Part shown: positions 1-64,000 of the stretch, piece after piece | Layout of the letters: the number at the start of each line of letters is the position of its first letter | How positions within the stretch are numbered: position 1 is the first letter of the stretch | Assembly: GCA_964448705.1 (NCBI GenBank) | Contig: CAYUZS010000003.1 | Coordinates: forward strand, 73,384 to 137,383 | Reading direction: 5' to 3' | Length of the DNA: 64,000 nt | Source of the DNA: an uncultured Gammaproteobacteria bacterium | GTDB taxonomy: Bacteria; Patescibacteriota; Microgenomatia; UBA12405 | Position numbers and translations under genes: made by a program | Notes under the pieces: generated by a model | Database searches by the model: none | The model's input: the letters and a program-made list of their open reading frames with translations, nothing else | Told to the model about the DNA's origin: nothing

Positions 1-93
1 ATCGTATCACTTTACTCTTAAACGCCATTATTAAATCCGGAGGATTTTACGAACAGCATCGTCGTCAAAACGATCTGCTATAATCAATTTCAT

Positions 94-291
94 ATGGCCA
101 ATAAAGTTGTTGTTAATCAGGATACTTGTATCGGTTGTAACACCTGTCCGCTTCTTGATCCGGAAACTTTTGAATTAGATACTACTTCATACAAAGCCAA
201 AGTTAAAAAACAACCATCCTCTATTACCCCCCAAGTCGAATCGGCAGTTGCCTCATGCCCGGTAAACGCTATTTCCATAGAATCAGATTAA
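94..291 (+). CDS. small 4Fe-4S ferredoxin
   Basis: 65-aa ORF with CIGCNTCP cluster motif and distal ASCP cysteine, the single-cluster ferredoxin layout. Confidence 0.7.
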   Translation: MANKVVVNQDTCIGCNTCPLLDPETFELDTTSYKAKVKKQPSSITPQVESAVASCPVNAISIESD

Positions 292-309
292 TTGTTTATC
301 AAATTCCTA

Positions 310-1296
310 ATGAAAGATTCTAAACTAAAAAATAATTACGTCAAAATTCCCGTTTTGGGTGTTGTCTTCTTTTGTACTCTGCTTGCCGCCAGTGCCTTTT
401 TTTCCGGAATTTCCTGGGCTAAACTTCGCAGCACTAATTCTGTAGACATCTCAAAAGCTACTGCTGTTTTCACTCCCGTCAAATCTGAAAAACCTGAATT
501 GAAATTTTTTGTTATGAGTTTTTGTCCCTACGGTAATCAAATGGAAGATATCCTTCGCCCGGTTTATGACCAGCTTCAAGACAAAGCTCTTCTCTCACCC
601 CATTACATTTTTGACAAAATTGACAATTTAAATACCTATTGTAGTGCCCGTTCCGGTGATTCAAATCAATGTGCCAGTTATGTTACCAATGGTTACTTCT
701 CTGATATCGCCAGTTGTAAAAAAACCATTTCTGAGAGCCTTAGCAGCTGTCTAAATGATAAACAATATCTAAAGACCAGCAGTGGTACTATGTATGCTTC
801 ACTTCATGGTCGTCAGGAAGCCAATCAAAACGTTAGGGAAATGTGTGCTTGGAAACAGGTAGATGACGACAAAAGCAAATGGTGGAATTTTATTGGTAAT
901 GTCAATAAAAACTGTACTAAAGATAATGCCGATGCTTGCTGGGAAAGTCAAGCCCAACAAGCAGGACTCGATACCACCAAAATCACTGAATGTTTCAATA
1001 ACGAAGCGGTCACTCTGATCGAAAATGAAATCGCCCTCACCACTAAATATAATGTTTCCGGTTCACCGACAGTTTTAATAAATGATGTCGAGTTCCCTCC
1101 GGAAAAAGCCTACACTCAAAATAGTGACGGCACTCTGGCTATCGGTAAAAAACTTGCCACTCAGGCTAAATATCGAACTCCGAATGTCATCAAAGAAGCT
1201 ATTTGTATCTCTATGAACAAAACAGCTAAGGAATGCAGCACTGTCTTAAATGAATTGACCGGAGAAGTTCCTTCAGCCGGTGGTTGTGGTAATTAA
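310..1296 (+). CDS. membrane-anchored DsbA/thioredoxin-fold thiol-disulfide oxidoreductase
   Basis: N-terminal TM helix, redox motif FVMSFCPYGNQ and C-terminal SGSPTVLIN motif. ATG at 310 preferred over TTG at 292. Confidence 0.55.
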   Translation: MKDSKLKNNYVKIPVLGVVFFCTLLAASAFFSGISWAKLRSTNSVDISKATAVFTPVKSEKPELKFFVMSFCPYGNQMEDILRPVYDQLQDKALLSPHYIFDKIDNLNTYCSARSGDSNQCASYVTNGYFSDIASCKKTISESLSSCLNDKQYLKTSSGTMYASLHGRQEANQNVREMCAWKQVDDDKSKWWNFIGNVNKNCTKDNADACWESQAQQAGLDTTKITECFNNEAVTLIENEIALTTKYNVSGSPTVLINDVEFPPEKAYTQNSDGTLAIGKKLATQAKYRTPNVIKEAICISMNKTAKECSTVLNELTGEVPSAGGCGN

Positions 1297-1305
1297 AATA
1301 TCTGC

Positions 1306-1845
1306 ATGGATAGACTTAATTCGCATCAACTTCGTAAAAGCAGAGTAGGGGAGGCTCAAAAAAAACAGTCCGAAATTAAACGATTTCCATTAGTCATTGT
1401 TTTAGATAATGTACTGGATACCTACAATATCGGTTCTTTTTTTCGTCTTGCCGACGCTCTTGGAGCCGAAAAATTATGTCTTTGCGGCCCTGTCGTCACC
1501 CCTCCGAATTTAAAAATTCATCGCAGCAGTATCGGCACTTGGAAATGGGTCCCTTGGCAGCATTATAATTCCACAGTCGAGTGTCTAAATCAGCTTAAAA
1601 AAGATGGATATCAAATAATTGCCTGTGAACAAGGTAAAAATACCGTTAATTATAAAAAAGCCAAATATAATTTTCCTCTAGCCATAGTTGCCGGCAGCGA
1701 ATCAAACGGAGTGGGGGAGTCTGTTCAAAAAATTTGTCATCAGATAGTCGAGATTCCCATGCATGGGATAAACAAATCTCTTAATGTCCTGGTTGCCACT
1801 TCAATTATCGCCTTTGAAGCCATCAATAAAATCACCCAAAAATAG
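1306..1845 (+). CDS. SpoU/TrmH-family RNA 2'-O-methyltransferase
   Basis: SPOUT motifs: NIGSFFRLADALG, AIVAGSESNGV, EIPMHGINKSLNV. Confidence 0.7.
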   Translation: MDRLNSHQLRKSRVGEAQKKQSEIKRFPLVIVLDNVLDTYNIGSFFRLADALGAEKLCLCGPVVTPPNLKIHRSSIGTWKWVPWQHYNSTVECLNQLKKDGYQIIACEQGKNTVNYKKAKYNFPLAIVAGSESNGVGESVQKICHQIVEIPMHGINKSLNVLVATSIIAFEAINKITQK

Positions 1846-1995
1846 GTAGTTTTTGACCTTAATTTTCCCCGTTTTTAAAAGCTTTTTTGATATATTTTTA
1901 TGCAGTGAAATTACCTATTTTTCCAGTAAATTTGCTTATTGCCAGCCTATTTTAATGTGTTACACTAACATTATCTCAATAAATAGACATTTTTT

Positions 1996-3936
1996 ATGAC
2001 AGACACACAAAATTATACCGGTGAACAAATAGTCGTCCTCGAAGGTTTGGAACCTGTTCGAAAACGTCCGGCCATGTATATCGGCTCTACCGACATCAGT
2101 GGTCTTCATCATTGTCTAACAGAAATCATCGACAATTCTATTGATGAAGCTCTGGCTGGTTTTGCCAAAAACGTTTGGATTATTATCCATCCCGATAATT
2201 CCGCCACAGTTGCCGACGATGGTCGGGGAATTCCTGTGGATATCATGCCAAAATATAAAAAACCGGCCCTCGAAGTTATCATGACCACTCTCCATTCCGG
2301 AGGTAAATTTGAAGGTGCTGCCTATAAAGTTTCCGGAGGATTGCACGGAGTTGGTGCCGCCTGTGTCAATGCCCTTTCCCGTCTATATCAAGTCGAAGTT
2401 CGCCGCGATAACAAAACCTACTTCATGGAATTTTCAAAAGGTGTTGTCAAAACTAAATTAACCACCATCACCGACACCAAAATTGAAAAACTCAATTCCA
2501 TTTTGCCGCCGAATATTACCGGAACCACCACCACTTTTTACCCTGATGCCGAAATCTTCAAAGAAACTACTGAATTCGATTCTAAAACCATCATTAAATC
2601 ACTGAAAGATCGGGCTTATTTAACCAGCAAAATATATTTTCATTTTTATGACGAAAGGGTTGGCCTCGAACGTCACTATTATTTTGAAGGGGGAATTCTC
2701 TCTCTTCTCCGCGAATTGAATAAAGGTAAAAGCGTTATTCATGAACCGATTTATATCCACAGTGATAGCGACGGTGTCGACGTGGAAGTCGCTCTGCAAT
2801 ACAACGATACTTTCCAAGAAAATACTCCTTCATACGTTAATATCATTAACACTCACGAAGGCGGTACTCATTTATCCGGATTCAAAACTGCTCTCACTAA
2901 ATCGATCAAGGATTATGCCGAACGTAAAGAAATGATTAAGGGTAAAAATGACACCATCACCGGCGATGATGTCCGCGAAGGCTTAACTGCCATTATTTCC
3001 GTTAAAATGGGCAGTAAAGATCTCCAGTTCGAAGGCCAGACAAAAGGTAAGTTGGGAAATTCCGAAGTTCAGCCGATTGTATCCAAGATTGTCCGTGAAT
3101 CTCTCGATATTTATTTTGAAGAACACCCTGATGTTGCCAAAACTATTATCGGTAAATCAATTTTAGCCATTCAAATTCGTAAAGCTGCCCGGGCCGCCAA
3201 AGACGCCATCATGCGCAAAGGTGCCTTCGATTCTATGGGTTTACCCGGTAAATTAGCCGACTGTCAATCCAAAAAACCGGAAGAATGCGAAATATACATC
3301 GTCGAAGGAGACTCCGCCGGCGGCTCTGCCAAACAGGGGAGGGATCGCAAATTTCAGGCTATTCTGCCTTTGTGGGGAAAAGCTCTTAACACAGAAGGGA
3401 TGAGACTCGATAAAATTGTCGGTTCCGACAAACTAAAAGATCTGATTATTGCCTTAGGTATGGGTATCGGTGAAACTTTTGATCAGAAAAAACTACGTTA
3501 TCATCGGGTAATTCTTATGTCCGATGCCGACGTGGATGGTGCTCATATCGCCACTTTGTTATTAACTTTTATTTTCCGTCATCTTCCGGGTATTATCGAA
3601 CAAGGTTATGTTTATATTGCCATGCCGCCGCTTTTCAAAATCAAACAAGGAAAAGAGATTGTTTATGCCTATACCGAAGAAGAAAAAGAAGTTGCCATAA
3701 AGAAGTTAGATGCCAGTAAAAATTTCGATATTCAGCGCTATAAAGGTTTAGGAGAAATGAATCCTGAACAGCTTTGGGAAACAACCATGAATCCGGAAAC
3801 CCGGCTCTTAAAAAGAATCACTATCTCTGACGCTCAAAAAGCTGACGAAACATTCCGTATCTTAATGAGTGAAGATGTTCCGCCCCGAAAAAAGTTCATC
3901 ACCACCCATGCTCATTTAGCTAATTTAGATATATAA
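1996..3936 (+). CDS. gyrB: DNA gyrase subunit B
   Basis: 646 aa with GHKL ATPase N-terminus, TOPRIM EGDSAGG and DADVDGAHI, and [19 protein letters not shown]. Confidence 0.97.
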
Positions 3937-3938
3937 TT

Positions 3939-6602
3939 ATGCCGGAAAATAACGTAAAAAATACCATAGTTAATGATGCTTCGCCCTTCATCAATAACAC
4001 CGGGAAAACCATTAATGTTGACATCGTCAACGAAATGGAAAAATCCTACCTCGACTATTCCATGTCGGTTATAGTCTCCCGGGCCTTGCCCGATGTTCGG
4101 GACGGTCTAAAACCGGTTCAGCGTCGTATTATCTACGCCATGAACCAAATTGGCTTGTCTGTTTCCGGTAAAAATGTTAAATCCGCAGCTATCGTCGGTG
4201 ATGTCATGAAATCCTACCATCCTCATGGTGACAGTTCCATCTACTTTGCCTTGGTTCGTATGGCTCAGGAATTCTCTCTCCGTTATCCTTTGGTTAAAGG
4301 TCAGGGAAACTTTGGCTCAATCGACGGCGATCCTCCGGCCGCCATGCGGTATACCGAAGCCAGGATGGCTAAAATTACTCCTGAAATGGTTGCCGACATC
4401 AATAAAGAAACTGTGGATATGATGGACAACTACGATGCTTCCACCAAAGAACCCACCGTTTTACCTGTCCGTGTTCCCAACCTTCTTTTAAATGGTGCCG
4501 ATGGTATCGCTGTCGGTATGGCTACCCGTATTCCTCCCCACAACTTAAAAGAACTTTGTGCCGCTATTGAATTTATCCTGGAAAATTGTAGTTTGGAAAA
4601 GATTGAAAAAGTTCCCGAGATTAAACCCATTCTTAAAAATCGAACCACCCAGGATATTGTTCTTGAGCCGGTTATAAAACTTGGTGAAACCAATTTTAAT
4701 GTTGAAACTACAGCCACCATCGAAGATTTAACTAAATTTGTCCAAGGACCGGATTTTCCCACCTCTGCAGAAATATACGGTAAAACCGGTATTTTAGAAA
4801 TGTACAACACCGGCCGGGGAAAATTTGTCATCAGGGGCAAAACCAACATTGAAGAAACCAAATCCGGAAAAATAAGAATTGTTATCACCGAAATTCCATA
4901 TCAAGTCAACAAAGCCGAAATGGTTTCCAAGATTGCCGACTTGGTTCGTGACAAAAAAATCATCGGTATATCGGATCTTAGGGACGAAACTGATCGTCAT
5001 GGTATCCGGGTTGTCGTCGAAATCAAGAAAAACGGCAAACCAAAGTCCATTCTCAATAAACTCTACAAATATACTGCCCTACAATCATCATATTCTGCCA
5101 ATATATTGGCACTTGTGAACGGTGTTCCTCAAACCTTGAACCTTCGTCAGATGTTGTTACTTTTCCTTCGCCACCGGGAATCAATTATTCGTCGGCGTTC
5201 AATTTTTGACCTAAAGAGCGCCTATATGAGAGCTCATATTCTGGATGGTCTCAAAAAAGCCCTCGACATTATTGATGAAGTCATTAAAACTATTCGCGGC
5301 ACCAAACCAAACGAAGACGCCAAAACCAAGTTAATGGATAAATTTGGTTTCACCGATCTTCAGGCCCAAGCCATTTTGGAAATGCAGCTCAAGAAACTCT
5401 CCGGTTTGGAACGACAAAAACTTGACGAAGAATACGCCGAAGTTGAAAACACCATCAAAAAACTTACTGCTATCTTAACCCAGCCCGAAGAAATGATTCG
5501 TGTTTTGAAAAATGAAAACAAGGAAATATCGGAAAAATATGGTGACGTCAGAAAAACAAAAATCTATTCCCGTGGATTGGAAGAATTCAGTGAAGAAGAT
5601 TTGATCCCCAACGAACCAACCTTGGTCACCATCACTAAAACCGGATATATTAAGCGGGTACCGAAAGAAACTTATCGTTCACAAAAGCGCGGTGGAATCG
5701 GAGTTTCCGGAATGTCCACCAAGTCAGAAGACGAAGTTGAAAACATGCTTTTAGTTAATACCCATGATGATCTGCTTTTCTTCACCAATAAAGGCCGTGT
5801 CTTTAAGACCAAAGTATGGGATGTCCCGGAAAGTTCCCGCCAATCAAAAGGTCAGGCTGTCATCAACCTGATTAACATCGTTCAGGGTGAAACCATTCAA
5901 ACCGTTCTACCATACAGTAAAAACTTTCCTGCCAAATTTATTCTTTTAACCACTAAAAACGGCATTATCAAGAAAACCTCCATCGATAAATTCAAAAACA
6001 TTCGTCAAAGCGGATTGGCCGCCATCAAACTTGATCCTAAAGATGAGTTGATTTTCGCCAAATTAACCGGTGGTAACGATCAAATATTTCTCGTAACTTA
6101 CAATGGTAAATGCATTCGTTTTAATGAAACCGACACCAGACCTATGGGCCGTCACACCCGCGGTGTCCGGGGTATCACCTTAAAAGACAATGACCGTCTG
6201 GTTGGTGTTGATATTGTTCCGCAAACCATCGCTGCCACTAATAAAGAAAAAACAGGTGAATTCTACCGTCATTTAATGGTGGTCACTGAAAACGGAGTCG
6301 GTAAACGGACCAACGTCTATCTTTACCCCTTACAAAAGCGTGGTGGGATTGGTGTTAAAGTTGCTGCTCTCAACTCTAAAACCGGAAAAATAGCCGCTGC
6401 TCAGGTAGTTTCAGAAAAGTCAGAACAGGCAATTCTGGTTTCCAAAAAAGCTATTACCATTAATTTACCTCTTAAAAATATTCCTACCTTAAGTCGCAAC
6501 ACCAGAGGTGTCATTCTCATGAGATTTAAATCAACTGATGATAAAGTTAACGCTATGACCATCATCGAGAAGACTCCGGAAATAGAAAATTTGGAAAAAT
6601 AA
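3939..6602 (+). CDS. gyrA: DNA gyrase subunit A
   Basis: 887 aa with [19 protein letters not shown], the [10 protein letters not shown] active-site region and C-terminal beta-pinwheel repeats. Starts 3 nt after gyrB. Confidence 0.97.
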
Positions 6603-6632
6603 TCTGTAATTGTCAGCCATTTTTCAACTATA

Positions 6633-6738
6633 AAAATTATAGGATACATGAGGGTAGGGGATTATTCCACACTTATAGGATAGATATTACGGGATAGTCA
6701 TTTTTGGCAAAGGATCAGCCTGATTGCTAGTTAGCTTT
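6633..6738 (+). repeat. left copy of imperfect direct repeat flanking the recombinase (AAAATTATAGGATACAT ... GCTAGTTAGCTTT)
   Basis: 16/17 match to 8356-8372 and 12/13 match to 8427-8439, collinear. TTATAGGAT occurs at 6637 and 6673. Confidence 0.35.
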
Positions 6739-6868
6739 AAAGTTCTACTTTAATCCTAAAATACGGCAAATTTGATATCTCAATAAGTAGGGGAGTCGTC
6801 TCCAAAAATTTTAGCTTCCATATCCCAAACAAGGCTCAACTATAGGACATAACTGATATGTATTCTTT

Positions 6869-7801
6869 TTATTTATTTCCGTGATGAAATTTATCATGAA
6901 CTTCCCGTAATCTTGCATCAGTTACATGAGTATAAATTTGAGTAGTTGCGATATTTTTATGACCAAGCATTTCCTGAACGGACCGTAGGTCGGCTCCTGC
7001 TCTCAACAGATCGGTCGCCATTGAATGACGTAGAGTATGTGGTGTCGCCGCCACCGGAATCTTGGCCTGATGGACATATCTTTTTACAATGTTTTGTACC
7101 GAACGACTGGTTAACCTCGCTTTTTCGTCCGTCGAAATTAAGCCTCTTCGTTTGGAATAGTTTATAAACAATGGTTTCATTTTGTCAGTTCTTTCCCGAA
7201 GATATCTTTCCAACCACGTTGCCGCTTGTTTGGAAATAAACACCACTCTGGCCCGACCGCCTTTTCCGATCACTCCGAATTCTCTGGTTTTCAAATCTAT
7301 CTGATCTCTATCCAGGGACACCAGTTCTGACACCCGTAGACCGCTGGAAAATAACAATTCCAGCAATGCCTTGTCTCGTATCCCGATTGGTGTTGATACT
7401 AATGGCTGACTTAACAGTCTGTCGATTTGGTCGTCATTCAAAAACTTTAATGAATGATCCTTATTTTTGGGAACATCCAATTTTTCCGGCTCCATAACTT
7501 TCTTGTCATTTTTTACCAGCCATTTCAAAAACGACCTTAATACTATTACGTAATATCCCTGAGTCACTATCTTCATATCGCCGTAAACACCCGGCTGTCT
7601 CGATAAATACAATCTGAATTTTCTGATATTTTCACTATTAATATCCTTTAACGATGGTTTTTCAATTTTTAGTTCTTCCTCTAAATATTTTTCCAGCCGG
7701 TAAAGATAATGTTCATACTTTACCATTGTCAGTCGGGAACAGTTTCTCTCAATTTCCAAATGTTCCAAAAATCTTCTTATAAAAACGTGCAATTCATCCA
7801 T
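6869..7801 (-). CDS. tyrosine site-specific recombinase, XerC/XerD family
   Basis: 310 aa with N-terminal SAM-like core-binding domain and catalytic C-terminus HTLRHSMATDLL...LGHKNIATTQIYTHV. Confidence 0.85.
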   Translation of the reverse strand: MDELHVFIRRFLEHLEIERNCSRLTMVKYEHYLYRLEKYLEEELKIEKPSLKDINSENIRKFRLYLSRQPGVYGDMKIVTQGYYVIVLRSFLKWLVKNDKKVMEPEKLDVPKNKDHSLKFLNDDQIDRLLSQPLVSTPIGIRDKALLELLFSSGLRVSELVSLDRDQIDLKTREFGVIGKGGRARVVFISKQAATWLERYLRERTDKMKPLFINYSKRRGLISTDEKARLTSRSVQNIVKRYVHQAKIPVAATPHTLRHSMATDLLRAGADLRSVQEMLGHKNIATTQIYTHVTDARLREVHDKFHHGNK

Positions 7802-8355
7802 AAAGTATTCTACAAAATAAAAAACATCAATTCTAGAGCCTCTGGTGAGGTCAATGTATATTTTATCGGTATTTTAGGTATATTTCTAATACTACCCTTA
7901 AAAATCTGGTCAGGGGAGTCGGCTAAGAAATTTGAACCCGGGTTCAGGCAACCTTTGTCAGAGTCGGCAACGGAGGATTATGGTCATTTTTTATAAATCT
8001 AAATCAGCATTTTATCTTTTAAAGAAAAATAATTTTAAAAATTAATTTTAAAAATTAGCTTTTTTAACCACTCCCCCTGCCTCTTCACTTTCTTTATTTC
8101 GTGAAAGATACATTCTGCGAAATAAGAAATGTCTACTCTCTCTAAGAGAGGACTAAACAACTATTAATCTCCCGTCAACCGCACATATAGATCAATATAA
8201 AAGCTCTTTTATTTATTAATTACTCCTCTCAATTCCACCCCACTCTCCAAACCTAACAATCGGTGTATTGATACATTCGGTAAATACCGGGTTTTCCACA
8301 TAGACTATATCATAATATATCACCTGTCTTATAATATTATAGGATTTATTCTGTG

Positions 8356-8439
8356 AAAATTATAGGATATATCGTGAAAATGGCTACCCTCCTCCCCTGT
8401 CTGGGCTGTCATTAAAATTTTTTTCTGCTAATTAGCTTT
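8356..8439 (+). repeat. right copy of imperfect direct repeat flanking the recombinase (AAAATTATAGGATATAT ... GCTAATTAGCTTT)
   Basis: Collinear matches to 6633-6738. TTATAGGAT occurs at 8337 and 8360. Confidence 0.35.
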
Positions 8440-8588
8440 GCTTAGCTTTATTTATACTTGCAAAGACACTTACTTGTCTCTAAAGTTTTAATTTAAAAAA
8501 GCTCTTTCACCGTTTCCCTAAACAACTCTCTTCCTCTCCCCTATTATTTTAGTTAAAAATTGATTTTAGACTATATATAGGCACAATT

Positions 8589-9374
8589 TTATCTCCATCT
8601 TGTTATCAGAACTATTGCTGCCAATACCGCAATTGCCACCCAGATATACATTAACCAAATCCTCTTAAAAAGCCTATCCCGAATGTCAGCCTGTATCAGT
8701 CCGCTCATCATATAAATCATCGCCACCAGATAAACTGAACCTTTAAAGATTCCTGTCGGCCAAAACGAGAACGCAATCGCCATCTCAGATAATAAAACTG
8801 CCGGCACTATTACGTAAGAAACCATTTTTTTGTTTTTCCCGTCATCCGACAGTTCAATTGCTATTGCCCAAAATTGATACAAAAATACTACCACCCCGAT
8901 TAACAACGACCACAGTCCGTTTATCCAAAAACTCAGTCTATAGGAAAATAAACTGTCAAACATAAAAAACGAAGCCAAAAGCAGGATAATCAAACTCACT
9001 GTATAAGCCGCCCGATACAATGGCACTGTTTTAAAACCGATTGCTACCAAAAACACATTTTCCACCAGAAAAATTACATAAAGTATCAGTCCGAAAAATA
9101 AACTCAATATCACCGTCCAAAAAGCACTGGAGTTTAAAAAAGCTCCGAATAATCCGAATCCGACAAAAAAGCTGGTTGGCAGTAATATTGCCATAATCCT
9201 GGTATACACGCTTTTTTCAAAAATTATTCCCAGGCCAAACCAAACACAAAATATCACCAACACTATTCCCACCATCAATCCAAAATATCTGGATTCATAG
9301 GGCAAAGATATAAATACAAAAAAACCTAAAGCCGAAATCAAAGACGATATAAAGTATTTAAACCGTTTACTCAT
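8589..9374 (-). CDS. polytopic integral membrane protein, function unknown
   Basis: About 8 hydrophobic helices. Start at MSKRF gives an ATGAGTAA overlap with the yebC stop. Confidence 0.5.
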   Translation of the reverse strand: MSKRFKYFISSLISALGFFVFISLPYESRYFGLMVGIVLVIFCVWFGLGIIFEKSVYTRIMAILLPTSFFVGFGLFGAFLNSSAFWTVILSLFFGLILYVIFLVENVFLVAIGFKTVPLYRAAYTVSLIILLLASFFMFDSLFSYRLSFWINGLWSLLIGVVVFLYQFWAIAIELSDDGKNKKMVSYVIVPAVLLSEMAIAFSFWPTGIFKGSVYLVAMIYMMSGLIQADIRDRLFKRIWLMYIWVAIAVLAAIVLITRWR

Positions 9375-10047
9375 AGTAATCAAATCCGGCAAAAACATTA
9401 ATCACATCATCATTATCTTCCAACTCCTCAATCATTTCCATCACTCTTTCCACTTCCTCTTCTTTTGTCAGCATCACCGGCTGTTTGGCTCTCATCGCCA
9501 ATCTTTCCTCAATAATCTCTAACCCCATACTCTTAATCTTGTCCGATACTGTTTTAAAATTTGCCGGTTCGGTTAAAACAATATTTCCATCAAAATCCTT
9601 GGCTCCAAAATCTATCAGATTTAACTGTTCTTCCTCCGTGATTTTATTTACCTCAATCTCCCCTGCTCTGTCAAAAAGAAATTGCAGCGAACCCTCTTCG
9701 CCCAAACTGGACTCGTAATTTCTAAAAATTAACCTGATTTCAGACAATATTCGATTTTTATTATCGGTTTCACATTCGATTATCATCGGCACCCCATAAG
9801 GTCCAAAACCCTCAAATTGACAGCGGATCAAATTTGCTTTCCGGCTTTCAAATCTGGTTATCAGTCTTTCGATATTCTCTTTTGGCATATTCACTTCTTT
9901 GGCTCTGGCAATCGCTTCCTGTAAACCGGTACCATTTCTTAATGCTGTCATCACGTTTTTCGATGCTTTTGTAAACGCTTCGCTTCGCTTTTTATCCTGG
10001 GCGCCTTTTCGATTTTTGATGTTTGCCCATTTTGAATGACCTGACAT
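9367..10047 (-). CDS. yebC: YebC/PmpR-family transcriptional regulator
   Basis: Diagnostic N-terminus MSGHSKWANIKNRKGAQDKKRSEAFTK, 226 aa. Confidence 0.85.
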   Translation of the reverse strand: MSGHSKWANIKNRKGAQDKKRSEAFTKASKNVMTALRNGTGLQEAIARAKEVNMPKENIERLITRFESRKANLIRCQFEGFGPYGVPMIIECETDNKNRILSEIRLIFRNYESSLGEEGSLQFLFDRAGEIEVNKITEEEQLNLIDFGAKDFDGNIVLTEPANFKTVSDKIKSMGLEIIEERLAMRAKQPVMLTKEEEVERVMEMIEELEDNDDVINVFAGFDYYE

Positions 10048-10063
10048 ATTTTTTTAAATTTTA

Positions 10064-10885
10064 TTACGGACTATAACTAGGGTAGTTTAACATTTGCGAG
10101 AAGCTATCTTCAAAATATAATTCCACCTCTTTTTCGTTGACACTTCCGTTCTCTTCAAATACACAGGTATTAAATTCCCGTCGTAATACTTTTTCACCGT
10201 ATGTTCCATTAAAACCCTTTCCGTACATTATTTTGCACCCCTCCACTGTCCCGGTATAATTGTCTACTCCCACCACTGTAAAACCGGCTTTCTCCAAAAT
10301 TTTACTCATAAAATTTGCCAGCCCGGAGCTTTGGCTGGAATTATAAATTGTCAGTTTCAAATCTTCATTTAACAGCCGATTGTCGGCAAAATCCCTCTCC
10401 ATTATTTCTTCCATTTTTCCTTCATCTGTTTTATAGTTTTCCGTCAACACTTCTCTTTTGCTCATCATTTTTGATTGGGAAAACAGATATCTCAAAAAAT
10501 CAGCCAGTCCCCAGCTTCTGAGAGTTTTAGCATTATATAACCAGTTATCATGGCTGTTAAAAACAGTTACATCAGGCACAATTCCGAAATTATAAAAAAC
10601 CAATTTATCGATTAAATCATATTTCTTCTCCTGATCCAGCAGTTTTTTAATTTTATCGCTGTCATACCACCCCATTCCCTCCGGCACCCACACCGGCACT
10701 CCCTTTCCGACTACCAGCTCGTTCACCATTCTTCTTTGCCAGGATACGGATCGGATCACTATTCCCGAATCATCCACAGTCACCACTTTAAAATCACTAT
10801 CGTTGTTTTTTCTTATTTCATACCCCATCCCTACGATCACTAATCCCAAAATCAACAGTATCAGCCACCAAAATCTTTTAATCAT
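10064..10885 (-). CDS. membrane-anchored protein with LytR_C-like C-terminal domain
   Basis: N-terminal TM helix. C-terminal LTIYNSSQSSGLANFMSKILEKAGFTVVGVDNY resembles the LytR C-terminal domain. Confidence 0.4.
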   Translation of the reverse strand: MIKRFWWLILLILGLVIVGMGYEIRKNNDSDFKVVTVDDSGIVIRSVSWQRRMVNELVVGKGVPVWVPEGMGWYDSDKIKKLLDQEKKYDLIDKLVFYNFGIVPDVTVFNSHDNWLYNAKTLRSWGLADFLRYLFSQSKMMSKREVLTENYKTDEGKMEEIMERDFADNRLLNEDLKLTIYNSSQSSGLANFMSKILEKAGFTVVGVDNYTGTVEGCKIMYGKGFNGTYGEKVLRREFNTCVFEENGSVNEKEVELYFEDSFSQMLNYPSYSP

Positions 10886-11561
10886 TTCCCGTTAATATTG
10901 AATTTAAATCTTCCGGTAAATCAGCCTTAAAATTCATTATTTCTCCGTCCTTTGGGTTGGCAATACTTAGTTCCGCCGCATGTAAAAAAGGTCTCTCCAA
11001 ACCGGCCGTCTTTTTACCGCCGTAAGTCACATCACCTGCCAAAGGCCAGCCTAAATAACTTAAATGGACTCTAATTTGATGAGTTCTGCCGGTTAACAAA
11101 TTAATTTTTACTAAAGTGAAAATCTTGCCTTCAATATTTATCTTTTTTATGGTTTCAAATTCTGTCACTGCCTTCTTTCCGTCTTCATGGACCTTAAATT
11201 TCCCAAATCCGTATTTTGATCTGTTAATTGGCATATCTATCCTGCCATTAACAGGCAAATCTCCGGATATTAAGGCAATATAATGTTTCTTAACCAGTCT
11301 TTGTTTAAATTGTTGTTTCAGAAAATCAAGCGCTTTTTTTTCTCTGGCTATCACCAGCAGACCTGATGTTCCCTTATCTAATCGATGAACTATCCCCTCC
11401 CGCATCAAACCATTTGGGTATTCCGCCGCCATCCAATCTTCCACACTGCCCACTCCTTTTTTTCGGTTTTCATTTGTCACCACCATTCCCGCCGGTTTAT
11501 CTATCACCAGCATCAGTTCATTTTTAAAAACTACTTTTATTTTTGTCGTATCTGCTGCCAT
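10878..11561 (-). CDS. RluA-family pseudouridine synthase (no S4 domain)
   Basis: HRLDKGTSGLLVIA catalytic Asp motif and GRTHQIRVHL. Start taken at MAADTTK. Confidence 0.8.
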   Translation of the reverse strand: MAADTTKIKVVFKNELMLVIDKPAGMVVTNENRKKGVGSVEDWMAAEYPNGLMREGIVHRLDKGTSGLLVIAREKKALDFLKQQFKQRLVKKHYIALISGDLPVNGRIDMPINRSKYGFGKFKVHEDGKKAVTEFETIKKINIEGKIFTLVKINLLTGRTHQIRVHLSYLGWPLAGDVTYGGKKTAGLERPFLHAAELSIANPKDGEIMNFKADLPEDLNSILTGND

Positions 11562-11821
11562 ATATATAAAATTACACCGGCAAAAATCAACCAATCATTA
11601 ATATTATTATAAATGTTAGTCATTGGTATTTTCCAATAATCAATCACATATCCCAATTGCCATCTTTGCCATAAATTAAGACCTCCGCCTAATACTATCA
11701 GTCCTACCCGCCAATTTTTACTTTTAATCAACCACCCCAGCGTTAAAAACCAGATCAATGTTGTCAATAAAAGCAGGCTTGGAATTTGCTGTCCAAAACT
11801 GACGCCAAAATTTTTGACCAT
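11537..11821 (-). CDS. lspA: short lipoprotein signal peptidase II-like membrane protein
   Basis: NFGVSFG, GGGLNLWQRW and NINDWLIFAGV resemble LspA motifs. Only 94 aa, N-terminally short. Confidence 0.5.
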   Translation of the reverse strand: MVKNFGVSFGQQIPSLLLLTTLIWFLTLGWLIKSKNWRVGLIVLGGGLNLWQRWQLGYVIDYWKIPMTNIYNNINDWLIFAGVILYIWQQIRQK

Positions 11822-11823
11822 TA

Positions 11824-12258
11824 CTATTTTTCCTGTTCTTTAGCACAATCGATACACAGAGTTGTTTCTGGACGGATCGTCAACCGGTCGGTATCAATCA
11901 TTTTTCCGCATTTCTCGCAAATTCCATACTTTCCCAATTTAATTCTGGTCATAGCTTTACGCAATTGAACCAGCTGTTTTTTAACAAAACTAACCTTCAC
12001 CTCAGTGTCAAATCTACCTACTTGTTCGTCGACATCCTCTTCAGGCGAATTATTTGAGGTTCTATTTTCATCCATAAAAGGATCACTCTTTTTAAAATTT
12101 CTTTCAGTTTTTTTCCATTTCACAATTTCTTTTTCTAAAAAAGTTTTGATTGGCACCAACAACCTCGCTGGTATCGTGATAGATTCAGAATTATTGTCCT
12201 TTTTTGTCACTGTTTCTCCTTTGGCCAAAGACCAACAAACTATTAAAAACCTCTCCAA
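11824..12258 (-). CDS. DksA/TraR-family C4 zinc-finger protein
   Basis: C-terminal CEKCGKMIDTDRLTIRPETTLCIDC. A GTG at 12210 preceded by GGAG may be the true start. Confidence 0.7.
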   Translation of the reverse strand: MERFLIVCWSLAKGETVTKKDNNSESITIPARLLVPIKTFLEKEIVKWKKTERNFKKSDPFMDENRTSNNSPEEDVDEQVGRFDTEVKVSFVKKQLVQLRKAMTRIKLGKYGICEKCGKMIDTDRLTIRPETTLCIDCAKEQEK

Positions 12259-12877
12259 GAATAAACAATCCTATCATAAAAAGCAAACTCAAAACTGAAA
12301 ATATACCGGCTATTATTTTTTCCTGGAAAAATACCGCCGCTACTGCTATCAGTAAACAGACAATCATATTCACAAAGAAAAACACAAAACCCTTCTTCCC
12401 GCTTTTATACCAGATCATCGACCGATATTTTTTAGCCACCAGCCTGGCAATCACGTATCCGATAATCACTATTGTCAAATAAATCAGATTTTGAAAAACA
12501 ATCCCTTTTTCCAAAATTTCTAAAGTCAGCATTATCGCCGACAATAAATATATCAGCCTGGTAATATCCTCAAAAAAAGACCATATTTTCCAATCATTTT
12601 TCCAACAATACCACCAGGTAGTCAGAAAAATTAAACCTAAACCTCCCCAATAATTAAAACCCGGTTTACTCCAAAACAACAGCCAATCAACCGGCTGGCC
12701 GTTCCATATTCCCCAATTAATTAAACCGTAAGTTACTCTTCCGCCCAAAACGAACATTAACCAGCTTAACCAGGAATAAGCCACCAACTTCTCATCCTGA
12801 TAGTTATCTCTTAAATTCCTCCAGGTAAGGTACAGAAACAGAATTACTACTATCAATTTCAGCAGTCCAAGAATCAT
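12191..12877 (-). CDS. integral membrane protein, weakly Lgt-like
   Basis: Multi-TM. VLGGRVTYGL...WGGLGLI resembles the Lgt N-terminal half. The GNF motif is absent. Sits next to lspA-like gene. Confidence 0.35.
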   Translation of the reverse strand: MILGLLKLIVVILFLYLTWRNLRDNYQDEKLVAYSWLSWLMFVLGGRVTYGLINWGIWNGQPVDWLLFWSKPGFNYWGGLGLIFLTTWWYCWKNDWKIWSFFEDITRLIYLLSAIMLTLEILEKGIVFQNLIYLTIVIIGYVIARLVAKKYRSMIWYKSGKKGFVFFFVNMIVCLLIAVAAVFFQEKIIAGIFSVLSLLFMIGLFILGEVFNSLLVFGQRRNSDKKGQ

Positions 12878-12919
12878 ACTCTATTTTACCTTATATTTTG
12901 ATATACTAATCGGGAGATT

Positions 12920-13003
12920 GCCGGAGTGGCGGAACTGGTAGACGCGCACGACTCAAAATCGTGTGGCAGCAATGTCATCGGGGTTCGATTCCCCGCCCCG
13001 GCA
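12920..13003 (+). tRNA. tRNA-Leu (anticodon CAA), long variable arm
   Basis: Manual cloverleaf: acceptor GCCGGAG/CCCCGGC (one A-C mismatch), anticodon arm CACGA-CTCAAAA-TCGTG, T arm CGGGG-TTCGATT-CCCCG. Confidence 0.85.
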
Positions 13004-13005
13004 CC

Positions 13006-14313
13006 TTAATTTTTCTTTTCCACATCAAAGAAACTCACTTGTTTACCGTTAAAGTAGAGATTAAACTGTCCTGTCGGACCGTTACGGTGCTTTTCAATAG
13101 AACAGGTTACCACCTCTCTCACTTCCTCATCCTCCCGGTGTAAAAACATCACCACGTCGGCGTCTTGTTCAATGCTTCCTGATTCTCTTAAGTCCGATAA
13201 TTTAGGTTTTCCTCCCCTGCTCTCCATTTGTCTGTTCAGCTGTGCCATGGCCATCACCGGAATCTTTAATTCTCTGGCTAAATTTTTCAGACCTTGTGAA
13301 ATTTCGCTCACTTCCTGAACCCGATTGTCTCGAGACGTACCGTGCATTAACTGTAGATAGTCGACTATTACAAATTTTATGCCTTTGTCTACCTGTAATC
13401 TTCTGGCTTTTGTTCTCAGTTCAGTTACTGTTAATCCTGGAGTATCATCTATATATAGTGGTGCCTCTGCTAATATCCCCATAGCTTCGGAATAAGAATC
13501 AAAGTCAACTTCCGATAACTGGCCTGTTTTTAATTTCCAGGCGTCTATCAACCCTTGTCTCACTAATAATCTGTCAGCCAACTCTTCACGGCTCATTTCC
13601 AGGGAAAAAATACATGTCGGAATTTTCTTTTCCACTGAAACATATCTGGCAATGTTTAGACCAAAAGCTGTTTTTCCTACACCCGGTCTGGCGGCTAACA
13701 CGATCAAATTACTATCCTGCATCCCCGCCAGCATAGTATCCAATTGTATAAATCCTGTCGGAATTCCTCTTAATCCGCTGCCCATTTTTTGCAGTTCATC
13801 CAGCCTGTCAAAACTGGCAGTCAACACTTCTTTTAGAGATGTCGGGATCGATTTCAAATGTTTTTGGCTTAGGGAAAATATTTCCTGTTCGGCGTAATCC
13901 AACAATTCCATCGAAGGAATGCTTTCATCAAAAGACCTTTCCGAAATTCTTCCCGCTGCTGAAATTAATTCTCGCTTGGCAGACAAAGATTTGATAATTT
14001 TTCCGTAACTTTCGACATTAGCACTGGTCGGCACTTCGTTGGCCAAACGGCTTAAAAAAGCCTTTCCGCCTATCTTCTTGAGATATTTCATCTCCTTCAA
14101 CTTTTCTGAAACGGTCACAATATCAATCGGAGTCCTGTCCTCATACAGTTTCAACATCGCTTCATACACTTTCGCATTGTTCAGATCATAAAAATGTTCC
14201 GCTCTCAGAAATTCTGACACCGCCAATATTGCGTCATTATCAATCAATATTGATCCCAACACACAAACTTCCGTCTCGACTGAACTTGGTGGCAGCTTAA
14301 TAATATCCGCCAT
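13006..14313 (-). CDS. dnaB: replicative DNA helicase DnaB
   Basis: 435 aa with Walker A ARPGVGKTAF, Walker B FVIVDYLQLM and SGSIEQDADVV. Confidence 0.95.
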   Translation of the reverse strand: MADIIKLPPSSVETEVCVLGSILIDNDAILAVSEFLRAEHFYDLNNAKVYEAMLKLYEDRTPIDIVTVSEKLKEMKYLKKIGGKAFLSRLANEVPTSANVESYGKIIKSLSAKRELISAAGRISERSFDESIPSMELLDYAEQEIFSLSQKHLKSIPTSLKEVLTASFDRLDELQKMGSGLRGIPTGFIQLDTMLAGMQDSNLIVLAARPGVGKTAFGLNIARYVSVEKKIPTCIFSLEMSREELADRLLVRQGLIDAWKLKTGQLSEVDFDSYSEAMGILAEAPLYIDDTPGLTVTELRTKARRLQVDKGIKFVIVDYLQLMHGTSRDNRVQEVSEISQGLKNLARELKIPVMAMAQLNRQMESRGGKPKLSDLRESGSIEQDADVVMFLHREDEEVREVVTCSIEKHRNGPTGQFNLYFNGKQVSFFDVEKKN

Positions 14314-14318
14314 ATTTT

Positions 14319-14894
14319 TTATTTACTTTCTTTTAAAATGACTACTTCCGTACCGTCCGGCAGGTTGTCTTTATCAATTTTTAAAGATTCAGCCGGTTCC
14401 AGTCCTTCTACGTCAGTTTCATCCATAAACTTTTTAATCGCCTCATCTCCCGGTTCATATCCAACCGGCACCACGTAGTTTGCCCCCCATTTTTTGGCCA
14501 AAGTCATAATCGATTTTGATCCCCCATTGGAAATATTAGCCATTAATACATCAACTCCTGATATTTTTTCCGCCCTCTTGTCGCTTAAAGCTTCTTGTAA
14601 TTTACCTAAAATACCGATAATTACTCCGTCGGCCACCACTGAATAAAAGGTTTCTTTTTTACCGCCGCTGAATCCGTAAATTTCTACTCCCCCGATTTCA
14701 TATTCCCCCGGACCCATCACTATTACTTTTTGGTTTTCTTTATCGTCGACTTCGATTTTTGCTTCGTTTCTGACAATAATTCTCGAATTGTTTTTATTGA
14801 TCATTTCCTCATCGGGATTAACCAAAACTGTTTCTTTTTTTCCTTTTATCAGAAAGGCATTTTTACCTAAAAACTTTATTTCCATATGACCCAT
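14319..14894 (-). CDS. hypothetical protein, possibly a degenerate MBL-fold protein
   Basis: 191 aa. N-terminus IKFLGKNAFLIKGKKETVLVNPD resembles MBL-fold hydrolases, but the His motif is not evident. Confidence 0.35.
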   Translation of the reverse strand: MGHMEIKFLGKNAFLIKGKKETVLVNPDEEMINKNNSRIIVRNEAKIEVDDKENQKVIVMGPGEYEIGGVEIYGFSGGKKETFYSVVADGVIIGILGKLQEALSDKRAEKISGVDVLMANISNGGSKSIMTLAKKWGANYVVPVGYEPGDEAIKKFMDETDVEGLEPAESLKIDKDNLPDGTEVVILKESK

Positions 14895-14940
14895 TTTATC
14901 ATCTCTACTTGATTACTTGTGGTATCATCTAAACTAACCC

Positions 14941-15408
14941 ATGATAAAAGAATTATTGATTGCCATTACTCTCGGCGCTCTCTTGGGATTCGGAGTTACC
15001 GGCGGTATTGTTGCTCTCCGTAAAAACCAGACTACCACACCCGTCACTGCTACCGATATTTCTCCTACTCCAACTATCACCGATACTTCCGTAAATACTG
15101 ATTCTACTTCAGATTCGGATGAAAATTTAAATACCAATAGCCATCAGATTACTATCGAATCCCCTGCCGACGAATCTGTCACCGGCAATTCTCAGGTCAC
15201 TATCAAAGGTTCAACCACTCCTCAAAGCCATTTAGTTATCAGTACTCCCATAAAAACTTATTTTGTTATCGCCGATAATGCCGGCAATTTTAATACCGAT
15301 ATCGAAATCGATTCCGGTGTTAATCAGATACAAATTGACTCTGTTGATCCCCAGGACAATCAAGCTACTAAACAAATAATCATTACTTATTCCACCGCAA
15401 AATTTTAA
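14941..15408 (+). CDS. membrane-anchored secreted protein with Thr/Pro/Ser linker
   Basis: N-terminal TM helix, TPT-rich linker and beta-rich C-terminus. Confidence 0.4.
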   Translation: MIKELLIAITLGALLGFGVTGGIVALRKNQTTTPVTATDISPTPTITDTSVNTDSTSDSDENLNTNSHQITIESPADESVTGNSQVTIKGSTTPQSHLVISTPIKTYFVIADNAGNFNTDIEIDSGVNQIQIDSVDPQDNQATKQIIITYSTAKF

Positions 15409-15409
15409 A

Positions 15410-16102
15410 ATGAATCCCTTATTTCTTCTTGCCCTGGCAGCTACCATCACCCCCACTCCGACTATTGTTTCCACTCCTACTTCAACCGACATTCAAAAAA
15501 TTCGGGAAGTTGTTCAGCAAAAAGTCCAGGAAAAACTGAAAGAAATCACCACCAGCACCACCACTAAAAAAGGTATCATCGGCCAAATAATTCAAATCGA
15601 CCCCAACCAAATTACCATTGAATACCAAGGGAAAACCCGGGTACTCTCCATCGACAGCACTACCGTCTATGTTGATACCAATAGAAATAAAACCACTCTC
15701 GAAAAAATAAAAATCGGTCAGGGAATTTTGGCTATGGGAACAGAAGAATCGGAAACTAATAAATTTCAGGCCACCAGAATTGTTTTTACTGATCTAAAAA
15801 CAATTGTTGTCACCAATACAATTGCTGTCGGAAAAATTGTTGACATTTCCAAGACCACATCAGTTTTTTCCTTAATACCCAGTAAAAACAAGAATACTCA
15901 ATATCAGATTAAAACCGATTCCAAAACTAAAATTTACGGACCGGATAACACCGAAATCAATCTCAAATCCATGCAGTCCGGCCATCGGATAATTGTTATT
16001 TTAACCCCCGATCCAAAAATAACTAACACCTATTACGCTTCTAAGATCTTAAATCTGGACTATTCTCCGGCGGTTTCCCCTACCCCCACTCCCAAACCTT
16101 AA
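15410..16102 (+). CDS. secreted protein, function unknown
   Basis: Hydrophobic N-terminus and TPTPT linkers at both ends. Starts 2 nt after the upstream gene. Confidence 0.4.
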   Translation: MNPLFLLALAATITPTPTIVSTPTSTDIQKIREVVQQKVQEKLKEITTSTTTKKGIIGQIIQIDPNQITIEYQGKTRVLSIDSTTVYVDTNRNKTTLEKIKIGQGILAMGTEESETNKFQATRIVFTDLKTIVVTNTIAVGKIVDISKTTSVFSLIPSKNKNTQYQIKTDSKTKIYGPDNTEINLKSMQSGHRIIVILTPDPKITNTYYASKILNLDYSPAVSPTPTPKP

Positions 16103-16105
16103 TTG

Positions 16106-16133
16106 TTGACTTAAGTCCCATAATTGTTAAAAT
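16106..16133 (+). promoter_or_regulatory. sigma70-like promoter TTGACT-16nt-TGtTAAAAT
   Basis: -35 at 16106-16111 and extended -10 at 16125-16133. The ATG of the leader ORF follows 7 nt later. Confidence 0.35.
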
Positions 16134-16140
16134 ATCCTTG

Positions 16141-16182
16141 ATGATCAATCTAGGCAAAATAAACCATCATCACGTCAACTAA
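16141..16182 (+). CDS. candidate histidine leader peptide MINLGKINHHHVN
   Basis: 13 codons with CAT CAT CAC at 16165-16173, directly upstream of an attenuator and tRNA-His/hisS. Confidence 0.45.
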   Translation: MINLGKINHHHVN

Positions 16183-16186
16183 TCGT

Positions 16187-16229
16187 TGGCGGAATTTTGC
16201 TTGCCGATCCGCCATTCAGGCGGATTTTT
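16187..16229 (+). promoter_or_regulatory. three-segment transcription attenuator (antiterminator versus terminator)
   Basis: Segment 2, ATCCGCC (16207-16213), can pair with segment 1, TGGCGGA (16187-16193), or with segment 3, GGCGGAT (16219-16225). Segment 3 is followed by TTTT. Confidence 0.45.
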
Positions 16230-16257
16230 AGTATTATTAGGTCATCTTTAACAATCT

Positions 16258-16335
16258 GGTGGGATTAGCTCAATTGGTTAGAGCATCTGCCTGTGGAGCA
16301 GAAGGTTGCCGGTCCAAGTCCGGTATCTCACCCCA
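16258..16335 (+). tRNA. tRNA-His (anticodon GTG) with G-1 and encoded CCA
   Basis: Manual fold: G-1, acceptor GTGGGAT/ATCTCAC, anticodon arm TCTGC-CTGTGGA-GCAGA, T arm GCCGG-TCCAAGT-CCGGT (non-canonical T loop). Confidence 0.85.
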
Positions 16336-16426
16336 TGAAATTATTCATTCTACAATTCGTCCATCATTTACATACCGTGGCTGCCAAACCGGCGGGGTGT
16401 TGACGCAGCGTTTATCTTAATAATTT

Positions 16427-16452
16427 AAATCCCCGTAAACCGGGGATTTTTT
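16427..16452 (+). terminator. rho-independent terminator
   Basis: 9-bp stem AAATCCCCG/CGGGGATTT with loop TAAAC, followed by a T run. Confidence 0.6.
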
Positions 16453-16478
16453 ATATCTAAATTATCAATTTATCTTCA

Positions 16479-17738
16479 ATGTTAAAATCAACTATGATTC
16501 AAAATAAACCTCAAACCCTCAAAGGTTTCCGTGATTTTTTACCTTCAGAAATGAGGGTTCGTAACTATGTCAAAAATTTACTTATCGGAGTTTTTGAAAA
16601 CTATGGTTTTGAACCTTTGGAAACCCCTGCTCTCGAATACACTTCGGTTCTTAAAGGTAAATATAGTTCAGAAACCGACGATAAACTCGGATACTTCTTT
16701 AAGGACAACGGTGATAGAGAGATTGGTCTGAGATACGATCTCACTGTTCCTGTTTCAAAAGTTTTAGCAATTTACAGCAACCAAATTCCCTTACCCTTCA
16801 AAAGGTATCAAGTCCAGTCTGTCTGGAGAGCCGACAATACTCAAAGAGGTCGATACCGCGAGTTTATCCAGTGTGATATAGATACTTTTGGTTCCACCTC
16901 CCCTCTCTCTGATGCCGAAATAATTTCTATTATTTACACCGCCACTCAAAAACTGAACTTTCAAAAGTTTACTATTCGCCTCAACAGCCGTTCTGTTTTA
17001 ATGGCCGTCCTTGCTAAAAGCGGCCTGGATGGTCAACAAAAAACAGTACTTCAAAGTCTCGATAAGTTCGACAAAATAGGTGAAAAAGGAGTAAAAGATG
17101 AACTCATATCAAAAGGCCTCACCGACCCCCAAATCACCTCTCTTTTCAAATATATCAAACTCGCACAGCCGGACGATAATCTTCAGCAGGTTTTTGCTGC
17201 TTTAAAAGCTTTCAATGTCCCGGAAAGTTTTTATTTATTCGATCCGACTTTGGTTCGCGGCCCCGACTATTACACCGGTACTATTTTTGAAACCTCTGTC
17301 ACCGAACCCCAAATCGGCGCCATCGGCGGCGGCGGTCGTTATGATAATTTAATTGAAAACTTAGGAGGGCCGAATATTCCCGCCGTCGGTTACAGTTTTG
17401 GATTCGAAAGAATTATTGATTGTGTCAACGAATTAAATCTTTTACCCGATTTACCAAAAACCGTCACCAAAGTTTTAGTTGCTAATTTTAGTCAGGAAAC
17501 TTTACCTGATTCTATGGCTTTAATTTCTCAGCTTCAATCCGCCGATATCCCCTCTTACATCTATCCGGATACCGACAAATTGGGAAAACAATTTAAGTAT
17601 GCCAGTGACAAAAACATTCCGTATGTTGCCGTCATTGGTCCGGATGAGGCTAAAAATAATCAGATCACTGTCAAAGATATGTCTACGGGTACCCAGAAAA
17701 CAGTTACCCGGGATGAAATCGTCAATTATCTGCTATAA
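16479..17738 (+). CDS. hisS: histidyl-tRNA synthetase
   Basis: 419 aa class II aaRS with LKGFRDFLP, RYDLTVP, YREFIQCDID and GGGRYDNL. Confidence 0.95.
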   Translation: MLKSTMIQNKPQTLKGFRDFLPSEMRVRNYVKNLLIGVFENYGFEPLETPALEYTSVLKGKYSSETDDKLGYFFKDNGDREIGLRYDLTVPVSKVLAIYSNQIPLPFKRYQVQSVWRADNTQRGRYREFIQCDIDTFGSTSPLSDAEIISIIYTATQKLNFQKFTIRLNSRSVLMAVLAKSGLDGQQKTVLQSLDKFDKIGEKGVKDELISKGLTDPQITSLFKYIKLAQPDDNLQQVFAALKAFNVPESFYLFDPTLVRGPDYYTGTIFETSVTEPQIGAIGGGGRYDNLIENLGGPNIPAVGYSFGFERIIDCVNELNLLPDLPKTVTKVLVANFSQETLPDSMALISQLQSADIPSYIYPDTDKLGKQFKYASDKNIPYVAVIGPDEAKNNQITVKDMSTGTQKTVTRDEIVNYLL

Positions 17739-17747
17739 TACTAACCT

Positions 17748-18017
17748 ATGAAGTCAGCAATCCATCCTACCTATCACGATGACTGTTTGGTCACCTGTGC
17801 CTGTGGTAATAAATTTACCACCGGTTCGACTCTCGAAAAAATAGAAGTCGAAGTCTGCAGTAAATGTCATCCCTTTTTCACGGGCCAACACAAGTTTGTC
17901 GACATTAAAGGTCGTATCGATAAATTTAAAGAAAAACAAGCTCAAGGAGTTGCTTACGCTGCCAAAAAAGCAGCTGTCAAAAACGGAAAAAGTAAGGCCG
18001 ACCAAAAATCAAATTAG
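17748..18017 (+). CDS. rpmE: ribosomal protein L31
   Basis: MKSAIHPTY...CACGNKF...[10 protein letters not shown]. Confidence 0.9.
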
Positions 18018-18024
18018 ATTTTTT

Positions 18025-18067
18025 AAAACCGCCATCAATTATTTGCTATAATTATGGCGGTTTTTTA
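18025..18067 (+). terminator. rho-independent terminator
   Basis: 11-bp stem AAAACCGCCAT/ATGGCGGTTTT followed by a T run. Confidence 0.6.
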
Positions 18068-18099
18068 TTTTAATCAAATATAAATTTAGACAAAAATAA

Positions 18100-18822
18100 G
18101 TGCCTACAGTTAATCCCAACATTGCTATTCTCGAGTTTCGACCTGGTCCCGGCGGTCAGGAGGCCTATCTATGGCTCAATGACCTCATGAACATGTATGT
18201 CCGTTATGCAAATAAGGTCGGCTGGAAAGTACAGCAGATCGACGACAGCATCATTCAAATTAGCGGTTACGATGTTTACCATCAGTTAAAATGGGAAACC
18301 GGCACTCATCGGGTTCAACGTATTCCTCTCACCGAAAAACACGGCCGCATTCAGACATCCACTGCTGCCATTGTTGTTTTACCTCAAATCACCTCTCATG
18401 AAATCAATATCAATCCTGATGATATTGAAATTACTGCTTCCCGTGCCGGCGGCAACGGCGGTCAAAATGTTAATAAAGTTTCGACTGCCATCAGATTAAC
18501 TCACAAACCCACCGGACTCACCTTTTCCGTCCGCCAGGAACGTTCCCAACAGCAAAATCGTGAAATTGCCATGGATCTTCTTCGTTCTAAATTATGGGAA
18601 ATAGAAGAAGCTAAACGTACCACCCAAATCGGTTCAGCCAGAAACCTTATAGGTCAGGCAGATCGTGCCGATAAAATTCGCACCTACAATTATTCCCGAA
18701 ACCAGGTTAAAGATCATCGAATTAATAAAGATTTTAATTTATCCAAAGTTATGGCCGGCGATCTCGAAGATATGTTGCTGGAATTAACTGTTCTCGACCA
18801 ACCCGAAGAAAAAAGTCTCTAA
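18100..18822 (+). CDS. prfA: peptide chain release factor, RF1-like, lacking N-terminal domain 1
   Basis: 240 aa with GTG start and an in-frame TAA at 18097-18099. GGQ motif [14 protein letters not shown]1-type tripeptide region [17 protein letters not shown]. Confidence 0.75.
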
Positions 18823-18865
18823 CCCGCTTTACAGACCTATAGTTTTGTAATATACTACACACTGT

Positions 18866-19189
18866 ATGGCATCACATAGTATTGAAAGAACAATTATAGA
18901 ATGCACCTTTGAAGGTGAACTTCACAAGTTTCGGCCTCCGGAAAATAAGACCTACTTTTGTCCGGAAGGTCACAGAACCAAGAGAAGTCCTTCCTTAGCC
19001 AGATTTGTTCCCGATCAAGAATATTATTTTGTCTACGATAAAGGAATTTTTACCGTCCAGATTGATGAAACACATTACATTACAACAGAAGTAGAAAATG
19101 TCGCTGTCTGCAGTGATTGTCAACTGCCGATATTTGATGAACAGTATCAACAAGCCTTGGGAATCAAAGTTCGAAAATCATCCAAGTAA
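18866..19189 (+). CDS. hypothetical protein
   Basis: 107-aa ORF with scattered Cys pairs and no recognisable family. Confidence 0.3.
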   Translation: MASHSIERTIIECTFEGELHKFRPPENKTYFCPEGHRTKRSPSLARFVPDQEYYFVYDKGIFTVQIDETHYITTEVENVAVCSDCQLPIFDEQYQQALGIKVRKSSK

Positions 19190-19205
19190 AATTGATTTTT
19201 CTAGA

Positions 19206-20372
19206 TTAGCTCTGTTTCTTTTCCAACTTTACGCTCAGATTCAATTGCTTTTTGTCTCTCCACAGGACCAGGTTAACCATGTCCCCGATTTTCTTTTTAT
19301 TAATCAATTCGGCCATGGAAAAATCTTTATCGTCACCAATTTTAATTCCGTCTATTTCGGTAATCACATCCCCCACTTTCAAACCGGCTTTTTCCGCCGG
19401 GCTATTTTCTAAAACTTGCTGCACATAGGCTCCGGCAGCCATTTCATTCATCAATGCTGTCTCTTTATCAATCATCCGATAACCTACTCCCATATACGGT
19501 CTATCGAATTCACCTGTCGTTCTGAAATTATCAATCGACTGTTTCACTAAATTTATCGGCAGAGCAAAACCTATATTTTGACCGGATTGAGACACTGCCA
19601 CGTTCACTCCGATCACTTGCCCTGATGAATCTATTAACGGACCTCCGGAATTACCGGAATTAATCGCCGCATCAGTCTGAATTACATTATCAAGTTTTTC
19701 CGAACCTCCGGATAATAATGAACCTGCCACAATTGCTCTTCCCAAGCCGGAAACCACTCCGGTAGTTACCGTTGACCTGAATTCACCCAATGCCGTGCCG
19801 ATAGCAATCACCGTTTGCCCCACTTTAACCTGATCCGAATCGCCTAAATTCAAAGGCGTTAATCCTGTCTTATTTACTTTTAAAATCGCCAAATCGGTTG
19901 AAGGGTCACGGTAAATATCCACTACCTCTTCTGTTTCGTCTTTACCGATTAACACCCGATATTTAGCCTCAACATTATCAACCACATGTTTATTGGTCAC
20001 AATTAATCCGTCGCTGCTGATCACAAAACCCGTCCCGATGTTCTGATAATTTTCTTCAGGACTTTTTGAAGGTACCGGAATATTAAAAAAATTATTAAAT
20101 AAATCATTGGTAATATTGACGGTGTTTTTATTGCTGATTGCCACTGTCACCACGCTTGGCGAAGACTCCTCCACCACCTTAGTCACCACCGATTCTTCGT
20201 CCATCACTACCGTCTTTTGATTAGTCAATTCGACTCCGCTTTTGTTTAACAATTTATCCAATAAAGGAAACCCTTTTAATTTCTCGTAAGCCGCCCCTCC
20301 GATAGTTGTCATCACCAACAATATCGCTACTCCAAATCCCAACCAAAAATTTTTTCGGGTTTCGTTTTTCAT
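19206..20372 (-). CDS. htrA: HtrA/DegP-family serine protease with PDZ domain
   Basis: N-terminal TM helix, trypsin-fold motifs TNKHVV and GNSGGPL, C-terminal PDZ domain. Confidence 0.9.
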   Translation of the reverse strand: MKNETRKNFWLGFGVAILLVMTTIGGAAYEKLKGFPLLDKLLNKSGVELTNQKTVVMDEESVVTKVVEESSPSVVTVAISNKNTVNITNDLFNNFFNIPVPSKSPEENYQNIGTGFVISSDGLIVTNKHVVDNVEAKYRVLIGKDETEEVVDIYRDPSTDLAILKVNKTGLTPLNLGDSDQVKVGQTVIAIGTALGEFRSTVTTGVVSGLGRAIVAGSLLSGGSEKLDNVIQTDAAINSGNSGGPLIDSSGQVIGVNVAVSQSGQNIGFALPINLVKQSIDNFRTTGEFDRPYMGVGYRMIDKETALMNEMAAGAYVQQVLENSPAEKAGLKVGDVITEIDGIKIGDDKDFSMAELINKKKIGDMVNLVLWRDKKQLNLSVKLEKKQS

Positions 20373-20413
20373 AATTCAGATTTTAACTTTTTAATGCTGA
20401 AAAAAAACTGAAA

Positions 20414-21634
20414 TTATTGCTGCAATAATACTTCTATTGCTTTGTTAAGCTGATTATCGACTTTATTGTCAGTTTCATTAGCCTCGTATTTAACCTCCAC
20501 ATCAGGATCAACTCCTACTCCATGGATATTTTTTCCATCCGGCAGCAGCCACTTGGCAATAGTCACATGTAATCCCGAACCATCCGGAAAATCTTCAGGT
20601 TGTTGCACTGTCCCTTTTCCGAAAGTTGTCACTCCTACCAGCTTGGCTCTGTTATAAGCCTTCAAGGCTCCGGCCAAAATTTCTGAAGCCGAGGCAGAAC
20701 CGCCGTTGATTAAAACTACCAATTTGTCGTTTAATAAATTTCCCATGCTTTTATCTACCTCATATTTTTCCACACTACCGTCAGCTGATTGTTGAGACAC
20801 CACTATTCCCTTATTCAAAAAATCAGAAGCCACCATCACACTCGCCTGCAGATAACCTCCCGGATTATCTCTTAAATCCAACACTATCCCGGCTACATCT
20901 CCGTTACTTTTTTCTTTATTAATTTGAGAAACAATATCCGACCATTCTTTTACTAGCTGATCGCTGAATTTATACATTTTTATCCAGGCCACTTTTTTCC
21001 CTCCGGTTACTTTTGAATTAACCCATTCCAACTCCACCCCGGGAACTACAATATTGTCTCTTTTTAAAGTTACTTCCCAACTATCAGCTTTACCTTCCCG
21101 ATAAAGTTTTAATGTCACTTCGCTGCCGATTTTTCCCCTGATTAATTTAACCGCCTCATCCAAAGTAATTCCGGTAGTGTCTTTGTCAACTCCGTTAGCC
21201 TTATCGGTAATCTTTAGAATCAGATCGCCGGCCATTATCCCTGCTTTTTCTGCCGGACTTTTGGCTAAAGGTGCCATCACCGCCAATGTTTTGTCTTTAT
21301 ATCCCAAACTGATTCCCACTCCTCCGAATTCGCCGGCCAAATCCTCGTTAGTGTTTTTATTTTGTTCCGCCGATAAATAAACTGTATAAGGATCACCTAA
21401 ACTAGACACCATCCCGCTGATAGCCCCGTCAACCATACTTTGATTATTAATTTTGTCTTTCTCCAAAAATGTCTGTTCCAGTTTATTCTTAACCGTCCAC
21501 ATCATCGACAGATCAAGTTCACTGCTGCCATTTGCTTGTTTTATCGGATTTACTTTTTCCCCTGCTTTAAAACTAACCAGTGATACTACTGCCAATAAAG
21601 CCAAACCTAAAAATATATTCCTGATTTTTGTCAT
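20414..21634 (-). CDS. S41 carboxyl-terminal processing protease
   Basis: PDZ domain plus S41 core: DLRDNPGGYL, NGGSASASEILAGALK. Confidence 0.9.
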   Translation of the reverse strand: MTKIRNIFLGLALLAVVSLVSFKAGEKVNPIKQANGSSELDLSMMWTVKNKLEQTFLEKDKINNQSMVDGAISGMVSSLGDPYTVYLSAEQNKNTNEDLAGEFGGVGISLGYKDKTLAVMAPLAKSPAEKAGIMAGDLILKITDKANGVDKDTTGITLDEAVKLIRGKIGSEVTLKLYREGKADSWEVTLKRDNIVVPGVELEWVNSKVTGGKKVAWIKMYKFSDQLVKEWSDIVSQINKEKSNGDVAGIVLDLRDNPGGYLQASVMVASDFLNKGIVVSQQSADGSVEKYEVDKSMGNLLNDKLVVLINGGSASASEILAGALKAYNRAKLVGVTTFGKGTVQQPEDFPDGSGLHVTIAKWLLPDGKNIHGVGVDPDVEVKYEANETDNKVDNQLNKAIEVLLQQ

Positions 21635-21640
21635 TTATTC

Positions 21641-22393
21641 CTAAATTACTAATATCAGTCGCCCTTTGGCTGCATTCATCATCGCTCTTTCAACCCCCTC
21701 CACATTCTTTTTCAATTCCTGCCACTCATCGCTCTCTATCGCCAAAATGGGTAACTTGGAATTAATTCTATCACTTTCCTCTGCCTCTTGTTTATCTATC
21801 ACAATCACTCCTTTGGCCCCGATTACTTCTGCTTTCATCAACCAAATTTGATCCAAATCTTCAGTCATTAAGATTTGGTCTTTGTATACCGAGGACAGGC
21901 TGACAATGTCATGGACATAACTTATTCCTTTGGTTGCCCACACTCTACCTTCATTAATCCCCTTTCCTTCATATTCGATTGCTTTAAATTCCAATTCTAA
22001 TAATTCGTCTTCTTTTTTGGTAACTTTGGCTGTCACCGGGCTGGTTATTTTTTTAGGTTTATCGGTTTTTTCTTTATAATGAAGATTCTCAAATTCATCA
22101 ATTTTAATTATTTCTCCGTTGATAGGTAAAAATACTTTTTTGCCAAAAATGCCGCTTGTTTTAAATACTGCCTCACCTTCCGACACATACAATCCTTTTA
22201 TTTCTTCTGCCATTTTTTCTTTTTCCGTCCCGGACAACCCTTTTATCCTCTCAGAGATATTGATTGTTTTTACCTGCTCCTGGATTGTTTCTACCAACTC
22301 CTGATCAGCCATCACTTCCTGGCCTAAATTAACCAGAATTTTATTTCCCTTTGGAACAGTCACTACCCACTTTGTTTTTACTTTCTTTGCCAC
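21641..22393 (-). CDS. hypothetical protein
   Basis: 250-aa ORF, co-directional and tightly spaced. No family recognised. Confidence 0.4.
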   Translation of the reverse strand: MAKKVKTKWVVTVPKGNKILVNLGQEVMADQELVETIQEQVKTINISERIKGLSGTEKEKMAEEIKGLYVSEGEAVFKTSGIFGKKVFLPINGEIIKIDEFENLHYKEKTDKPKKITSPVTAKVTKKEDELLELEFKAIEYEGKGINEGRVWATKGISYVHDIVSLSSVYKDQILMTEDLDQIWLMKAEVIGAKGVIVIDKQEAEESDRINSKLPILAIESDEWQELKKNVEGVERAMMNAAKGRLILVI

Positions 22394-22420
22394 TTTAAAG
22401 ATTATAAAGACAAATCACAC

Positions 22421-22660
22421 TTATTCCAAGCTGACAAAAGGCACCAATCCTAAATGACGGGCTCTCTTGATTGCTTTAGCCAGGATTTTTTGGTGTTTAA
22501 CACACACCCCGGTAAATTGAGAAGGTAAAATTCTGCCTCTCACCGAGAGGTATTCTTTTAATTTTTCCGGATCGTTCCACACCGGTTCCGACTTGGATTT
22601 GCAAAAAGCACATTCCTTCGATCGGGGTTTAATTTGTTGTTTTTTTGGTTTAATAGACAT
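22421..22660 (-). CDS. rpsR: ribosomal protein S18
   Basis: CAFCK...ISERGKI-type region (LSVRGRILPSQFTGVCVKHQKILAKAIKRARHLGL). Confidence 0.9.
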   Translation of the reverse strand: MSIKPKKQQIKPRSKECAFCKSKSEPVWNDPEKLKEYLSVRGRILPSQFTGVCVKHQKILAKAIKRARHLGLVPFVSLE

Positions 22661-22671
22661 ACTTATTAAAA

Positions 22672-23154
22672 TTATTCAATTGGAGTTTCTGAAACTTCAC
22701 CGATTTCGTCAGGAATAACGATATCCTCAAGTTCTCCATTCGGAGCAACGGTTTCATCAATCGGTTGATCCATGACTTCTGAAGATTCATTCATCATTTT
22801 TTCACCGTTGGCTACACCTTTATTATCGAGAATTATCATGTCATCGATTACGATCTCGGAAACTTGTTTTTTAATTCCGGTTGAATCGACAATCTCCCGA
22901 TATTGAATCCGGCCTTCAACATATATTCTGCGGCCTTTTGATAACAATTGAGAACAAAGTTCAGCCAGCTTGTTCCAAGCTACGATTCGGTGAAACTGAG
23001 CATCTTCTTTCTTTTCACCTTGTTTGGTTACCCAAACTCTGTTGGTAGCCAACCCAAACGAAACTACGGCCATTCCCCCTGGGGTGTACCGTAATTCAGG
23101 ATCACGGGTTAAATTACCGATTAACATTACTCTATTAAGACAACGACTAGGCAT
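22672..23154 (-). CDS. ssb: single-stranded DNA-binding protein
   Basis: OB fold NRVMLIGNLTRDPELRYTPGG and acidic C-terminal tail. Confidence 0.9.
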   Translation of the reverse strand: MPSRCLNRVMLIGNLTRDPELRYTPGGMAVVSFGLATNRVWVTKQGEKKEDAQFHRIVAWNKLAELCSQLLSKGRRIYVEGRIQYREIVDSTGIKKQVSEIVIDDMIILDNKGVANGEKMMNESSEVMDQPIDETVAPNGELEDIVIPDEIGEVSETPIE

Positions 23155-23171
23155 ATTTCCTTCCCTTACAA

Positions 23172-23468
23172 TTAAATTTTTAAAATTAAATAACGAATAA
23201 CGTTTATTTCCCGATTTAGAAACAAATTAAGCTCTTGGAGTTTCAAAGGCACTTCTCCGGCCACATCTAACACCCAAAAATCACCCTTTCGGTTTTTGGC
23301 AATCTCGTATACTAATTCTTTATTGCCCTGATGATCTTTATTAGTCACTTTGGCTTTTGCCGCCTCCAACCAGGATTCAACCTTGGCCAGAACTTTTTCT
23401 TTGTCTTTCTCTTCAGTTTTGGGAGCCAAAACTAAAATTATTTGATAATTGTGATTATTTTCTTTCAT
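23172..23468 (-). CDS. rpsF: ribosomal protein S6
   Basis: rpsF-ssb-rpsR synteny and an S6-like N-terminus when started at MKENNHNYQIILV. Confidence 0.8.
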   Translation of the reverse strand: MKENNHNYQIILVLAPKTEEKDKEKVLAKVESWLEAAKAKVTNKDHQGNKELVYEIAKNRKGDFWVLDVAGEVPLKLQELNLFLNREINVIRYLILKI

Positions 23469-23517
23469 AAAACTCTCTAATTTAACATAAAATCTATCCA
23501 TTTACAATGGACTTCTC

Positions 23518-24912
23518 TCATTGTTTTCTAATTTTACAATCATTCTTTAAATCTTCAACTACATATCCTTTCTCATTTATAAGATCCCGCAATCGGTCCG
23601 ATTCCGCCCAATCCTTATTTTCCCTAGCCTGAATTCTTTCCGCTGCTAACTTTTGGATTTCTTCAGGAATCTCTTCTTCATTTTCTTTTTCCTGTAAATT
23701 CAACCCCAGCACCCGATCAAAATCCAGAATAGTCGCTTTTTTATCCTGTTCCTCTACATTTTCATCTTTTAACAATTTCCATGCCAGGGCAATAACCTCC
23801 GGCATAGCTAAATCGTCACTGATTTTTTCAATAAACTTCTCCCGATATTCTTCATTTATTTGCCCCCCATCCGGCAGATTCGATACCAATTTTTTCATTT
23901 TTTTATATGTAGTTTGGGCTACCTTTAAACTTTCCAGGGTAAATTCTAAACCTTTTCTGTAATGACTGGTCAACACTAAATATCGGTAAGCCAAAGGTTC
24001 AATTTCCATTTTTACTAATTCCTGAGTTGTAAAAATGTTACCCAAAGATTTCGACATTTTAGTACCGTTCTTCCCTGTTACCCAAGCGTTGTGTACCCAA
24101 AAATTAGCTGTCTGATGTCCAAAAGCTCCATACCCTTGGGCAATTTCATTAGTGTGATGAACCGGAATATGATCTATTCCCCCGGTATGAATATCAAAAG
24201 TCTCTCCTAAATATTTTACCGACATTGCCGTACATTCAATATGCCATCCCGGAAAACCAACCCCCCAAGGACTTTCCCATTCCATTTGTCTTTTAGGTAA
24301 CCCCGAATCCACTGCCGGAGAAAATTTCCACAAAGCAAAGTCGCTGGGATTTCTTTTTTCTCTATTTATGTCATCTCTGTCGGTATCTTTTAATTCTTCC
24401 AATTTTAAATTAGCAAAGTTTCCGTAATCAGGAAACTTGCTGGTATCAAAATAAATCCCATCAGAGGTTTTATAAGCAAAACCATTCGACTCAATTTTTT
24501 TGATTAACTCAATTTGCTCCGGAATATGATCGGTCGCAGCGCAGACAACGTCCGGACGGACTATATTAAGCAATTCTTCACTTTCAAAAAACTGTTTCTC
24601 GTATTTTTTCGCCAATTCCCACACTGTTATCCCCTCTCTTTTTGAACCTTTTTCCATCTTATCATCACCGCTGTCGGCATCTGAAGTTAAGTGTCCGACA
24701 TCGGTCAAATTCATCACCAGTTTTACTTCATAACCCAAATAACGAAAAACCCTCACCATTACGTCCCAGGCAATATAAGCATACATATTCCCCAAATGTT
24801 GATCCCAATAAACTGTCGGTCCGCAGGCATAAATCCCCACTTTTCCTTCGTTTATCGTTTTCAGTTCCTCTTTTTTTCTGGTTACAGTGTTATAAAGAAT
24901 TACCTTTTTCAT
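23518..24912 (-). CDS. cysS: cysteinyl-tRNA synthetase
   Basis: 464 aa class I aaRS with the HIGH-region variant (HLGNMYAY) and KMSKS. Confidence 0.95.
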   Translation of the reverse strand: MKKVILYNTVTRKKEELKTINEGKVGIYACGPTVYWDQHLGNMYAYIAWDVMVRVFRYLGYEVKLVMNLTDVGHLTSDADSGDDKMEKGSKREGITVWELAKKYEKQFFESEELLNIVRPDVVCAATDHIPEQIELIKKIESNGFAYKTSDGIYFDTSKFPDYGNFANLKLEELKDTDRDDINREKRNPSDFALWKFSPAVDSGLPKRQMEWESPWGVGFPGWHIECTAMSVKYLGETFDIHTGGIDHIPVHHTNEIAQGYGAFGHQTANFWVHNAWVTGKNGTKMSKSLGNIFTTQELVKMEIEPLAYRYLVLTSHYRKGLEFTLESLKVAQTTYKKMKKLVSNLPDGGQINEEYREKFIEKISDDLAMPEVIALAWKLLKDENVEEQDKKATILDFDRVLGLNLQEKENEEEIPEEIQKLAAERIQARENKDWAESDRLRDLINEKGYVVEDLKNDCKIRKQ

Positions 24913-24929
24913 CTTTAATAGGCTTTATT

Positions 24930-25421
24930 TTAATCTATTTTTCCCTTAAATTCACTTGTCTGCGACATTTGTGACTGGTCGGGAGCGCTTTTTTTCTTTC
25001 CCTGCGGCATCATTCTTATTTTCGCCAGCTCTCTTTGGCTTTTATCTTGGATTATTAATTGTTGTTTTTCTTTTTCTTCCGCTTCTCTTTGTTGTTTAAT
25101 TTGTTCCAACAGTTTTTCCTGTTCCTCTGCTTCTTTTTGTTTTTCATCCCTTACTTGTTCAATTTCCTCCTCCACATTTCTTCCTGTTTCCGGTTTTGGA
25201 TTATTCAGGGCTGCCATTTCCTCTTGTTTTCTTTTTTCGTCTTCAGCTTTTTTCGCGGCTAATTCCGATTCTGACATTGGTTTTAAATTTCCCACCAATT
25301 CAGTCCCGGTTATTATTGAATCCGCCACAGTCAGCGTCTGCTTCACCAATCCTTCCCCGGTTTCTTCAACAATTTTTCCGAGATTTTGTACAACTTGTTT
25401 TGGAATATTATTATCTGTCAT
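24930..25421 (-). CDS. hypothetical charged coiled-coil protein
   Basis: 163 aa, very E/K/Q-rich centre. Confidence 0.4.
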   Translation of the reverse strand: MTDNNIPKQVVQNLGKIVEETGEGLVKQTLTVADSIITGTELVGNLKPMSESELAAKKAEDEKRKQEEMAALNNPKPETGRNVEEEIEQVRDEKQKEAEEQEKLLEQIKQQREAEEKEKQQLIIQDKSQRELAKIRMMPQGKKKSAPDQSQMSQTSEFKGKID

Positions 25422-25429
25422 AAAATATT

Positions 25430-26050
25430 TTACAGCATAGTTCTGCCTTCCATGGCTCTGGATATAGTTGCCTGGTCGGCAAACTCCAAATCGGCCCCCA
25501 TCGGTAAACCGCTGCCGATTCTGGAAACTTTTATTTCTTCATTCAACTCTCTTATTTTTTTTCTGATATACAAAGCTGTCGCCTCCCCCTCCATAGTCGG
25601 ATTAGTTGCCATTATTATTTCTAATTTAGAATTCTCTCCATTAATTAATTGGCCTATCCTGTCAAGTAATTCGTTTATTCTTAAATCATCAGGACCCACG
25701 TGATCCAAAGGATTAATCACTCCTCCCAAAACATGATAAACACCATTAAATCCTCCCATATTTTCAATCGCCAACACATCAATCGCTTTTTCTACCACAC
25801 AAATTATTTTTTTATCCCGTTTTTCATTGTCGCAGATTTCGCAAACTTCATTAGTGCTTACCCCACCGCATGTTCGACAAATCTTGATTTCTTTTTTAAG
25901 CCGCAACAGGTCTGTACTTATTTCTTCCACAAAACTGTTCGGAGTATTTAATAAATAAAAAGCCAGCCTGGTAGCGCTTTTCGGGCCTATACCCGGCAGT
26001 CTTTCAAAAACGTTAACCAAATCAGTGATTGCTTTCGGTAAACTGGCCAT
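25430..26050 (-). CDS. recR: recombination protein RecR
   Basis: LPGIGPKSA HhH motif, C4 zinc finger CRTCGG...CEIC and a Toprim domain. Confidence 0.95.
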   Translation of the reverse strand: MASLPKAITDLVNVFERLPGIGPKSATRLAFYLLNTPNSFVEEISTDLLRLKKEIKICRTCGGVSTNEVCEICDNEKRDKKIICVVEKAIDVLAIENMGGFNGVYHVLGGVINPLDHVGPDDLRINELLDRIGQLINGENSKLEIIMATNPTMEGEATALYIRKKIRELNEEIKVSRIGSGLPMGADLEFADQATISRAMEGRTML

Positions 26051-26298
26051 TAAAACAATCCTTCCAAACCCCCCATATCCTTCATTTTTTTAGCCGCAAC
26101 TTCCTGAGACTTTTTCATCGCTTTATTAATCACTTCTACCAACACTTTGTTTTCTATTCCGTTCACAGACAAAAATTTAACTTTCTGGTCACCACTGACA
26201 GTCACTTTTACTCCGTTTTCTTCAAGTTCCACCACTTCTGCTTCCACAGCTTTTTTTAATTTTAAGGCCTGAGCCAACATTTTTGCTTTATCAAACAT
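26050..26298 (-). CDS. ybaB: YbaB/EbfC-family nucleoid-associated protein
   Basis: 82 aa. dnaX-ybaB-recR synteny and a family-like N-terminal helix. Confidence 0.7.
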   Translation of the reverse strand: MFDKAKMLAQALKLKKAVEAEVVELEENGVKVTVSGDQKVKFLSVNGIENKVLVEVINKAMKKSQEVAAKKMKDMGGLEGLF

Positions 26299-26335
26299 AA
26301 GTTTTAAAAAATATATTAACCTCCAATTTTAACAC

Positions 26336-27898
26336 CTATCCGAATATCTGTTTGGCCACGTCATAGATATCTCCGCCCTCAGCTTTTGTCTCTTCTTCCA
26401 ACTTTTCACTCACTGCCGTCATCGGTGTCTCATTATTTATTACCAAAGGTTTCTCTTTTCCGCTGCTCAAAACACACTCGAATCCGATTTCTATTCCAAA
26501 AACAGTATTCAATCCTTTCTCTACAATTTGCCGGTTTTTTGGTTCTTCTAATTTATCTTTGTGAAACGGATAAAACACTTCTAAAATTACTCTGTTTGCT
26601 TTTATTTTTTTGGGTCTGGCAGCTCTTAAAAACGCCTCCACTGAATGATTGTAAGGTTTAACTGCCGTCAACACTTTCATCCATTCCCTTTCCACTTCTT
26701 CAATTTCCAGATTTATATTTTTTGCCGGCTTTATCGTTTCTATCTTAACATCCTCTGCAATTTCATCCTTAATTTTGGCTTCAGCTTCAATCTTCACTTC
26801 TGTTTGCTCTTCTTTTTTCGCTTCAGTTGGGTTTTTTTTTACCAAAAATTCCTCCCCTATTCGGTTCTTAAGCATTTCCACCACGGCTAATTCCAACGGT
26901 AATTGGTCTATATTCACCTCTTTTTCCTGTTTTCCGGCGGCAATCAATAAACCTAACCATTTTTCTAAATCAGCTGCACTTAATACAGACTCCTGTTCAT
27001 TTTTAACCCCATAAACTTCCAATAGTTTTTCCTGAAAATATTTCAACAGATTATCTCTGTAGGCTTTAAAATCAATTCCTGCCTCGGCCATTTTTTCGAT
27101 TTTTTCAAGTATTTTTTTAATCTCACCTTTTGCTAAATCATCTTCCAATTCTTTTTCTGAATATACTCCGGTTCTTTTTTCAAAAAATAGTTCTGTTTCT
27201 CTAAGAGTAATTTTTTTTCCTACCTCTAAAAATATTTCATTAAAAGTTTTTTGTAGATTTCTAAAACTTCCGTCGCTTTTTGTCACTATCAAATCAATAG
27301 CTTCTTTTTCAATTTCCACCTTCTCCCCCTCGATCACCCTTTGCAATGATTTTTTTAATTCTTCTTTGTTTCCCCTCCGAAAACCGACCTTTATCAACCT
27401 CGACAACACTGTTTCCGGTATCTTTTCCTCATCAGTGGTACACAATACAAATATTGTATGTTCCGGAGGTTCCTCTATCAATTTTAAAAGAGCGTTAAAA
27501 GCCTCTTTTGTCAGCATGTGAACTTCATCAATAATAAACACTTTCTTCGCTAATTTACTCGGTAATAAATAGGCCTTGTCTTTTAAGGCTCTGATATCTT
27601 CAATTCCCCTATTAGATGCAGCATCAATTTCTACCACATCAATCGAATTTCCTTTTAAAATCTCCTGACAATTTTCACATTCTCCACAAGGTTCCTTATT
27701 TTTTAAATGCTGGCAATTCACCGCTCGTGCCAAAATTCTTGCAGCTGAAGTTTTTCCCGCTCCCTTTGGTCCTGTAAATAAAAATGATTGCGGCACTTCC
27801 TTTGCCGACAAAATATTTTTTAAAGTTTCAGAAACTTCTACCAAATCCAGATCTGAAAATTTTTGTGGTCTATACTTTAAATGAAACACTGACATCAA
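26336..27898 (-). CDS. dnaX: DNA polymerase III subunit gamma/tau
   Basis: YRPQKFSDL, GPKGAGKTS, zinc module CGECENC and Walker B IIDEVHML. Confidence 0.9.
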   Translation of the reverse strand: MMSVFHLKYRPQKFSDLDLVEVSETLKNILSAKEVPQSFLFTGPKGAGKTSAARILARAVNCQHLKNKEPCGECENCQEILKGNSIDVVEIDAASNRGIEDIRALKDKAYLLPSKLAKKVFIIDEVHMLTKEAFNALLKLIEEPPEHTIFVLCTTDEEKIPETVLSRLIKVGFRRGNKEELKKSLQRVIEGEKVEIEKEAIDLIVTKSDGSFRNLQKTFNEIFLEVGKKITLRETELFFEKRTGVYSEKELEDDLAKGEIKKILEKIEKMAEAGIDFKAYRDNLLKYFQEKLLEVYGVKNEQESVLSAADLEKWLGLLIAAGKQEKEVNIDQLPLELAVVEMLKNRIGEEFLVKKNPTEAKKEEQTEVKIEAEAKIKDEIAEDVKIETIKPAKNINLEIEEVEREWMKVLTAVKPYNHSVEAFLRAARPKKIKANRVILEVFYPFHKDKLEEPKNRQIVEKGLNTVFGIEIGFECVLSSGKEKPLVINNETPMTAVSEKLEEETKAEGGDIYDVAKQIFG

Positions 27899-27944
27899 TC
27901 CATTTTAAGTTGAAAATCTTTTTGAAGCAATATCACTTTCTACA

Positions 27945-28310
27945 TCAATCATCTTTGAGTAGATTCTCTACTCCGTGTATCATCCATTCATCCAAAACAT
28001 CTTTCAAACTTTTGTTTTGAAAAACAGTTTCATATTTTAGTTTTTGAGTGCATATTACTACATCACCCAATCTGATCATCCCATCATCATCTGCCTCTCT
28101 CGTCATCGGGAACCCTAGTACTTGGGGTATATAATCTTTGTTTCGATAGTTAATATTTAATTCCTTGGCTTTTTTTCGACCGACAAACACTACACTCAAT
28201 TCCACTGACTGCATCTTCTTTTTTTTGAGTGCCGATATTGCCGAATCTCTGACCATTTCTTCATCCAAACCCCAATTACGTGGGTGTTTTATCAGTACCA
28301 CATTTTTCAT
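27945..28310 (-). CDS. YbeY-like protein with degenerate metal site
   Basis: 121 aa with a YbeY-like N-terminal and central region. The C-terminus IHGVENLLKDD keeps only the first His of the H-x3-H-x5-H motif. Confidence 0.5.
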   Translation of the reverse strand: MKNVVLIKHPRNWGLDEEMVRDSAISALKKKKMQSVELSVVFVGRKKAKELNINYRNKDYIPQVLGFPMTREADDDGMIRLGDVVICTQKLKYETVFQNKSLKDVLDEWMIHGVENLLKDD

Positions 28311-28315
28311 AAGAG

Positions 28316-28744
28316 TTAATTTAATTTTTCTTTGACAATCATCGAAATCTTGTCTCCACCAACTCTGCCGGCAGTTTTTGTCATCACAGCTTTCATCACC
28401 AACCCAAAATTATTTCCTACTTCAGCAATCGACTCTTCAACTATCTTTTCCAATTCGTCATTACTCATTTCCTGGGGTAAATATTCTTTCACCACTTTTA
28501 TTTCGTAATCCAGTTCCGAAACCAAATCATTTCTTTCTGCTTTTAAAAACATTTCTCTGGATTCTTCTTTGTCTTTCAATTCTTTTCTCAGTACCGAAAC
28601 CTCATCAGACTCCTTCATCTGTCCGGGTGGAAGCTGTAATTCTTTTTTATCGATTAAAGAAATTAAATACCTCAAAACCCCCACCCGAACAGTGTCATGA
28701 TTTTTCAAAGCTACAATCGAATCTGCTTTTATTTTATCTTTCAT
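28316..28744 (-). CDS. GatB/YqeY domain protein
   Basis: Family-typical N-terminus KDKIKADSIVALKNHDTVRVGVLRYLIS. Confidence 0.75.
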   Translation of the reverse strand: MKDKIKADSIVALKNHDTVRVGVLRYLISLIDKKELQLPPGQMKESDEVSVLRKELKDKEESREMFLKAERNDLVSELDYEIKVVKEYLPQEMSNDELEKIVEESIAEVGNNFGLVMKAVMTKTAGRVGGDKISMIVKEKLN

Positions 28745-28950
28745 TAATATCTTCTTTTTTTAGCTCTTTTACGGCATTTTTCCCGCCATAAAATAATTTT
28801 TTTCTTAGCGTATCTCTTAACTGCCGGTTTTTCGTAAGCAGTTCTTTTTTTGACTTCCTCGGTTATATCTTCTTCAACACTCAATCTTCTGAATTTTCCG
28901 ATTACATCATCTTTTGTTTCGCCTTTCTTTTTTTTGACAATAATGGGCAT
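28744..28950 (-). CDS. rpsU: ribosomal protein S21
   Basis: 68-aa basic protein with YEKPAVKR and a Lys/Arg tail. Confidence 0.65.
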   Translation of the reverse strand: MPIIVKKKKGETKDDVIGKFRRLSVEEDITEEVKKRTAYEKPAVKRYAKKKIILWREKCRKRAKKRRY

Positions 28951-29003
28951 TAACCCACCTCCTTAACAATTTTTTTGCTTAAATAATGTTGTTATTCTAC
29001 CGA

Positions 29004-29660
29004 TTATTGGCTGTTTTGTAAACACTTTGACTTGTCCAGACTGTTTACAATTCCGTTGTTGTCATAATCGACATTATCTTTACAGCTTGTAGCTGATGAA
29101 GTAGTTGCCGGTGCTATAGTTCCACCGCCCCCTCTGACACAGATGATATAGTCTGCCGTATTTATTGCACCGTCTTTGTTATAGTCAGTTGTTTTATTGC
29201 AGCTTCCACTTTGAGTCGCTATAGCGGTTGGTGCTGCTGTCGGTGCCAAAGTTGCTGTCGGAGACGCACCTGCACCGGCTTTAAAGGTATAAGGAATCCC
29301 TCCATTATCAAAAACTTCTTCGCCTACTTTAATTCTAAAATAATAGCTTTGACCCGGTTTCAATGAATTTAAAACCACCGAGTGATTAACAGTTGATACC
29401 GTTTCCGGCACTGAAAGCAGTAATGCCGCTGAAGACGTTCCATATTGAACTACACTTTGAGCTTCTTTGTCTGTCGTCCAGGTTATAGTTGCCGATTTAC
29501 CATCTTCTGAAGGATTGGATACTACCCCTTTTGGTTCTGTATTGCCCGATGCTCCGCTCAGATATGTTCTTGCTGTTCCGACTCCCAAAACTCCCAAGAC
29601 ACCTACCAATATTAAAATCAGAATCGTAATAATTGTTTTTATTGATATTTTTTCTTTCAT
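29004..29660 (-). CDS. secreted FN3-like domain protein with C-terminal dockerin-like repeats
   Basis: N-terminal TM/signal sequence and an FN3-like block ATITWTTDKEAQSVVQYG...LKPGQSYYFRI. Two Ca-binding-type repeats: DYNKDGAINTADY and DYDNNGIVNSLD. Confidence 0.6.
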   Translation of the reverse strand: MKEKISIKTIITILILILVGVLGVLGVGTARTYLSGASGNTEPKGVVSNPSEDGKSATITWTTDKEAQSVVQYGTSSAALLLSVPETVSTVNHSVVLNSLKPGQSYYFRIKVGEEVFDNGGIPYTFKAGAGASPTATLAPTAAPTAIATQSGSCNKTTDYNKDGAINTADYIICVRGGGGTIAPATTSSATSCKDNVDYDNNGIVNSLDKSKCLQNSQ

Positions 29661-30415
29661 TATGCAGATTTTAAATATAATGCCACAGACATTCCGCTGA
29701 TACCTAATAATACCAGAGCCAAAGTTTCCGCAATTCCTCCGGTTTCAGGTAGAGTTTCTGCCGTTGTATTGGCTGTAGTTGGTGTTGCAGACACTGTATT
29801 GTTAGTTGTGTTGTTTGTTGAAGTTGAAGTCGGGACCGGAGTTAAAGTTGGAGTCGAAGAGGGTGTAGTCGATGATGTTGTTGATGAAGTTATAGTGTAC
29901 GAACCGCTTTGATTCGATGAACAATCCACCACATCATTACCTGATTCATTAATAATATTAGTCTCAGCTACCGAACCGGCTTGACAGACATAATTTAAGG
30001 TCGCCGTCCCAGCTGCTTTTGCCTTAAAAGTAACTTTCAGAAGTTCATGTTTTGCTACCACTCCCACATAGACATTCGAGCTTAATGAAGGCAGTGTCAC
30101 TTCAAATGTTCCGGCAGCGTTATCGATAATCGGTGAACCTGTTGAGTATGTAAATTGATAGCCGTCATCAGGCACATCAGCTTTCACAATCGACACCACT
30201 TCCAGCTTTGAAGCATCAAATGTCGATTTGATATCCAGACCTATTACTTTATCAGCATTGGAATCAACTCCCAAAATTACGTCAAAAGTATCATTCACTT
30301 GTTTTGTCGCCGAAGTCGGATCCAAAGTAAAATGAGGCGCTGCCCAGGCTTTTACTGGAGTCACCGCCATTAAAGCGGCCGCCATCATTATTACTAATAA
30401 TCTTTTAGAATTCAT
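29660..30415 (-). CDS. cohesin-domain surface protein with LPXTG sortase anchor
   Basis: Signal peptide ending AWA. Cohesin-like block FDVILGVDSNADKVIGLDIKSTFDASKLEVVSI. C-terminal LPETG, then a hydrophobic helix and a Lys. Confidence 0.65.
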   Translation of the reverse strand: MNSKRLLVIMMAAALMAVTPVKAWAAPHFTLDPTSATKQVNDTFDVILGVDSNADKVIGLDIKSTFDASKLEVVSIVKADVPDDGYQFTYSTGSPIIDNAAGTFEVTLPSLSSNVYVGVVAKHELLKVTFKAKAAGTATLNYVCQAGSVAETNIINESGNDVVDCSSNQSGSYTITSSTTSSTTPSSTPTLTPVPTSTSTNNTTNNTVSATPTTANTTAETLPETGGIAETLALVLLGISGMSVALYLKSA

Positions 30416-31039
30416 TTATTTTGTCACCCTAACCGATAATTCATTACTTGAGAATGGCAAAACCTTGCTGGTTGCACTCTCTACAAACATAGTAGCAGAT
30501 TCTTTTGACTCATTGCCAGTACTTATTTTGAATGTAAAATCTCCCGATTTTAATGGCTTTACGGAAAAACTCATCAGGTTTAATTCATCATCCTTGTTTA
30601 CAGTTAAACCATCATCTTTAGAGATCAAAAATGTCGCTACTACTAATCCTTTTGTGTCACTGGCTTTACTAAAAACCGGTTCCGGCAAACGATCATCAAA
30701 AGTTAAACCGCTCACGGTAAAAGCCGAAGGATCATATTCCAGATAAACATTGATTGAATCCAAAGATCGATCCTCCTCTGCTTTTGCTTTAACTTCAATT
30801 TTTTCTGCTTTTCCTACAGTCATTTCCTCAGACGTTGCACCCAATTCAATCATATAAATCGGTTCAGTCGAAGTTGGTTTAACTCCTTCTGTTGGCGTAG
30901 AATTATCTACCACCTCACCTTTCCCGATTTTTACCTTGTTTATATTCAAGATCAACATCAGACTTTCTGCTAATACCAGAACTGCTATTACCGGAATAAC
31001 TTTTTTAACCCAATTTTTATTTTTATTGTTCATAATCAA
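30416..31039 (-). CDS. membrane-anchored cohesin-like domain protein
   Basis: N-terminal TM helix. IEVKAKAEEDRSLDSINVYLEYDPSAFTVSGLTF resembles a cohesin. Confidence 0.5.
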   Translation of the reverse strand: MIMNNKNKNWVKKVIPVIAVLVLAESLMLILNINKVKIGKGEVVDNSTPTEGVKPTSTEPIYMIELGATSEEMTVGKAEKIEVKAKAEEDRSLDSINVYLEYDPSAFTVSGLTFDDRLPEPVFSKASDTKGLVVATFLISKDDGLTVNKDDELNLMSFSVKPLKSGDFTFKISTGNESKESATMFVESATSKVLPFSSNELSVRVTK

Positions 31040-31053
31040 GTTTATTTAAACAT

Positions 31054-32277
31054 TTAATATAGCTGACTCTGTCTTTCACTTAACGATAACATCAGCAGAG
31101 ATAAATCCTGGGATTCCAGCTTACAGTTACCGTTCAAATCAGCTAACATATAACCACCTGTCCCAACTTCAGTTCTTTTAATCGATTCAGTCTTTACAAA
31201 AGAAAAGTCCAAACCGTCCACTACTCCATCTTGGCTTTCAGCAGTAGTGCCTGTCACATCGCCGGATAACAACGGATAACCGGTAAAATCAAAATTCTGG
31301 GTCGTCGCGGCGGAATTTGTCAGTCCGGATAATTCCCCTCCGGCTTTTTCGTAATAATCTGACTGATTATTAACTCCGTACTTCACTTGTAAATGTTTTG
31401 GACTCTTCACAAACACAGCCAAATTGTCGGTTGAATTGAAATTTCCCATATCTAATAAGATTTGGTAAACACCCAAACCATTTTTGTTTTCTTCTAGTTT
31501 ATTTGCAATCACATTTTCAAATACTTTGCTGGTGCCATTAGCTGCTCTTACTGTCACAGTTAAAGGCATATCCTGGGCGTCAGTACAATTATAATCAGCC
31601 CTCATTCCCAAAAAAGACATTTTGAATTTTAGTTGTAGACCTGTTTGCGTCGGTACCTGTGTTGGGGTCGGAGATAACGTCATTACTTGTGTTGGAGTCG
31701 GTGATGGTTGTTGTTCATTAACCAGATCCACAATTTCATAGCTTGTTCCCTCAACGCCTGTTACAGTGATATTTTTGTCGGTGTCACTCGCAGAGTTATC
31801 CCCTGTCATCATCGATTTTGTTTTATCAAGTTTTATTAGTCCCGAACCAAGACTGTTGCCTTTAAAAGTCATCGTCAAAGCTTTGCCTGTTGATAATAGT
31901 TGGTCTGCTGATCTCGATGAAGTTACCACTATCGTGGTACAAGTTTGGTCGGCGACATCGTTGGTTGCCATTATCGGACTGTCTCCAAACCCTGATTCAG
32001 TGTTGGGAACAACGCTTTCCAGGCTAATATTTTTTCCGTAACAAACTGTCGTCTGTACTCCGTCAACTTTAGAATCACTGGAAGTGTAATACCATAATTG
32101 TGTTTGGAAAGTACCTCCAACCACATCCCTGATCTTTGCCCCTGGTAAGACTTTCAAAGTTGAAGTGTCAAATGCCGCCCCTTTTCTCATCTCCTGATTT
32201 TGGTTTACCAAAACAAGACCTCCGACTAAAGCGCCTAAAATCAATAGTATTGGCAATATTATTTTCGTTTTTGTCAT
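31054..32277 (-). CDS. membrane-anchored protein with N-terminal cohesin-like and C-terminal dockerin-like modules
   Basis: TM helix then LVNQNQEMRKGA, a cohesin-like N-terminal domain and PT linkers. C-terminus has DGVVDGLDFS and ADLNGNCKLESQDLS. Confidence 0.5.
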   Translation of the reverse strand: MTKTKIILPILLILGALVGGLVLVNQNQEMRKGAAFDTSTLKVLPGAKIRDVVGGTFQTQLWYYTSSDSKVDGVQTTVCYGKNISLESVVPNTESGFGDSPIMATNDVADQTCTTIVVTSSRSADQLLSTGKALTMTFKGNSLGSGLIKLDKTKSMMTGDNSASDTDKNITVTGVEGTSYEIVDLVNEQQPSPTPTQVMTLSPTPTQVPTQTGLQLKFKMSFLGMRADYNCTDAQDMPLTVTVRAANGTSKVFENVIANKLEENKNGLGVYQILLDMGNFNSTDNLAVFVKSPKHLQVKYGVNNQSDYYEKAGGELSGLTNSAATTQNFDFTGYPLLSGDVTGTTAESQDGVVDGLDFSFVKTESIKRTEVGTGGYMLADLNGNCKLESQDLSLLMLSLSERQSQLY

Positions 32278-32283
32278 TTATTT

Positions 32284-34269
32284 TTATAAACCATTTATAA
32301 AGTTTGTTCTCCAAATAGAGATATCATTTATTGTAATCAAACCATCACAGTCAAAATCTGCCCGCCAATCATTTCTATTAACTTCTCCCAGCTGTCCAGT
32401 AATGAATTCTGATCTCCAAATTGATGCATCATTAATGGTGATTGAACCACTGCAGTCAGCATTTCCTTTCCCTTTTGCCGTCGGATCATTGGCGCATTGA
32501 GTACATTTAAGTGGTAAAGCCGGACAGGCAGTCATATCTGTTGTCCAGGTACCGTTGGCTGATGGACAACAATATTGTCTGCCGCCGCAGGATGCTATTA
32601 GTTTTGCAGCACTACAAATTGTTTCATTAGCTGTACCGTCACTATCCGGAGGAGTGCAGCTTCGCAGGACACTTTGATTAAATCCGTTTGCATTAGTAAT
32701 TCCCGGACACTCTTCACGGCAGCTGTTTCCTGATCCTGTTGTTGGTGTTGCTGTTGGTGTTCTTCCGCCACCGGTTGTTGGTGTTGCGGTAGGTAATCTT
32801 ATTGAACCGCTAGTTGGAGTTAATGTTCTGGTTGGGGTTAATGTTCTGGTTGGACTTAATATTCTGGTTGGAGTTGGAGTATTACATGGATGGTCCAACA
32901 GATTTCCACAGCCTGTACCGGAATAATATCCACCAATGCATCTACAAGTTGCTGTCGGCACTGCAGTTACCGTAATTTGTCGACAACATATTCCTCCGGC
33001 AATTATTCCTGTTCTTTCATAGCCGGATCCGCAGTCAGAAATTCCGTATCGGGCCGTTGATCCGCTGGGACATGAACCTGCTAAAGTTGGAGTTGCTGTC
33101 GGTCTGCGTGTCGGAGTTGCTGTTGGTCTGGTTGTCAGAGTCGGAGTTCGTGGTATACAGCATCTTGAAGACGGAGAAGAACAATTGCTTTGTCCGACAT
33201 CAGTTTCTCCGCTGTTGCATGGTGTCCGACACACTCCAGTTGTGCCATTATACTGACAGTTATTCACCGGGGTTTGTTCACAACAAATTCCACCGGCAAT
33301 ATTTCCTGTCTTATCGTAACCCGAACCGCAATCGGAAATTCCGTATCGGGCTGTTGAACCGCTGGGACAAGCTGCTAAATTACAATCACCAGTGGAAGCG
33401 TTACACGAAGTGCTGCAGGTTTTCACAAATGTCCAAAATTTATTTGTCGACATATTGGCCTGGTTACAGTGATACAGATCATTTCCGGTGCATTTATAGG
33501 CATTTAGAGTACTACAAGCTGAAGAAGTTGGGGTCGGAGTTAAAGCTCTACAACAAATTCCCCCGGCAATTGTTCCTTCGTTTTTATATCCGGATCCGCA
33601 GTCTAGAATTCCGTATCGGGCTGTTGAACCGCTGGGACAAGCCGCTAAATTACAATCAGCTATTGAGGAATTACATGAAGTGCTGCAGGTTTTCACAAAT
33701 GTCCAGAATTTATTTGTCGACATGCTGGCTTGATTGCAGTGATAGAGGTCGTTTCCGGTACATTTATAGGTATTAACTGTACTACAAGCTGAAGAAGTTG
33801 GACCTGCCGTCGGTGCTCTGGTCGGAGTTAATGTTGCTGTTGCACAGCTGGAATCACTGACACAATTTGAAGCCGGACAAGCCGAACTGGAATTTATTGT
33901 TACTGTTGAGGAGTTACATTTCCCACTGCCGCAAGTTCTAACTGTACACTGTCTAGTTGCTGGAGTCGCTGTCGGGTTAACTACTGGCCTTTTACAAATA
34001 CAGGTGGCATAAGAACCGGAACCCGTACAGTCTTGCGGAGTAAATCCGGGACAACATGACAAACCGTTAGCATAAGTTCCACCCTCTGGGACACAGTAAG
34101 ACGCCAAATTTCTGGTATCCTGGTTATTTTGCACCAATTTTGTCGCTGCCGGAACCGCAATTGCCATCAGCAATAAGCCAATTAACAGAGGAATTTCTGC
34201 CAAACCTTTATTTTTCTTAAAAAAAACTGAAAACATTTTTTCTTGTAAAGAATGAGTCATTTTCGACAA
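32284..34269 (-). CDS. large Cys-rich repeat surface protein with PT-rich linkers and C-terminal dockerin
   Basis: 661 aa. TM helix then LVQNNQDTRNLA, two 90-aa tandem Cys-rich units and three CPSGSTARYGxxDCGSGY...IAGGICC modules. C-terminal dockerin repeats NADCSGSITINDASIW and DFDCDGLITINDISIW. Confidence 0.6.
   Translation of the reverse strand: MSKMTHSLQEKMFSVFFKKNKGLAEIPLLIGLLLMAIAVPAATKLVQNNQDTRNLASYCVPEGGTYANGLSCCPGFTPQDCTGSGSYATCICKRPVVNPTATPATRQCTVRTCGSGKCNSSTVTINSSSACPASNCVSDSSCATATLTPTRAPTAGPTSSACSTVNTYKCTGNDLYHCNQASMSTNKFWTFVKTCSTSCNSSIADCNLAACPSGSTARYGILDCGSGYKNEGTIAGGICCRALTPTPTSSACSTLNAYKCTGNDLYHCNQANMSTNKFWTFVKTCSTSCNASTGDCNLAACPSGSTARYGISDCGSGYDKTGNIAGGICCEQTPVNNCQYNGTTGVCRTPCNSGETDVGQSNCSSPSSRCCIPRTPTLTTRPTATPTRRPTATPTLAGSCPSGSTARYGISDCGSGYERTGIIAGGICCRQITVTAVPTATCRCIGGYYSGTGCGNLLDHPCNTPTPTRILSPTRTLTPTRTLTPTSGSIRLPTATPTTGGGRTPTATPTTGSGNSCREECPGITNANGFNQSVLRSCTPPDSDGTANETICSAAKLIASCGGRQYCCPSANGTWTTDMTACPALPLKCTQCANDPTAKGKGNADCSGSITINDASIWRSEFITGQLGEVNRNDWRADFDCDGLITINDISIWRTNFINGL
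33256..33795 (-). repeat. two tandem ~270-nt coding repeats inside the Cys-rich protein gene
   Basis: aa 159-248 and aa 249-338 are near-identical. DNA blocks such as ATTCCGTATCGGGCTGTTGAACCGCTGGGACAAGC recur. A third partial copy lies at 32983-33072. Confidence 0.85.
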
Positions 34270-34352
34270 TCGTTTTATAAAAACCGTATATTACTAATAA
34301 AAAAGTAAACCATTTTTGATTTTTATCGTCAATGTATCAAATGTGAACATCT

Positions 34353-34955
34353 TTACCGTACATTAAAAAATACCTCTCTTACCAGCAATTTTGTTACCAT
34401 TACCCCCGATTTTATTACTAACGAAATGTCATATTTAACACTTTTGTTTCGCACATAATTCATATCGCTTTTCATCCATTCCTCAAATTTCATCCGGTGA
34501 TAGCCTTCCACTACCCAGGGAGAAACTATCCCCGGCATAACCTTTTCCCTTTCTTTCCGATACTTATCCTCAATTTTCTTCTCTTCCCCTACCGGCAATG
34601 GTCTCGGTCCGATAAAAGACATTTCTCCGCCTAAAATATTAAACAACTGCGGCAGTTCATCCAAACCGGTGTGAAATAGAAATCTTCCGATTTTGGTAAG
34701 TCTGGGATCATTGTGAATTTTAAAAACCGGACCGTCAGCTTCGTTCAGATAAGCATAATCCACTTGTTGTTTATCCGCCCCTTTTCTCATTGTCCTGAAT
34801 TTATACATTTTAAAAATTCTTCCTTTCCAACCGACTCTTTTCTGAATATATAAAATCGGCCGCCCTTCACCTATTAATAGTATTAATGACAAAATAACAA
34901 TTACCGGCAATAATATGATTATCAAAACCAGTGCCAAAAACCTTTCTATTTTCAT
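34353..34955 (-). CDS. initiating polyprenyl-phosphate sugar-phosphate transferase (bacterial sugar transferase family)
   Basis: One TM helix then RPILYIQKRVGWKGRIFKMYKFRTM...GPRPL. Confidence 0.85.
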   Translation of the reverse strand: MKIERFLALVLIIILLPVIVILSLILLIGEGRPILYIQKRVGWKGRIFKMYKFRTMRKGADKQQVDYAYLNEADGPVFKIHNDPRLTKIGRFLFHTGLDELPQLFNILGGEMSFIGPRPLPVGEEKKIEDKYRKEREKVMPGIVSPWVVEGYHRMKFEEWMKSDMNYVRNKSVKYDISLVIKSGVMVTKLLVREVFFNVR

Positions 34956-36186
34956 TTTTCTTTCCTTCCTTCTTATCTTACCAATCTTTGGCAAATCCAT
35001 TGATTACCAAGAGTCGATCATTTTTTACGGCCTGCCTTTTTTCTTCTTTCTGAATATTATTCCTCAACTTAAAACTTTTCGTCTTTCTCGTTTGTCTGTT
35101 TTTGTTCAAATTACTCTGATTATCCTGTATATTATTTCTGCCATTTTATCTTTCAATCCCGGATATTCCTATTATTCATTTTTTATTTTTCTTACTGTCC
35201 TGTCCATTCTCAACCTCTCTTTCGTTTATATTCAGGATTTTGATATTTTCTACCGATTCATTATCATTTTTTCCTGTTTCTACTCCCTTATTTTTATCCT
35301 TTCCAGGAATGGAATTATTTCCCTACTTCCCAAAATTAGTAATGATAATTTTATTCTCCAAAACTGGGGTCATAGTTACCTGGCTGATTTTCTAATTTTC
35401 CCCATCATTATTCTTATTTCTAAAATTAGTAAAAATAATTTCAAATACTTTCTACCTTTAGTTGTTTTTCTGTCAACTTCTTTAATCCTCACCAATTCCC
35501 GTTCTGTTCTGGTAGCCGTTATTTTGGGAATACTTTTTCTATCCCCCAAAAACAAACTTTATTCGCATTTAAAAGAAGTTACCTTAATTTGTTTAGTCTT
35601 CGGTCTTGTTTATATCTTTCAACACAAAGATCCTACCAGTTATCGTTTCACTTATTGGCAGCAGGCCATCGTCAATTTTCAAGAATCGCCTTTGTGGGGC
35701 AAAGGCCCGGAAACTTTCAATGCTTTTAATACCAGATATGCCCACAATTCCGTTTTGGAATATCTTTCCGGCAATGGTCTTATTTTCACCTTTATTTTTT
35801 GCCTATCCGTTCTCTCGGGTCTTGTCCGCCAATATCGAAAAAATAATCTTCTTTTTTGCCTCGGTCTGGCTGCATTTATTAATTCTCTTCTTGGTTCCTC
35901 TTGGTCCTCTCCGGGAATTCTTGTCATCAGCCTGATATTTTTATTTCATGGCGGTCATCCATCAAATCGATTCAAGCAAAGCCCTGTTTTTTTAACCGTT
36001 TTATCAGTTTTGATTTTCCTTTTCTTTCTCTCTAAAACTTCTTCTGACTATTTTTTTCTCCAAAAGAATTATTCTCTTAGTTTGAAACTCGATCCGTTTA
36101 ATCTCAATTCTCTTTTAATGACTCCCGACTCTCCCAACCTTCAAAGGTTTTATCCCCACCGACAGAAATTTTATTTCGTTCCCTAG
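34915..36186 (+). CDS. O-antigen ligase/polymerase-like (Wzy_C) membrane protein
   Basis: About 10 TM helices, NSRSVLVAVILG and AHNSVLEYLSGNG loop motifs. The start is uncertain because it overlaps the divergent gene. Confidence 0.6.
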   Translation: MIIKTSAKNLSIFIFLSFLLILPIFGKSIDYQESIIFYGLPFFFFLNIIPQLKTFRLSRLSVFVQITLIILYIISAILSFNPGYSYYSFFIFLTVLSILNLSFVYIQDFDIFYRFIIIFSCFYSLIFILSRNGIISLLPKISNDNFILQNWGHSYLADFLIFPIIILISKISKNNFKYFLPLVVFLSTSLILTNSRSVLVAVILGILFLSPKNKLYSHLKEVTLICLVFGLVYIFQHKDPTSYRFTYWQQAIVNFQESPLWGKGPETFNAFNTRYAHNSVLEYLSGNGLIFTFIFCLSVLSGLVRQYRKNNLLFCLGLAAFINSLLGSSWSSPGILVISLIFLFHGGHPSNRFKQSPVFLTVLSVLIFLFFLSKTSSDYFFLQKNYSLSLKLDPFNLNSLLMTPDSPNLQRFYPHRQKFYFVP

Positions 36187-36194
36187 TAAAACAA

Positions 36195-37481
36195 ATGAAG
36201 CTTAAAATCACTTCCCGTAAATCCCAACTCTACCTCTTTGTAATTATCGAAATAATTTTTCTTGTTCTCTGTATTTTTGTTAAAAAACCACTAATTACCA
36301 CCACTCCTTTCGAATATGATGAACCGGATTATGTGGCAAATTCAATCCTTCTGAGCCACTTTCGACAATATCACCCCGACGACATCTATTGGTCCCAAAT
36401 AATTGCTTACGATCAGCCCCATCTGTATCACTATCTCTGTGGTTTGTTTTTGGAAAATACATATCATCAGCCGATTGATCAGATTCTTAAAAATAATGAT
36501 TTATTCAATAGCCCAGGAAATCCGTTTCTGGGCATTGGCAAAAAAGTCGACGGAAAATCTTTGGACGATCCGTTCATCCAAACCCATGAAAAAGCCTTTC
36601 GGGTTATCCTCTCTGCGCGCACTTTATCTTTCATCTTCTATTTCCTAACCGGTACAATTTTAATTTCTATTTTTTATTGCCTGAAAATTATTGGATTCAG
36701 CCCCTTGCTGTTGGTTATTCTTTTATCACCATATGTATTTTCCACCTCTATTTATGCCATTTCAGACGGACTGCTTCTCTTAACAATTTCCCTATCTACT
36801 CTTCTCTCGATTCTTTATCTCCGGTATCCTAAAAAACACTTCCTATTTATAGTTTTACTTGGAATTAGCTGCGGCCTGGCTCTTTCTACCAAGCTCAACG
36901 GCGGCCTGACTATCTTCACCGGACTTTTGGCAATTATAGTCTCAATCAAATCTTCCAAAAACATTAAAATTCATATTCTGGATACATTTATTTTATTAAC
37001 TACATCACTTTCTGTTTTTATTTTTCTGAATCCTTTCCTCTATATCAACACTTTTCAAAATATTATTCATATTTTTCAATACAGAATGTATGTTGGGGAT
37101 ATAAATAGTGTAATGCTTCCCGAAGAAGCCTTACCCGGCAGTTACCTCAACAAATTTATATTTTTTTCAAAAAGGATCTATTCCATAGTTGGTCTTTCCC
37201 CCACCACATCATTTCTTCTTATCATTTTTTCCATTTTTGCATCCCTCTACATTATCTGTTTCTACGCTTTCAATAGAATAAACAGCCTTCACCGCCCCAA
37301 ACTAAATTTACTTCTCAGTTCCCTCCTTACTTTTACTATTGTTTTTCTTTATATCCCCATGGATTGGCAGCGATATTATCTTCCGGCTCTAATTTCTAAT
37401 GTTTTCCTATTAGCCCTTGATCTTTATTTTTTAATAAAAATTTTTGGAAAAAGATTTTTACTAAAAACCATCCGATCCTAA
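36195..37481 (+). CDS. GT-C fold membrane glycosyltransferase (ArnT/PMT-like)
   Basis: 428 aa polytopic protein with an acidic first-loop motif FEYDEPDY. Confidence 0.55.
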   Translation: MKLKITSRKSQLYLFVIIEIIFLVLCIFVKKPLITTTPFEYDEPDYVANSILLSHFRQYHPDDIYWSQIIAYDQPHLYHYLCGLFLENTYHQPIDQILKNNDLFNSPGNPFLGIGKKVDGKSLDDPFIQTHEKAFRVILSARTLSFIFYFLTGTILISIFYCLKIIGFSPLLLVILLSPYVFSTSIYAISDGLLLLTISLSTLLSILYLRYPKKHFLFIVLLGISCGLALSTKLNGGLTIFTGLLAIIVSIKSSKNIKIHILDTFILLTTSLSVFIFLNPFLYINTFQNIIHIFQYRMYVGDINSVMLPEEALPGSYLNKFIFFSKRIYSIVGLSPTTSFLLIIFSIFASLYIICFYAFNRINSLHRPKLNLLLSSLLTFTIVFLYIPMDWQRYYLPALISNVFLLALDLYFLIKIFGKRFLLKTIRS

Positions 37482-38115
37482 GATACCTTTTTCCCAATCT
37501 TTCTGGCTCCTCTAGCAATCTAAACAGCCATTCACCTCCGTTATTTCTAATCCACTTGGGTGCCTGTCTCTTGTTTCCGCTCAAAAAATCAAACGCCGCC
37601 CCCACTGTCACATAAGTATTGTTAGGAATTTCCCTAAACAGTCTATCCGCCATTTCAATTTGTTTTTTAGCGCCTAAACCAATCCAGACAATCTTTTTGT
37701 TTCTGTCTTTTAACTCCCGAACTATTTTTCGATAATCTTTCTCCTCAAATTTTTCTTTATATGGCATCACCACATATTCCCCAAACTTGGAAAAATAATC
37801 CTTGTTTTTTATATCTCCGATAAATACATTATTTTTCCACCCGCTTTCCAAAACAGCTTTCATCAAATCAGGGCCGTAAACTCTTTCTGCTTTTTTATTT
37901 GTTTTTCTTAAAGCCCAAACCAAAGGCACTCCGTCTGCAGTTAATAAGTTTCCTTTTTCCAATATATTCTTAATATTTTTATCTTTCTCCGCCATCATCA
38001 TCTCATTTAAAGTACAGCAATACACTACCCCCTTGTTCTCAAGCATCCATTCTCTGGTTTCCATTAAACTCAAACTACTTATATCCAACCCTAAAATGTT
38101 AACTTTATTCTTCAC
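37396..38115 (-). CDS. WecB/TagA/CpsF-family glycosyltransferase (GT26)
   Basis: ADGVPLVWA, GPDLM, VGAAFDFLSGNKRQAPKW and EWLFRLLEEPERLGKRY. Confidence 0.8.
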   Translation of the reverse strand: MKNKVNILGLDISSLSLMETREWMLENKGVVYCCTLNEMMMAEKDKNIKNILEKGNLLTADGVPLVWALRKTNKKAERVYGPDLMKAVLESGWKNNVFIGDIKNKDYFSKFGEYVVMPYKEKFEEKDYRKIVRELKDRNKKIVWIGLGAKKQIEMADRLFREIPNNTYVTVGAAFDFLSGNKRQAPKWIRNNGGEWLFRLLEEPERLGKRYLRIGWFLVKIFFQKFLLKNKDQGLIGKH

Positions 38116-39215
38116 TCTGGAATCAAATTCTTAATTTGTTTTGTAAAAATTGCCTCCGAAAATTTATTCGCCGACTTTCTACACTCGCCTTCACTAATCT
38201 TCAGTCTGTCTAATCTTTTCATGGCCTCAAACAAACCATCTTCCGTATAATTAGAAAACAAAACACCATTCTTTCCATCATCAACAGTTTCTTTAACTCC
38301 ACCGGAGTTATAAGCCACCACTGGAATTCCTGTTTTTAATGCCTCTACCGGCACTATTCCAAAATCCTCATCCTTTGAAGCAAATAACAAAGCTTTGGCC
38401 TGACTCATAATCTCTAGTTTTCTTTTTTCCTCGCAATTTCCAACAAATTTTATCGTTTCTCCGGCTGCCTTTTGAAGTTTTTGACTCTCATCGCCATCCC
38501 CCACCACCACCAATGAAATTTTATTTTTACTGCAGGTTTTCACTGCCAAATCAATTCCCTTTTGTTTTACTAATCGGGAAAGACAAACATAATAATCTTT
38601 TCTCTCGCCGGCTTCCCCAATACTCTTAACTTCCACCGGTGGGTATACTATTTCAGCTTTTCGTCGGTAATATCTTTTAATTCTCTGTTGTACATTTCTG
38701 GAATTTGCAACTACTATATCAGCTCTTTTTGATCCATTTTTATCTATTGCCCTTAATATCTCTTTTATCGGCCAAAATAAATATTTCCAGACTCCTGATC
38801 TTATCCAGTTTATTTCATTGAATTCTTCGTATAAATATCGTGGTGGTGTATGGATATAAGATAAGTGAAAGGCCCCTTTTCTTTTTTTTACATTTTTCGA
38901 CATAAATGAGTGTGATGAAGAAATCACTAGATCATAATCCTGTAAATTTAGAAACTCCCAATAAATCCAAGAAAAAATTTTAATTACTGAAATATATTTA
39001 CTAACTTTATTTTTATGAATCAATCCTTGAAAAACGGAAGTATAAATTCTAATTGCCGGATATTTTTTCTCGATTTTTTGTCTGGCTGCCGGAACTATAA
39101 ACAATGTATAAACATCTGCTTTTGGATAAATTTTCAAAAAACTGTCAATCACTTTTTCAGCCCCGCCAAATTCCATAATTATATCCGATATTATCGCCAC
39201 CTTCTTTTTCTTCAT
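38112..39215 (-). CDS. GT4-family glycosyltransferase
   Basis: GT-B fold with a C-terminal EDFGIVPVEALKTGIPVVAYNSGG motif. Confidence 0.8.
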   Translation of the reverse strand: MKKKKVAIISDIIMEFGGAEKVIDSFLKIYPKADVYTLFIVPAARQKIEKKYPAIRIYTSVFQGLIHKNKVSKYISVIKIFSWIYWEFLNLQDYDLVISSSHSFMSKNVKKRKGAFHLSYIHTPPRYLYEEFNEINWIRSGVWKYLFWPIKEILRAIDKNGSKRADIVVANSRNVQQRIKRYYRRKAEIVYPPVEVKSIGEAGERKDYYVCLSRLVKQKGIDLAVKTCSKNKISLVVVGDGDESQKLQKAAGETIKFVGNCEEKRKLEIMSQAKALLFASKDEDFGIVPVEALKTGIPVVAYNSGGVKETVDDGKNGVLFSNYTEDGLFEAMKRLDRLKISEGECRKSANKFSEAIFTKQIKNLIPE

Positions 39216-39240
39216 CTTACTAATTATAATCTACTCAGAC

Positions 39241-40323
39241 ATGGAAACCTCTCCAAAAAAAATTTTCGTTGTATTTAATAGTCTAAACATTGGCGGTATC
39301 GAAACTAAAATTGTCGACCTATGTCGCTACTACTCTAAACAAAAAGATATTCAACTCACTCTCCTCCTTAAACAAAAAACCGGTCCTTTAATCTCTAAAA
39401 TACCCCCAAACATTACCATCATTTCCCCGTTAAACTCGTCACCGGTCTATTTTCCTTTATGGTTGTCAATTCAGTTTTTTTATTCTCATCCCCAATTGGT
39501 CGTTTCTTTTGGCAACTATTCTTCAATTTGTACCATTTTCAGCAAACTATTTTTCAACCCCGGCATTAAAGTAATTATCAGTGAAGACTCCAGTATTATT
39601 GAACAAATTGATTCCGACACTTTTCCCGGATTAAGAAGGTTACTGGTCAAAATAACCTATCCTCTGGCCAACCTGATTATTACCCTCACCAAAGCAGGGA
39701 AAAATAAATTAGTAAAACTTGTCCCCAATACAAAAAACAAAACCATTATTCTCAACAACTGGTTACCTCTTAGTTTCAAATCTACGGGCATTTCCAAAAA
39801 AGATATTGATATTTTATATATAGGCCGTTTTGAACCCCAAAAAAACCCTTTAGCCTTCTTAATTATTTCCAAAAATCTGATAAAAACCATTCCCGGGATT
39901 AAAATTGTTATGATTGGACAGGGATCCCTCCGGACAATTATTCAGGAATTTATAATCAAAAATAAATTGGTCAAAAATATTTCCTTACTCCCGGCAACCA
40001 CCCATCCGGAAAAATTCTATCAACGTTCTAAAATCCTCCTCCTCACCTCCCGGCATGAAGGTTTCCCGTTAACCATTCTCGAAGCCATTTCCGGTTACTG
40101 TCTCCCGGTTTGCCGTCAACTCCGGGAATTAGACAATTTTTTTAATTATAAAAAAAAGAGTTTACTATTTAATTCATCTCAATCAGCAATTGATCTGATC
40201 AACCGACTCTTCTCCAGCCCGGAGCTCCGCAAAGACTTGATTCATCATTATTGGAAAAAAGTTATCAAACAGCAAAACCTTAACTTCAATAAAACTTTAA
40301 CAGTTTTTTCTAAGTACCTATGA
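39241..40323 (+). CDS. GT4-family glycosyltransferase
   Basis: C-terminal SRHEGFPLTILEAISGYCLPV motif. ATGA overlap with the next gene. Confidence 0.7.
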   Translation: METSPKKIFVVFNSLNIGGIETKIVDLCRYYSKQKDIQLTLLLKQKTGPLISKIPPNITIISPLNSSPVYFPLWLSIQFFYSHPQLVVSFGNYSSICTIFSKLFFNPGIKVIISEDSSIIEQIDSDTFPGLRRLLVKITYPLANLIITLTKAGKNKLVKLVPNTKNKTIILNNWLPLSFKSTGISKKDIDILYIGRFEPQKNPLAFLIISKNLIKTIPGIKIVMIGQGSLRTIIQEFIIKNKLVKNISLLPATTHPEKFYQRSKILLLTSRHEGFPLTILEAISGYCLPVCRQLRELDNFFNYKKKSLLFNSSQSAIDLINRLFSSPELRKDLIHHYWKKVIKQQNLNFNKTLTVFSKYL

Positions 40324-41420
40324 AGCCAAAAAAAATAATGATTGTCTTTTTCGATATGGCACTCGGCGGTATTCAAAGAAAGATTCTCGACATCATTAAC
40401 CACCTTCACAACCATTATTCGAATATTCAAATTACCTTATGTTTAATCGAAAAAAAAGGTATTTTTATTGATCGTATTCCAGATTATGTCAAAATAAAAA
40501 AGCCTCCATTTAGAACTCCCATTCTTTACTTACCTTGGTTTACCTTGTGGATTACCAAGGAAATTATCAGTAATAAGCCGGATTATATTTTACCGTTTAT
40601 GGATGTCAGTGCTGTTGCCGTCCTGGCCGCCAAACAACTTCTGTTTTGGAAAAAACCTCTTGTCTGTATCGGTGAAGACATCCTCACTTCAAAATACTTA
40701 CTCACCGAATCACAGCCCGATCTTCGTCGAAAAATGATTCGTTATTTTTATCCAAAATCCGACAAAATTTTAGTTCAAACACCCGTCCAGAAAGCTGATC
40801 TTATCGATATTGTCGGACAAAACATCGCCGACAAAATAATCGTTTCCCCAAATTGGCTGCCTCTGGAATTTCCACCCCAAAAATTACCTCCGCGTTCTGA
40901 TCGCTCAATTGACATTCTTTATCTTGGCCGTTTTGATTCCCAAAAAAACCTTTCTTTATTTATCACCATTATTTCCCAACTTCAGCACAGCATTCCCCGT
41001 CTTAAAGCTGTATTAGTCGGTAGTGGACACGAAACCAGAAAACTCAAGAGGCTTACCAAACATCTGGGACTTTCTAAAAATATCCAATTTTTCCCCGCCA
41101 CCACAGATCCTACCTCTTTCTATACCCAATCTAAAATATTTCTTCTTACCTCAGATTATGAAGGCTTTCCTCTTACCCTTCTGGAAGCCATCTCCTGTGG
41201 TTGCATTCCAATTTCCAGAAATTTATCCGAAATAAAACAATTTTTTAACCAGGATTCCAAGCATTATTTGTTTTCCAATCCCGACGAAGCCGCGGTTCTC
41301 CTCAACTACACTCTCACTCATCCACCCAAACCTTCGTTGAAACTTTATTATCAGCGAATCCTCACACTTCAGAACAAATATCTGCATCTCTATGTTAAAC
41401 ATCTCCTTTTTAAAAAATGA
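40320..41420 (+). CDS. GT4-family glycosyltransferase (paralog of 39241-40323)
   Basis: SDYEGFPLTLLEAISCGCIPI and a shared YLGRFxxQKN motif. Confidence 0.7.
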   Translation: MKPKKIMIVFFDMALGGIQRKILDIINHLHNHYSNIQITLCLIEKKGIFIDRIPDYVKIKKPPFRTPILYLPWFTLWITKEIISNKPDYILPFMDVSAVAVLAAKQLLFWKKPLVCIGEDILTSKYLLTESQPDLRRKMIRYFYPKSDKILVQTPVQKADLIDIVGQNIADKIIVSPNWLPLEFPPQKLPPRSDRSIDILYLGRFDSQKNLSLFITIISQLQHSIPRLKAVLVGSGHETRKLKRLTKHLGLSKNIQFFPATTDPTSFYTQSKIFLLTSDYEGFPLTLLEAISCGCIPISRNLSEIKQFFNQDSKHYLFSNPDEAAVLLNYTLTHPPKPSLKLYYQRILTLQNKYLHLYVKHLLFKK

Positions 41421-43297
41421 AGTTATCTTCATCGCTCACAGTCGCAGTTATCACCTGTCGTCGTCCCAAACTTCTTAAACGTTGTCTTTTTAGTTTTTTA
41501 AAACAAAAAACTGCTTTAAGAATTATTATTATTGACAACGATTATCAACAGACTTCAAAAAAAATTTGTCAATCATTCTCAAAAAAGCTGTCTTTAAAAT
41601 ACTTGGTCTGTCCGATAAAAAGTATCCCCAGGGCAAGAAGTTTAGCCATTGAATCCTGTGAAACTAATTATTTGGCTTTTATCGACGACGATTGCTGTAT
41701 CGATCGTCACTGGTCAGAAATTGCCCGGGAACTCATTTCCGCCAATCCAAACACCGCCTATTGGCAGGGACAAACTTATCCTCCCGCCAAACCTTCCTTG
41801 CTTGATTCTGCCCATTTCCAAATCTATTCCCAATGGCTGCTTCATCCCCACCAGGGATTGGATACAAAAAATATCATTATTAATTTATCTGTGGTCAAAA
41901 AATATCATCTTTCTTTTGACCCCAACTTTCCAATCTTTGAGGATATAGATTTTGGCCTTCAACTGAATCAGCATCATCTTTCCGGAATGTTTATCCCTAA
42001 ATTAATAGTCAGCCACCATGAATATATAAAATTGTTCCCATTAATCCGAAAATATTTTTATCGCGGTCAAATCAAATTTGCTATCAATCAAAAATGGGGC
42101 AATTTTGATAACTATCAGCCTACTCTCGACTTCTTTACCATCATTAAAAAATTAGCTACCAACTTTTTCAAAGCACTTCTGGAAATTTCATTTGACTCTG
42201 GTTTCAAATATGCCCAAAAGTATCAGATTCTTCCCAACGACAACCATCTTTCTATAATAAATCGCCATGACCGGGGAGCCAACCAAGAACGCCTTGAAGC
42301 CATAACTAATTTTCTCCACAAAAACAATTTTCAGGTAACCAATATTGATTCGGAAAAAATTCTTCTCGATTGCCAATTGCATCGACGTCAGTTCTTAAAA
42401 GAAAATCCCCTAGCCTACCTATTAATTCATTTATCTCTACTTAATAATCCACCTTTCAGATATTTTTTTAGCCTACTTCTTCGCGGTTATCTTCTCAATT
42501 TTTATCTTCATCGTTTGCATACCAAAAAAGTAATTTCTCAATATTCCGAAGACATTTTTGTCGCCATATATCCACACCGCTTTCAACTTATCCTTGATTT
42601 ACCGACCATTTTTTCTGAAGAATTAAAACTCAGTCACCGGCTGCCTCTACCGATTATTAATATAATAACCCGTCTGGAAAACCTCGCCTATTCCAAAGCC
42701 GATCATACTTGCTTCCATTGGTCCGGCTTTCTTAATTATGCACGTAAAATTGGAAAAAAAATTCCAAACAGTTTTATCCTCAACTGGGGGTGTAATTCAG
42801 TTTCAAAAGTAGCTGTATTTAAAAAACATCCCAAAATAATTTATCTTGGCGATTTTACTTCACCTTGGACCAATCCCTCATTACTACTCAGACTGCAGAA
42901 AACATCTTCTATCGACATTTTTAGCTATCAAACTTCATCCAAATTTAAAACCAAAGGCTATTTAAAAAATCTCCAAAAACTCAGCCTTTATCAATTTGGT
43001 CTAATAACTATCACCAATGATCCGCTCAGAAACAATGGTTTTTCTGCCAAGTACTTAAAATATCTTGAGCATGGTCTACCGGTTCTTTGCCCTGAATGGC
43101 GTCGGGATCCCCTGCTAAAACCAGCCACCATTTACTATAATGAAAGAAATTTTGTCAAACAGCTTAAAAAATATTCTCAAAAAAAACTTTGGTTAAAAAA
43201 ACACCAAGCTGCCCTAAGAATTTCCAAAAATTTAAATTGGAACAAAACTCTACTTCCATTGTTACCGAAAATTAATTCATCTAAAAATGAATATTAG
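41417..43297 (+). CDS. GT2-family glycosyltransferase fused to a ~350-aa uncharacterised C-terminal domain
   Basis: N-terminal VAVITCRRPKLL...IIIIDND...AFIDDDC (GT-A DxD). The C-terminal half was not recognised. Confidence 0.65.
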   Translation: MKLSSSLTVAVITCRRPKLLKRCLFSFLKQKTALRIIIIDNDYQQTSKKICQSFSKKLSLKYLVCPIKSIPRARSLAIESCETNYLAFIDDDCCIDRHWSEIARELISANPNTAYWQGQTYPPAKPSLLDSAHFQIYSQWLLHPHQGLDTKNIIINLSVVKKYHLSFDPNFPIFEDIDFGLQLNQHHLSGMFIPKLIVSHHEYIKLFPLIRKYFYRGQIKFAINQKWGNFDNYQPTLDFFTIIKKLATNFFKALLEISFDSGFKYAQKYQILPNDNHLSIINRHDRGANQERLEAITNFLHKNNFQVTNIDSEKILLDCQLHRRQFLKENPLAYLLIHLSLLNNPPFRYFFSLLLRGYLLNFYLHRLHTKKVISQYSEDIFVAIYPHRFQLILDLPTIFSEELKLSHRLPLPIINIITRLENLAYSKADHTCFHWSGFLNYARKIGKKIPNSFILNWGCNSVSKVAVFKKHPKIIYLGDFTSPWTNPSLLLRLQKTSSIDIFSYQTSSKFKTKGYLKNLQKLSLYQFGLITITNDPLRNNGFSAKYLKYLEHGLPVLCPEWRRDPLLKPATIYYNERNFVKQLKKYSQKKLWLKKHQAALRISKNLNWNKTLLPLLPKINSSKNEY

Positions 43298-44360
43298 TAA
43301 AAAAATTAAATCAACCGGAATCAATCTCTCCATTTGGTGGCAGAATCTTTTAATAAAAGTCTCTCTCAATCTTAATAAACCTCTAAACAAACCTACTTCC
43401 ATTACTTTTGACCTAACTCCAAATTGTGTTCTAAAATGCAAGCAATGCGATATTTGGAAAAGTCCTCCAGAAACACAACTCTCACTAAAAGAAGCTAAAA
43501 TTATCATTGACCGGCTTCACTCTTGGTTAGGTAGTTGCTACCTCTTTTTTACCGGCGGTGAACCGTTAACAAACACAGACCTACCCGAAATAATTGGTTA
43601 TGCCTACAGAAAAGGCATCCTTTCTCACATCAACAGTAATGCCGTCCTGATAGACAAGTCACTGGCAAAAAAACTCACTCTAAACCACCTTTATGCTATT
43701 TCCATCTCTCTTGATGGGGCTACAGCCAAAACTCACGATTATCTCCGTGGTGTTTCAGGAACATTCGATAAAGTCATCAAAGCTATTAATTATCTTCAAA
43801 AAACAACTCATTCTCCTAAAATTTACATCAATACAGTCATAATGAAAAATAACACTATGGAATTAGAAAAATTAATAGAACTAACCAAAAAATACCACAC
43901 TAACGGCATTATGTTTCAATGTTTACTTCCCAATCTCGGACAAAACAGTGTCAAAGCTATTTCCAAAAACAATCCTTTATGGCCAAACAAAACTAAAATT
44001 ACAGCCGTTATAAAAAGGATTATCCAAAAAACCTCTTCTGAACCTCTTATTCTAAGTTCCAAACAGGATTTGGAAACCTCTCTGAAATATTATAAAAATC
44101 CCGGACTATTTAATAAATTTGTCTGTGCCGCCGGAATAAATAATTTTATTGTTGATCATCATGGAGACGTTAGGCTTTGTTTCGACTTTCCTGCTATCGG
44201 AAATATTATCAGGGAAAACCCCCAATCTATCTGGTGGAGCCAAAAAGCTGTTACCCAGCGTCAACAAATCCGCCACTGTCAACGAAATTGCAAGCTTATT
44301 GCCTGTAACAAAGCTGATACTGCCAGAAATAAAACTGTCGCTGCTAATCTTTTTGAATAA
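43287..44360 (+). CDS. radical SAM enzyme with SPASM/twitch-like C-terminal Cys cluster
   Basis: CVLKCKQC (CxxxCxxC) at aa ~46-53. C-terminal CAAG...GDVRLC...HCQRNCKLIAC. Confidence 0.75.
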   Translation: MNISKKIKSTGINLSIWWQNLLIKVSLNLNKPLNKPTSITFDLTPNCVLKCKQCDIWKSPPETQLSLKEAKIIIDRLHSWLGSCYLFFTGGEPLTNTDLPEIIGYAYRKGILSHINSNAVLIDKSLAKKLTLNHLYAISISLDGATAKTHDYLRGVSGTFDKVIKAINYLQKTTHSPKIYINTVIMKNNTMELEKLIELTKKYHTNGIMFQCLLPNLGQNSVKAISKNNPLWPNKTKITAVIKRIIQKTSSEPLILSSKQDLETSLKYYKNPGLFNKFVCAAGINNFIVDHHGDVRLCFDFPAIGNIIRENPQSIWWSQKAVTQRQQIRHCQRNCKLIACNKADTARNKTVAANLFE

Positions 44361-45015
44361 TTCCTACTCCCGGATCCTCTAATATCTCGAATAGTTTGTA
44401 TTTTCCTGAGTCTTTAATTTCTTTCCAAAATTTTCTGGTTCCATAAAAGTTTCCATCCTTGTCCGGACTTCCGATATCATGGATCGCCAAAAATCCGCCT
44501 TTTTCCACATTCTGCCAGAACATTTCAAAATCTTTTTTCACCCCTGTATAAGAATGGTCGCCGTCAATATGAACGTAACCATATTTTATTTTTTCATTTT
44601 TTGCGTAATATTCATCTGATTTCATCACCCTCAATTTTATATACTTCTCCAAACCAAATTTTCCAAAATGTTTTTTTTCATCTACCTTCTTCCAAAAACC
44701 AACTCCTCCCCAATGTTCTCCAGCAACTTTATCATAATCATCCATATCAAATCCGGCATCAACAAAATCAACTAAACCCATCCCGTTATCTTTGCACGCC
44801 AAAGCGCATACGGCCGGAATATATCCGTATTTACTGCCAACACATAGTACCTTATCCGGTCTGATTTGCCTAATCAGTGAATAATGGATCCAGCCATAAC
44901 CTAAACCTCCCCGATTGTTATCCCAGTGATGCCAATTGTCATCTTTTGCATAATTCTCAATAAATTTCCTGACATTTTTCTTATCTATTAAATCTTTTGT
45001 CCCGCTGAATATCAT
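44344..45015 (-). CDS. class I SAM-dependent methyltransferase (Methyltransf_24/CmcI-like)
   Basis: VLCVGSKYGY...VHIDGDHSYTGVKKDFEMFWQNVEKGGFLAIHD. Confidence 0.55.
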   Translation of the reverse strand: MIFSGTKDLIDKKNVRKFIENYAKDDNWHHWDNNRGGLGYGWIHYSLIRQIRPDKVLCVGSKYGYIPAVCALACKDNGMGLVDFVDAGFDMDDYDKVAGEHWGGVGFWKKVDEKKHFGKFGLEKYIKLRVMKSDEYYAKNEKIKYGYVHIDGDHSYTGVKKDFEMFWQNVEKGGFLAIHDIGSPDKDGNFYGTRKFWKEIKDSGKYKLFEILEDPGVGIIQKD

Positions 45016-45041
45016 TCTCCATTATAATACTATCATTCTCT

Positions 45042-46196
45042 ATGCTTTCAACCTTCTTCAAATCATCTCCATCCAAACCAATCGACTTTTCTTTTTTTCC
45101 CTCCTTAAATCAAAATCTTTTTATCCATTCCACCCCTTTTTTTCTAACAAATAAATCAATTGTAAAAAATCGTTTACTAGAACTGCATCAAACAATGTCT
45201 CAATTTCACCTGGCTCAGGCAAAAATTGCCTACTCATTCAAAACCAATTACGACGTCGCCAAAAATATCAGATTTGACATGGCTGAAGTTGTTTCTCAAA
45301 GAGAATTAAAAATGTCACTCCATAATCACTACCATTATTCACAAATTATTTTTAATGGACCAAACAAAGGCAATTTTCTTCCACTTTTGTACCGTCCAAT
45401 CACTCTCAACCTTGACCATTTTTCTGAAATTGAAAATCTTCCTCCATACTCCTCAAAAATAACCGCTAAAATTGGTCTCCGTTTTAACTCACTCTCCTCA
45501 CCTAGTCGTTTTGGCTTCAATCTTGAAAACGGCCAAGCCAGCCAAGCATTTTCTCTTTTAAAACAGAAAAAATACCCCCTTTCCGGAATCCACTTTCATC
45601 TTGGCAGCGATATTCAAAACTCTGACCTCTATCAGCAATGTTCTCTGGCCATTTCTTCCTTCATCAAAAAACACCATCTCTTTGCTGACCTTGTTTATAT
45701 CGACTTTGGTGGTGGTTTTCCCTCACACGGTTTAATCCACCAAACCGACATCCAATCTTTACCAAAGATATCGAATTATATTAATAGTATCGTTCAACCA
45801 CTGTCCAAAATTGTTGATTTTTCTAAGACAGAAATTATTCTGGAACCCGGTAGATATTTAGTCGACGACTCAACTGTCATGATAACCAAAGTTCTTAGCA
45901 CTATTGAAACTAGTAACCATCAGTTAATTACTGTCGATGCTGCAAACACTATGTTGCCCTCAACATGGTATCGACGCCATCTAATCAAAAATTTATCTGC
46001 GAATAATAACTTTAAAACTATAGAAACAATTATTTATGGCAGCAGCTGCCAGGAAACAGACATTTTATATCGCGGAAAATTCCAAAAGGTTTCTATTGGA
46101 GACCTTCTTGTTTTTTATTGTGTTGGTGCCTACAATCAAAGTCAAACTTCTTCGTTTATTTTTAATAAACCCAAAACCTATTTTATATATGACTAA
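45042..46196 (+). CDS. PLP-dependent decarboxylase, Orn/DAP/Arg decarboxylase (fold III) family
   Basis: AYSFKTNYD (PLP Lys), HFHLGS, DFGGGFP, EPGRYLV and GSSCQETD. Confidence 0.75.
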   Translation: MLSTFFKSSPSKPIDFSFFPSLNQNLFIHSTPFFLTNKSIVKNRLLELHQTMSQFHLAQAKIAYSFKTNYDVAKNIRFDMAEVVSQRELKMSLHNHYHYSQIIFNGPNKGNFLPLLYRPITLNLDHFSEIENLPPYSSKITAKIGLRFNSLSSPSRFGFNLENGQASQAFSLLKQKKYPLSGIHFHLGSDIQNSDLYQQCSLAISSFIKKHHLFADLVYIDFGGGFPSHGLIHQTDIQSLPKISNYINSIVQPLSKIVDFSKTEIILEPGRYLVDDSTVMITKVLSTIETSNHQLITVDAANTMLPSTWYRRHLIKNLSANNNFKTIETIIYGSSCQETDILYRGKFQKVSIGDLLVFYCVGAYNQSQTSSFIFNKPKTYFIYD

Positions 46197-46950
46197 AAGA
46201 TTTAATCACCACTATTTTACCCTCCTCTCTGTTATGACCAAAACAGAGTTTATGAGCCGTTACAAAAGGGCTATTTTTGGTTTTCTATGGTTGTTTCTTA
46301 ACCCACTCTTTCAAATGCTAATCATCGGTACTGTCTTCTCTCACTTTATTAGTCTTCCAAACTACTATTTGTTCCTCTTTGGAGGTCTCCTTTTATGGCA
46401 GTTCTTTTCCTCCTCAATCACCAAATCAACCTATAGCTTTGTTTCTAACCGAAATCTGCTTCAAAAAACTCCTTTTCCTTTAGAAATAATCCCTATCTCT
46501 ATTATTCTTGCTGATTATATTAATCTACTCTTTTCCCTTCTGCTTTTTCTAACGACCACCGCCTTTGTAACTGGTCTCTCCTTAAAAGCTCTCTTGATTA
46601 TTCCCATTCTGCTATGGCTGCTGACTTTCTCAGTTGCTTTCTCCTTAATCACTTCTACTCTTAATGTTCGTTTCCGCGATACCAACTTTTTTGTTAACAC
46701 TCTTCTCATGCTTTGGTTTTATGCCACTCCCATCCTCTATCAAACCAACAGTCTACCTGGGTTTCTACAAAAATATCTGATTATCAATCCTTTGGCTTCA
46801 CTTTTCTCCCTATTTCATTATATTTTCTTTAATGCTCCTTTTCCAAACACTATTCTTATAATCACTAATCTTTTTACCACCATTGTAATCTTATTTTTAG
46901 GTATTTTTCTTTTCCGAAAAAATTACTCCTATTTTGTTGATTGGTTATAA
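46189..46950 (+). CDS. ABC-2 type polysaccharide/teichoic-acid exporter permease (Wzm/TagG-like)
   Basis: Start at MTKRF (ATGACTAA overlap), FMSRYKRAIFGFLWLFLNPL signature and 6 TM helices. Confidence 0.75.
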   Translation: MTKRFNHHYFTLLSVMTKTEFMSRYKRAIFGFLWLFLNPLFQMLIIGTVFSHFISLPNYYLFLFGGLLLWQFFSSSITKSTYSFVSNRNLLQKTPFPLEIIPISIILADYINLLFSLLLFLTTTAFVTGLSLKALLIIPILLWLLTFSVAFSLITSTLNVRFRDTNFFVNTLLMLWFYATPILYQTNSLPGFLQKYLIINPLASLFSLFHYIFFNAPFPNTILIITNLFTTIVILFLGIFLFRKNYSYFVDWL

Positions 46951-46954
46951 AACT

Positions 46955-47956
46955 ATGTCAAAAGTTATTAAAATAAAACATTTATCCAAAAAATATTCTC
47001 TTCATTCTTCAAAACCCACTTTGATTGAACAGTTAAACCCAAAAGATAAAATTTACTGGGCTCTTAAAGACATTAACCTTACTGTAGAATCCGGAGAACG
47101 TGTCGGTTTTTTTGGTCCAAACGGTGCTGGTAAAACTACTCTACTCAAAATAATTTCCCACATTACCACTCCTGCTTCAGGAACAGTCACCACTAGTGGA
47201 AAAATAATTTCTCTAATTGAATTAACCGCTGGTTTTGACCAAGAGCTTACCGGTTATGAAAATATCAAACTTCAATTGGCACTTATGGCCGATTTCAATC
47301 AGGACCAAACCTCTCAGGTTATTTCAGACTGTATAAATTTTTCGGAACTATCAGATTTTATTCATCAACCGCTTTATACCTATTCCTCCGGTATGATTCT
47401 TCGTCTGGCTTTTTCGATTGCAACAGTCATTCCTGCTGATATTTTCATCGTTGACGAATTTTTGGCAGTTGGGGACACCGAATTTAAAAGTAAATGTGCC
47501 GAATATTTCAATCAACTTAAACTAAGTCATAAGACTATTCTTGCCTCCTCTCACGATCTTCAATGGCTGATTTCTTTTTGTGATAAGGTATACCCTATCA
47601 ATCATGGTCGCCTTGATCGGGAAAATTTTGTCACCCCCCAACATCTGGAATTCTTTCGGCGATCCCTCCAAAAAAACAGTTCTTCTGTCACGGTTACTAC
47701 CGGCAGTATGCTACCAACTCTTAATATTGGTCAGGTTGTTCCAATTAAAAATATCTCTTTCTCTAAAATAAAACCCGGCGACATTATTGCCTTCATGTTT
47801 ACCAATTTTCCTCAACCTATTGTTCATCGGGTAATCGCCATTGGCATCAACAACCGCCAACCTATTTTAGTTACCAAAGGAGACGCCCACAGCCAACCGG
47901 ACTCCTGGATGGTCACCAAAAAAGAATATCTTGGAATTATTCAATTTAATCACTAA
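46955..47956 (+). CDS. ABC transporter ATP-binding protein (Wzt/TagH-like) fused to a C-terminal S26B (archaeal/SipW-type) signal-peptidase domain
   Basis: Walker A GPNGAGKTT, signature YSSGMILRLAF and Walker B IFIVDEFLAVGD. C-terminal ~100 aa carry TGSMLPTL, PGDIIAF, IVHRVI and TKGDAHSQPD. Confidence 0.75.
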   Translation: MSKVIKIKHLSKKYSLHSSKPTLIEQLNPKDKIYWALKDINLTVESGERVGFFGPNGAGKTTLLKIISHITTPASGTVTTSGKIISLIELTAGFDQELTGYENIKLQLALMADFNQDQTSQVISDCINFSELSDFIHQPLYTYSSGMILRLAFSIATVIPADIFIVDEFLAVGDTEFKSKCAEYFNQLKLSHKTILASSHDLQWLISFCDKVYPINHGRLDRENFVTPQHLEFFRRSLQKNSSSVTVTTGSMLPTLNIGQVVPIKNISFSKIKPGDIIAFMFTNFPQPIVHRVIAIGINNRQPILVTKGDAHSQPDSWMVTKKEYLGIIQFNH

Positions 47957-48914
47957 GTCTGTCCTTTATTTTCACATACATTGTCTCCCAAAACTCGCCT
48001 AACTTTTCAGCACTTTTCCTTATTCCTAGCCGAAGTTTCATCTCTGGAAATATCTTTTCAGTCATTTTTTCTTTCTTCCGTGAAATTTTCATTCTTTCAA
48101 AAACATCCGCCCTTTGTTTACAGGAAGAACATACCCCGCAAGGATACTTGTTTCCATTTGTACAGCTCCAAGTCTTTTCCAAAGGCAGACAATATTTTTT
48201 TCCCATTTCTACCACCTCTTCTTTTTCCATCCAGTTTCCAAACTGAGGCTCAAAAAATAGTGAATAATATTCAAAATTGGTATCGTCTCCAATCTCCCGA
48301 ATCAAATCTTGATATAACCTAATTCGGCTTAATGTCTGGCCTTTTATGGTTAACCCGTCAGTCGGTAATATCGCGGTTAAAATTGTCTTTACGGTTATAT
48401 CGTACCGGTATTTCAAATAAAAAGAATATTGTAATGCATAAATTGGGTATTGATAGAGAATATCCGGCAATAACCAAAACGACATCTTATTATTTACTAC
48501 TTGTGACAATAAATATTTATGATGAAAAAATTTTCCTGGTTTAATCATCCTGTATTCTTCCAAAATATTAGCAGGATAGGTATAAACATCCATTTCTTTT
48601 ACCGGCCAACTTAAACCCGGATATTTTTTTTGAAAATATTTATCAAAAAATTTCACCGATCTAGTGCTACCATTAAGGTTACCTCTCGTATATTTCTGTC
48701 TAATATAAACCGGATACACTTTTGTTCCATTACAAAGTAGATATTCCCATAACACAGTCGAGTCGATGCCTCCGGAAACCAACAGTATCGCCTCGTCCAA
48801 ATTCAAGTAATCTTTTAAGTTTCTATTTATTTCACTTTTATCAACTTTTTCAATCGGATTATCTTTTAACCTCTTTCGAAATTCACTTGAAGAAATCCTT
48901 GCTATTTGATTCAT
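47946..48914 (-). CDS. QueC/ExsB-like PP-loop ATPase
   Basis: PP-loop LLVSGGIDST. C-terminal QueC-type Cys cluster TWSCTNGNKYPCGVCSSCKQRADVF. Large insertions relative to QueC. Confidence 0.6.
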   Translation of the reverse strand: MNQIARISSSEFRKRLKDNPIEKVDKSEINRNLKDYLNLDEAILLVSGGIDSTVLWEYLLCNGTKVYPVYIRQKYTRGNLNGSTRSVKFFDKYFQKKYPGLSWPVKEMDVYTYPANILEEYRMIKPGKFFHHKYLLSQVVNNKMSFWLLPDILYQYPIYALQYSFYLKYRYDITVKTILTAILPTDGLTIKGQTLSRIRLYQDLIREIGDDTNFEYYSLFFEPQFGNWMEKEEVVEMGKKYCLPLEKTWSCTNGNKYPCGVCSSCKQRADVFERMKISRKKEKMTEKIFPEMKLRLGIRKSAEKLGEFWETMYVKIKDRLSD

Positions 48915-49186
48915 TTTTCTTCTCTAATTATCCCAGTTTTAATACCTTTTTTCAAAAAAGACTTCACATCTTCCCTCGCCTCATCTTTTTCCACCTTATA
49001 GTGTTTATATAAAAAACTAACCATTTCTTCGATACTTTTTGGACTAACCAACAACTTCCATAAATCCACTGCCGTCCCTGAAAGAATCGTAATTCTCGAC
49101 TCACCTTCCACCGCAATCAACACCTCATCATTTCGATACTCGGAATAACATTTCTCCACCTTAACAAAAACATCCCTATCTCTCAT
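48911..49186 (-). CDS. PqqD-family peptide-binding protein (RiPP recognition element)
   Basis: 91 aa. ILSGTAVDLWKLLVSPKSIEEMVSFLYKHYKVEKDEAREDVKSFLKKGIKTGII matches the PqqD pattern. Confidence 0.7.
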   Translation of the reverse strand: MRDRDVFVKVEKCYSEYRNDEVLIAVEGESRITILSGTAVDLWKLLVSPKSIEEMVSFLYKHYKVEKDEAREDVKSFLKKGIKTGIIREEK

Positions 49187-49201
49187 GTTTTCCCATCCTT
49201 T

Positions 49202-49345
49202 TTATCTCGCACAAGCACAGGACGCACAGACACATGATCCATCGGGACACTGTTTGGGTGTTTCTCCACCACATGCCAAAACAGAATTTAAAGAAATCAC
49301 TTTAATCATCGGTTTTTGATAATCATTCCTATTTTGTTGCACCAT
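49202..49345 (-). CDS. candidate RiPP precursor peptide MVQQNRNDYQKPMIKVISLNSVLACGGETPKQCPDGSCVCASCACAR
   Basis: Hand-translated 47-aa ORF, below the track cutoff. Six Cys in the last 23 residues. Lies 15 nt upstream of the PqqD gene. Confidence 0.5.
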   Translation of the reverse strand: MVQQNRNDYQKPMIKVISLNSVLACGGETPKQCPDGSCVCASCACAR

Positions 49346-49351
49346 AAAATA

Positions 49352-49380
49352 AATATACAAAAACCTTATCTTAAATGCAA
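49352..49380 (-). promoter_or_regulatory. sigma70-like promoter TTGCAT-17nt-TATATT, ATG 7 nt after the -10 (leaderless)
   Basis: Read on the minus strand immediately upstream of the 47-aa ORF. Confidence 0.4.
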
Positions 49381-49396
49381 ATACCAGTTCTAATTT

Positions 49397-50461
49397 CTAT
49401 TTTACTAGTCTCATCACATCTCCCACAGTTATCAACACAATCAATAGCAGCAAAACCATCATTCCCACATTGTTTACCGCCATCTCCAGCTTTTGATTAG
49501 CTCTTTTTCTGGTAATCATTTCATAAAGTACAAAAATTATTCTTCCTCCGTCCAAAGCCGGAAAAGGCAGAACATTTACAATTGCCAAATTAACCGACAC
49601 TATTCCAAAAAAGTGAATCACCGCCAGCATCCCTTGGTTGGCTTTTATACTGCTGGTTGCTTCAAACATTCCAATCGGACCGGAAACATCTTTAGGCACC
49701 TGCCCTTGAAACAATCCACCGACCATCGACATTACTCCTCCGAAAATAATTTTGCCCCAATAATAGGCTTCCTTAAATCCGGCTCCGATCCCTTTGTAAA
49801 ACTCATACCATTTCACTTTCATCATTTCCGTATTGGAAATCGCCACCCCCAAACTCCCCTCACCTTCAGGAGGATTATCCCGCACTTGTACTTGTACGGA
49901 TAGGGCATTGCCCTGTCCCTCCCTAGAAATCTCCAATTCCACCTCTTTTCCTTTGTATTTCCCCACTTCTTCGGTTAATTGTTGTGGTGTTTCTATTTCC
50001 ACACCACCGACCTTTTTTACCTGGTCATCAACTTTTAATCCGGCAATTTCCGCCGGAGAATTCTTAGCCACTTCCAAAATTTTAACTTTATTTGTCTCTG
50101 TCGGTACTCCCAACACCGAATAAACGATTGAAAAAATTACCACCGCTGTCACCAAGTTCATCAGCACTCCTCCCAAAACTATCAGGGCTTTTTGCCACGG
50201 ATTTTTTGCTGCAAATGAATTTTTGTTTTTTGTCGCTCCTTTTTCGTTCAGATCCTCTCCGAACAACTTGCAAAATCCGCCGATCGGCAGCCAGTTTAAA
50301 CTCCATTCTGTTCCTTTCCACTTTTTAGCCTTTATTCTCGGTGGTAGTCCCAATCCAAACTCTTCCACTTTTACTCCTGTCAGCTTAGCTGCAAAAAAAT
50401 GGCCGAATTCATGAACCAAAACTAAAATCGACAATGCCACTACAAAAATAATGATATCCAT
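49397..50461 (-). CDS. rseP: RseP-type site-2 (M50) intramembrane metalloprotease with PDZ domain
   Basis: HEFGHFFAAK, an internal PDZ domain and C-terminal NVLPFPALDGG. Confidence 0.9.
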   Translation of the reverse strand: MDIIIFVVALSILVLVHEFGHFFAAKLTGVKVEEFGLGLPPRIKAKKWKGTEWSLNWLPIGGFCKLFGEDLNEKGATKNKNSFAAKNPWQKALIVLGGVLMNLVTAVVIFSIVYSVLGVPTETNKVKILEVAKNSPAEIAGLKVDDQVKKVGGVEIETPQQLTEEVGKYKGKEVELEISREGQGNALSVQVQVRDNPPEGEGSLGVAISNTEMMKVKWYEFYKGIGAGFKEAYYWGKIIFGGVMSMVGGLFQGQVPKDVSGPIGMFEATSSIKANQGMLAVIHFFGIVSVNLAIVNVLPFPALDGGRIIFVLYEMITRKRANQKLEMAVNNVGMMVLLLLIVLITVGDVMRLVK

Positions 50462-50497
50462 AAGATTTATTATTCTATCAATTCTTCTCTCTCAATC

Positions 50498-51049
50498 CTA
50501 TCCTCTAATCTCAGTTTCTTTCTTTTTTGAAATCTCTTCCAGTTTATCGATAAACTGATCCGTTAATTTTTGCAATTGTTCCTCATCTCTTTTAAATTCA
50601 TCCTCCCCGATTTCTTTTGCATTTTTTGCATCCATTATTTTTTTCCGAAAATCTGCTCTGGCATCCCGTATCATTCCTCTGGCACCTTCTAATTTTCTTC
50701 CCAAAAGTTTAATATAATCCTCTCTCTGTTCCTGAGTTAACATCGGCAGTGACATTCGGATCACCTGGCCGTCAATTGCCGGTGTCATTCCAATATTTGC
50801 CGCCTGAATGCCATTGGCAATTTCTCTAATTAAAGCCTGATCCCATGGTTGAAAAGTCAAACTTCTCACATCCGGAACACCAATCGATCCCAACTCTATC
50901 AGTCTCATTTTTTGAGCGCCGTACACTGTCACCGCCACATTTTCTATTAGTCCCGGAGTTGCCCTCCCTGTCCTGATCGATGAAATATCATTCACAAATA
51001 AATCTCTTATCTTGCCCATTCGGGTATTTACGTCGCTGAAGTTGATCAT
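50498..51049 (-). CDS. frr: ribosome recycling factor
   Basis: 183 aa with ISSIRTGRATPGLIENVAV and LTQEQREDYIK. Confidence 0.9.
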   Translation of the reverse strand: MINFSDVNTRMGKIRDLFVNDISSIRTGRATPGLIENVAVTVYGAQKMRLIELGSIGVPDVRSLTFQPWDQALIREIANGIQAANIGMTPAIDGQVIRMSLPMLTQEQREDYIKLLGRKLEGARGMIRDARADFRKKIMDAKNAKEIGEDEFKRDEEQLQKLTDQFIDKLEEISKKKETEIRG

Positions 51050-51136
51050 ATAGCAAAATTATACCAAACCTTTAAGCTAATGTTTTTCTCAAAAAAAATA
51101 CCCCCTCTTTAAAAAAAGAGAGGGTATCCATTAATT

Positions 51137-51595
51137 TTAAATTTCAAATCTTTGAAATCTACTTATTTTTATATTTTCTCCGAATTTAGCTACCAGTCCG
51201 GTCACTAAATCTTTAATTTTTTTAGTGCTGTCTTTTATAAACTCCATTTCCATCAAATCCTCTACATTTTCCGGATTCATAGCCGCCACCTGCAAACAAA
51301 CATCTTTGGCCACTGCCACAAATTCTTCATTTTTAGCCACAAAATCTGTCTCGCAGAGCATTTCCACCATCACCCCGACTTTTCCGGTAGAATGGGTATA
51401 AGTAGCCACCAAACCTTGATGTGTCTCTCTTTCAGCTTTGGTTTCAGCTTTTTTAAAACCTTTTTCTTTCAAAATTTCTTTGGCTTTTTTTTCATCGCCG
51501 TCAGCCTCTTCTACTGCTGCTTTGATTTCCATTATTCCCAAACCGGTTTCGATTCTGATTTTTTTAACTAATTCAATTATTTGTTTTTGTTCCAT
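51137..51595 (-). CDS. tsf: elongation factor Ts (short form)
   Basis: UBA-like N-terminus IRIETGLGIMEIKAAVEEADGDEKKAKEILKEKG and rpsB-tsf synteny. Start taken at MEQKQ. Confidence 0.8.
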   Translation of the reverse strand: MEQKQIIELVKKIRIETGLGIMEIKAAVEEADGDEKKAKEILKEKGFKKAETKAERETHQGLVATYTHSTGKVGVMVEMLCETDFVAKNEEFVAVAKDVCLQVAAMNPENVEDLMEMEFIKDSTKKIKDLVTGLVAKFGENIKISRFQRFEI

Positions 51596-51618
51596 TTTTT
51601 TATTTAATTTTTTAAAGT

Positions 51619-51671
51619 CCCTCTTGCTTGCCCGCCTCTGGAGGGTCAAAGAAGGATTTAGGGAGATTGTT
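51619..51671. repeat. copy 1 of ~53-nt intergenic repeat (CCCTCTTGCTTGCCCGCCTCTGGAGGGTCAAAGA...GAGATTGTT)
   Basis: 34-nt exact core shared with 63349-63382. Located 5 nt after the rpsB stop. Confidence 0.85.
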
Positions 51672-51675
51672 TCGG

Positions 51676-52563
51676 TTAAACCCCTGCAGCTTTAATTGCC
51701 CGACCAACTTCTTCGACGATTAAATTGATCGACTTAACACTGTCATCGTTGGCTGGTATCGCCAAATCCACTTTTCTTGGATCAGCGTCAGTGTCCACAA
51801 TTGCTACCGTTTTCAGATTTCTCATCTTCGCCTCTTTATTAGCTGTTTTTTCAAAACCGGCATCAACCATAAAAACTATATCAAAGAGCTTCTCCAAATG
51901 TGTCAAACCGCCGATAATTCTTTCCAGTCTGATTTGTTCCTTATTTAAATCCAACAATTCTTTTTTAGTTTTATCCGTATACAAATTTTTACTTAATGCT
52001 TCTTTAGTATCGTTGAATTTTTTTATATTTTTGCGAATTTGTTCCCAGTTGCTGATTGTTCCGCCCAGCCATCTGTCGGTTACATAAGCCACACCGGCAT
52101 CTTCGGCTACTCTTTTTACTACTTCTCTGGCTTGTCTTTTGGTACCTACCAACACAATTTGTTTGCCGTTTCTTCGGGAATTATATATATAGTTGCAAGC
52201 TTTCTCTAATCCATCCAAAGTCTTAACCAAATCGATAATCTGAATTCCGTCTTTGGCTATATAAATATTTTCTTTGGCTTTAGGATGAGTTTTGGAAATT
52301 TTGTGCCCTAAATGACAACCCGCTGCTAACAAATCTTTTAATCCTATAGTTAAAGAGTATTTCTTATCTTCTTTAACCAACTCTTTTTTAACAACTTCCT
52401 TTTCTGTCTGTTCTGCCACCTTAGCGCTGGCCTTATCCAATTTAACTTTCTCGTTAAGTTTTTTAATGTTTTCAGCAGTAATATTGCTCTGCTTTTTGGC
52501 CTTAACTACCAATGCTTTTTTAACCAGCTTTTTGCCGGTTCTGTTGACTGTTTTTGTTTTCAT
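51676..52563 (-). CDS. rpsB: ribosomal protein S2 with ~70-aa Lys-rich N-terminal extension
   Basis: S2 core begins at LLAAGCHLGHKISKTHPK. It is preceded by a K/V/E-rich extension with no internal Met. Confidence 0.9.
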   Translation of the reverse strand: MKTKTVNRTGKKLVKKALVVKAKKQSNITAENIKKLNEKVKLDKASAKVAEQTEKEVVKKELVKEDKKYSLTIGLKDLLAAGCHLGHKISKTHPKAKENIYIAKDGIQIIDLVKTLDGLEKACNYIYNSRRNGKQIVLVGTKRQAREVVKRVAEDAGVAYVTDRWLGGTISNWEQIRKNIKKFNDTKEALSKNLYTDKTKKELLDLNKEQIRLERIIGGLTHLEKLFDIVFMVDAGFEKTANKEAKMRNLKTVAIVDTDADPRKVDLAIPANDDSVKSINLIVEEVGRAIKAAGV

Positions 52564-52697
52564 ACTAAGCTTTTATTTTACCCGTCGAAGCTTAAAAAAT
52601 TAATAATAAAATTTTTAAGCGAAGTCGGGTTATCTGATTTGGGGTAAATTTAACCCAAAGCTTGATAAATTTTCAAATTTTTAACTTACGGATTATA

Positions 52698-52946
52698 TCA
52701 CAGCTGGAATTGTCGGGTGTATCTTACCGGTCGGACATCTATCACTTCCCTCCCGGTTATCTTATCAATATAAGGTCCCGATACTGACGGACAACAACTT
52801 TCTCTGAAAGTTCCCATATCAATTGTGATTATCTCTTTCAGTGAAATATCGAAATTTTTTTGGCCCTGTTGTAAAGCTCTTAAATGAATCTCCGTTAGAC
52901 AATTTCCTAACGTTTGTTTGCATATTTCACATTTTTCAATTTTCAT
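52698..52946 (-). CDS. hypothetical small Cys-containing protein
   Basis: 82 aa with CEICKQTLGNC near the N-terminus. Last gene of the ORFan operon. Confidence 0.35.
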   Translation of the reverse strand: MKIEKCEICKQTLGNCLTEIHLRALQQGQKNFDISLKEIITIDMGTFRESCCPSVSGPYIDKITGREVIDVRPVRYTRQFQL

Positions 52947-52959
52947 ATTTTTGATTAAT

Positions 52960-53400
52960 TTATAATTTATTTTCTCTCGCTGAAATAAAAAATTTTCCTT
53001 TCTCCACCTTACTTCCCTGCATCACCGTTAATACCCCTTTATCAGTCCGTAAACACATTACCTCCGTAGTTTCATCTTCTTTAATTTTACCCCTAGTTTC
53101 ACAATATTCTTTATAATTTTTCCAGTCTTGTATTTTCCCCCCGATTTTTTTCCCGGTTAATCTTTTTATATATTCAAAAGTATCTTTCCTCATTTCACAA
53201 AGACTGCAATTAGGTTCCATTCCTCCGGCGAACGGACAAATCTTTCTCGGTACCTCTCCCCTTAAAACCGGACACTGTCCCAATACAAAATTTCTCGAAT
53301 CGAGGGCATCTTCATTTTCCATATATCTTAATACTTGATTTACACCTTCAATCGGCAGTGTTAAACAGTTAATTTCTATTGTTCGGCGGAATGTTGACAT
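52960..53400 (-). CDS. hypothetical Cys-rich protein
   Basis: 146 aa with CPVLRGEVPRKICPFAGGMEPNCSLC. Its start abuts the upstream stop. Confidence 0.4.
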   Translation of the reverse strand: MSTFRRTIEINCLTLPIEGVNQVLRYMENEDALDSRNFVLGQCPVLRGEVPRKICPFAGGMEPNCSLCEMRKDTFEYIKRLTGKKIGGKIQDWKNYKEYCETRGKIKEDETTEVMCLRTDKGVLTVMQGSKVEKGKFFISARENKL

Positions 53401-54545
53401 TACTGACCTCCCCCTGCAGAGATTTTTTTATATGTTTCATTTTTTATTTCCAAATATCTTTGCCTGCTGGCTGCGTTCGCGGCAGCAATCGCATTTCTTA
53501 CCTCTCTTGGAGTCATCGATAAGTCAGGTGATCCGCTAATTTCACCCAATAATCTGTATGTTGTATAAAGATTCAACCAGGATGCCGTCTGGATTGCTCC
53601 TGCCAAACCGGTAATTGCCAGCATTGGAATTGCCGTTCCTGCAACCAAATTTGCCTGTTGAGCCATCACTATCGATCTTGAAGCTGCTGCCATTGCCTGT
53701 ACTGCTGCCGTGTCAAACATATCTGTCGCAGTTGCCTGCAGCACTCCTTTAATCGCTTCATTTGATTCCTTAGCCATTATCGGTATTTTTGACAGCCTGG
53801 TTTTTTCCCTAACAATTTCTTTCGCTATCTCACTTACACTTCTATCCCCCATAGATAATGCCGCTATCATACCCTGTCCTAATTTAGAAAGGTTGTCCTG
53901 AATCTCTTTTACTTCTTTGTCCATACCTAATTGTTTATCATATTTATCGGCATTATCCGCCAATTTTGATCCGCTAGATTTTATTATTTTTCCTGCCGTT
54001 TCCAACATTTTTCCATTTCTCTCCACTGCCCTATCCAAACTGGTCATATTTTGCAATACTGCTTTTTTACTATCGGCCACCACCTTTACTAAATCCACCC
54101 AAGGTTCAAATATTATCGGATATTCTTTGGCTATCTTAGCCATATTTGAGCTACCTCTCTGTTTTGCCAGCGACTCACAAATCTCAAATGCTATTCTCGA
54201 TCTCTCTACCAAATCCTTATTCGGATCCATCACTTTTATCAAATCTTTAGTTGCCACACTCAAATCCACCGCTAAATTTCCACCGGCAATATTAACCTCT
54301 AAACATGTCTTAATTAAAGTCGCATAATAACTGCCGGATAATGCACTGGTATCTAATCCTGTTCCCAAACCCAGATTGGCCATTTCTTTAATCACCCACT
54401 GTTTCTGTTCAAACGTTTCTCTCGGTCCTCCGAATTTTTCAATTTCCTTGCTCTCAATCATTTGATCCCGCAAACTCAGCGCCACATTTTGCACCGGAGC
54501 CGGCTCCACAGTACGATTTCTTAATCTCTCAATAAAATTTGGCAT
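53400..54545 (-). CDS. hypothetical, predominantly helical protein with Ala-rich hydrophobic C-terminal segment
   Basis: 381-aa ORF. No family recognised by eye. Confidence 0.5.
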   Translation of the reverse strand: MPNFIERLRNRTVEPAPVQNVALSLRDQMIESKEIEKFGGPRETFEQKQWVIKEMANLGLGTGLDTSALSGSYYATLIKTCLEVNIAGGNLAVDLSVATKDLIKVMDPNKDLVERSRIAFEICESLAKQRGSSNMAKIAKEYPIIFEPWVDLVKVVADSKKAVLQNMTSLDRAVERNGKMLETAGKIIKSSGSKLADNADKYDKQLGMDKEVKEIQDNLSKLGQGMIAALSMGDRSVSEIAKEIVREKTRLSKIPIMAKESNEAIKGVLQATATDMFDTAAVQAMAAASRSIVMAQQANLVAGTAIPMLAITGLAGAIQTASWLNLYTTYRLLGEISGSPDLSMTPREVRNAIAAANAASRQRYLEIKNETYKKISAGGGQ

Positions 54546-54689
54546 TTTTATTTTTAATCAATAATTTTTAATTTCTAAAAAAAGTCGAAAAAAGGAGGAG
54601 GAAAGTGAAAGTTGGGTTTGGGTTGGGTTTTTGGTGTTTCGGTTTTGTTTGCTTTTTGTTTAATCCCCCCGGAGGGGGTTTCCCCCCTC

Positions 54690-54989
54690 CTAGCCTCCAT
54701 CCAGTCCTTGCAGCCACTCCCTGACGGGGGTGACCAAGAATGCTAAATTCTCAATCGCCAGCAGGGTCAATAAAGCCATGCTGACAAACCAGATCCCCAT
54801 CATCGATAAGATAATGGCGGCACAAACCAACAACACTTCGAGTGCAGATAAGAATCTGCTACTTTCGAAGGCCGCCAATGTGGCAACAACTGCCAGTAGT
54901 ACCATCGCCAGTACGTTCGTTTCCTCCGATGTACCAATCAGGTACATCGAAAAAAACAGTAAACCCGCTTGAATTATATTTTTTAACAT
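54690..54989 (-). CDS. small 3-TM membrane protein
   Basis: Start at MLKNIIQAG, preceded by a purine-rich tract. Three hydrophobic helices and GC-enriched coding sequence. Confidence 0.45.
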   Translation of the reverse strand: MLKNIIQAGLLFFSMYLIGTSEETNVLAMVLLAVVATLAAFESSRFLSALEVLLVCAAIILSMMGIWFVSMALLTLLAIENLAFLVTPVREWLQGLDGG

Positions 54990-55245
54990 TTTAAATTCCC
55001 TTTCTTTTCCCAAAAATCCCCTTTCGAGGTTAATCCAAACCAATTCCAATATATTTTTGGCGCTGGTTTGGACCAACCTCTATCCTTTTTTCGACTTGTT
55101 AAAGTTCTCCCTCTCGGGATATAAAAAAAGCCCCACTCCACCCGGCGCATTACCGAATTTCGTTTAAGGCTTCTGATTGTTTCAAACAACTGCTTTCAGC
55201 ATCTTTCTGAAACATAAGGAAATATACACCACCAATACACACAAG

Positions 55246-56280
55246 TCAATCGTCCAAGCTTACTCTTCTACCCGCTATATAATTCACCGCAGGTGAATAG
55301 AAATACCTGTCATAATAATCCAACATTGCCCCAGACCAACCGGACATAACCAATTGACTAAACGCTTTTAAATTATCTCCACCAATCTTATTGCTAACAC
55401 CAGAATTATAATTTTCAGAAAAGTAGGTAGCTAGCTGTGCTGAAATTAACGCTGTCTTTTCAATAAAAGGCACATATACTCTCTTCATATTCTTAATCAT
55501 ATCGGCAGCCAATCCAGCATTTGTCCTTACCTTTTTTCCTGGTTCAAATTTCTTCCACCCCCATTCTGGATAGGTCGCCCCTCCCAGTCTCCCTTCAACC
55601 AGGGCAGAAAAAGTACTAGTCCGTGACCAGTAACCGCCAGTTGTCCCATCCTCATCTACCAGACCTCCTCCATGAAAACCTCTCTTAATTTTCGAAGCTT
55701 CATTAAGAATGAATAAACCGCCGGCAAAACTGTCCGTCAGATTTCCGACTTTATTCCATTGAGATAAACCCATATCCCGGTTATAAAAAAACAATGGCGA
55801 ATAACCTCTCGTCCATGTCGGATATTTATTCAGATTTATATCTTCTTTGCCAGTCGGCACCACCATAATGTCTGCCATCCTCCAACCATTGCCTATCTCT
55901 ATTGTTGGAGACATCTGATGTAATTGGTATTCTTTTCCATTAACCACCCTTGTTGTTAACATGTTAGATTCAATAACTGGATCTAAAGTAAACCTAGTCG
56001 TCAATTCTCGATTATTAAACGCCCTCCACATATTAGTCACTTCAAATTTTGAATAATCACCCCACTGCGAAATTAACTTTGAAGTTCTTGCCATCCAGGC
56101 AGAGTATTTTGAGGTATCACTAAACAAACTCTTCTCGCTTACTATCTTAACACCCTTAAAAGCACCTTTCCTATCAAACTTAACCAGTGGATTGTCATCA
56201 ATCATTTTTGGAATCAATCCACTGGCCATCAAAAAGACCAATGGGCTTCGGCTAACTAATTCATTTCGACGTTCAATCAT
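55246..56280 (-). CDS. hypothetical soluble protein (~344 aa)
   Basis: Long ORF. Start at MIERRNEL lies 7 nt after the upstream stop. No family recognised. Confidence 0.5.
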   Translation of the reverse strand: MIERRNELVSRSPLVFLMASGLIPKMIDDNPLVKFDRKGAFKGVKIVSEKSLFSDTSKYSAWMARTSKLISQWGDYSKFEVTNMWRAFNNRELTTRFTLDPVIESNMLTTRVVNGKEYQLHQMSPTIEIGNGWRMADIMVVPTGKEDINLNKYPTWTRGYSPLFFYNRDMGLSQWNKVGNLTDSFAGGLFILNEASKIKRGFHGGGLVDEDGTTGGYWSRTSTFSALVEGRLGGATYPEWGWKKFEPGKKVRTNAGLAADMIKNMKRVYVPFIEKTALISAQLATYFSENYNSGVSNKIGGDNLKAFSQLVMSGWSGAMLDYYDRYFYSPAVNYIAGRRVSLDD

Positions 56281-56287
56281 ATTTAAT

Positions 56288-56488
56288 TCAACCCCTTTGG
56301 ATTTTTTCTCTAGAAACAATTACTCCTCCCAGTTTCAAAGCCGCTTGAACCACTGGTCCATATCCACCTTTTACCACTGACTCCACTACTGGCATTTTGC
56401 TTTTTCCTGCCGGGAAAAAATGTCCGGCTTCAGCTTCAATTTCTGCCATTTGTCTACCAGTCGGATACATTCCTTCTTTTGGTTTCAT
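56288..56488 (-). CDS. hypothetical small protein
   Basis: 66-aa ORF, first after the structured RNA region. Confidence 0.35.
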   Translation of the reverse strand: MKPKEGMYPTGRQMAEIEAEAGHFFPAGKSKMPVVESVVKGGYGPVVQAALKLGGVIVSREKIQRG

Positions 56489-56530
56489 TTTTTTATTTGA
56501 TTAAATATTAATTTAATAAATTTCCAAACG

Positions 56531-57231
56531 ACAACCTGCAAAACAATTTTTCCACCACTAGGCGGCTCTTTTTTTTCTTTTTCCACATACTGTGGGGGAA
56601 GGCTTTCGCCCCCCCCACATATACCCTACCGTGGGGTTCCGTCAAATGACGGAGAATCCCACTGGAGCGACCCTAGTCCATTTCGGTCGGCCTCCTTTTG
56701 GGCCCCCCGAATATCAGGAGACTCACCGAGCTCTATCTCTCGGCATCGAGAAAAAAATTTGCAACGGGAGCAATGACCTTCCGGCTGCTGACACTCGCTC
56801 GGTGAAGGTGGTTGTTGAAACACTAACATTTTGCCACCTTGCCCTGGGTAACGCCTTTCCGACGTCGTAGTCGGTTTTCTTCTTTTTTCTTTTGATTTTC
56901 TTTCTGTTTCTTGTCGCTTTTACACATTTGAAGCCCCTTTCTTTTGGTCGAGGAGACCCGATCTTTTTCACCTTCCCCTATGGAAGTGAAACCTCGAAAA
57001 ATCCGTTTCTACGAACTTTTCGAGGCCCACTTCTACTCCCTGCCCGAGTTTTGGGAAGGGTTGGGAAAGAGTTAGAGAAGGGTTAATTTAGTTTTGCAGG
57101 TTGTTAAAGTGCAACCCGGCTAGGCCGGATTTGCCATCCGCCGATGAGGCGGAAGTTTCTCGACTTCAACAGTCCCGCATTCATTGTTTCCATACCGCTT
57201 TTGGTAATCGGCGGTACTGCTGTTTCGAATT
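56531..57231 (-). ncRNA. candidate large structured RNA or giant 5' leader, unclassified
   Basis: ORF-poor, GC-enriched region. A 14-bp long-range helix (56531-56544 with 57091-57104) encloses ~545 nt of hairpins. A GAAA tetraloop and G-U wobbles appear only on the minus strand. A minus-strand promoter lies at 57238-57265. Confidence 0.45.
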
Positions 57232-57237
57232 AGACTT

Positions 57238-57265
57238 ATAATATCACACTATCATGAATATTCAA
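57238..57265 (-). promoter_or_regulatory. sigma70-like promoter TTGAAT-16nt-TGaTATTAT
   Basis: Read on the minus strand. Predicted start near 57231. Confidence 0.35.
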
Positions 57266-57268
57266 TAC

Positions 57269-57295
57269 ACATAAGAGCGCATTCTGCTCTTATGT
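57269..57295. promoter_or_regulatory. perfect 10-bp inverted repeat ACATAAGAGC-N7-GCTCTTATGT (candidate operator)
   Basis: Lies between divergent transcription units. No flanking U-run on either strand. Confidence 0.4.
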
Positions 57296-57465
57296 AATTT
57301 ATGTGAGATTATACGAAAAAAATAGTTTTTATCCCCCACCAGATTCCTTACAGATTTTTCTGTTGCCTCTATAAACTTAACTCCCGTTTTCATTTTTCAG
57401 ACTAACACATTTTCTAATAATCATACAATATGAAAATAAACACCATCTTTAATATATAATTAACC

Positions 57466-59694
57466 ATGTCTTCTAATTCTGCCTTCACTTTCATGGAAGT
57501 CCGTCTTCCACAAGACAACGAAACTACTCTCGAATCCATGTCCTCTCTCTTGTCCAACTTTACTCAATTTGCCAAACTCAGTTTTTGGGAAAAATTATCC
57601 GGCAAACATTCTCTGGTAGCTTCTCTTGAAGTTGTCCTTATCAACGGTCAAATTCATTTTTATGTTGTCGTCCCCGTCCAAAATTACGATTTCTTTCGTT
57701 CCCAAATTCTCGCCCAATACCCCTCCGCCGTCATCAAAGAATCAAATAATTATTTAATTGACGCAGCAAACAATTTTTCGGAGCACAGCGAACGCGAAGT
57801 TCAATCTCCATCGAACAAGCCCGAAGGTAGCGAGCACCGCAAAAATTTGTTTGCCAGTCAATTAGCTTTAGCCCGCCCATACTCCTATCCCCTCAAAACC
57901 GCCCGTGATTTCCGAGATACCGACCCTCTCTCTTCAGTTCTGGCTCCCCTTTCCCGTTCCACTTCTTCCTCCGATTTTTTTCTCTATCAAATTTTAATCA
58001 GCAATGCTCCTAAAAATTGGCAGGGTAGTATTATTTCCGTCATTCAAAATGGAGTTTTAGTCGACAAAGAAAAAAATTTCCGTCAGGCCCATCCCGACAA
58101 ACAAGTTTTTGAAACCAAAATTCAGTTCCCCGGTCTGTTAACCCAGATCAATATTCTTTCCAATAATCCCACTCTCATCAGTTCGGTCTCCTCCTCTTTT
58201 GGAATCTACACCAGTCCTCGGGGCAATTTTATTCGTACCGTCTCTCCCGGTCTTTTTACCCGTAAAAAAATTCTCAAATCAATTGAAAATCGCCAGTTAA
58301 CCATCAACACCCAAGTTCTAAACACTGAAGAACTGGCTGTTCTTTGGCATTTTCCCAATCAACTCACCAAACTTCCCAACATCGCTTGGGGTAAAAAACT
58401 CTACGCCGATCCGCCGGAAAATCTGCCGGTAGCCACCGGTCTTAGTGATGAAGAAAAATCTCATCTCACCTTTTTTGGCAAAACAGAATTTCATAATCAG
58501 GAAACTATTTTCGGTATCAAAGAGGGTGAAGACCGCCGTCGACATACTTATATTATCGGTAAAAGTGGTACCGGAAAATCAACTTTAATTGCCAACATGG
58601 CTATTGATGACATCCGCAAGGGCCGTGGTGTCGCTATTATCGATCCTCACGGAGACCTTTGCGACAACATCCTCAACTATATTCCCGCCTCCCGCCTCAA
58701 CGATTGCTGTTATTTCAATCCCGCTGATCCCGACTATGTTTATCCTCTAAATGTTTTGGAAGCCAAAAATGAATCTCAGGCAGAACTGGTGGCTTCCGGA
58801 GTTCTTTCTATTTTCAAAAAACTTTACGGCAATTCCTGGGGTCCCCGATTGGAATATATTTTAAGAAATGCCATTCTTACCCTGGTCTTCACCCCGGGTT
58901 CGGACATGACCCATATCGTCGAGATTCTTACCAACAAAGTCTTTCGCGCCAAAGTAGTCGATCAGCTTAAAAATCAAACTCTCAAAAATTTTTGGCTCAA
59001 CGAATACAATGTCATGGATGAAAAGTTCCGGGTGGAAACAATTTCTTCGATCCTCAACAAAGTTGGACAATTTATTGCTTCATCTAATATCAGAAACACC
59101 GTTGCCCACGCTCATTCCAAAATCAATATTGAAGAAATAATGAATCAAAAAAAGATTCTTATTGCTGATTTATCCTCCGGAAAATTAGGTGAAGACAACT
59201 CTGCTCTTCTCGGCGCCATGCTGATTACTCAAATCCAGTTGGCCGCCATGAATCGGGTGTTCCAATCTCAGGACGAACGCTCTGATTTTTACCTCTATGT
59301 TGACGAGTTTCAAAATTTCGCCACCGAAGCCTTTATTAAAATTCTCTCTGAAGCCCGCAAGTTCAAACTTAATCTTATTGTCGCCAATCAGTATATGAGT
59401 CAGCTGGACCGAACCATTCAGGATGCCATTTTTGGCAACGTCGGCTCTTTCCTTTCTTTTGTCGTCGGCAACCAGGATGCTTTTATTCTTCAAAAAGAGT
59501 TTGGCACCAAATTCCCCGCCGAAGATCTGGTTAAAATCGGCAAGTACCAAATAATTTGCAAACTCAGCATTGATTCCGAAACCACCCAGCCGTTTTATGC
59601 CACCACCCTGCCTCCTCTGGATTGCAAAAACCAACAAAAGGATAAACTGATCAAAGTTTCTCAGGAACGTTGGGGAAAGAAAAAGAATTCATAG
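57466..59694 (+). CDS. TraD/VirD4-like (T4SS coupling protein / FtsK-HerA superfamily) ATPase with ~340-aa uncharacterised N-terminal domain
   Basis: Walker A IIGKSGTGKST then AIIDPHGDL, Walker B FYLYVDEFQNF and LIVANQYMSQL. No TM helices seen. Confidence 0.75.
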   Translation: MSSNSAFTFMEVRLPQDNETTLESMSSLLSNFTQFAKLSFWEKLSGKHSLVASLEVVLINGQIHFYVVVPVQNYDFFRSQILAQYPSAVIKESNNYLIDAANNFSEHSEREVQSPSNKPEGSEHRKNLFASQLALARPYSYPLKTARDFRDTDPLSSVLAPLSRSTSSSDFFLYQILISNAPKNWQGSIISVIQNGVLVDKEKNFRQAHPDKQVFETKIQFPGLLTQINILSNNPTLISSVSSSFGIYTSPRGNFIRTVSPGLFTRKKILKSIENRQLTINTQVLNTEELAVLWHFPNQLTKLPNIAWGKKLYADPPENLPVATGLSDEEKSHLTFFGKTEFHNQETIFGIKEGEDRRRHTYIIGKSGTGKSTLIANMAIDDIRKGRGVAIIDPHGDLCDNILNYIPASRLNDCCYFNPADPDYVYPLNVLEAKNESQAELVASGVLSIFKKLYGNSWGPRLEYILRNAILTLVFTPGSDMTHIVEILTNKVFRAKVVDQLKNQTLKNFWLNEYNVMDEKFRVETISSILNKVGQFIASSNIRNTVAHAHSKINIEEIMNQKKILIADLSSGKLGEDNSALLGAMLITQIQLAAMNRVFQSQDERSDFYLYVDEFQNFATEAFIKILSEARKFKLNLIVANQYMSQLDRTIQDAIFGNVGSFLSFVVGNQDAFILQKEFGTKFPAEDLVKIGKYQIICKLSIDSETTQPFYATTLPPLDCKNQQKDKLIKVSQERWGKKKNS

Positions 59695-59711
59695 TGTAGT
59701 AGAATAAATTT

Positions 59712-59912
59712 ATGAACGATAAAGTCAATTCTGAAGCCATTCCCTACAACCCTAATCAAATAGAACCTCAAATCATTGATCCTCACACCATTGGTCGTAT
59801 ATCTGCAGCTACCCGTGTTTTTGAGACAGTCCCTGTCAACACTAGAGAGATAATCGATCGTGCTGCTGCCAAAACTGCCCTAGAACAGATCAAAAAACAA
59901 AGGTCAGGCTAA
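59712..59912 (+). CDS. hypothetical small protein
   Basis: 66-aa ORF 17 nt after the ATPase gene. Confidence 0.3.
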   Translation: MNDKVNSEAIPYNPNQIEPQIIDPHTIGRISAATRVFETVPVNTREIIDRAAAKTALEQIKKQRSG

Positions 59913-60057
59913 TTTTTTGTCAACACATTTTCTCTAAAGTAGGAATTTTTTCCCCAACCCTCAAATTATATCCTTTAGCCGGCCTCAAAGAAATTCCTTG
60001 ATTTAACTTTCTTCTCTTTTCATAATCACCCTACATTACATATTAACTAAGTAAATT

Positions 60058-60276
60058 ATGGCCACTTCCAATGCTGAACTTATAGAAAGATTAAATCAAA
60101 CCGGTTCACATATTGTCAATTCTAAAAAAGAAGCCTGTTCTATTTGTCCTTCACTTCCTATTTGCCGTAAGGTTCGTTCCTGTGAACATGTCAGAATTGA
60201 ACCTGGTGATCGAACATGTCTTGAAACTTTAAAATCCGAAGAAGAAACTTCACTTTATAAAAAAATAAAACGCTAG
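60058..60276 (+). CDS. hypothetical small Cys-motif protein
   Basis: 72 aa with CSICPSLPIC (C-x2-C-x5-C). Confidence 0.35.
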   Translation: MATSNAELIERLNQTGSHIVNSKKEACSICPSLPICRKVRSCEHVRIEPGDRTCLETLKSEEETSLYKKIKR

Positions 60277-60345
60277 TCTAAATTTGCCTCTTGACACATC
60301 TTATAAGACATCCTATATTTAATTATTACTAATTAAATAATTCAC

Positions 60346-60522
60346 ATGTCAGAAAAAAAGTTCACTCCTGAATCGGCAGTGAAACCTACCTCGGCATCTC
60401 TGCCGGAAACCATAAAGATCGTAGAATCAGGCGATAAACTAGGGATAGCCATTAGGAAAATTATTCCTCTTGATGCCACTCCGGAAGAACTCCAGATCCT
60501 AGACTTGATACTTAATAATTAA
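60346..60522 (+). CDS. hypothetical small protein
   Basis: Hand-translated 58-aa ORF MSEKKFTPESAVKPTS...LDLILNN, below the track cutoff. Confidence 0.25.
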   Translation: MSEKKFTPESAVKPTSASLPETIKIVESGDKLGIAIRKIIPLDATPEELQILDLILNN

Positions 60523-60691
60523 TCAACCTATATAAATATGCCAGAAAAATTTATAGCCCCTAAAACTTTTTATAAGATAGAATCTCCTACTAGGATTGAT
60601 TTGGAAGTTATTTCTCCCAAACCTAATTTTAGCGGAGAAATTCAAATTCGTTTGCCCGCCGATAAAAAATAAGTTATTTTTTCAAAAAACT

Positions 60692-60883
60692 ATGGCAGAT
60701 TGCAAAGAATTTAACTCCATGTTCGCTGTCGAGGGTAGTTTAAAAACCTGTGGAGTGTGCAGTAAAATAAATGACTGTCAGCTCCCAATGGCACTTCAGA
60801 GGAAGCCATCTATGGAACGCAGTCTCAAACTTCCTAAGCAGGAAAAAGATTTTTACCCTCAATATCCTAACAAAAATCACTAA
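60692..60883 (+). CDS. hypothetical small Cys-motif protein
   Basis: 63 aa from MADCKEF, with CGVCSKINDC (C-x2-C-x5-C). Confidence 0.3.
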   Translation: MADCKEFNSMFAVEGSLKTCGVCSKINDCQLPMALQRKPSMERSLKLPKQEKDFYPQYPNKNH

Positions 60884-60897
60884 TTTTCGTTAACAGC

Positions 60898-62889
60898 TTA
60901 CGGTCGTTTCCATGCTGCCCACTTACAGTTTGGATAATCCGAACAGCCGAAGAATTTTCTCCCGGTTTTAGTCTTTCGAACCACACCGTCTTTTCCGCAT
61001 ACCGGACATTTAAAACCCGCATCTTCTTGGTATTGACGGGTATATTTGCAGTCAGGAAACCGGCTGCACGACACAAATTTTCCGAATTTTCCCACTCTGA
61101 TCACCAACTCCCCTTCATGGCATTCCGGACATTTTTCACCGGTTTTTTCCACTTCAACTTTCACCCTGTCTGCCGTCTTTTCTACTATTTTAACTTCGCC
61201 TCCAAATTTCTTCCAAAATGTTTCCATCATTTTTTTCCAATCCAATTTGCCCAAAGCTACTTTATCCAAACTTTCCTCCATTTCTGCTGTAAAAGGCAGC
61301 GACATTATTTCCACAAAGTTTTTAACCAAAAATTTAGTTACCGCTGTTCCCAAGCTTGTCGGTTTAAAACGTCCCTCATCCTTTTCCACATATTGTCTCA
61401 CTTGAATCGTAGAAATAATCGGTGCGTAAGTTGACGGCCTGCCGATCCCCTGTTTCTCCAAACTGGCCACCAGAGAAGCATCTGAATATCTTGGCGGAGA
61501 TTGAGTTTCCGACTCTTCAATTTTTATTTTTTGGCTCTTAATTTTTTCTCCAATTTCCATTTTTGGCAGCATTTCTTCTTCAAACTTTTCTCCGGAAATT
61601 TTTAGGAATCCGTCGAATAACATTCTTATTCCGACTGATTTAAATAATCCGGTTCCATTGGAAAAATAAACAGTGGTATTTTTCATTTTTGCCCCTGCTG
61701 CTTGGGTCGCCACTGCCCTTTTCCAGATCATTTGATAGAGTTTTAGTTCTTTGGCATCGACTTCCTCCGGGTTTTCTTTTGATACATTTGTCGGTCTGAT
61801 TGCCTCGTGTGCCTCCTGGGCATTTTTTGAAGTATTTTTATAGGTCCTTACTTTGCCGGCTACATATTCCTCTCCCCATTTGTCAGCAATGTAGTTTCTG
61901 AATTCATCAATCGCCTTAGCCCCCAAATTGACCGAATCGGTACGATGGTAGGTTATCAACCCTTTTTCGTACAATCGTTGCGCTAAGGTCATTGTCTGCT
62001 TTCCCGACCAGCCAAATCTCCTGGCAGCCGTTTGCTGCATTTTAGAAGTGGTAAACGGAGGCAATGGAGTTCTGTTTATTTCTTTTTCTTCAATTTTATC
62101 GATTATGAATTCTTTGTTAAGCCCGGCCACAAATTTATCCGCCTCTTCTCTTAATCCAAAAATAGATTTTGTAAAACTGTAGTCACCATCAAATAATTTC
62201 AGTTTTTGGCTAATATTTACATTTTTATCATTTACTTTAATCAAATCTGCACTAAAAGCGTTTTTACCTTCCTTTTTCAGGATTGCCGTTATTTTGTAAT
62301 ATTTTTCTTTTTTAAAGGCTTCAATTTCTTCCTCTCTTTCCACAATTAGTCTCACTGCTACGCTTTGGACTCGTCCGGCGGACAAACCTTTTCTTATTTT
62401 TTTCCATAATATTGGGCTTAACGAATATCCGACTACTCGATCTAAAACTCTTCTTCCTTGTTGAGCATTAACTAGATCCATGTCTACTTTTCTTTGGTTT
62501 TTCAGAGCTTCTTCTACTGCTGCTTTGGTAATCTCGTGAAAAGTAATCCGGGAAATATTTTTTTCTGTTTTCCTCTTCGTCTGATTTTCTAAAATCCATT
62601 GAACATGCCAGGAAATGGCTTCTCCTTCCCGATCAGGGTCGGTTGCCAAATATATATTTTTAACTTTTTCTGCCGATTTAATTAACGAATCAACCACTTT
62701 CTTTTTTTCCCGGTCAACCACATAGTCCACCACAAAACCATTCTCCACTTCCACTCCCATTTTACTTTTCGGCAAATCCCGCAGGTGGCCGACAGTAGCT
62801 ATCACCTCATAATCAGCTCCCAAATATTTTCCAATCGTTCGCGCCTTGGTCGGAGATTCCACTACTAATAAATTTTTCATACTTGCCAT
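60898..62889 (-). CDS. topA: DNA topoisomerase I
   Basis: 663 aa with a Toprim N-terminus, the active-site region ITYHRTDS and C-terminal C4 zinc ribbons CPECHEG...CSRFPDC and CPVCGKD...CSDYPNC. Confidence 0.95.
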   Translation of the reverse strand: MASMKNLLVVESPTKARTIGKYLGADYEVIATVGHLRDLPKSKMGVEVENGFVVDYVVDREKKKVVDSLIKSAEKVKNIYLATDPDREGEAISWHVQWILENQTKRKTEKNISRITFHEITKAAVEEALKNQRKVDMDLVNAQQGRRVLDRVVGYSLSPILWKKIRKGLSAGRVQSVAVRLIVEREEEIEAFKKEKYYKITAILKKEGKNAFSADLIKVNDKNVNISQKLKLFDGDYSFTKSIFGLREEADKFVAGLNKEFIIDKIEEKEINRTPLPPFTTSKMQQTAARRFGWSGKQTMTLAQRLYEKGLITYHRTDSVNLGAKAIDEFRNYIADKWGEEYVAGKVRTYKNTSKNAQEAHEAIRPTNVSKENPEEVDAKELKLYQMIWKRAVATQAAGAKMKNTTVYFSNGTGLFKSVGIRMLFDGFLKISGEKFEEEMLPKMEIGEKIKSQKIKIEESETQSPPRYSDASLVASLEKQGIGRPSTYAPIISTIQVRQYVEKDEGRFKPTSLGTAVTKFLVKNFVEIMSLPFTAEMEESLDKVALGKLDWKKMMETFWKKFGGEVKIVEKTADRVKVEVEKTGEKCPECHEGELVIRVGKFGKFVSCSRFPDCKYTRQYQEDAGFKCPVCGKDGVVRKTKTGRKFFGCSDYPNCKWAAWKRP

Positions 62890-62895
62890 TGTTAT

Positions 62896-63303
62896 CTATT
62901 GTAAACTGTGTGTCAAGTCGGTCATTTCCAATAAAGGTACTGCTCCGTTTTTAATCAGATAATTTGTCATTCGTGAATTTTCATCAATAATCCTTCCCGG
63001 CACTGCCCATACTTCTTTCCCTAGATCTAAAAAACATTTGGCTGCCAATATGGTTCCGCTTTTCAAACTTCCTTCAATTACTACCAACAAATCGGAATAA
63101 TTAGCCAAGTCATTATTTAATTTTTCAAAATTATCCCCCTTAAACACTTTATCCGCTCCTAATCGGACCACTTCCCGGTTACAGCCGGCCACTAAAATTG
63201 TCACCACCTCCGCTTTATCTTTCAGCTCCTTCATCACCATCCCGATTACTGTTTTCCCGTAAGGACTCATCCTCCGACTCCCTATTATCGCCACCCGTTT
63301 CAT
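62896..63303 (-). CDS. miniature DprA/Smf-like protein
   Basis: 135 aa with AIIGSRRMSPYG and KSGTILAAKCFLDLGKEVWAVPG, which resemble the DprA Rossmann core. dprA-topA synteny. The central region is missing. Confidence 0.5.
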   Translation of the reverse strand: MKRVAIIGSRRMSPYGKTVIGMVMKELKDKAEVVTILVAGCNREVVRLGADKVFKGDNFEKLNNDLANYSDLLVVIEGSLKSGTILAAKCFLDLGKEVWAVPGRIIDENSRMTNYLIKNGAVPLLEMTDLTHSLQ

Positions 63304-63348
63304 GACATATTAAAACCCTTGTTTTCCCCTCTTGTCAAAGTCTTATTC

Positions 63349-63401
63349 CCCTCTTGCTTGCCCGCCTCTGGAGGGTCAAAGAGGGGTTAGGGGAGATTGT
63401 T
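63349..63401. repeat. copy 2 of ~53-nt intergenic repeat
   Basis: 34-nt exact core shared with 51619-51652. Ends on the PBP stop codon. A partial copy with an internal deletion lies at 63325-63340. Confidence 0.85.
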
Positions 63402-64000
63402 ATTCTCCCATTTCATTATTACTGTATCTTGGTACCACTGTATTCGGTTCGTCAAACCATTCTTTCAGAATATCTCCCACAATCGGTGCGGCCACATCGC
63501 TTCCTTCACCGCCCCTCTCCACCATCACCGTAATCGAAATTTCCGGATCATCCGCCGGTGCAAAAGCTGTCAGCCAGGCATGAGAATCGCCGCTGCCGTC
63601 GCCCACCTCGGCTGTTCCGGTCTTGCAGGCAATTTGAGTTTTGAAATTATACAAAGGCCACGCAGTGCCTCCGGGTTTACAGGCCGCCAGCATTCCTTCT
63701 TTTATTGTTTGTATTGTTTCCCGGCTTATCCCTAAATTTTGGCATTCAGTTTGATTGTCGTTAATCACACTCATCTTACATTTCACCCCATTATTGGCAA
63801 TAATATTGGTTGATTGATTAACCTGTAACGGAGTAACATCCAAAAATCCCTGTCCTATCGAAAAATGATATGTGTCTCCCAGATACCACCTTTCCCCCCG
63901 ATTATCCCGTTTCCACTGGTCATCCGGAACAATTCCGGAATTTTCACTCGTCATCTCAACTCCGGTTTCCTGTCCATAACCGTATTTCATTGCCCAATTC
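63400..64000 (-). CDS. penicillin-binding protein transpeptidase domain (PBP2/FtsI class), C-terminal part; gene continues beyond the window
   Basis: KTGTAE motif and SIGQG. The reading frame is open to the window edge. Confidence 0.8.
   Translation of the reverse strand, partial: NWAMKYGYGQETGVEMTSENSGIVPDDQWKRDNRGERWYLGDTYHFSIGQGFLDVTPLQVNQSTNIIANNGVKCKMSVINDNQTECQNLGISRETIQTIKEGMLAACKPGGTAWPLYNFKTQIACKTGTAEVGDGSGDSHAWLTAFAPADDPEISITVMVERGGEGSDVAAPIVGDILKEWFDEPNTVVPRYSNNEMGE

Follow-up and report, generated by a model that had tools for sequence, protein, structure and literature searches.

The locus examined here lies in a 64-kb stretch of DNA from an uncultured CPR bacterium of the Shapirobacteria (the window, i.e., the whole stretch analysed) and comprises a promoter, a short leader ORF with three consecutive His codons, a series of alternative hairpins ending in a predicted terminator (attenuator 1), a gene for tRNA-His, a second predicted His-codon attenuator (attenuator 2), and hisS, encoding histidyl-tRNA synthetase (HisRS). 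The elements upstream of the tRNA gene are as follows.

16106-16111, plus strand: -35 hexamer TTGACT of the leader promoter, recognised from its sequence; TTGACT or TTGACA stands at the equivalent place in many relatives
16125-16133, plus strand: extended -10 element TGtTAAAAT, 7 nt upstream of the leader ATG, predicting a leaderless transcript
16141-16182, plus strand: leader ORF 1, MINLGKINHHHVN and stop, 13 codons, ATG at 16141; ORF kept in 23/23 relatives
16151-16160, plus strand: 5' arm of outer helix P0, UAGGCAAAAU, leader codons 4-7; present in MFE structures, with covarying arms
16165-16173, plus strand: putative regulatory His codons CAT CAT CAC; HHH in 20/23 relatives
16173-16179, plus strand: segment 1, CGUCAAC, overlapping the last His, the Val, and the Asn codons; partner of segment 2 (anti-antiterminator)
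16185-16193, plus strand: segment 2, GUUGGCGGA (segment 1 of the preliminary description); pairs with segment 1 or segment 3
16194-16203, plus strand: 3' arm of P0, AUUUUGCUUG; present in MFE folds and covarying with the 5' arm
16206-16214, plus strand: segment 3, GAUCCGCCA; 5' arm of the terminator and antiterminator partner of segment 2
16219-16229, plus strand: segment 4, GGCGGAUU, plus U-run; forms the predicted intrinsic terminator with segment 3

The preliminary description of this DNA had proposed an extended -10 promoter with a leaderless mRNA. The promoter is present where it had been placed, with a 16-nt spacer between TTGACT (16106-16111) and TGtTAAAAT (16125-16133), and is the best promoter-like site in the 14-19 kb region (10/12 matches plus the TG). 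The leader transcript is predicted to start at ~16140-16141, which would put the 5' end of the RNA at the AUG, and the prediction of a leaderless mRNA agrees with the finding of a TAnnAT -10 box 6-8 nt ahead of the leader ATG in 23/23 relatives. Leaderless gene starts appear to be normal in the host genome, where the same -10-to-start arrangement was found for 13 of the 49 genes in the window and an SD-like motif for only 6 of the 49.

The relatives were obtained by a covariance-model search, which returned 23 distinct copies of attenuator 1 from Shapirobacteria genomes and metagenomes (E = 1e-8 to 1e-23). The gene that follows, always on the same strand, was tRNA-His in 16 of these 23 relatives and hisS in the other 7, where the element stands directly ahead of hisS without the tRNA. 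Conservation in 23 distinct relatives is the decisive evidence that the observation is not due to chance. Approximately 11 of 25 Shapirobacteria species have loci without the attenuator, and more distant Microgenomates-like genomes carry His-codon leaders ahead of hisG-hisH...hisS, hisI-hisS, and a racemase-hisS operon. When both strands of the 64-kb window were scanned for other units of -10 element, ATG, mini-ORF, and terminator (e.g., before cysS), none was found besides this site. Rfam searches of the window at the gathering threshold, and of positions 16050-16520 at E up to 10, returned tRNAs only, with no His_leader (RF00514), T-box (RF00230), or other leader; the weak matches at E up to 10 were terminator look-alikes.

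The 13-codon ORF with CAT CAT CAC at 16165-16173, noted earlier as a potential leader peptide, was verified at these coordinates, and comparison with the related genomes showed the HHH mini-ORF to be conserved. The His-codon run reads HHH in 20 relatives, HRH in 2, and HHF in 1, and changes within the His codons are of the CAT/CAC type only. Across the 23 relatives, frame 0 is free of stop codons, while the two remaining frames contain 37 and 9. Residues near the N terminus differ freely between copies, and the peptide beyond the His codons is not conserved; its spacing, by comparison, is nearly fixed, with 8-10 codons ahead of the His codons, 2-3 codons from these to the stop, and 0-4 nt from the stop to TGGYGG (23/23 relatives). 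Since a bare (CAY)3 string occurs 20 times per 64-kb window when any frame is allowed, the string by itself is no evidence. The long ORFs of the window contain 1.4% His and no HHH, and the leader is a short ORF whose clustered His codons match the targets, tRNA-His and hisS. Leader 1 is probably translated, as indicated indirectly by the uniquely open frame, the -10 box just ahead of the ATG, and the frequency of leaderless starts in the window, and ribosomes would stall on it.

For the leader region, a folding energy of -30.2 kcal/mol was computed (z = -4.7), a value that 0 of 200 shuffles equalled. A predicted intrinsic terminator, GAUCCGCC/GGCGGAUU (16206-16226) plus a U-run to 16229, separates the leader ORF from tRNA-His (-13.1 kcal/mol, z = -4.7). 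Mutually exclusive with it is the antiterminator, TGGCGGA (16187-16193) paired with TCCGCCA (16208-16214), at -10.7 kcal/mol; both of these pairings had been recognised previously. The anti-antiterminator, i.e., the 1:2 hairpin (-7.3 kcal/mol, z = -7.0), overlaps the end of the leader ORF and reaches -15.9 kcal/mol together with P0. The geometry thus appears to be the classical four-segment design plus an outer helix. The three-segment attenuator of the preliminary description had the alternative pairings right but the segment count wrong, having missed the covarying anti-antiterminator and P0.

A raw MAFFT alignment examined with RNAalifold recovered the 1:2 helix only, with the outer helix and terminator misaligned; the alignment was consequently rebuilt with the covariance model. 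The segment 2 motif TGG[C/T]GG is conserved in 23/23 relatives. Compensatory changes were found in the 1:2 helix and in P0, while the 2:3 antiterminator is conserved across the 23 sequences without any. In the 1:2 helix, alignment columns 40/58 covary (AU in 11, GC in 8), which ties the C/U of TGGYGG to the codon that follows HHH. For P0, there are 4-5 sequence classes with covarying arms, both sides being changed in 8 of 10 pairs, and cognate arms pair at a mean of -8.8 kcal/mol vs. -4.7 kcal/mol for swapped arms. The antiterminator is paired in 96.9% of cells vs. 25-64% in shifted registers, and the 3:4 terminator is found in 23/23 relatives (94% paired; U-run of 4-8). Considered as a whole, the terminated-state structure is 74.7% paired across the relatives vs. 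33-47% when slid, and its covariation score is 0.185 vs. <=0.09 when slid, with 12 pairs changed on both sides. The observed covariation was reached by 0 of 500 shuffles, a control that related sequences without structure can also exceed.

It had been claimed that ribosome position would choose between terminator and antiterminator, and footprint modelling agrees with this in 23/23 sequences. In equilibrium folds of full-length leaders with a masked footprint, the terminator mostly still formed. Because a kinetic switch cannot properly be judged from equilibrium folds of the full-length leader, transcripts cut before segment 4 were folded instead. With a ribosome modelled on the third regulatory codon, the antiterminator forms in 23/23 sequences, and with a ribosome at the stop codon it forms in 0/23. 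When the cut transcript is folded at equilibrium without a ribosome, segment 2 is sequestered in only 14/23, the window included; the default-off state of the remaining sequences therefore depends on folding kinetics.

Downstream of terminator 1, the following features were identified.

16259-16335, with G-1 at 16258, plus strand: tRNA-His(GUG) with encoded CCA, identified by ARAGORN and Rfam; predicted immediate target of attenuator 1
16335-16403, plus strand: leader ORF 2, MKLFILQFVHHLHTVAAKPAGC and stop, whose ATG takes the A of the tRNA CCA; His codons at 16362-16367 and 16371-16373
16375-16380, plus strand: segment 1', CCGUGG; the 1':2' helix is 95.6% paired
16380-16384 / 16405-16409, plus strand: base of an alternative hairpin of attenuator 2, GCUGC/GCAGC, which covaries
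16389-16397, plus strand: segment 2', CCGGCGGGG, partner of segment 1'
16427-16452, plus strand: terminator 2, AAAUCCCCG-UAAAC-CGGGGAUUU plus U-run, -12.9 kcal/mol
16480-16488, plus strand: hisS extended -10 element TGTTAAAAT, 6 nt ahead of the ATG at 16495; a leaderless hisS transcript is predicted
16495-17738, plus strand: hisS, histidyl-tRNA synthetase, MIQNKPQTLKGFRDF..., identified from its translation, with 61-77% identity to HisRS of Candidatus Shapirobacteria MAGs

The tRNA-His(GTG) reported earlier at 16258-16335 was thus confirmed. Immediately behind it, at 16335-16452, there appears to be a second conserved His-codon attenuator that follows the same logic and is represented by 15 distinct sequences. 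Leader 2 is a 22-26-codon ORF with HxH, HHxH, or HxxH in 14 of these 15; its AUG overlaps the tRNA CCA without an SD, and in one relative (L091) ATT replaces the ATG. The antiterminator pairs CCCCGU (16431-16436), in the 5' arm of the terminator, with GCGGGG (16392-16397) and is 98.9% paired in the 15 sequences, and the base of the alternative hairpin occurs as GCUGC/GCAGC, GUCAC/GUGAC, GGUCA/UGGCC, and GGUAC/GUGCC. The single-sequence fold of attenuator 2 is not significant (z = -1.3), its support being comparative only. For both attenuators, the antiterminator and terminator helices draw on conservation and register specificity rather than on covariation.

The tRNA-His gene therefore seems to be flanked by two His attenuators, arranged in tandem ahead of hisS. 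The strong terminator previously noted at 16427-16452 is present, but the conclusion drawn from it, that hisS may be uncoupled from the leader, does not hold, since the terminator itself appears to belong to the second His leader. Similarly, an ORF does open at 16479, where hisS had been placed, but the ATG at 16495 is more likely the real start; a -10 element stands 6 nt upstream of it. This -10 motif and its spacing are repeated in eight relatives (L002, L006, L009, L014, L018, L023, L059, and L087).

Considering the observed sequence features, their conservation, the open frame, the anti-antiterminator covariation, and the fixed geometry, we regard it as very probable that transcription of tRNA-His and hisS is attenuated here by a ribosome-mediated leader-peptide mechanism responsive to charged tRNA-His. 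The core of the preliminary description, in which translation of a His-codon leader chooses between antiterminator and terminator upstream of tRNA-His, is thereby supported by comparative analysis. In the his operon leader of E. coli and Salmonella, the position of the ribosome on the His codons selects the antiterminator or the terminator (PMC9413887). Here, transcription would begin from the extended -10 at ~16140, producing a leaderless RNA, and a ribosome would translate MINLGKINHHHVN just behind the polymerase. With ample His-tRNA-His, the ribosome would reach the stop codon (16180-16182) and cover segment 2 (16185-16193), which after ribosome release would be held in a long hairpin with segment 1 plus P0. 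With segment 2 locked, segments 3 and 4 would pair and transcription would terminate at the U-run (16229). When His-tRNA-His is scarce, the ribosome would stall at CAU CAU CAC, covering segment 1 and the 5' arm of P0 and leaving segment 2 free; free segment 2 would then pair with segment 3, no terminator would form, and the polymerase would continue into tRNA-His. The second attenuator, with its leader MKLFILQFVHHLHTVAAKPAGC and the terminator at 16427-16452, would gate read-through into hisS, which also has a predicted promoter of its own. The net effect would be feedback in which a shortage of charged tRNA-His leads to more tRNA-His and then to more HisRS. Termination, read-through, and translation of the read-through hisS mRNA are all inferred from the sequence in this scheme.

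Other explanations of the locus were also considered. The promoter, mini-ORF, and terminator could constitute an independent small gene, specifying an ncRNA or a His peptide, that merely adjoins a separately transcribed tRNA-His. Indeed, the unit is equipped with a promoter and a terminator of its own, and in the window a weak TATTAT occurs in the 28-nt gap that separates the U-run from the tRNA; three relatives (L016, L020, and L129) have a clear extended -10 promoter between terminator and tRNA. Since promoters occur in this gap, tRNA-His may not rely on read-through alone. However, in L001, L043, and L112 the tRNA begins 3-6 nt past the U-run, which leaves no space for a separate tRNA promoter, and the element invariably stands ahead of tRNA-His or hisS on the same strand (23/23). 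Moreover, sequence outside the His codons is not conserved, contrary to what a functional small peptide would require, and the complementarity of segment 2 to the 5' arm of the terminator would be needless for a plain terminator. An independent gene is accordingly very unlikely. A T-box-like RNA, in which uncharged tRNA-His would bind a CAU/CAC specifier and the UGGN of segment 2, thereby stabilising the antiterminator without translation, is suggested by the His codons and the UGG(C/U) beside the antiterminator, as well as by T-box regulation of hisS in Firmicutes (PMC2965389). Even so, there was no Rfam T-box match even at E up to 10, and the base after UGG is C/U, when G would be needed to pair with the C73 discriminator of the tRNA. 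Leaders of the T-box type usually extend over at least 200 nt, and the element measures only ~90 nt. A T-box would also leave unexplained the position of the ATG 6-8 nt past the -10 box, the open frame, and the stop 0-4 nt before segment 2, and we find this proposal scarcely credible. Both of these candidates were rejected.

It is also conceivable that the attenuator is real but set by a protein or another signal, with the His codons kept for pairing (e.g., CCAUCA/UGGUGG) and not for decoding. In TGGTGG copies the His-codon region is itself a potential partner of segment 2, as in the MFE fold of L010, and third-position C/U changes would be tolerated opposite G. Yet TGGCGG copies, the window included, cannot pair with CAUCAU and nevertheless retain HHH; the conserved start codon, frame, and stop position would remain unexplained, and the association is specific to His genes (tRNA-His, hisS, hisG, and hisI). 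The likelihood of this alternative is therefore very low. Finally, the element could be a relic of an ancestral attenuator of a his operon ending in hisS, now reduced to a leaky terminator that hardly regulates, given the other promoters of tRNA-His and hisS. The conserved leaderless promoter of hisS would fit a relic, as would loss of the attenuator in ~11/25 related species and the occurrence, in more distant relatives, of His leaders ahead of his biosynthesis genes plus hisS. In contrast, the element is complete in the window, and 23 diverged copies show the marks of selective constraint, compensatory changes included, whereas a relic would decay; we thus consider a relic highly improbable.

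The leader-peptide attenuator that we favour resembles hisL of E. coli and Salmonella (RF00514), which likewise has a short His-codon ORF and overlapping 1:2, 2:3, and 3:4 hairpins, of which 3:4 is an intrinsic terminator. It differs from hisL in having three His codons, a short run compared with the seven of E. coli hisL, in being leaderless and not SD-led, in its extra outer helix formed from the leader's own 5' codons, and in its targets, tRNA-His and hisS in place of biosynthesis genes. The element thus appears to work like a His leader while not being a member of the homologous RF00514 family. Leader-peptide attenuation of aminoacyl-tRNA synthetase genes is already known from the pheST attenuator of gamma-proteobacteria and the predicted trpS and leuS attenuators of Streptomyces (PMC1262725), where, as proposed here, synthetase levels go up when charged tRNA is short. 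Those systems involve other amino acids and lineages, are not leaderless, have a single attenuator, and contain no tRNA gene in the attenuated unit. What is new in the present case is the predicted leaderless arrangement, the CPR lineage, and the tRNA gene as a probable target.

The preliminary description knew of no leader-peptide attenuation for a tRNA-His/hisS locus or in CPR bacteria. For hisS this does not stand, since a His leader has been predicted upstream of a Bacillus hisS paralog and hisZ (PMC2965389). With regard to the tRNA gene and CPR bacteria it does, as our literature searches found no leader-peptide control of a tRNA gene and no attenuation or leaderless translation in CPR bacteria. 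The Firmicutes His leaders (hisS paralog, hisZ, and his operons; PMC2965389, PMC9413887) similarly combine a His mini-ORF of 3-5 His codons with a terminator before a hisS-family gene and do not match RF00514. The element described here belongs to CPR/Microgenomates, also precedes tRNA-His, and occurs twice in tandem. The likeness, 3-5 His codons plus attenuator hairpins, is in kind only; homology is unlikely, and the two are better seen as independent, lineage-specific inventions. The Firmicutes hisS T-box shares the target gene, the signal (tRNA-His charging), and the terminator vs. antiterminator output, but senses the tRNA directly through a long structured RNA, whereas the present element has an ORF signature, ~90 nt, and no T-box motifs.

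The distribution of these leaders suggests a history, in that his-operon leaders are found in related lineages and only hisS or tRNA-His targets in Shapirobacteria. Possibly, the element was inherited from a his-operon leader after loss of the biosynthesis genes. We think it somewhat better than an even chance that the tRNA gene is autoregulated by its own charged level via a leaderless His leader plus a second attenuator, giving two-stage induction of tRNA-His and HisRS from one promoter. No other tRNA gene is known to be under leader-peptide attenuation, and the attenuator would also be the first described in CPR bacteria, possibly derived from a his-operon leader. Where the attenuated copy is the only tRNA-His gene of a genome, an essential tRNA would be autoregulated; where a second, constitutive copy is present, as in L012 and L022, the attenuated one would act as a supplement induced by starvation. 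With the tRNA gene in the attenuated unit, the level of charged tRNA-His would feed back directly on tRNA-His supply, and the synthetase would lie behind a second gate, an arrangement that we did not find in the literature. CPR bacteria have small genomes, and, if the proposed mechanism is correct, the locus would be a clear CPR case of gene control by the ribosome and RNA folding alone. It would also imply tight coupling of transcription and translation on a leaderless mRNA in this group. In uncultured Shapirobacteria, the ratio of reads across 16229 and 16452 could then serve as a metatranscriptome read-out of histidine starvation.

The tRNA-His gene of the window is preceded by a leader element containing His codons (attenuator 1) and is separated from hisS by a second element (attenuator 2, 16335-16452). 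A check of the sequence returned every feature listed in the preliminary description, i.e., the promoter, ORF, pairings, terminators, tRNA-His, and hisS ORF, each at its coordinates, and TTGACT-16-TGtTAAAAT was the best-ranked promoter-like site in the 14-19 kb portion of the window.

Features of the tRNA-His-hisS region of the window
16106-16111, + strand: -35 element TTGACT, 16-nt spacer to the extended -10
16125-16133, + strand: extended -10 element TGtTAAAAT, 7 nt 5' of the leader ATG
16141-16182, + strand: leader ORF 1, MINLGKINHHHVN and stop, ATG at 16141
16151-16160 with 16194-16203, + strand: outer helix P0, from leader codons 4-7, extending the 1:2 hairpin
16165-16173, + strand: regulatory His codons CAT CAT CAC, inside leader ORF 1
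16173-16179, + strand: segment 1, CGUCAAC, overlapping the last His, Val and Asn codons
16185-16193, + strand: segment 2, GUUGGCGGA, pairing with CGUCAAC
16187-16193 with 16208-16214, + strand: antiterminator pairing by complementarity, TGGCGGA with TCCGCCA
16206-16226, + strand: terminator hairpin of attenuator 1, U-run directly 3'
16259-16335, + strand: tRNA-His(GTG), G-1 at 16258
16335-16403, + strand: leader ORF 2, MKLFILQFVHHLHTVAAKPAGC and stop, its ATG using the A of the tRNA's CCA
16427-16452, + strand: terminator hairpin of attenuator 2
From 16479, + strand: hisS ORF

When 16140-16232 was folded with RNAfold (-30.2 kcal/mol, z = -4.7), segment 2 was itself sequestered by segment 1. 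Since this pairing is extended by P0, attenuator 1 adds an outer helix to the classical four-segment design, with energies of -15.9 kcal/mol for P0 and 1:2, -10.7 kcal/mol for the antiterminator (2:3), and -13.1 kcal/mol for the terminator (3:4). The pairing and terminator of the three-segment attenuator originally described are present, but the "segment 1" of that scheme is segment 2.

The window's HisRS shares 61-77% identity with its counterparts in MAGs carrying the label Candidatus Shapirobacteria (Microgenomates, CPR), and further loci of relatives (numbered with the prefix L) were added by a metagenome scan. tRNA-His and hisS share a strand in most of these loci, tRNA-His being the upstream gene, and the same leader was recognised upstream of tRNA-His in many. 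Searches with a covariance model trained on 20 copies of attenuator 1 gave 23 distinct copies (E = 1e-8 to 1e-23) of nearly invariant geometry: 8-10 codons precede the His codons, 2-3 codons separate the last regulatory codon from the stop, 0-4 nt separate the stop from TGG[C/T]GG, segments 2 and 3 are 16-25 nt apart, and the U-run is 4-8 nt long. The next gene is tRNA-His in 16 copies and hisS in 7. At L001, L043, and L112 the tRNA starts 3-6 nt past the U-run, so that it would be transcribable there only by read-through.

The preliminary description had looked to the upstream regions of relatives for a decision, and these bear it out, with HHH kept in 20 of 23 copies (HRH in two, HHF in one) and compensatory changes in segments 1:2 and P0. 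His codons change only between CAT and CAC, frame 0 holds no stops over the first 13 codons (37 and 9 in the other two frames), and the N-terminal residues vary freely, which together argue that selection acts on the ORF and its His codons and not on the peptide. On a covariance-model-based alignment (A4), 74.7% of cells in the terminated-state structure were paired vs. 33-47% with one side slid, the covariation score was 0.185 vs. ≤0.09 slid, and 12 pairs had changed on both sides; none of 500 shuffles matched the observed value, although relatedness can inflate this control and the slid control is thus safer. The clearest covariation joins the first position of the codon following HHH (A in ACN codons, G in GCN/GUN codons) to the C/U of TGGYGG (AU, 11; GC, 8), and since this C/U also faces G in segment 3, both states remain paired. 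The P0 arms vary by lineage in 4-5 sequence classes yet remain complementary (mean energy -8.8 kcal/mol for cognate vs. -4.7 kcal/mol for swapped arms). The antiterminator was paired in 96.9% of cells vs. 25-64% in other registers and, being without double changes, draws its support from conservation. In modelled folds of ribosome-masked transcripts ending just 5' of segment 4, the antiterminator formed in 23/23 copies with the footprint at the third regulatory codon and in 0/23 with it at the stop codon. At equilibrium and with no ribosome, segment 2 was held upstream in 14/23, including the window; the remaining nine would depend on folding order to hold it.

A leaderless leader mRNA had also been predicted, and a TAnnAT box indeed lies 6-8 nt before the ATG in all 23 copies. 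SD-like motifs precede only 6 of the 49 long ORFs in the window, and a TAnnAT -10 box occurs 4-9 nt 5' of the ATG in 13 (examples lie upstream of 1306, 6869-7801(-), 12191-12877(-), 19206-20372(-), and 57466), so a leaderless leader fits the organism. For hisS, the true start is more likely ATG 16495 (MIQNKPQTLKGFRDF) than 16479. The "MLKST" before it is a read-out of the conserved TGTTAAAAT box (box and ATG together, 16480-16497), which also precedes hisS in relatives; since TGTTAAAAT sits 6 nt 5' of this ATG, the start at 16479 is probably promoter read as codons. GC skew was negative in every 4-kb bin of window 1-64000 (-0.07 to -0.36; C > G on the + strand), with no switch seen across these bins.

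The terminator at 16427-16452 had been thought to make coupling to hisS uncertain. However, it belongs to attenuator 2, which is conserved in 15 distinct sequences. Leader ORF 2 has 22-26 codons in relatives, with HxH, HHxH, or HxxH, and ACC GUG G invariably comes after its last His codon. Within segment 2', CCGCGG is the partner of CCGUGG (95.6% paired) and GCGGGG that of CCCCGY in the terminator 5' arm (98.9% paired). There is also an alternative, long hairpin, whose base covaries (GCUGC/GCAGC, GUCAC/GUGAC, GGUCA/UGGCC, GGUAC/GUGCC). Modelled stalling at the last His codon gave the antiterminator in 15/15. This conserved His leader and antiterminator suggest that the terminator is a second His gate and not an uncoupler. 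Its weak points are a single-sequence fold that is not significant and, for ribosome loading, an internal AUG without SD that overlaps the tRNA 3' end. At L002 and L091, attenuator 2 is served by a TTGACT-17-TAAAAT promoter of its own, 8 nt 5' of the mini-ORF start; at L091 (136-270) the promoter is intact and ATT replaces the ATG (1/15). Sequencing variation, leaderless initiation at a non-ATG codon, or decay of this copy could each account for the change. In relatives, variable genes lie between attenuator 2 and hisS (L001:2894-3973, L022:2812-3948, L016:2000-3980, L012:2328-3969, L010:2677-3986), whose products include an M20 peptidase, a GNAT-domain protein with an M15 dipeptidase, a nucleoside hydrolase, a HAD hydrolase, and unknowns. 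That the peptidases might free histidine from peptides is only a guess.

Other elements were seen around tRNA-His. One group of relatives (L012:1970-2077, L013:1640-1760, L015:3324-3466, L022:1628-1729, L081, L136) has an additional conserved hairpin, AGGnCAAAATTTG...CAAATTTTGCCT, which the window lacks; it occupies the 100-150 nt that separate the first terminator from tRNA-His. A 17-nt motif, ATGTTAAAATAAACCAC, resembling CAAAATAAACCATCATCAC of the window leader, is kept upstream of tRNA-His copies lacking the leader (L002, L007, L012:640-693, L014, L018, L021, L022:~530-690, L023, L059). L012 and L022 each have an identical pair of tRNA-His genes, of which one follows a plain promoter with ATGTTAAAATAAACCAC and the other follows the attenuator. 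tRNA-His-like fragments adjoin the intact gene in L005 (a second, partial stretch at 3005-3090) and L010 (1780-1890, broken by a GC-rich hairpin), and may be pseudo-tRNAs or duplication scars.

Genomes with HisRS 45-50% identical (Levybacteria and others) gave weaker model matches that are His-codon leaders. These precede hisG-hisH...hisS (L031:204-1914), hisI-hisS (L041:3378-3946, Levybacteria), or an Asp/Glu racemase-hisS operon (L026:3061-3897). At these three loci and at L030:136-2321 and L046:130-2421, His-codon leaders with terminators stand before hisG-hisH, hisI, FAD oxidoreductase genes, or an Asp/Glu racemase gene, with hisS further downstream. Those of L030, L031, and L046 carry an SD (GGGAGG) instead of being leaderless. 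In ~11/25 Shapirobacteria species loci, hisS has a leaderless promoter only. This distribution fits an old association of a His leader with an operon whose last gene is hisS, followed by patchy loss.

Control of his operons by leader-peptide attenuation is textbook knowledge. The mechanism is also established or predicted for pheST, trpS, and leuS (PMC1262725), and a His leader is predicted upstream of a Bacillus hisS paralog and of hisZ (PMC2965389). The lineage-specific His attenuators described in Firmicutes have 3-5 His codons and no RF00514 match (PMC9413887). Attenuator 1 matched no Rfam family, and in a literature search of incomplete coverage, hence absence of evidence only, we came across no description of leader-peptide control over a tRNA gene, nor any of attenuation in CPR bacteria. 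The initial observation is confirmed and its interpretation supported and extended, while start site, translation, stalling, termination, and read-through are each what we infer. Three traits of the system are unusual, namely that its leader is leaderless, that its direct target is a tRNA gene, and that two attenuators stand in tandem before hisS; attenuator 1 is a new, lineage-specific form of a known mechanism.

Follow-up and report, generated by a model that had tools for sequence, protein, structure and literature searches.

The question raised by this locus is whether three adjacent minus-strand genes of the window (the whole stretch of 64,000 nucleotides analyzed here), encoding a short peptide, a PqqD-family protein, and a PP-loop ATPase resembling QueC, act together on a ribosomal peptide, and by which chemistry. 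The sequence-only reading had put them forward as a candidate for an undescribed RiPP-type system. We consider, at a probability of about 0.6, that the locus is a maturation and export cassette for a ribosomal peptide related to lasso peptides and to the 'linear polyphosphorylated peptide' (LPP) RiPP clusters of Bacillota (Popov et al., Nat Commun, May 2026, PMC13381572), with a QueC-family ATP pyrophosphatase as its key enzyme. The same gene kit was found in 25 other loci, so it most likely stands for a family of modified ribosomal peptides that has not been described before. The genes, their conservation, and the families to which they belong come from sequence and comparison; binding of the leader by the RRE, the place of cleavage, and every chemical step are inferred.

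The small ORF (49202..49345, minus strand) runs from the ATG at 49345 to a stop at 49204-49202 and encodes a peptide of 47 aa, MVQQNRNDYQKPMIKVISLNSVLACGGETPKQCPDGSCVCASCACAR. Its coordinates, the 15 nt between its stop and the PqqD gene start, the overlap of the PqqD stop with the QueC-like ATG as ATGA, and the 11-nt overlap between the 3' ends of the QueC-like gene and the convergent ABC ATPase gene were all confirmed, as was the placement of the six Cys (residues 25, 33, 38, 40, 43, and 45) within the last 23 residues. The predicted leader comprises residues 1-24 (49274-49345, minus strand) and the predicted core residues 25-47 (49205-49273, minus strand). The leader contains Y9-Q-K-P12 (49310..49321, minus strand), which fits the [Y/W]xxP motif bound by the RREs of lasso B1 and LppB (PMC13381572) and would be the RRE-binding site; the motif was present in 26 of 26 aligned precursor candidates.

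Several comparisons indicate that the small ORF is a real gene. When the window and L007 peptides were left out of the training of a leader HMM, its search through all 2009 six-frame segments of the window placed the small ORF at the top (E = 0.09), and in loci outside the training set the leader HMM matched exactly between the QueC-like and PqqD genes (E = 3e-5). Related precursor pairs carried synonymous change in excess: the six pairs compared differed by 40 synonymous and 40 nonsynonymous codons, and the pair from L015 and L016 by 12 versus 5. The idea that a short ORF would always adjoin the enzyme and co-vary with it was also largely borne out. Of the 26 loci inspected (the window and 25 others, mostly from ultra-small (CPR) bacteria), 24 had an ORF for a homologous Lys-rich YxxP peptide next to the QueC-like and PqqD genes, and the type of peptide followed the enzyme clade.

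The 91-aa product of the second gene (48911..49186, minus strand) matched Pfam PqqD well above the cutoff (E = 3e-11, 43.9 bits versus 23.4), in agreement with the family named earlier. Its top NCBIfam match was lasso_PqqD_Bac, and its top PDB sequence matches were LppB (9x8z), TbiB1, PbaB1, and TfuB1. D70, F74, and Y60 of LppB aligned with D73, F77, and Y63 of the window protein, in which the Tyr-binding Asp and the Phe packing against Pro are kept. Judged by these matches, the protein is a discrete RiPP recognition element (RRE) of the lasso/LPP type. It would bind the precursor through the Y9-x-x-P12 leader and hand the peptide to the QueC-like enzyme.

The third product, of 322 aa (47946..48914, minus strand), proved to be a PP-loop ATPase with a QueC-type cysteine cluster, as had been claimed. 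It contains the PP-loop S47GGIDS52 (48759-48776, minus strand) and the zinc cysteines C251, C259, C262, and C265 (48120-48164, minus strand), and matches Pfam QueC above the gathering score (E = 5.9e-14), the aligned part being residues 228-275 only. Homology to canonical QueC (7-cyano-7-deazaguanine synthase, TIGR00364) extends across the full QueC length (hhalign 99.9 %, E = 4.7e-35), with the SGGxDS motif, a conserved Lys, and the zinc cysteines retained. The Pfam match and the kept motifs would also suit ordinary queuosine metabolism, with a divergent QueC making preQ0 and a PqqD gene and small ORF that are unrelated to it, or an ORF that is no gene. We regard this account as scarcely credible, and the preQ0-making candidate was largely refuted. 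The protein scored 44 bits against the TIGR00364 cutoff of 150, lacks all three CDG-pocket motifs (YxQxHxxE, the RN of VPxRN, and YPDC), and is about 100 residues longer than QueC. In the family, the QueC-like and PqqD proteins are encoded by neighbouring genes or as one fused protein of about 410-430 aa; the fusion was confirmed in L001, and of the 216 representatives found at E ≤ 1e-30, roughly one in three among the best 145 has a fusion length (400-440 aa). The conservation and co-variation of the small ORF also argue against preQ0 synthesis, and the Pfam families of queD, queE, and queF were absent among the called neighbours in six Pfam-annotated contexts. The earlier concern that the 322-aa protein might group with bona fide QueC can thus largely be set aside, as its sequence indicates that it is not a canonical QueC.

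Cap9, a QueC-like ligase that modifies protein, was the nearest match of the 322-aa protein both among solved structures and by PDB sequence. QueC and Cap9 adenylate a carboxylate that is then attacked by an amine, the Cap9 substrate being a polypeptide. Amidation, lactam formation, and base attachment had been put forward as possible reactions and are candidates here. In our preferred reading, the enzyme would use ATP to form an adenylated carboxylate and then an amide-type bond 16-22 residues past the leader Tyr, a segment that would be the C-terminus of the 20-30-aa precursor in most members and Glu28 or the core start in the window. The peptide's own carboxylate (the C-terminal alpha-COOH or a Glu side chain) would be activated and capped by ammonia or by an amine from the co-encoded PLP decarboxylase. 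There is precedent in PesC of the nitrilobacillins, a glutamine-dependent asparagine-synthetase (AS)-like PP-loop enzyme through which the C-terminal carboxylate of a RiPP becomes an amide and then a nitrile (PMC13060819). The likeness would lie in a PP-loop enzyme that uses ATP to act on a precursor carboxylate, with chemistry that is formally that of QueC; however, PesC falls outside the QueC clade, has no PqqD partner, and belongs with another precursor family and other accessory enzymes (MNIO and alpha-KG-HExxH).

All characterized members of the QueC/Cap9/QatC clade adenylate the carboxylate of CDG and take the amine from the polypeptide, which counts against activation of a peptide carboxylate. 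The window enzyme may accordingly be read the other way round, as adenylating the carboxylate of a small molecule (an aromatic acid, 7-carboxy-7-deazaguanine, or some other base-like acid) and transferring it onto the side chain of a Lys or onto the N-terminus freed by the S26 cut, to give an N-acylated or nucleobase-tagged peptide; we hold this to be unlikely, yet a credible possibility. Besides the proximity to Cap9, polypeptide N-termini are the targets of both Cap9 and QatC, and QatC, in which the canonical CDG motifs are likewise remodelled, is still proposed to use CDG. Both Cap9 (type IV CBASS) and QatC (QatABCD) share the PP-loop and Zn-ribbon with the window enzyme and set a precedent for a QueC fold working on polypeptide. 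A conserved peptidase would free a new alpha-amine near the RRE, a UPRTase gene adjoins the L007 cassette, and the shikimate-pathway and AMP-binding genes of the L018, L019, L022, and L023 cassettes are a possible acid source. Two in-family enzymes, in L013 and L020, lack an RRE, a peptide, and an S26 partner and lie among nucleoside-metabolism (including salvage) or glycan genes, which also weighs against the RiPP-cassette reading as a whole. The loss of three of three CDG-pocket motifs tells against such a transfer, as does the absence of queD/queE/tgt-like genes from the annotated loci. Moreover, Tyr+16, the predicted new N-terminus, is highly variable and includes Pro, whereas Cap9 and QatB substrates have a Gly motif. 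The window also differs from these systems in having no CD-NTase, Cap10/TGT, QatA, QatB, or QatD partner, in an enzyme with about 100-140 additional residues, including a long C-terminal helix, in a putative substrate (a small peptide that carries a leader and would be brought by an RRE), and in a setting of biosynthesis and export rather than a defence island.

The constant precursor length past Tyr, which transfer onto an amine leaves unexplained, fits the preferred activation of the peptide's own carboxylate. The C-terminus lay at Tyr+18..+22 in 18 of 19 short precursors, and at Tyr+16 in that of L017. The window precursor ends at Tyr+38 instead of about Tyr+20, so the argument from a fixed distance to the C-terminus is only indirect for the window. 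Its candidate modification site is Glu28 (Tyr+19; 49262..49264, minus strand); the L018 peptide stops exactly at the equivalent residue (…VVLAPSGE* versus …SVLACGGE-TPKQ… in the window). An acidic residue occupied one of the positions Tyr+16..+20 in 14 of 21 precursors of the short or Cys type (20 from the alignment and that of L091). Asp and Glu were absent from 7 of these 21 cores, 6 of which had Lys at Tyr+19..+21, so one side-chain target cannot suit all members.

Most precursors are 20-30 aa long and Cys-free, and a C-terminal Cys-rich extension was found in one subclade (the window, L007, and L091). The Cys-rich peptide, offered earlier as a feature of the system, is therefore a trait of that subclade and not family-wide. 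The 19-residue Cys-rich tail would probably be cross-linked or oxidized separately, possibly by the radical SAM/SPASM enzyme encoded nearby (43287..44360, plus strand). This enzyme, whose CxxxCxxC begins at residue 47, has no N-terminal RRE of its own and may act as an additional tailoring enzyme on the Cys-rich core. Its membership in the cassette is uncertain: its gene shares orientation with upstream glycosyltransferase genes, and among the related loci a weak match was found in L028 only.

The lasso-type RRE and YxxP leader also raise the possibility that the QueC-like enzyme stands in for the asparagine-synthetase-like lasso cyclase after leader removal. It would then close a macrolactam in which an adenylated Glu/Asp or C-terminus is joined to a Lys or to the freshly exposed N-terminus. 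The lasso cyclase is itself a PP-loop enzyme that adenylates a carboxylate, and the set of A, B1, protease, ATP-dependent PP-loop enzyme, and ABC exporter mirrors lasso clusters (A, B1, B2, C, D), with a B1-type PqqD RRE, a [Y/W]xxPx[L/V/I] leader, and leader removal that would likewise be coupled to carboxylate adenylation. Glu is frequent at Tyr+17..+20. Such a ring is nevertheless very improbable, as it would span 2-5 residues in most members (Glu at core position 2-5), whereas lasso rings comprise 7-9; in the window core, Glu is residue 4 and Asp residue 11, and acidic residues are missing from several cores. The cores do not obey the lasso ring rule (an acidic residue at position 7-9), and those of most members, predicted to be just 3-7 residues, are too short for a lasso and have no tail for threading; some predicted N-termini are Pro. 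In addition, the window has an S26 domain in place of the transglutaminase-like B2 protease of lasso clusters, and a QueC-family enzyme in place of their asparagine-synthetase-like cyclase.

This S26 domain forms the C-terminal part of a Wzt-type ABC ATPase (46934..47956, plus strand; the true start is probably ATG 46955). The claimed fusion of an ABC ATPase with a signal peptidase was supported by matches to TIGR02228 (archaeal-type signal peptidase I, sigpep_I_arch; 70.3 bits, cutoff 51.85) and Peptidase_S26 (24.8 bits, cutoff 22.9). The catalytic residues S258 (47705-47707), H298 (47825-47827), and D317 (47882-47884), all on the plus strand, were invariant across 16 homologous domains, and related loci repeat the fusion or have an adjacent S26 gene. 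In the preferred reading, the cytoplasmic S26 domain would, after the modification steps, cut the leader past V-L-A24, at V22-L23-A24/C25 (Tyr+13..Tyr+16; 49271..49282, minus strand), and the Wzm/Wzt-type transporter would export the product. Tyr+15 was Ala in 12 of 26 aligned precursors. In LPP clusters, experiments identified a homologous SpI-like peptidase as the leader peptidase, which depends on the RRE and cleaves LppA 16 residues past Tyr (Tyr = -16) (PMC13381572); by analogy, the register of the V-L-A cut suggested earlier agrees with this mapped site.

The permease (46189..46950, plus strand; ABC-2, Wzm-type) matched Pfam ABC2_membrane (E = 7e-19) and NCBIfam Wzm/RfbD-like models; its first possible start is 46036, ATG 46189 is more likely, and it was conserved in 11 related loci. 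The nearest relatives of the ATPase are A. aeolicus Wzt and TarH/TagH. The S26 domain occupies the place where the 404-aa A. aeolicus Wzt chains run past the NBD, an extension that in Wzt is a carbohydrate-binding domain. The window cassette sits inside a surface-glycan locus (Bac_transf, Wzy_C, PMT-like GT-C, WecG/TagA, GT4s, and GT2). A transporter that most resembles exporters of glycans and teichoic acids counts against the RiPP-cassette reading, and so do the 3-7-residue cores of most members, which are unusual for a secreted RiPP. These observations would suit a cassette that is part of the surrounding surface-polysaccharide pathway, in which the QueC-like enzyme ligates the short peptide to a sugar amine or carboxylate on a lipid-linked glycan and the Wzt-S26 exporter reads the leader instead of a glycan cap, cleaves during export, and leaves a short peptide stub on the polymer. 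Relatives of the cassette also lie within glycan loci, L020 retains the Wzm, Wzt, and QueC-like genes with no peptide, and LPP clusters too occur in capsule loci, and their final products could not be found (PMC13381572). The support for this account, which we rate as distinctly improbable, comes purely from context; RiPPs are also exported by ABC-2 transporters, and location in capsule loci may mean co-regulation only. We know of no ribosomal peptide joined to a glycan by a PP-loop enzyme.

The three genes described earlier recur, but the cassette is larger, comprising precursor, RRE, QueC-family ATPase, Methyltransf_24, often a PLP decarboxylase, the ABC-2 permease, and S26. The SAM-dependent methyltransferase (44344..45015, minus strand; Pfam Methyltransf_24, E = 1.3e-14), which would add a methyl group after amide-type bond formation, is its most conserved accessory gene, with homologues at E = 1e-43 to 1e-71 in L007, L012 (two copies), L017, L018, L019, L022, L023, and L028, and others in L091 (41 % identity) and L092/L093. 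Its best PDB match was weak (6g7d, E = 0.001); 6g7d is a sugar O-methyltransferase, a point for peptide-glycan conjugation. The PLP-dependent decarboxylase (Orn/DAP/Arg fold III; 45042..46196, plus strand), the first gene of the exporter operon, has homologues in L012 and L010, and L018 has a non-homologous fold-I PLP decarboxylase at the equivalent position.

The window cassette resembles LPP clusters in its discrete lasso-type RRE, which would bind a YxxP leader, in a predicted cytoplasmic, RRE-dependent leader peptidase of the archaeal (SipW-like) signal peptidase I type with a Ser/His/Asp triad and a predicted cut about 16 residues past Tyr, and in a dedicated exporter within capsule or glycan loci. 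L001-type relatives also have the HprK-like (ScmC) and NTP_transf_5 genes typical of LPP, whereas the window has no HprK-like kinase or NTP transferase among the genes scanned at 29.6-50.5 kb and no extended LPP leader motif (xVLxHQxIxFETxxS). The window peptidase is fused to a Wzt-type ABC ATPase, whereas that of LPP is a free protein; the exporter is of Wzm/Wzt type instead of MsbA type; hosts are mostly Patescibacteria instead of Bacillota; and the conserved partner of the RRE is a QueC-family enzyme, which is absent from the LPP paper (PMC13381572). The earlier claim of an undescribed system thus stands in part: RRE-dependent SpI-like leader peptidases in capsule loci are already known from the LPP family, published in 2026 (PMC13381572), and the new part is the QueC-family enzyme as RRE partner together with the Wzt-S26 fusion. 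No description of a QueC-like RiPP-cassette enzyme or of a Wzt-S26 fusion was found in the searchable literature.

Upstream of the precursor gene, the promoter-like sequence TTGCAT-17-TATATT (49352..49380, minus strand) is present with the spacing reported before, about 6-7 nt between the -10 element and the ATG. However, such sites were not above chance in the region (6 observed versus 6.5 expected from shuffles), so the proposed leaderless transcript is a plausible reading only. A similar layout was found in L018 (TTGACA-17-TAGCAT-10-ATG), and L091 has a normal AGGAG Shine-Dalgarno site.

The cassette occupied ~44.3-49.35 kb of the window, an extent drawn from the components that are conserved across related loci, and lay at the end of a glycan locus (34.3-44.4 kb) encoding Bac_transf, a Wzy_C-family protein, a PMT-like GT-C, WecG/TagA, three GT4s, a GT2, and an rSAM/SPASM protein. 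On the minus strand, a 47-codon ORF read from the sequence (MVQQNRNDYQKPMIKVISLNSVLACGGETPKQCPDGSCVCASCACAR, 49345 to 49202) was followed after a 15-nt gap by a gene encoding a 91-aa PqqD protein (49186 to 48911, minus; Pfam PqqD, E = 3e-11), which overlapped by ATGA with a gene encoding a 322-aa QueC-like protein (48914 to 47946, minus; Pfam QueC, E = 5.9e-14, matching the last ~50 residues only). The 3' end of the latter overlapped by 11 nt with a convergent gene on the plus strand (46934-47956) encoding an ABC ATPase with a C-terminal S26 domain, whose C-terminal ~100 residues scored above the curated cutoffs for Peptidase_S26 and for the archaeal-type signal peptidase I model TIGR02228 (70.3 bits vs 51.85). 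The domain searches thus agreed with the PqqD, QueC-like, and ABC ATPase plus S26 assignments made in the earlier sequence-only reading. The promoter proposed there (TTGCAT-17-TATATT) was present but not above chance, with six promoter-like matches against 6.5 expected from shuffled sequences, so that a leaderless transcript is at most plausible.

The listed start of the ABC ATPase ORF was TTG 46934, and homology to TagH/Wzt began at residue 8; therefore, ATG 46955 is the likelier start, with which the apparent overlap with the permease gene disappears. The genes for a methyltransferase (minus) and a PLP decarboxylase (plus) were divergent with 26 nt between the start codons (45016-45041), so that their promoters must sit within the adjacent coding regions. 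The rSAM and methyltransferase genes were convergent and overlapped by 17 nt. Additionally, a row of predicted secreted or surface proteins was encoded at 29660-34269 (minus), including a protein with a cohesin domain (29660-30415) and a Cys-rich one of 661 aa that contains long internal repeats and has no Pfam match (32284-34269).

A word-indexed protein search with the QueC-like protein returned only four true homologues (P0002 to P0005), including a QueC-PqqD fusion. The neighborhood was repeated on their contigs, with PqqD, an ABC-2 permease, and, in convergent orientation, an ABC ATPase carrying an S26 domain. Eighteen further family loci (L011-L028) were obtained by scanning one genome per species; their enzymes scored 145-365 bits with the family HMM, and other QueC-like genes scored 84 bits or less. 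The hosts were mostly MAGs of Patescibacteria, Microgenomates, and Pacebacteria, together with some MAGs labelled as uncultured Gammaproteobacteria or Pseudomonadales. These relatives point to a Patescibacteria-type genome as the probable source of the window. Almost every one of the loci had an ORF of 20-46 aa, Lys-rich at its N-terminus and containing a Y-x-x-P motif, beside or between the QueC-like and PqqD genes. At locus L007, whose enzyme was 42 % identical to that of the window, a 56-aa ORF directly upstream of PqqD (…KVYVSPQLRVIKLDSMLAACETSQKTCPDGYCTCKTCACPL) was clearly homologous to the window peptide. The precursor candidates, 26 of which were aligned from 22 cassettes in addition to those of L091 and L092-L094, shared a conserved leader and a variable core.

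With the window and L007 peptides left out of the leader HMM, the window ORF ranked first of 2009 six-frame segments in the 64-kb window (E = 0.09). The same model found MKSYQKPTI(R/K)KVKIVAYAIIEE exactly between the QueC-like and PqqD genes of L092-L094, loci outside the training set (E = 3e-5). Six precursor pairs differed by 40 synonymous and 40 nonsynonymous codons (12 vs 5 in L015/L016), a synonymous excess far above the neutral-drift expectation, and the groups in a neighbor-joining tree of the QueC-like enzymes followed peptide type. Judged by its recurrence, by these three controls, and by the tree, the small ORF is a real, conserved gene; a lack of such an ORF in homologous loci, which the sequence-only reading had named as grounds for refutation, was not what the comparison showed.

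The distance from the leader Tyr (Y9 of the window peptide) to the C-terminus was nearly constant, ranging from Tyr+18 to Tyr+22 in 18 of 19 short precursors; the remaining one, from L017, ended at Tyr+16. The enzymes of the window, L007, and L091 formed a separate subclade, and their peptides matched the short type, represented by that of L018 (MKKYIKPRVKVIDLKVVLAPSGE), up to a Glu (window …KVISLNSVLACGGE vs L018 …KVIDLKVVLAPSGE-stop). Beyond this Glu, they carried a Cys-rich extension with six Cys in the window, six in L007, and ten in L091, where the tail was acidic. The Cys-rich tail singled out by the sequence-only reading therefore exists as a feature of one subclade and is not a hallmark of the system. 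A scan of metagenomes with the window-subclade alignment gave no match. The L091 enzyme, 38 % identical to that of the window, was its closest further relative, and the 68-aa precursor of this locus (L091:572-778) had a strongly acidic 10-Cys core (CEDCTVDADCEGYCESQDCYVYDCYSNECDCGECD). The C-x-x-x-D spacings in this core resemble those of ranthipeptide precursors.

Three pairs of contigs, each pair from one MAG (L015+L018, L016+L021, and L017+L028), showed that a single MAG can carry two distinct cassettes, both encoding a QueC-like enzyme of their own. The peptide types differed between the two cassettes of one MAG (e.g., …INFAFAAAKT of the Lys type and …VVLAPSGE of the Glu type).

The best NCBIfam match of the window PqqD protein was the lasso B1 chaperone model lasso_PqqD_Bac, at 36 bits against a cutoff of 80, and its best PDB sequence matches were, in order, LppB (9x8z, E = 0.015), TbiB1, PbaB1, and TfuB1, all of which are discrete RREs crystallized with [Y/W]xxP leaders. 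The window leader carries this motif as YQKP. In a phmmer alignment, D70, F74, and Y60 of LppB corresponded to D73, F77, and Y63 of the window protein; D70 of LppB hydrogen-bonds the leader Tyr and F74 packs on the Pro (PMC13381572). Across the family, the RRE was either a separate protein or a C-terminal fusion to the enzyme. The S26 domain was found as a free protein or as the fusion partner of the ABC ATPase or of an NTP_transf_5 protein, and its Ser (SM.P), His (HR), and Asp (GD) were invariant in 16 instances (S258, H298, and D317 in the window). Fusion to a nucleotide-binding domain places the window S26 domain in the cytoplasm.

A direct experimental precedent for the RRE and the peptidase is provided by the linear polyphosphorylated peptide (LPP) clusters of Bacillota, which lie within capsule loci (Popov et al., Nat Commun, May 2026, PMC13381572). 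In these clusters, LppS is a SipW-like archaeal-type signal peptidase I (S29, H68, D93) whose leader cut requires the RRE LppB, and the YxxP Tyr is residue -16, i.e., the cut follows Tyr+15 (PMC13381572). By this register, cleavage of the window leader is predicted after Ala24 (V-L-A/C), the same site that the sequence-only reading derived from the signal-peptidase rule, and Ala occupied Tyr+15 in 12 of 26 aligned precursors. By analogy with LPP and lasso systems, we infer that the RRE binds YQKP and that the S26 domain cuts after Ala24.

The window further resembles LPP clusters in its discrete RRE with the Tyr-binding Asp, its YxxP leader, as well as a signal peptidase I of the archaeal type with Ser/His/Asp, here a predicted peptidase domain fused to the ABC ATPase. 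However, neither an HprK-like kinase nor an NTP transferase was found among the window genes at 29.6-50.5 kb, the leader does not have the extended LPP motif xVLxHQxIxFETxxS, and the exporter is most like the Wzm/Wzt type instead of MsbA-like; these three differences rule out assignment of the window as an LPP cluster. ScmC (HprK-like) and NTP_transf_5, typical of LPP and paeninodin clusters, do occur in relatives of the L001 type, where NTP_transf_5 is fused to S26. Their presence in these relatives shows an evolutionary continuum.

A B1-type RRE and a [Y/W]xxP leader are also features of lasso peptide systems. A canonical lasso cluster was ruled out, as neither the B2 transglutaminase-like peptidase nor the asparagine-synthetase-like cyclase was found among the window genes at 29.6-50.5 kb or the called neighbors of annotated relatives, and the lasso core rule (Asp/Glu at 7-9 plus a tail) was not followed by the window core CGGETPKQCPD…, with Glu at 4 and Asp at 11. 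Most predicted cores of the family comprised 3-7 residues. Ring size makes a lasso-type macrolactam an unlikely product.

The window ABC ATPase had its best NCBIfam and PDB matches to TagH/Wzt (E about 1e-48), although its 165 bits fell far below the equivalog cutoffs of 538 and 320. In place of the C-terminal carbohydrate-binding domain of Wzt, its C-terminal 100 residues form the S26 peptidase domain. Conjugation of the peptide to a glycan is a rival reading of low probability. It is prompted by the Wzt/TagH-like ATPase, by the S26 domain's location at the point where the A. aeolicus Wzt chain continues past its NBD, by the glycan-locus setting, and by predicted cores of 3-7 residues. Also of low probability is a further reading in which a QueC-family peptide ligase would join an RRE-delivered mini-peptide to a base-like or aromatic acid or to a lipid-linked surface glycan, with the Wzt-S26 protein serving as a 'cut-and-export' machine. 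If this were true, the leader peptide would stand in for the glycan cap as the export signal, and CPR bacteria would use genetically encoded peptide stubs to decorate their surface polymers or to build small conjugates.

A profile search of 1.84 billion representatives identified 216 relatives of the QueC-like enzyme at E <= 1e-30 (50 % identity representatives), and about a third of the best 145 of these were 400-440 aa long, the length of the PqqD fusions. An AlphaFold2 model from five sequences (pLDDT 59) was set aside for a confident model from the 145-sequence alignment (pLDDT 89.4). This QueC-like fold was nearest to Cap9, in agreement with Foldseek. A profile-profile alignment to true QueC covered the whole QueC length (probability 99.9 %, E = 4.7e-35). 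The PP-loop S47GGIDS52 and the zinc Cys residues C251, C259, C262, and C265 were invariant in the 145 family members, and the conserved Lys K231 was kept as well. According to a 2026 study of PF06508, YxQxHxxE, VPxRN, YPDC, and a Tyr after the first Zn Cys line the 7-carboxy-7-deazaguanine (CDG) pocket and are essential (PMC13329287). In the profile-profile alignment, these motifs fell opposite non-conserved family positions, the remnants being just the Pro of VPxRN and an Asp upstream of YPDC (D186). TIGR00364 gave 44.3 bits against a cutoff of 150.3 and aligned with residues 228-268 only. None of the queD, queE, queF, and tgt Pfam families was found among the Pfam-annotated neighbors of L001-L010 and L091-L094, and none of these genes was present in the window at 29.6-50.5 kb. 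A bona fide QueC beside que genes, named in the sequence-only reading as one of the findings that would count against it, was thus ruled out by the TIGR00364 score, the missing pocket motifs, and the annotated neighborhoods.

The pattern in this family is similar to that of QatC, a 'divergent specialist' with a remodelled pocket. Cap9 and QatC are QueC folds acting on polypeptides, and Cap9 ligates CDG to the N-terminal amine of its CD-NTase partner. A Cap9-like transfer of an acyl group or a base onto the peptide would be in line with this fold; it is a rival reading of fairly low probability here. In Cap9/QatC systems, a substrate with a flexible N-terminal Gly motif takes CDG, whereas the predicted new N-terminus in the window family is variable (C, A, P, R, I, F…). 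A defense system (Qat or CBASS type IV) was ruled out: PADLOC matched its generic QueC model only, with a QatC match for P0005 alone (E = 0.007), and no CD-NTase with Cap10 or QatA/B/D partners were found, the neighbors being PqqD, ABC, methyltransferase, and decarboxylase genes.

In-family QueC-like enzymes (259-269 bits) were also found at L013:5466-9299 and L020:6365-9420, where a search for PqqD/RRE, S26, and a YxxP peptide found none. The L013 gene neighbored cytidylyltransferase, PNP_UDP_1, PRTase, HD_3, and GNAT genes, and the L020 gene lay after a Wzm and Wzt pair (no S26) and before an HD-domain gene. These two loci appear to represent a sister branch that has no RRE and is linked to nucleoside metabolism or glycan export.

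The ABC-2 permease was a conserved component of the cassette, and, among the accessory genes, the Methyltransf_24 methyltransferase was conserved best, with E = 1e-43 to 1e-71 in comparisons between loci. A PLP decarboxylase was often present, of fold III in the window, L012, and L010 and of the unrelated fold I in L018. The second-best NCBIfam match of the window decarboxylase was FslC, annotated as N-citrylornithine decarboxylase, in whose substrate the ornithine is already acylated. The rSAM/SPASM gene occurred only in the window among the compared loci, apart from a weak match in L028, and is accordingly unsupported as a core component; any tie to the Cys-rich core would be a guess.

Taken together, comparison of the loci shows that a precursor, a lasso/LPP-type RRE, a QueC-family ATPase, a methyltransferase, an S26 domain, and an ABC-2 exporter make up a conserved cassette, which supports the RiPP interpretation put forward earlier, with corrections to the significance of the promoter and to the Cys tail as a hallmark. 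The RRE would bind the YQKP leader, and the cytoplasmic S26 domain would cut after Ala24. From the chemistry of its family, the QueC-like enzyme would adenylate a carboxylate at the expense of ATP, followed by attack of an amine. The constant Tyr-to-C-terminus distance is an argument for enzyme action 16-22 residues past the Tyr, and the frequent RRE-enzyme fusion points in the same direction. We favor the reading in which the enzyme would activate a carboxylate of the peptide itself (the C-terminus of short members, or Glu28 as its equivalent in the window), which would then be capped with ammonia or an amine. This preference draws on the acidic residue that 14 of 21 precursors of the short or Cys type carry at Tyr+16 to Tyr+20, on the two unrelated PLP decarboxylase folds at the same cassette position, on the FslC match, and on the precedent of an AS-like PP-loop enzyme recently shown to convert the C-terminal acid of a RiPP to an amide and then a nitrile. 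Against it, all characterized QueC-clade enzymes adenylate a small molecule and not a protein, an acidic residue is missing from seven cores (six of which have a Lys at Tyr+19 to Tyr+21), and the in-family enzymes of L013 and L020 lack an RRE, a peptide, and S26, their neighbors being nucleoside-salvage genes or a plain Wzm/Wzt pair.

RiPP systems that pair a lasso-type RRE with an SpI-type leader peptidase within capsule loci are already known in their general logic, the last element only since May 2026. What appears to be new is a QueC-family enzyme as an RRE-coupled tailoring enzyme, whose family comprises a few hundred clusters at 50 % identity, the fusion of Wzt and S26 for 'cut-and-export', and the very short YxxP precursors with their concentration in CPR bacteria. 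No paper linking QueC-like enzymes with PqqD, RREs, or RiPPs was found in the searchable literature, and the PF06508 survey made no mention of such a QueC-PqqD cluster. QueC-family enzymes were long held to serve 7-deazaguanine metabolism only, until protein modification was described in two phage-defense systems in 2025-26; the window family would be a third, independent recruitment and the first QueC fold coupled to an RRE, probably representing a new RiPP class-defining reaction. The family is concentrated in Patescibacteria/CPR, where very few natural-product pathways are known. The cassette also broadens the recent idea of signal-peptidase-type leader peptidases, and its ribosomal peptides are physically tied to Wzm/Wzt-like exporters of the glycan type, which may help explain the elusive LPP/paeninodin products in capsule loci. 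With short precursors (20-30 aa) and a three-gene core, the system is readily testable by co-expression and mass spectrometry.

Several variant cassettes were also observed. The L001 locus contained two QueC-PqqD fusion genes, a free PqqD, ScmC (HprK-like), and an FAD_binding_4 oxidase, along with two precursor types (…ATDY and …LLATKAKETV), and its S26 domain was fused to an NTP_transf_5 nucleotidyltransferase and not to the ABC ATPase (L001:4289-5551). At L023:5374-11053, the cassette was followed by genes for DAHP synthase, 3-dehydroquinate synthase, type I dehydroquinase, and two weak AMP-binding-like enzymes, and gene sizes in L018, L019, and L022 were similar to those of this stretch. 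The L023 genes may encode the synthesis of an aromatic or cyclitol acid for attachment to the peptide. In L092 (1700-2845) and L093 (2558-3703), an AAA_14/DUF4143 ATPase gene was located between the ABC-2 permease and the ABC ATPase; the ABC ATPase of these loci had no S26 domain, and a free 172-aa S26 gene lay downstream on the opposite strand.

Follow-up and report, generated by a model that had tools for sequence, protein, structure and literature searches.

An ABC-2 exporter ATPase fused to a predicted anchor-free S26B signal-peptidase domain recurs in surface-glycan loci beside PqqD and QueC-like genes

For peptidase-containing ABC transporters (the PCAT/AMS proteins PCAT1, ComA, SunT, and LahT), leader removal is presumed to be coupled to export (PMC6959990, PMC10885120). 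The serine proteases listed in a 2023 review of RiPP leader peptidases belong to families S8 and S9, and the review names no S24/S26 enzyme and no signal peptidase. In the QueC family, Cap9 acts on protein termini and ligates a carboxylate to the N-terminal amine of a protein (bioRxiv 10.1101/2025.04.06.647259). Here we describe a gene in a 64,000-nucleotide stretch of a contig assigned to the Patescibacteriota (hereafter the window, meaning the whole stretch that was analyzed) in which the ATPase of an ABC transporter continues into a domain of the S26B signal peptidases, and we compare its locus with these and other systems. The features are collected in Table 1.

Table 1. Features of the fusion gene and its neighborhood (positions within the window).
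Feature	Position	Strand	Description or basis
Complete fusion gene	46955..47956	+	333 aa: Wzt/TagH-type ABC ATPase, then C-terminal S26B peptidase domain
Nucleotide-binding domain, residues 1-225	46955..47629	+	ABC_tran, TagH/Wzt profiles, Foldseek
Linker helix, residues 228-240	47636..47674	+	AF2-model secondary structure and alignment
S26B peptidase domain, residues 238-333, without membrane anchor	47666..47953	+	TIGR02228, SEC11A/C, model fold
Ser251 codon, predicted nucleophile, in TGSMLPT	47705..47707	+	Invariant in alignments
His291 codon, predicted general base, in IVHRVI	47825..47827	+	Invariant in alignments
Asp310 to Asp316, TKGD....D box	47882..47902	+	Both Asp invariant; aligns with the SEC11A KGDNN..DD box
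ABC-2 (Wzm-type) permease partner	46189..46950	+	Stops 4 nt short of the ATPase start codon
QueC-like PP-loop ATP-pyrophosphatase	47946..48914	-	Convergent; overlaps the fusion-gene 3' end by 11 nt
PqqD-family peptide chaperone (RiPP recognition element)	48911..49186	-	Pfam PqqD, 3e-11
47-aa precursor peptide MVQQNRNDYQKPMIKVISLNSVLA/CGGETPKQCPDGSCVCASCACAR	49202..49345	-	ORF; also called as a gene in L002
PLP-dependent decarboxylase (Orn/DAP/Arg family)	45042..46196	+	Recurrent accessory gene
Methyltransf_24 methyltransferase	44344..45015	-	Recurrent accessory gene
Radical SAM/SPASM enzyme, possible peptide maturase	43287..44360	+	Not conserved across loci

The open reading frame of the fusion gene has exact bounds, with an ATG at 46955 and a stop at 47956 on the forward strand; an alternative in-frame TTG start lies upstream, at 46934, and would give a protein of 340 aa. 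Every motif that a sequence-only reading of this DNA had quoted is present in the translation, namely GPNGAGKTT (Walker A), YSSGM (signature), and IFIVDEFLAVGD in the ATPase and TGSMLPTL, PGDIIAF, IVHRVI, and TKGDAHSQPD in the peptidase. The ATPase also has IFIVDE as its Walker B, AVGD as its D-loop, and SSHD as its H-loop. That the N-terminus is a nucleotide-binding domain, as had been proposed, was borne out by the Pfam ABC_tran match over residues 37-169 (E 5.7e-20). Its likeness to the Wzt/TagH type is indicated by the NCBIfam TagH and Wzt models, which match residues 1-222 as the best NCBIfam hits and which, with 144-165 bits, stay below the equivalog cut-offs of 320-538. With E-values of 1e-20, such domain matches lie far beyond what chance would give. 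The top Foldseek matches of the ATPase model are TarGH and the WzmWzt transporter of Aquifex, the latter with 42% identity. The permease encoded next to it matches Pfam ABC2_membrane (E 4.4e-19) and the NCBIfam Wzm/RfbD model (74.9 bits, below the cut-off), and an ABC-2 permease gene stands directly upstream in all fused loci that include upstream DNA.

We identified the C-terminal domain using profile searches and a structural model. The archaeal/SipW-type signal peptidase I model TIGR02228 scored 70.3 bits with the full protein and 73.3 bits with the domain alone (cut-off 51.85), aligning residues 238-327 with model positions 27-116 of 158, and Pfam Peptidase_S26 scored 24.8 bits over residues 243-296 (27.7 bits with the domain alone; cut-off 22.9). 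The bacterial S26A model TIGR02227 gave 29.6 bits, under its cut-off of 47. A phmmer search against PDB sequences matched human SEC11C (E 9e-6) and SEC11A (E 4e-5) in alignments that bring the Ser, His, and Asp motifs into register, and the predicted model of the domain (pLDDT 92.3) has an S24/S26 fold, so that the earlier assignment to S26B stands on profile and structural grounds alike. A carbohydrate-binding beta-sandwich module is excluded by this fold. The linker helix before the domain is the counterpart of the N-terminal helix in stand-alone S26B proteins of ~110 aa that lack a transmembrane (TM) segment.

Neither the 12 fusion proteins nor the 37 TM-less relatives that were aligned vary at Ser251, His291, Asp310, or Asp316. 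The sequence-only reading had made its peptidase claim depend on the catalytic Ser and His being conserved in homologs, and this is what we found. At position 291, the residue is His, as in S26B, versus Lys in S26A. Because Ser, His, and both Asp are invariant, catalysis is favored over binding alone, with Ser251/His291/Asp as the predicted triad. A hydropathy scan of the 333-aa protein found no membrane segment, in agreement with the earlier reading; the one hydrophobic stretch, at residue 146, belongs to the signature/Walker B core that is buried in the ATPase. The lack of a membrane anchor places the protein in the cytoplasm, and this topology argues against a translocated Sec signal peptide as its substrate. 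We read the gene product as the ATPase of an ABC-2 (Wzm/Wzt-like) exporter whose C-terminal accessory domain has given way to an anchor-free S26B peptidase that is predicted to be catalytically intact.

The fusion is real and recurrent. The identical protein is recorded on four contigs (NCBI and Logan sources), two of which, from two sequencing runs, were examined here, and the architecture is shared by 13 clusters that are 33-57% identical, made up of the window protein, nine other full-length proteins, and three N-truncated fragments. The nine other full-length clusters, at 34-40% identity, and the three fragments come from other metagenomes. The fusions were found by an exhaustive representative search; word-indexed domain and profile searches returned stand-alone S26 proteins and almost no fusions. 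When species-representative genome contigs were scanned with the full protein, only an unrelated ABC ATPase (21% identity) and no close relative was found. The ATPase cores of fused proteins and plain paralogs are 33-56% identical throughout, with no separate fused clade, and this comparison does not tell a single origin of the fusion from multiple origins. The members are named inconsistently, either “signal peptidase I” (the NCBI name of P0022) or “polysaccharide ABC transporter ATPase”, which is a practical annotation problem.

At its 3' end, the fusion gene meets an operon that encodes a QueC-like protein, a PqqD-family protein, and a small peptide. The QueC-like protein (about 320 aa) has an SGGIDS P-loop and a C-x8-C-x2-C-x2-C motif; Pfam QueC covers only its C-terminal part, the generic QueC model of PADLOC scores 62 bits, and the best PDB match is Cap9. 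Among NCBIfam models, the PqqD protein comes closest to the lasso-type PqqD (lasso_PqqD_Bac; 36 bits, below the cut-off). The link that the sequence-only reading had drawn to this tail-to-tail operon has held up well, as a PqqD and/or QueC-like gene lies convergently behind the fusion gene, whose 3' end it often overlaps, in nine of the 10 distinct fused loci (window/L002, L004, L005, L006, L008, L009, L012, L016, and L018). The exception, L007, has neither gene 3' of the fusion gene and has an AMP-binding_C_2 adenylating enzyme in place of the QueC-like gene. The same gene set is found around an unfused S26B protein in L013, where a separate 118-aa TM-less S26B is encoded along with a QueC-like protein, PqqD, Methyltransf_24, a PLP decarboxylase, a plain ABC ATPase, and an ABC-2 permease. 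The peptide and transporter operons run toward each other and are not co-transcribed.

Among the accessory genes, Methyltransf_24 occurs in eight of the 10 fused loci as well as in L013, and further loci with a PLP decarboxylase are L004, L006, L008, L013, and L016. A gene similar to the radical SAM/SPASM gene of the window was found in L007 only, and L018 has a B12-binding radical SAM gene. Protein P0273 is a fusion of a QueC-like protein with PqqD, and from this fusion, together with the Cap9 precedent, we infer that the QueC-like enzyme acts on the peptide. TM-less S26B relatives also occur with peptide genes: P0174 is encoded in a PqqD/radical-SAM peptide cassette together with a precursor of similar leader (EYKKPVVMKI), and such relatives also turn up in purely peptide-type cassettes that have no glycan genes (L014). 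All fused loci lie amid surface-glycan genes (glycosyltransferase, Wzy_C, or Bac_transf). In L006, a second, plain Wzm/Wzt-like pair stands beside the fused pair, which suggests that the fused pair is specialized.

Peptides of 22-56 aa with a common Y-x-x-P-x-x-K leader adjoin PqqD in eight loci (the window and seven other fused loci). An Ala lies 12-14 residues past the leader Pro in seven of these eight peptides. The sequence-only reading had pointed to a V-x-A site in the window peptide, and this proposal carries over to most of its homologs, with a candidate aliphatic-x-Ala site (V-L-A/C in the window) that fits six of the eight peptides. Such a site agrees with what type I signal peptidases prefer at -3/-1. 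The site is not universal: Ala is absent from the L016 peptide (…VIFPFLFPWET), and in that of L018 (…ALLA/PIPE) the residue at +1 of the candidate site is Pro, which in this position blocks classical type I signal peptidases. The A/C junction does look lipobox-like; a lipoprotein signal was rejected, as the leaders are shorter and more polar than such a signal would allow. Counted from the putative cleavage site, several homologous peptides have only 1-4 residues left. The peptides of five loci end 1-5 residues past the hydrophobic stretch (AAE, VAD, AAKS, PIPE, and PWET), and many peptides close in Glu or Asp 1-4 residues past it. With such short ends, a classical leader-plus-core RiPP is questionable, and cleavage could release as little as one modified residue. 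The peptides of the window and L004 have long Cys-rich cores that resemble conventional modified peptides. A precursor peptide was sought in the unfused L013 and in L007 and was not found in either; the L007 contig stops just upstream of the fusion gene.

On balance and with modest confidence, we lean toward a cytoplasmic leader or scaffold peptidase that is tethered to an ABC-2 exporter. PqqD would bind the leader of the small peptide and hand the peptide to the QueC-like enzyme, which, by the chemistry of its family, would adenylate a carboxylate. The methyltransferase, the PLP decarboxylase, and, here, also the radical SAM enzyme may modify the peptide further. Held under the transporter at the inner membrane face, the S26B domain is predicted to cut after a small residue behind the short hydrophobic stretch (V-L-A/C in the window), parting the leader or scaffold from a C-terminal product that the ABC-2 transporter would export as such or as a conjugate. 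Tethering would raise the local concentration and couple proteolysis to export. The architecture and the synteny across ten loci thus point to peptide trimming at the exporter by an apparently undescribed route. Several observations speak against this reading: the candidate site is not universal, the peptide ends are short, the peptide operon is not co-transcribed with the transporter operon, L007 has no QueC-like or PqqD gene behind its fusion gene, and the ATPase and the permease are nearest to glycopolymer exporters. Given this last likeness and the glycan genes around the loci, the cargo may be a glycan rather than a peptide.

A glycan cargo is the basis of an alternative that we consider unlikely but would still give some weight, in which the extra domain serves cargo recognition and decapping in a glycan exporter. 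A PqqD-guided QueC-like ligase would join the peptide to a lipid-linked glycan as a chain-end tag, and the S26B domain would recognize the tag, deliver the glycan to the Wzm/Wzt-like channel, and clip off most of the peptide. The peptide would be joined via its C-terminal or an acidic carboxylate and one or a few residues would stay on the exported polymer, a part of the scheme to which we give the same limited weight. The 42% identity of the ATPase to Aquifex Wzt, its best structural matches (WzmWzt and TarGH), the Wzm-like permease, and the position of the extra domain in the C-terminal place of the Wzt carbohydrate-binding domain all agree with this, as do the glycan genes around every locus. 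The frequent closing Glu/Asp of the peptides, the ligation of a carboxylate to an amine by the QueC-family Cap9, and the swap of the QueC-like gene for an adenylating enzyme in L007 can be read in the same way. However, the peptide-glycan conjugate is itself only a proposal, and the plain Wzm/Wzt pair of L006 could serve the glycan there. Moreover, the long Cys-rich cores of the window and L004 peptides are of the conventional modified type, and the cassette of L014 places a TM-less S26B relative in a purely peptide-type setting.

A related and rather unlikely proposal is that surface loci of Patescibacteria contain a so far undescribed peptide-dependent pathway made up of a ribosomal mini-peptide, PqqD, a QueC-family ATP-pyrophosphatase, and the S26B domain, with the peptide or its remnant of one to few residues serving as an export tag or terminal decoration of the glycan. 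The mini-peptide would run from the Y-x-x-P-x-x-K leader through a short hydrophobic stretch to a C-terminus that has either an acid or a Cys-rich tail; PqqD would bind it, the QueC-family enzyme would activate a carboxylate, and the S26B domain on the Wzt-like ATPase would recognize and cut it. If true, this would be a peptide counterpart of the O-antigen cap that is recognized by the carbohydrate-binding domain of Wzt, and an ABC-2 exporter gated by S26-type proteolysis would be seen for the first time.

The remaining alternatives fare worse. It is very unlikely that the domain is a self-cleaving or regulatory S24/LexA-like module that regulates the transporter by cutting its own linker or a partner other than the neighboring peptide. 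The base is the His of a VHRV box that is accompanied by the S26B GD...D box and not the Lys of an S24 Ser-Lys dyad, and Peptidase_S24 reaches only 14.9-17.1 bits (cut-off 23.3) while the S26B profile is above its cut-off. In addition, there is no conserved Ala-Gly or small-x-small site in the linkers of the 12 fusions, and the stand-alone relatives of 110 aa have nothing to release. An ordinary housekeeping type I signal peptidase, an inactive relic, or an annotation artefact from a frameshift between two genes is highly improbable despite the NCBI name of P0022 and the TIGR02228 score, as the outer membrane face, where Sec substrates are cut, is beyond the reach of an anchor-free active site on a cytoplasmic ATPase, the catalytic residues are invariant, and a frameshift or assembly artefact is excluded by the same ORF on contigs of independent runs and by the recurrence in 13 clusters at 33-57% identity. 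A role in anti-phage defense, within a system that centers on a QueC-family protein in the manner of QatABCD or type IV CBASS, would account for the Cap9 structural match and the PADLOC score of the neighbor, but this is just as improbable, as no locus has a Qat, CBASS, TGT-like, or nuclease partner and the constant partners are PqqD, the small peptide, the ABC-2 transporter, and glycan genes.

Our literature searches found no prior description that joins QueC with PqqD in RiPPs, nothing relevant on SipW with PqqD, and no papers on ScmC or SodX. A signal peptidase or S26 enzyme acting as a RiPP leader peptidase was likewise not described in the literature searched, where the matches were irrelevant (mostly figure numbers, SPase II, and arylomycin). 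A 2026 survey of the QueC family does not include the neighbor and nowhere mentions PqqD, RiPPs, or ABC transporters. The ATPase-S26B fusion is therefore apparently undescribed so far. If a tethered leader or scaffold peptidase is indeed its function, it would represent a second, evolutionarily independent way to couple proteolysis with ABC export. The known way pairs a type IV exporter with a C39 cysteine peptidase, and the new one would pair an ABC-2 ATPase with an S26B serine peptidase. It would also mean that the signal-peptidase-type enzymes, which textbooks present as extracytoplasmic membrane proteins, include a branch that is soluble, cytoplasmic, and devoted to chaperone-presented peptides, and that the ABC-2 permease, ATPase-S26B, PqqD, the QueC-like protein, the mini-peptide, Methyltransf_24, and the PLP decarboxylase form a conserved module. 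The recent finding of protein modification by QueC-family enzymes would be extended as well. The module is found in Patescibacteria, which depend on surface interactions with their hosts, so its product may bear on their envelope biology.

Compared with the PCAT/AMS proteins, the window system has in common that a protease is covalently attached to an ABC exporter on its cytoplasmic side and that the gene adjoins a small precursor peptide. It differs in that the protease is an S26B Ser/His peptidase (clan SF) rather than a papain-like Cys peptidase of family C39, is C-terminal on a stand-alone ATPase rather than N-terminal on a fused TMD-NBD polypeptide, and belongs to an ABC-2 (Wzm/Wzt-like) transporter with a separate permease, and that a PqqD recognition element is involved. 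A Pfam search of the fusion protein gave no C39 match at E <= 1, and the homologous peptides have no conserved GG, GA, or GS junction, their leaders mostly ending in Ala. The C39/PCAT analogy drawn in the sequence-only reading may therefore fit the topology but not the product, because the peptide ends are short and a glycan-type transporter lies in glycan loci, and the likeness in coupling leader removal to export would be one of function only. Like Wzt (A. aeolicus and E. coli O9a type) and TagH/TarH, the window system has a Wzt-like ATPase core with a Wzm-type permease, and, as in Wzt, an accessory domain lies C-terminal to the ATPase and the gene lies within a surface-glycan cluster. The accessory domain, however, is an S24/S26-fold peptidase and not the beta-sandwich glycan-binding module of Wzt, and the NCBIfam scores remain under the TagH and Wzt equivalog cut-offs.

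The peptidase domain shares its family, its Ser/His/Asp motifs, and its fold with the S26B peptidases (B. subtilis SipW, archaeal SPase I, and Sec11/SEC11A), but it has no N- or C-terminal anchor, covers only part of the family model, and is cytoplasmic and fused to an ATPase. The nickel superoxide dismutase (NiSOD) maturation protease SodX (TIGR02754) resembles the window domain in being a small anchor-less S26-family peptidase, and it offers a precedent, as it is soluble, works in the cytoplasm, and takes off an N-terminal propeptide behind an Ala. TIGR02754 weakly matches the TM-less relatives P0204 and P0001 and gave no match to the window domain at E <= 1; SodX is also unfused and acts on a folded enzyme precursor, whereas the window peptidase is fused to a transporter. 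Lasso-peptide machinery offers a further parallel, with a PqqD-type chaperone, a Y-x-x-P leader, a peptidase, a predicted carboxylate-activating PP-loop ATP-pyrophosphatase, and an ABC exporter. The components differ (S26B versus the transglutaminase-like B2, QueC-like versus the asparagine-synthetase-like C, and ABC-2 versus a type IV exporter), and the parallel is one of roles, which does not extend to a lasso fold. With Cap9 and QatC, the QueC-like neighbor shares the SGGxDS P-loop and the zinc motif, but it is much longer than Cap9 (~190 aa), and its partners are PqqD and a small peptide instead of CBASS or Qat components. By its PqqD-like element beside a short precursor with a conserved leader, the surrounding module would be classed with the RRE-dependent RiPP systems.

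The two-domain make-up of the fusion protein is confirmed far beyond chance, because the Pfam, NCBIfam, PDB-sequence and hydropathy results agree. The ORF is intact and lies exactly where the sequence-only reading had placed it, and all of the motifs quoted there are present in the translation. Its N-terminal part is nearest to the TagH and Wzt ATPases among NCBIfam models (144-165 bits, under the equivalog cut-offs), as had been proposed, and includes an ABC_tran domain (E 5.7e-20). The assignment of the C-terminal domain to S26B also stood up in profile searches, where the domain scored 70-73 bits with TIGR02228, the model of archaeal/SipW-type signal peptidase I (cut-off 51.85), and 24.8 bits with Peptidase_S26 (cut-off 22.9); the bacterial S26A model scored under its cut-off. 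A sequence search of PDB chains matched human SEC11C and SEC11A in an alignment that pairs the GSM, VHRV and KGD....D boxes. As claimed from the sequence, a hydropathy scan found no membrane segment, since the sole hydrophobic stretch is the signature/Walker B region, which is buried in the ATPase; the protein is cytoplasmic and both of its domains are intact.

Four contigs, drawn from NCBI and Logan and reaching 167.7 kb in length, are recorded as encoding exactly this 333-aa protein. With its C-terminal 109 aa as query, we searched 1.84 billion cluster representatives exhaustively by HMMER and obtained 3451 matches at E <= 1e-3. Thirteen clusters in the top 150 are ATPase-S26B fusions: P0006, which is the window protein, a further nine that are full-length (314-350 aa), and three fragments truncated at the N-terminus. 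One member is labelled as originating from a Patescibacteria group bacterium. The remaining long S26B matches in the top 150 are multi-pass membrane proteins, as in the classical topology. Identity to the window protein is only 33-57%, and Ser251, Met252, Pro254, His291, Arg292, Thr307, Gly309, Asp310, Asp316 and Trp318 are invariant in the alignment, so that the predicted catalytic Ser and His, whose loss would have told against the earlier assignment, are both conserved. Because of this recurrence at low identity with invariant residues, the architecture is rare but genuine, with purifying selection at the catalytic positions. Public names in the family are inconsistent, as P0022 is called 'signal peptidase I' and P0008 'ABC-type polysaccharide/polyol phosphate transport system ATPase subunit', each covering just half of the protein.

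Our census comprised ten distinct fused loci (the window, which is L002/L003; L004; L005; L006; L007; L008; L009-11; L012; L016/17; L018) and one split locus, L013. An ABC-2 permease lies immediately upstream of the fusion gene in all fused loci having upstream DNA. The suggested co-occurrence with QueC-like and PqqD genes proved general, as one or both are convergent with the fusion gene directly at its 3' end in nine of the ten. These 3' ends often overlap (L005, L008, L009 and L012, by 18-60 nt, besides the window); the overlap is kept at 33-40% protein identity and leaves no room for a terminator. The exception is L007, where a co-directional adenylating enzyme stands in the place otherwise held by the QueC-like gene, a hint that the carboxylate-activating step may have been taken over by a non-orthologous enzyme. 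Methyltransf_24 occurs in eight of the ten, and a PLP-dependent decarboxylase in five (Orn/DAP/Arg family in three, group II in two), with L009 having a FemAB-type gene instead. Every longer locus, the window included, is surrounded by glycosyltransferases, Wzy_C or Bac_transf genes. In L013, QueC-like, PqqD, two Methyltransf_24, group II decarboxylase and ABC-2 permease genes accompany a plain 240-aa ATPase, and the peptidase is a separate 118-aa anchor-less protein. Such a split counterpart of a fusion is classical evidence that the ATPase and the S26B peptidase, as judged from gene arrangement, would work together.

Coordinates of the features discussed and sequences of the small peptides adjoining PqqD
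Locus	Feature	Position	Strand	Detail
Window	Fusion ORF, ATG to stop	46955-47956	+	333 aa
Window	TagH/Wzt-like part (NCBIfam)	residues 1-222		
Window	ABC_tran (Pfam)	residues 37-169		
Window	TIGR02228 (NCBIfam)	residues 238-327		
Window	Peptidase_S26 (Pfam)	residues 243-296		
Window	3'-end overlap, fusion gene and QueC/PqqD operon	47946-47956		11 nt
Window	QueC-like/PqqD/mini-peptide trio	47946-49345	-	
Window	Two large ORFs, no Pfam match	31054-34269	-	407, 661 aa
Window	Three consecutive ORFs, no Pfam match	52698-54545	-	82, 146, 381 aa
L007	AMP-binding_C_2 (PaaK-like) enzyme	1139-2509		
L013	Anchor-less S26B protein	6001-6357		
L014	Anchor-less S26B protein	6001-6342		
Window	Peptide			MVQQNRNDYQKPMIKVISLNSVLACGGETPKQCPDGSCVCASCACAR
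L004	Peptide, N-terminal part omitted			…LYTKPLVEVINFKYIAIQACEYNSDCTSFPNGYCSGGACYYPN
L006	Peptide			MTKKKYIPPSHKSIALVGFLMACSSECG
L008	Peptide			MKKKKYIKPAAKKVTLKFFAAE
L009	Peptide, N-terminal part omitted			…GYSKPEAKKVKVKVVLALGAAKS
L012	Peptide			MKKRKKYYIKPSEKRVIMTALLVAD
L016	Peptide			MKKEAYVKPKIKRLSLKVIFPFLFPWET
L018	Peptide			MKKKYTAPSSKRVKIKALLAPIPE

A small ORF adjoins PqqD in eight fused loci, and all eight peptides share Y-x-x-P, followed in most of them by a basic residue with alternating aliphatic residues and then by a short hydrophobic stretch. In the lasso-peptide paradigm, a Y-x-x-P leader is bound by a PqqD-like element; the nearest curated model of the window PqqD is of the lasso type, with a score under its cut-off. 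Type I signal peptidases follow the -3/-1 rule, aliphatic-x-Ala. Seven of the eight peptides have an Ala 12-14 residues past the Pro and six fit aliphatic-x-Ala, while the L016 peptide has no Ala and that of L018 has Pro at +1 of the candidate site. In five loci the peptide ends 1-5 residues beyond the hydrophobic stretch, usually in Glu or Asp. The putative V-x-A site first seen in the window peptide thus reflects a real, though not universal, trend, and the 'core' is often tiny.

The window QueC-like enzyme retains the SGGIDS pyrophosphatase loop and a C-x8-C-x2-C-x2-C zinc motif, and QueC models match just its C-terminal 40-50 residues. Its homolog P0273 (415 aa) is a natural fusion with a C-terminal PqqD domain, which argues that the enzyme is peptide-directed. 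The best match among solved structures is Cap9, which employs QueC chemistry to join a carboxylate, once adenylated, to the N-terminal amine of a protein (bioRxiv 10.1101/2025.04.06.647259). The trio of QueC-like, PqqD and mini-peptide genes is also conserved in L004, L006, L009, L012 and L016, with the genes ordered either peptide-PqqD-QueC or QueC-peptide-PqqD, and is apparently an undescribed peptide-modification module; neither PqqD nor RiPPs nor ABC transporters appear in a 2026 survey of the QueC family.

Three S26-domain searches also fetched 34 anchor-less proteins of <=135 aa, typically ~110 aa, which share an N-terminal helix and keep the invariant Ser, His and Asp. All seven tested passed the TIGR02228 cut-off and are for that reason annotated as 'signal peptidase I'; no curated family is dedicated to them. 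The family is sizeable (P0001, P0041, P0155, P0156, P0174 and others). P0174 belongs to a PqqD/radical-SAM/ScmC-like peptide cassette with ABC transporters after it; the precursor in this cassette is Cys-rich, 39 aa long and has a similar leader (…EYKKPVVMKI…). Given these relatives, soluble S26B-type enzymes appear to form a wider, unnamed class tied to chaperone-presented peptides, of which the fusion appears to be one architecture.

We lean towards a mechanism in which PqqD would bind the peptide leader and the QueC-like enzyme would modify the C-terminal part, perhaps together in the window with a radical SAM/SPASM enzyme, a methyltransferase and a decarboxylase. The S26B domain, held beneath a Wzm-like channel, would cut after the small residue closing the hydrophobic stretch (V-L-A/C in the window), and the ABC-2 transporter would export the product. 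The main rival retains proteolysis and makes a glycan the cargo: the peptide would be a tag joined to the end of a lipid-linked polymer, and the domain replacing the Wzt cap-binding module would recognise and clip it. This would account for the Wzt-like transporter, the constant glycan gene context and the very short peptide tails, but a second, plain Wzm/Wzt-like pair adjoins the fused pair in L006 and competes, and we consider this reading improbable. We also disfavour a QueC-based defence system (PADLOC gave a generic QueC match alone, with no defence partners), a housekeeping signal peptidase, LexA-like self-cleavage by the S26B domain, and an artefactual fusion (the two contigs examined derive from two sequencing runs).

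Elsewhere in the window, GC skew on the + strand is -0.25 to -0.38 irrespective of gene orientation (8000-64000, whole window), with third-codon-position skews of -0.46 in + strand and +0.32 in - strand genes. Proteins encoded on the + strand have less G, A, V and E and more L, I, F, S, P, H and Q. So extreme a pattern suggests a very strong mutation bias between replication strands that reshapes protein composition. The stretch with the 407- and 661-aa ORFs is the sole one with GC 0.44 and near-zero skew (coding-strand skews of -0.01 and +0.12, vs ~+0.3 in neighbouring - strand genes), and may be a compositionally foreign insert. The 82-, 146- and 381-aa ORFs lie downstream of rpsB-tsf-frr, the first two being Cys-rich with CxxC-like pairs.

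Of the analogy drawn earlier to peptidase-containing ABC transporters, the way of working probably stands, while their defining features, the C39 domain, fused TMD-NBD and double-glycine leader, are all absent. The domain belongs to the S26B clade by sequence and fold but lacks the membrane anchor that functionally defines signal peptidases, and the ATPase resembles Wzt/TagH but lacks their carbohydrate-binding tail. Serine proteases of S8 and S9 are covered by a 2023 review of RiPP leader peptidases, from which S26, S24, SipW and signal peptidase are absent, and targeted full-text literature searches found no description of an ATPase-S26B fusion or a QueC-PqqD peptide system. On this comparison and literature, we rate the fusion as a variant of the peptidase-bearing ABC exporter and the RRE-dependent peptide pathway, and see a modest chance of the module as a whole being something more unusual.
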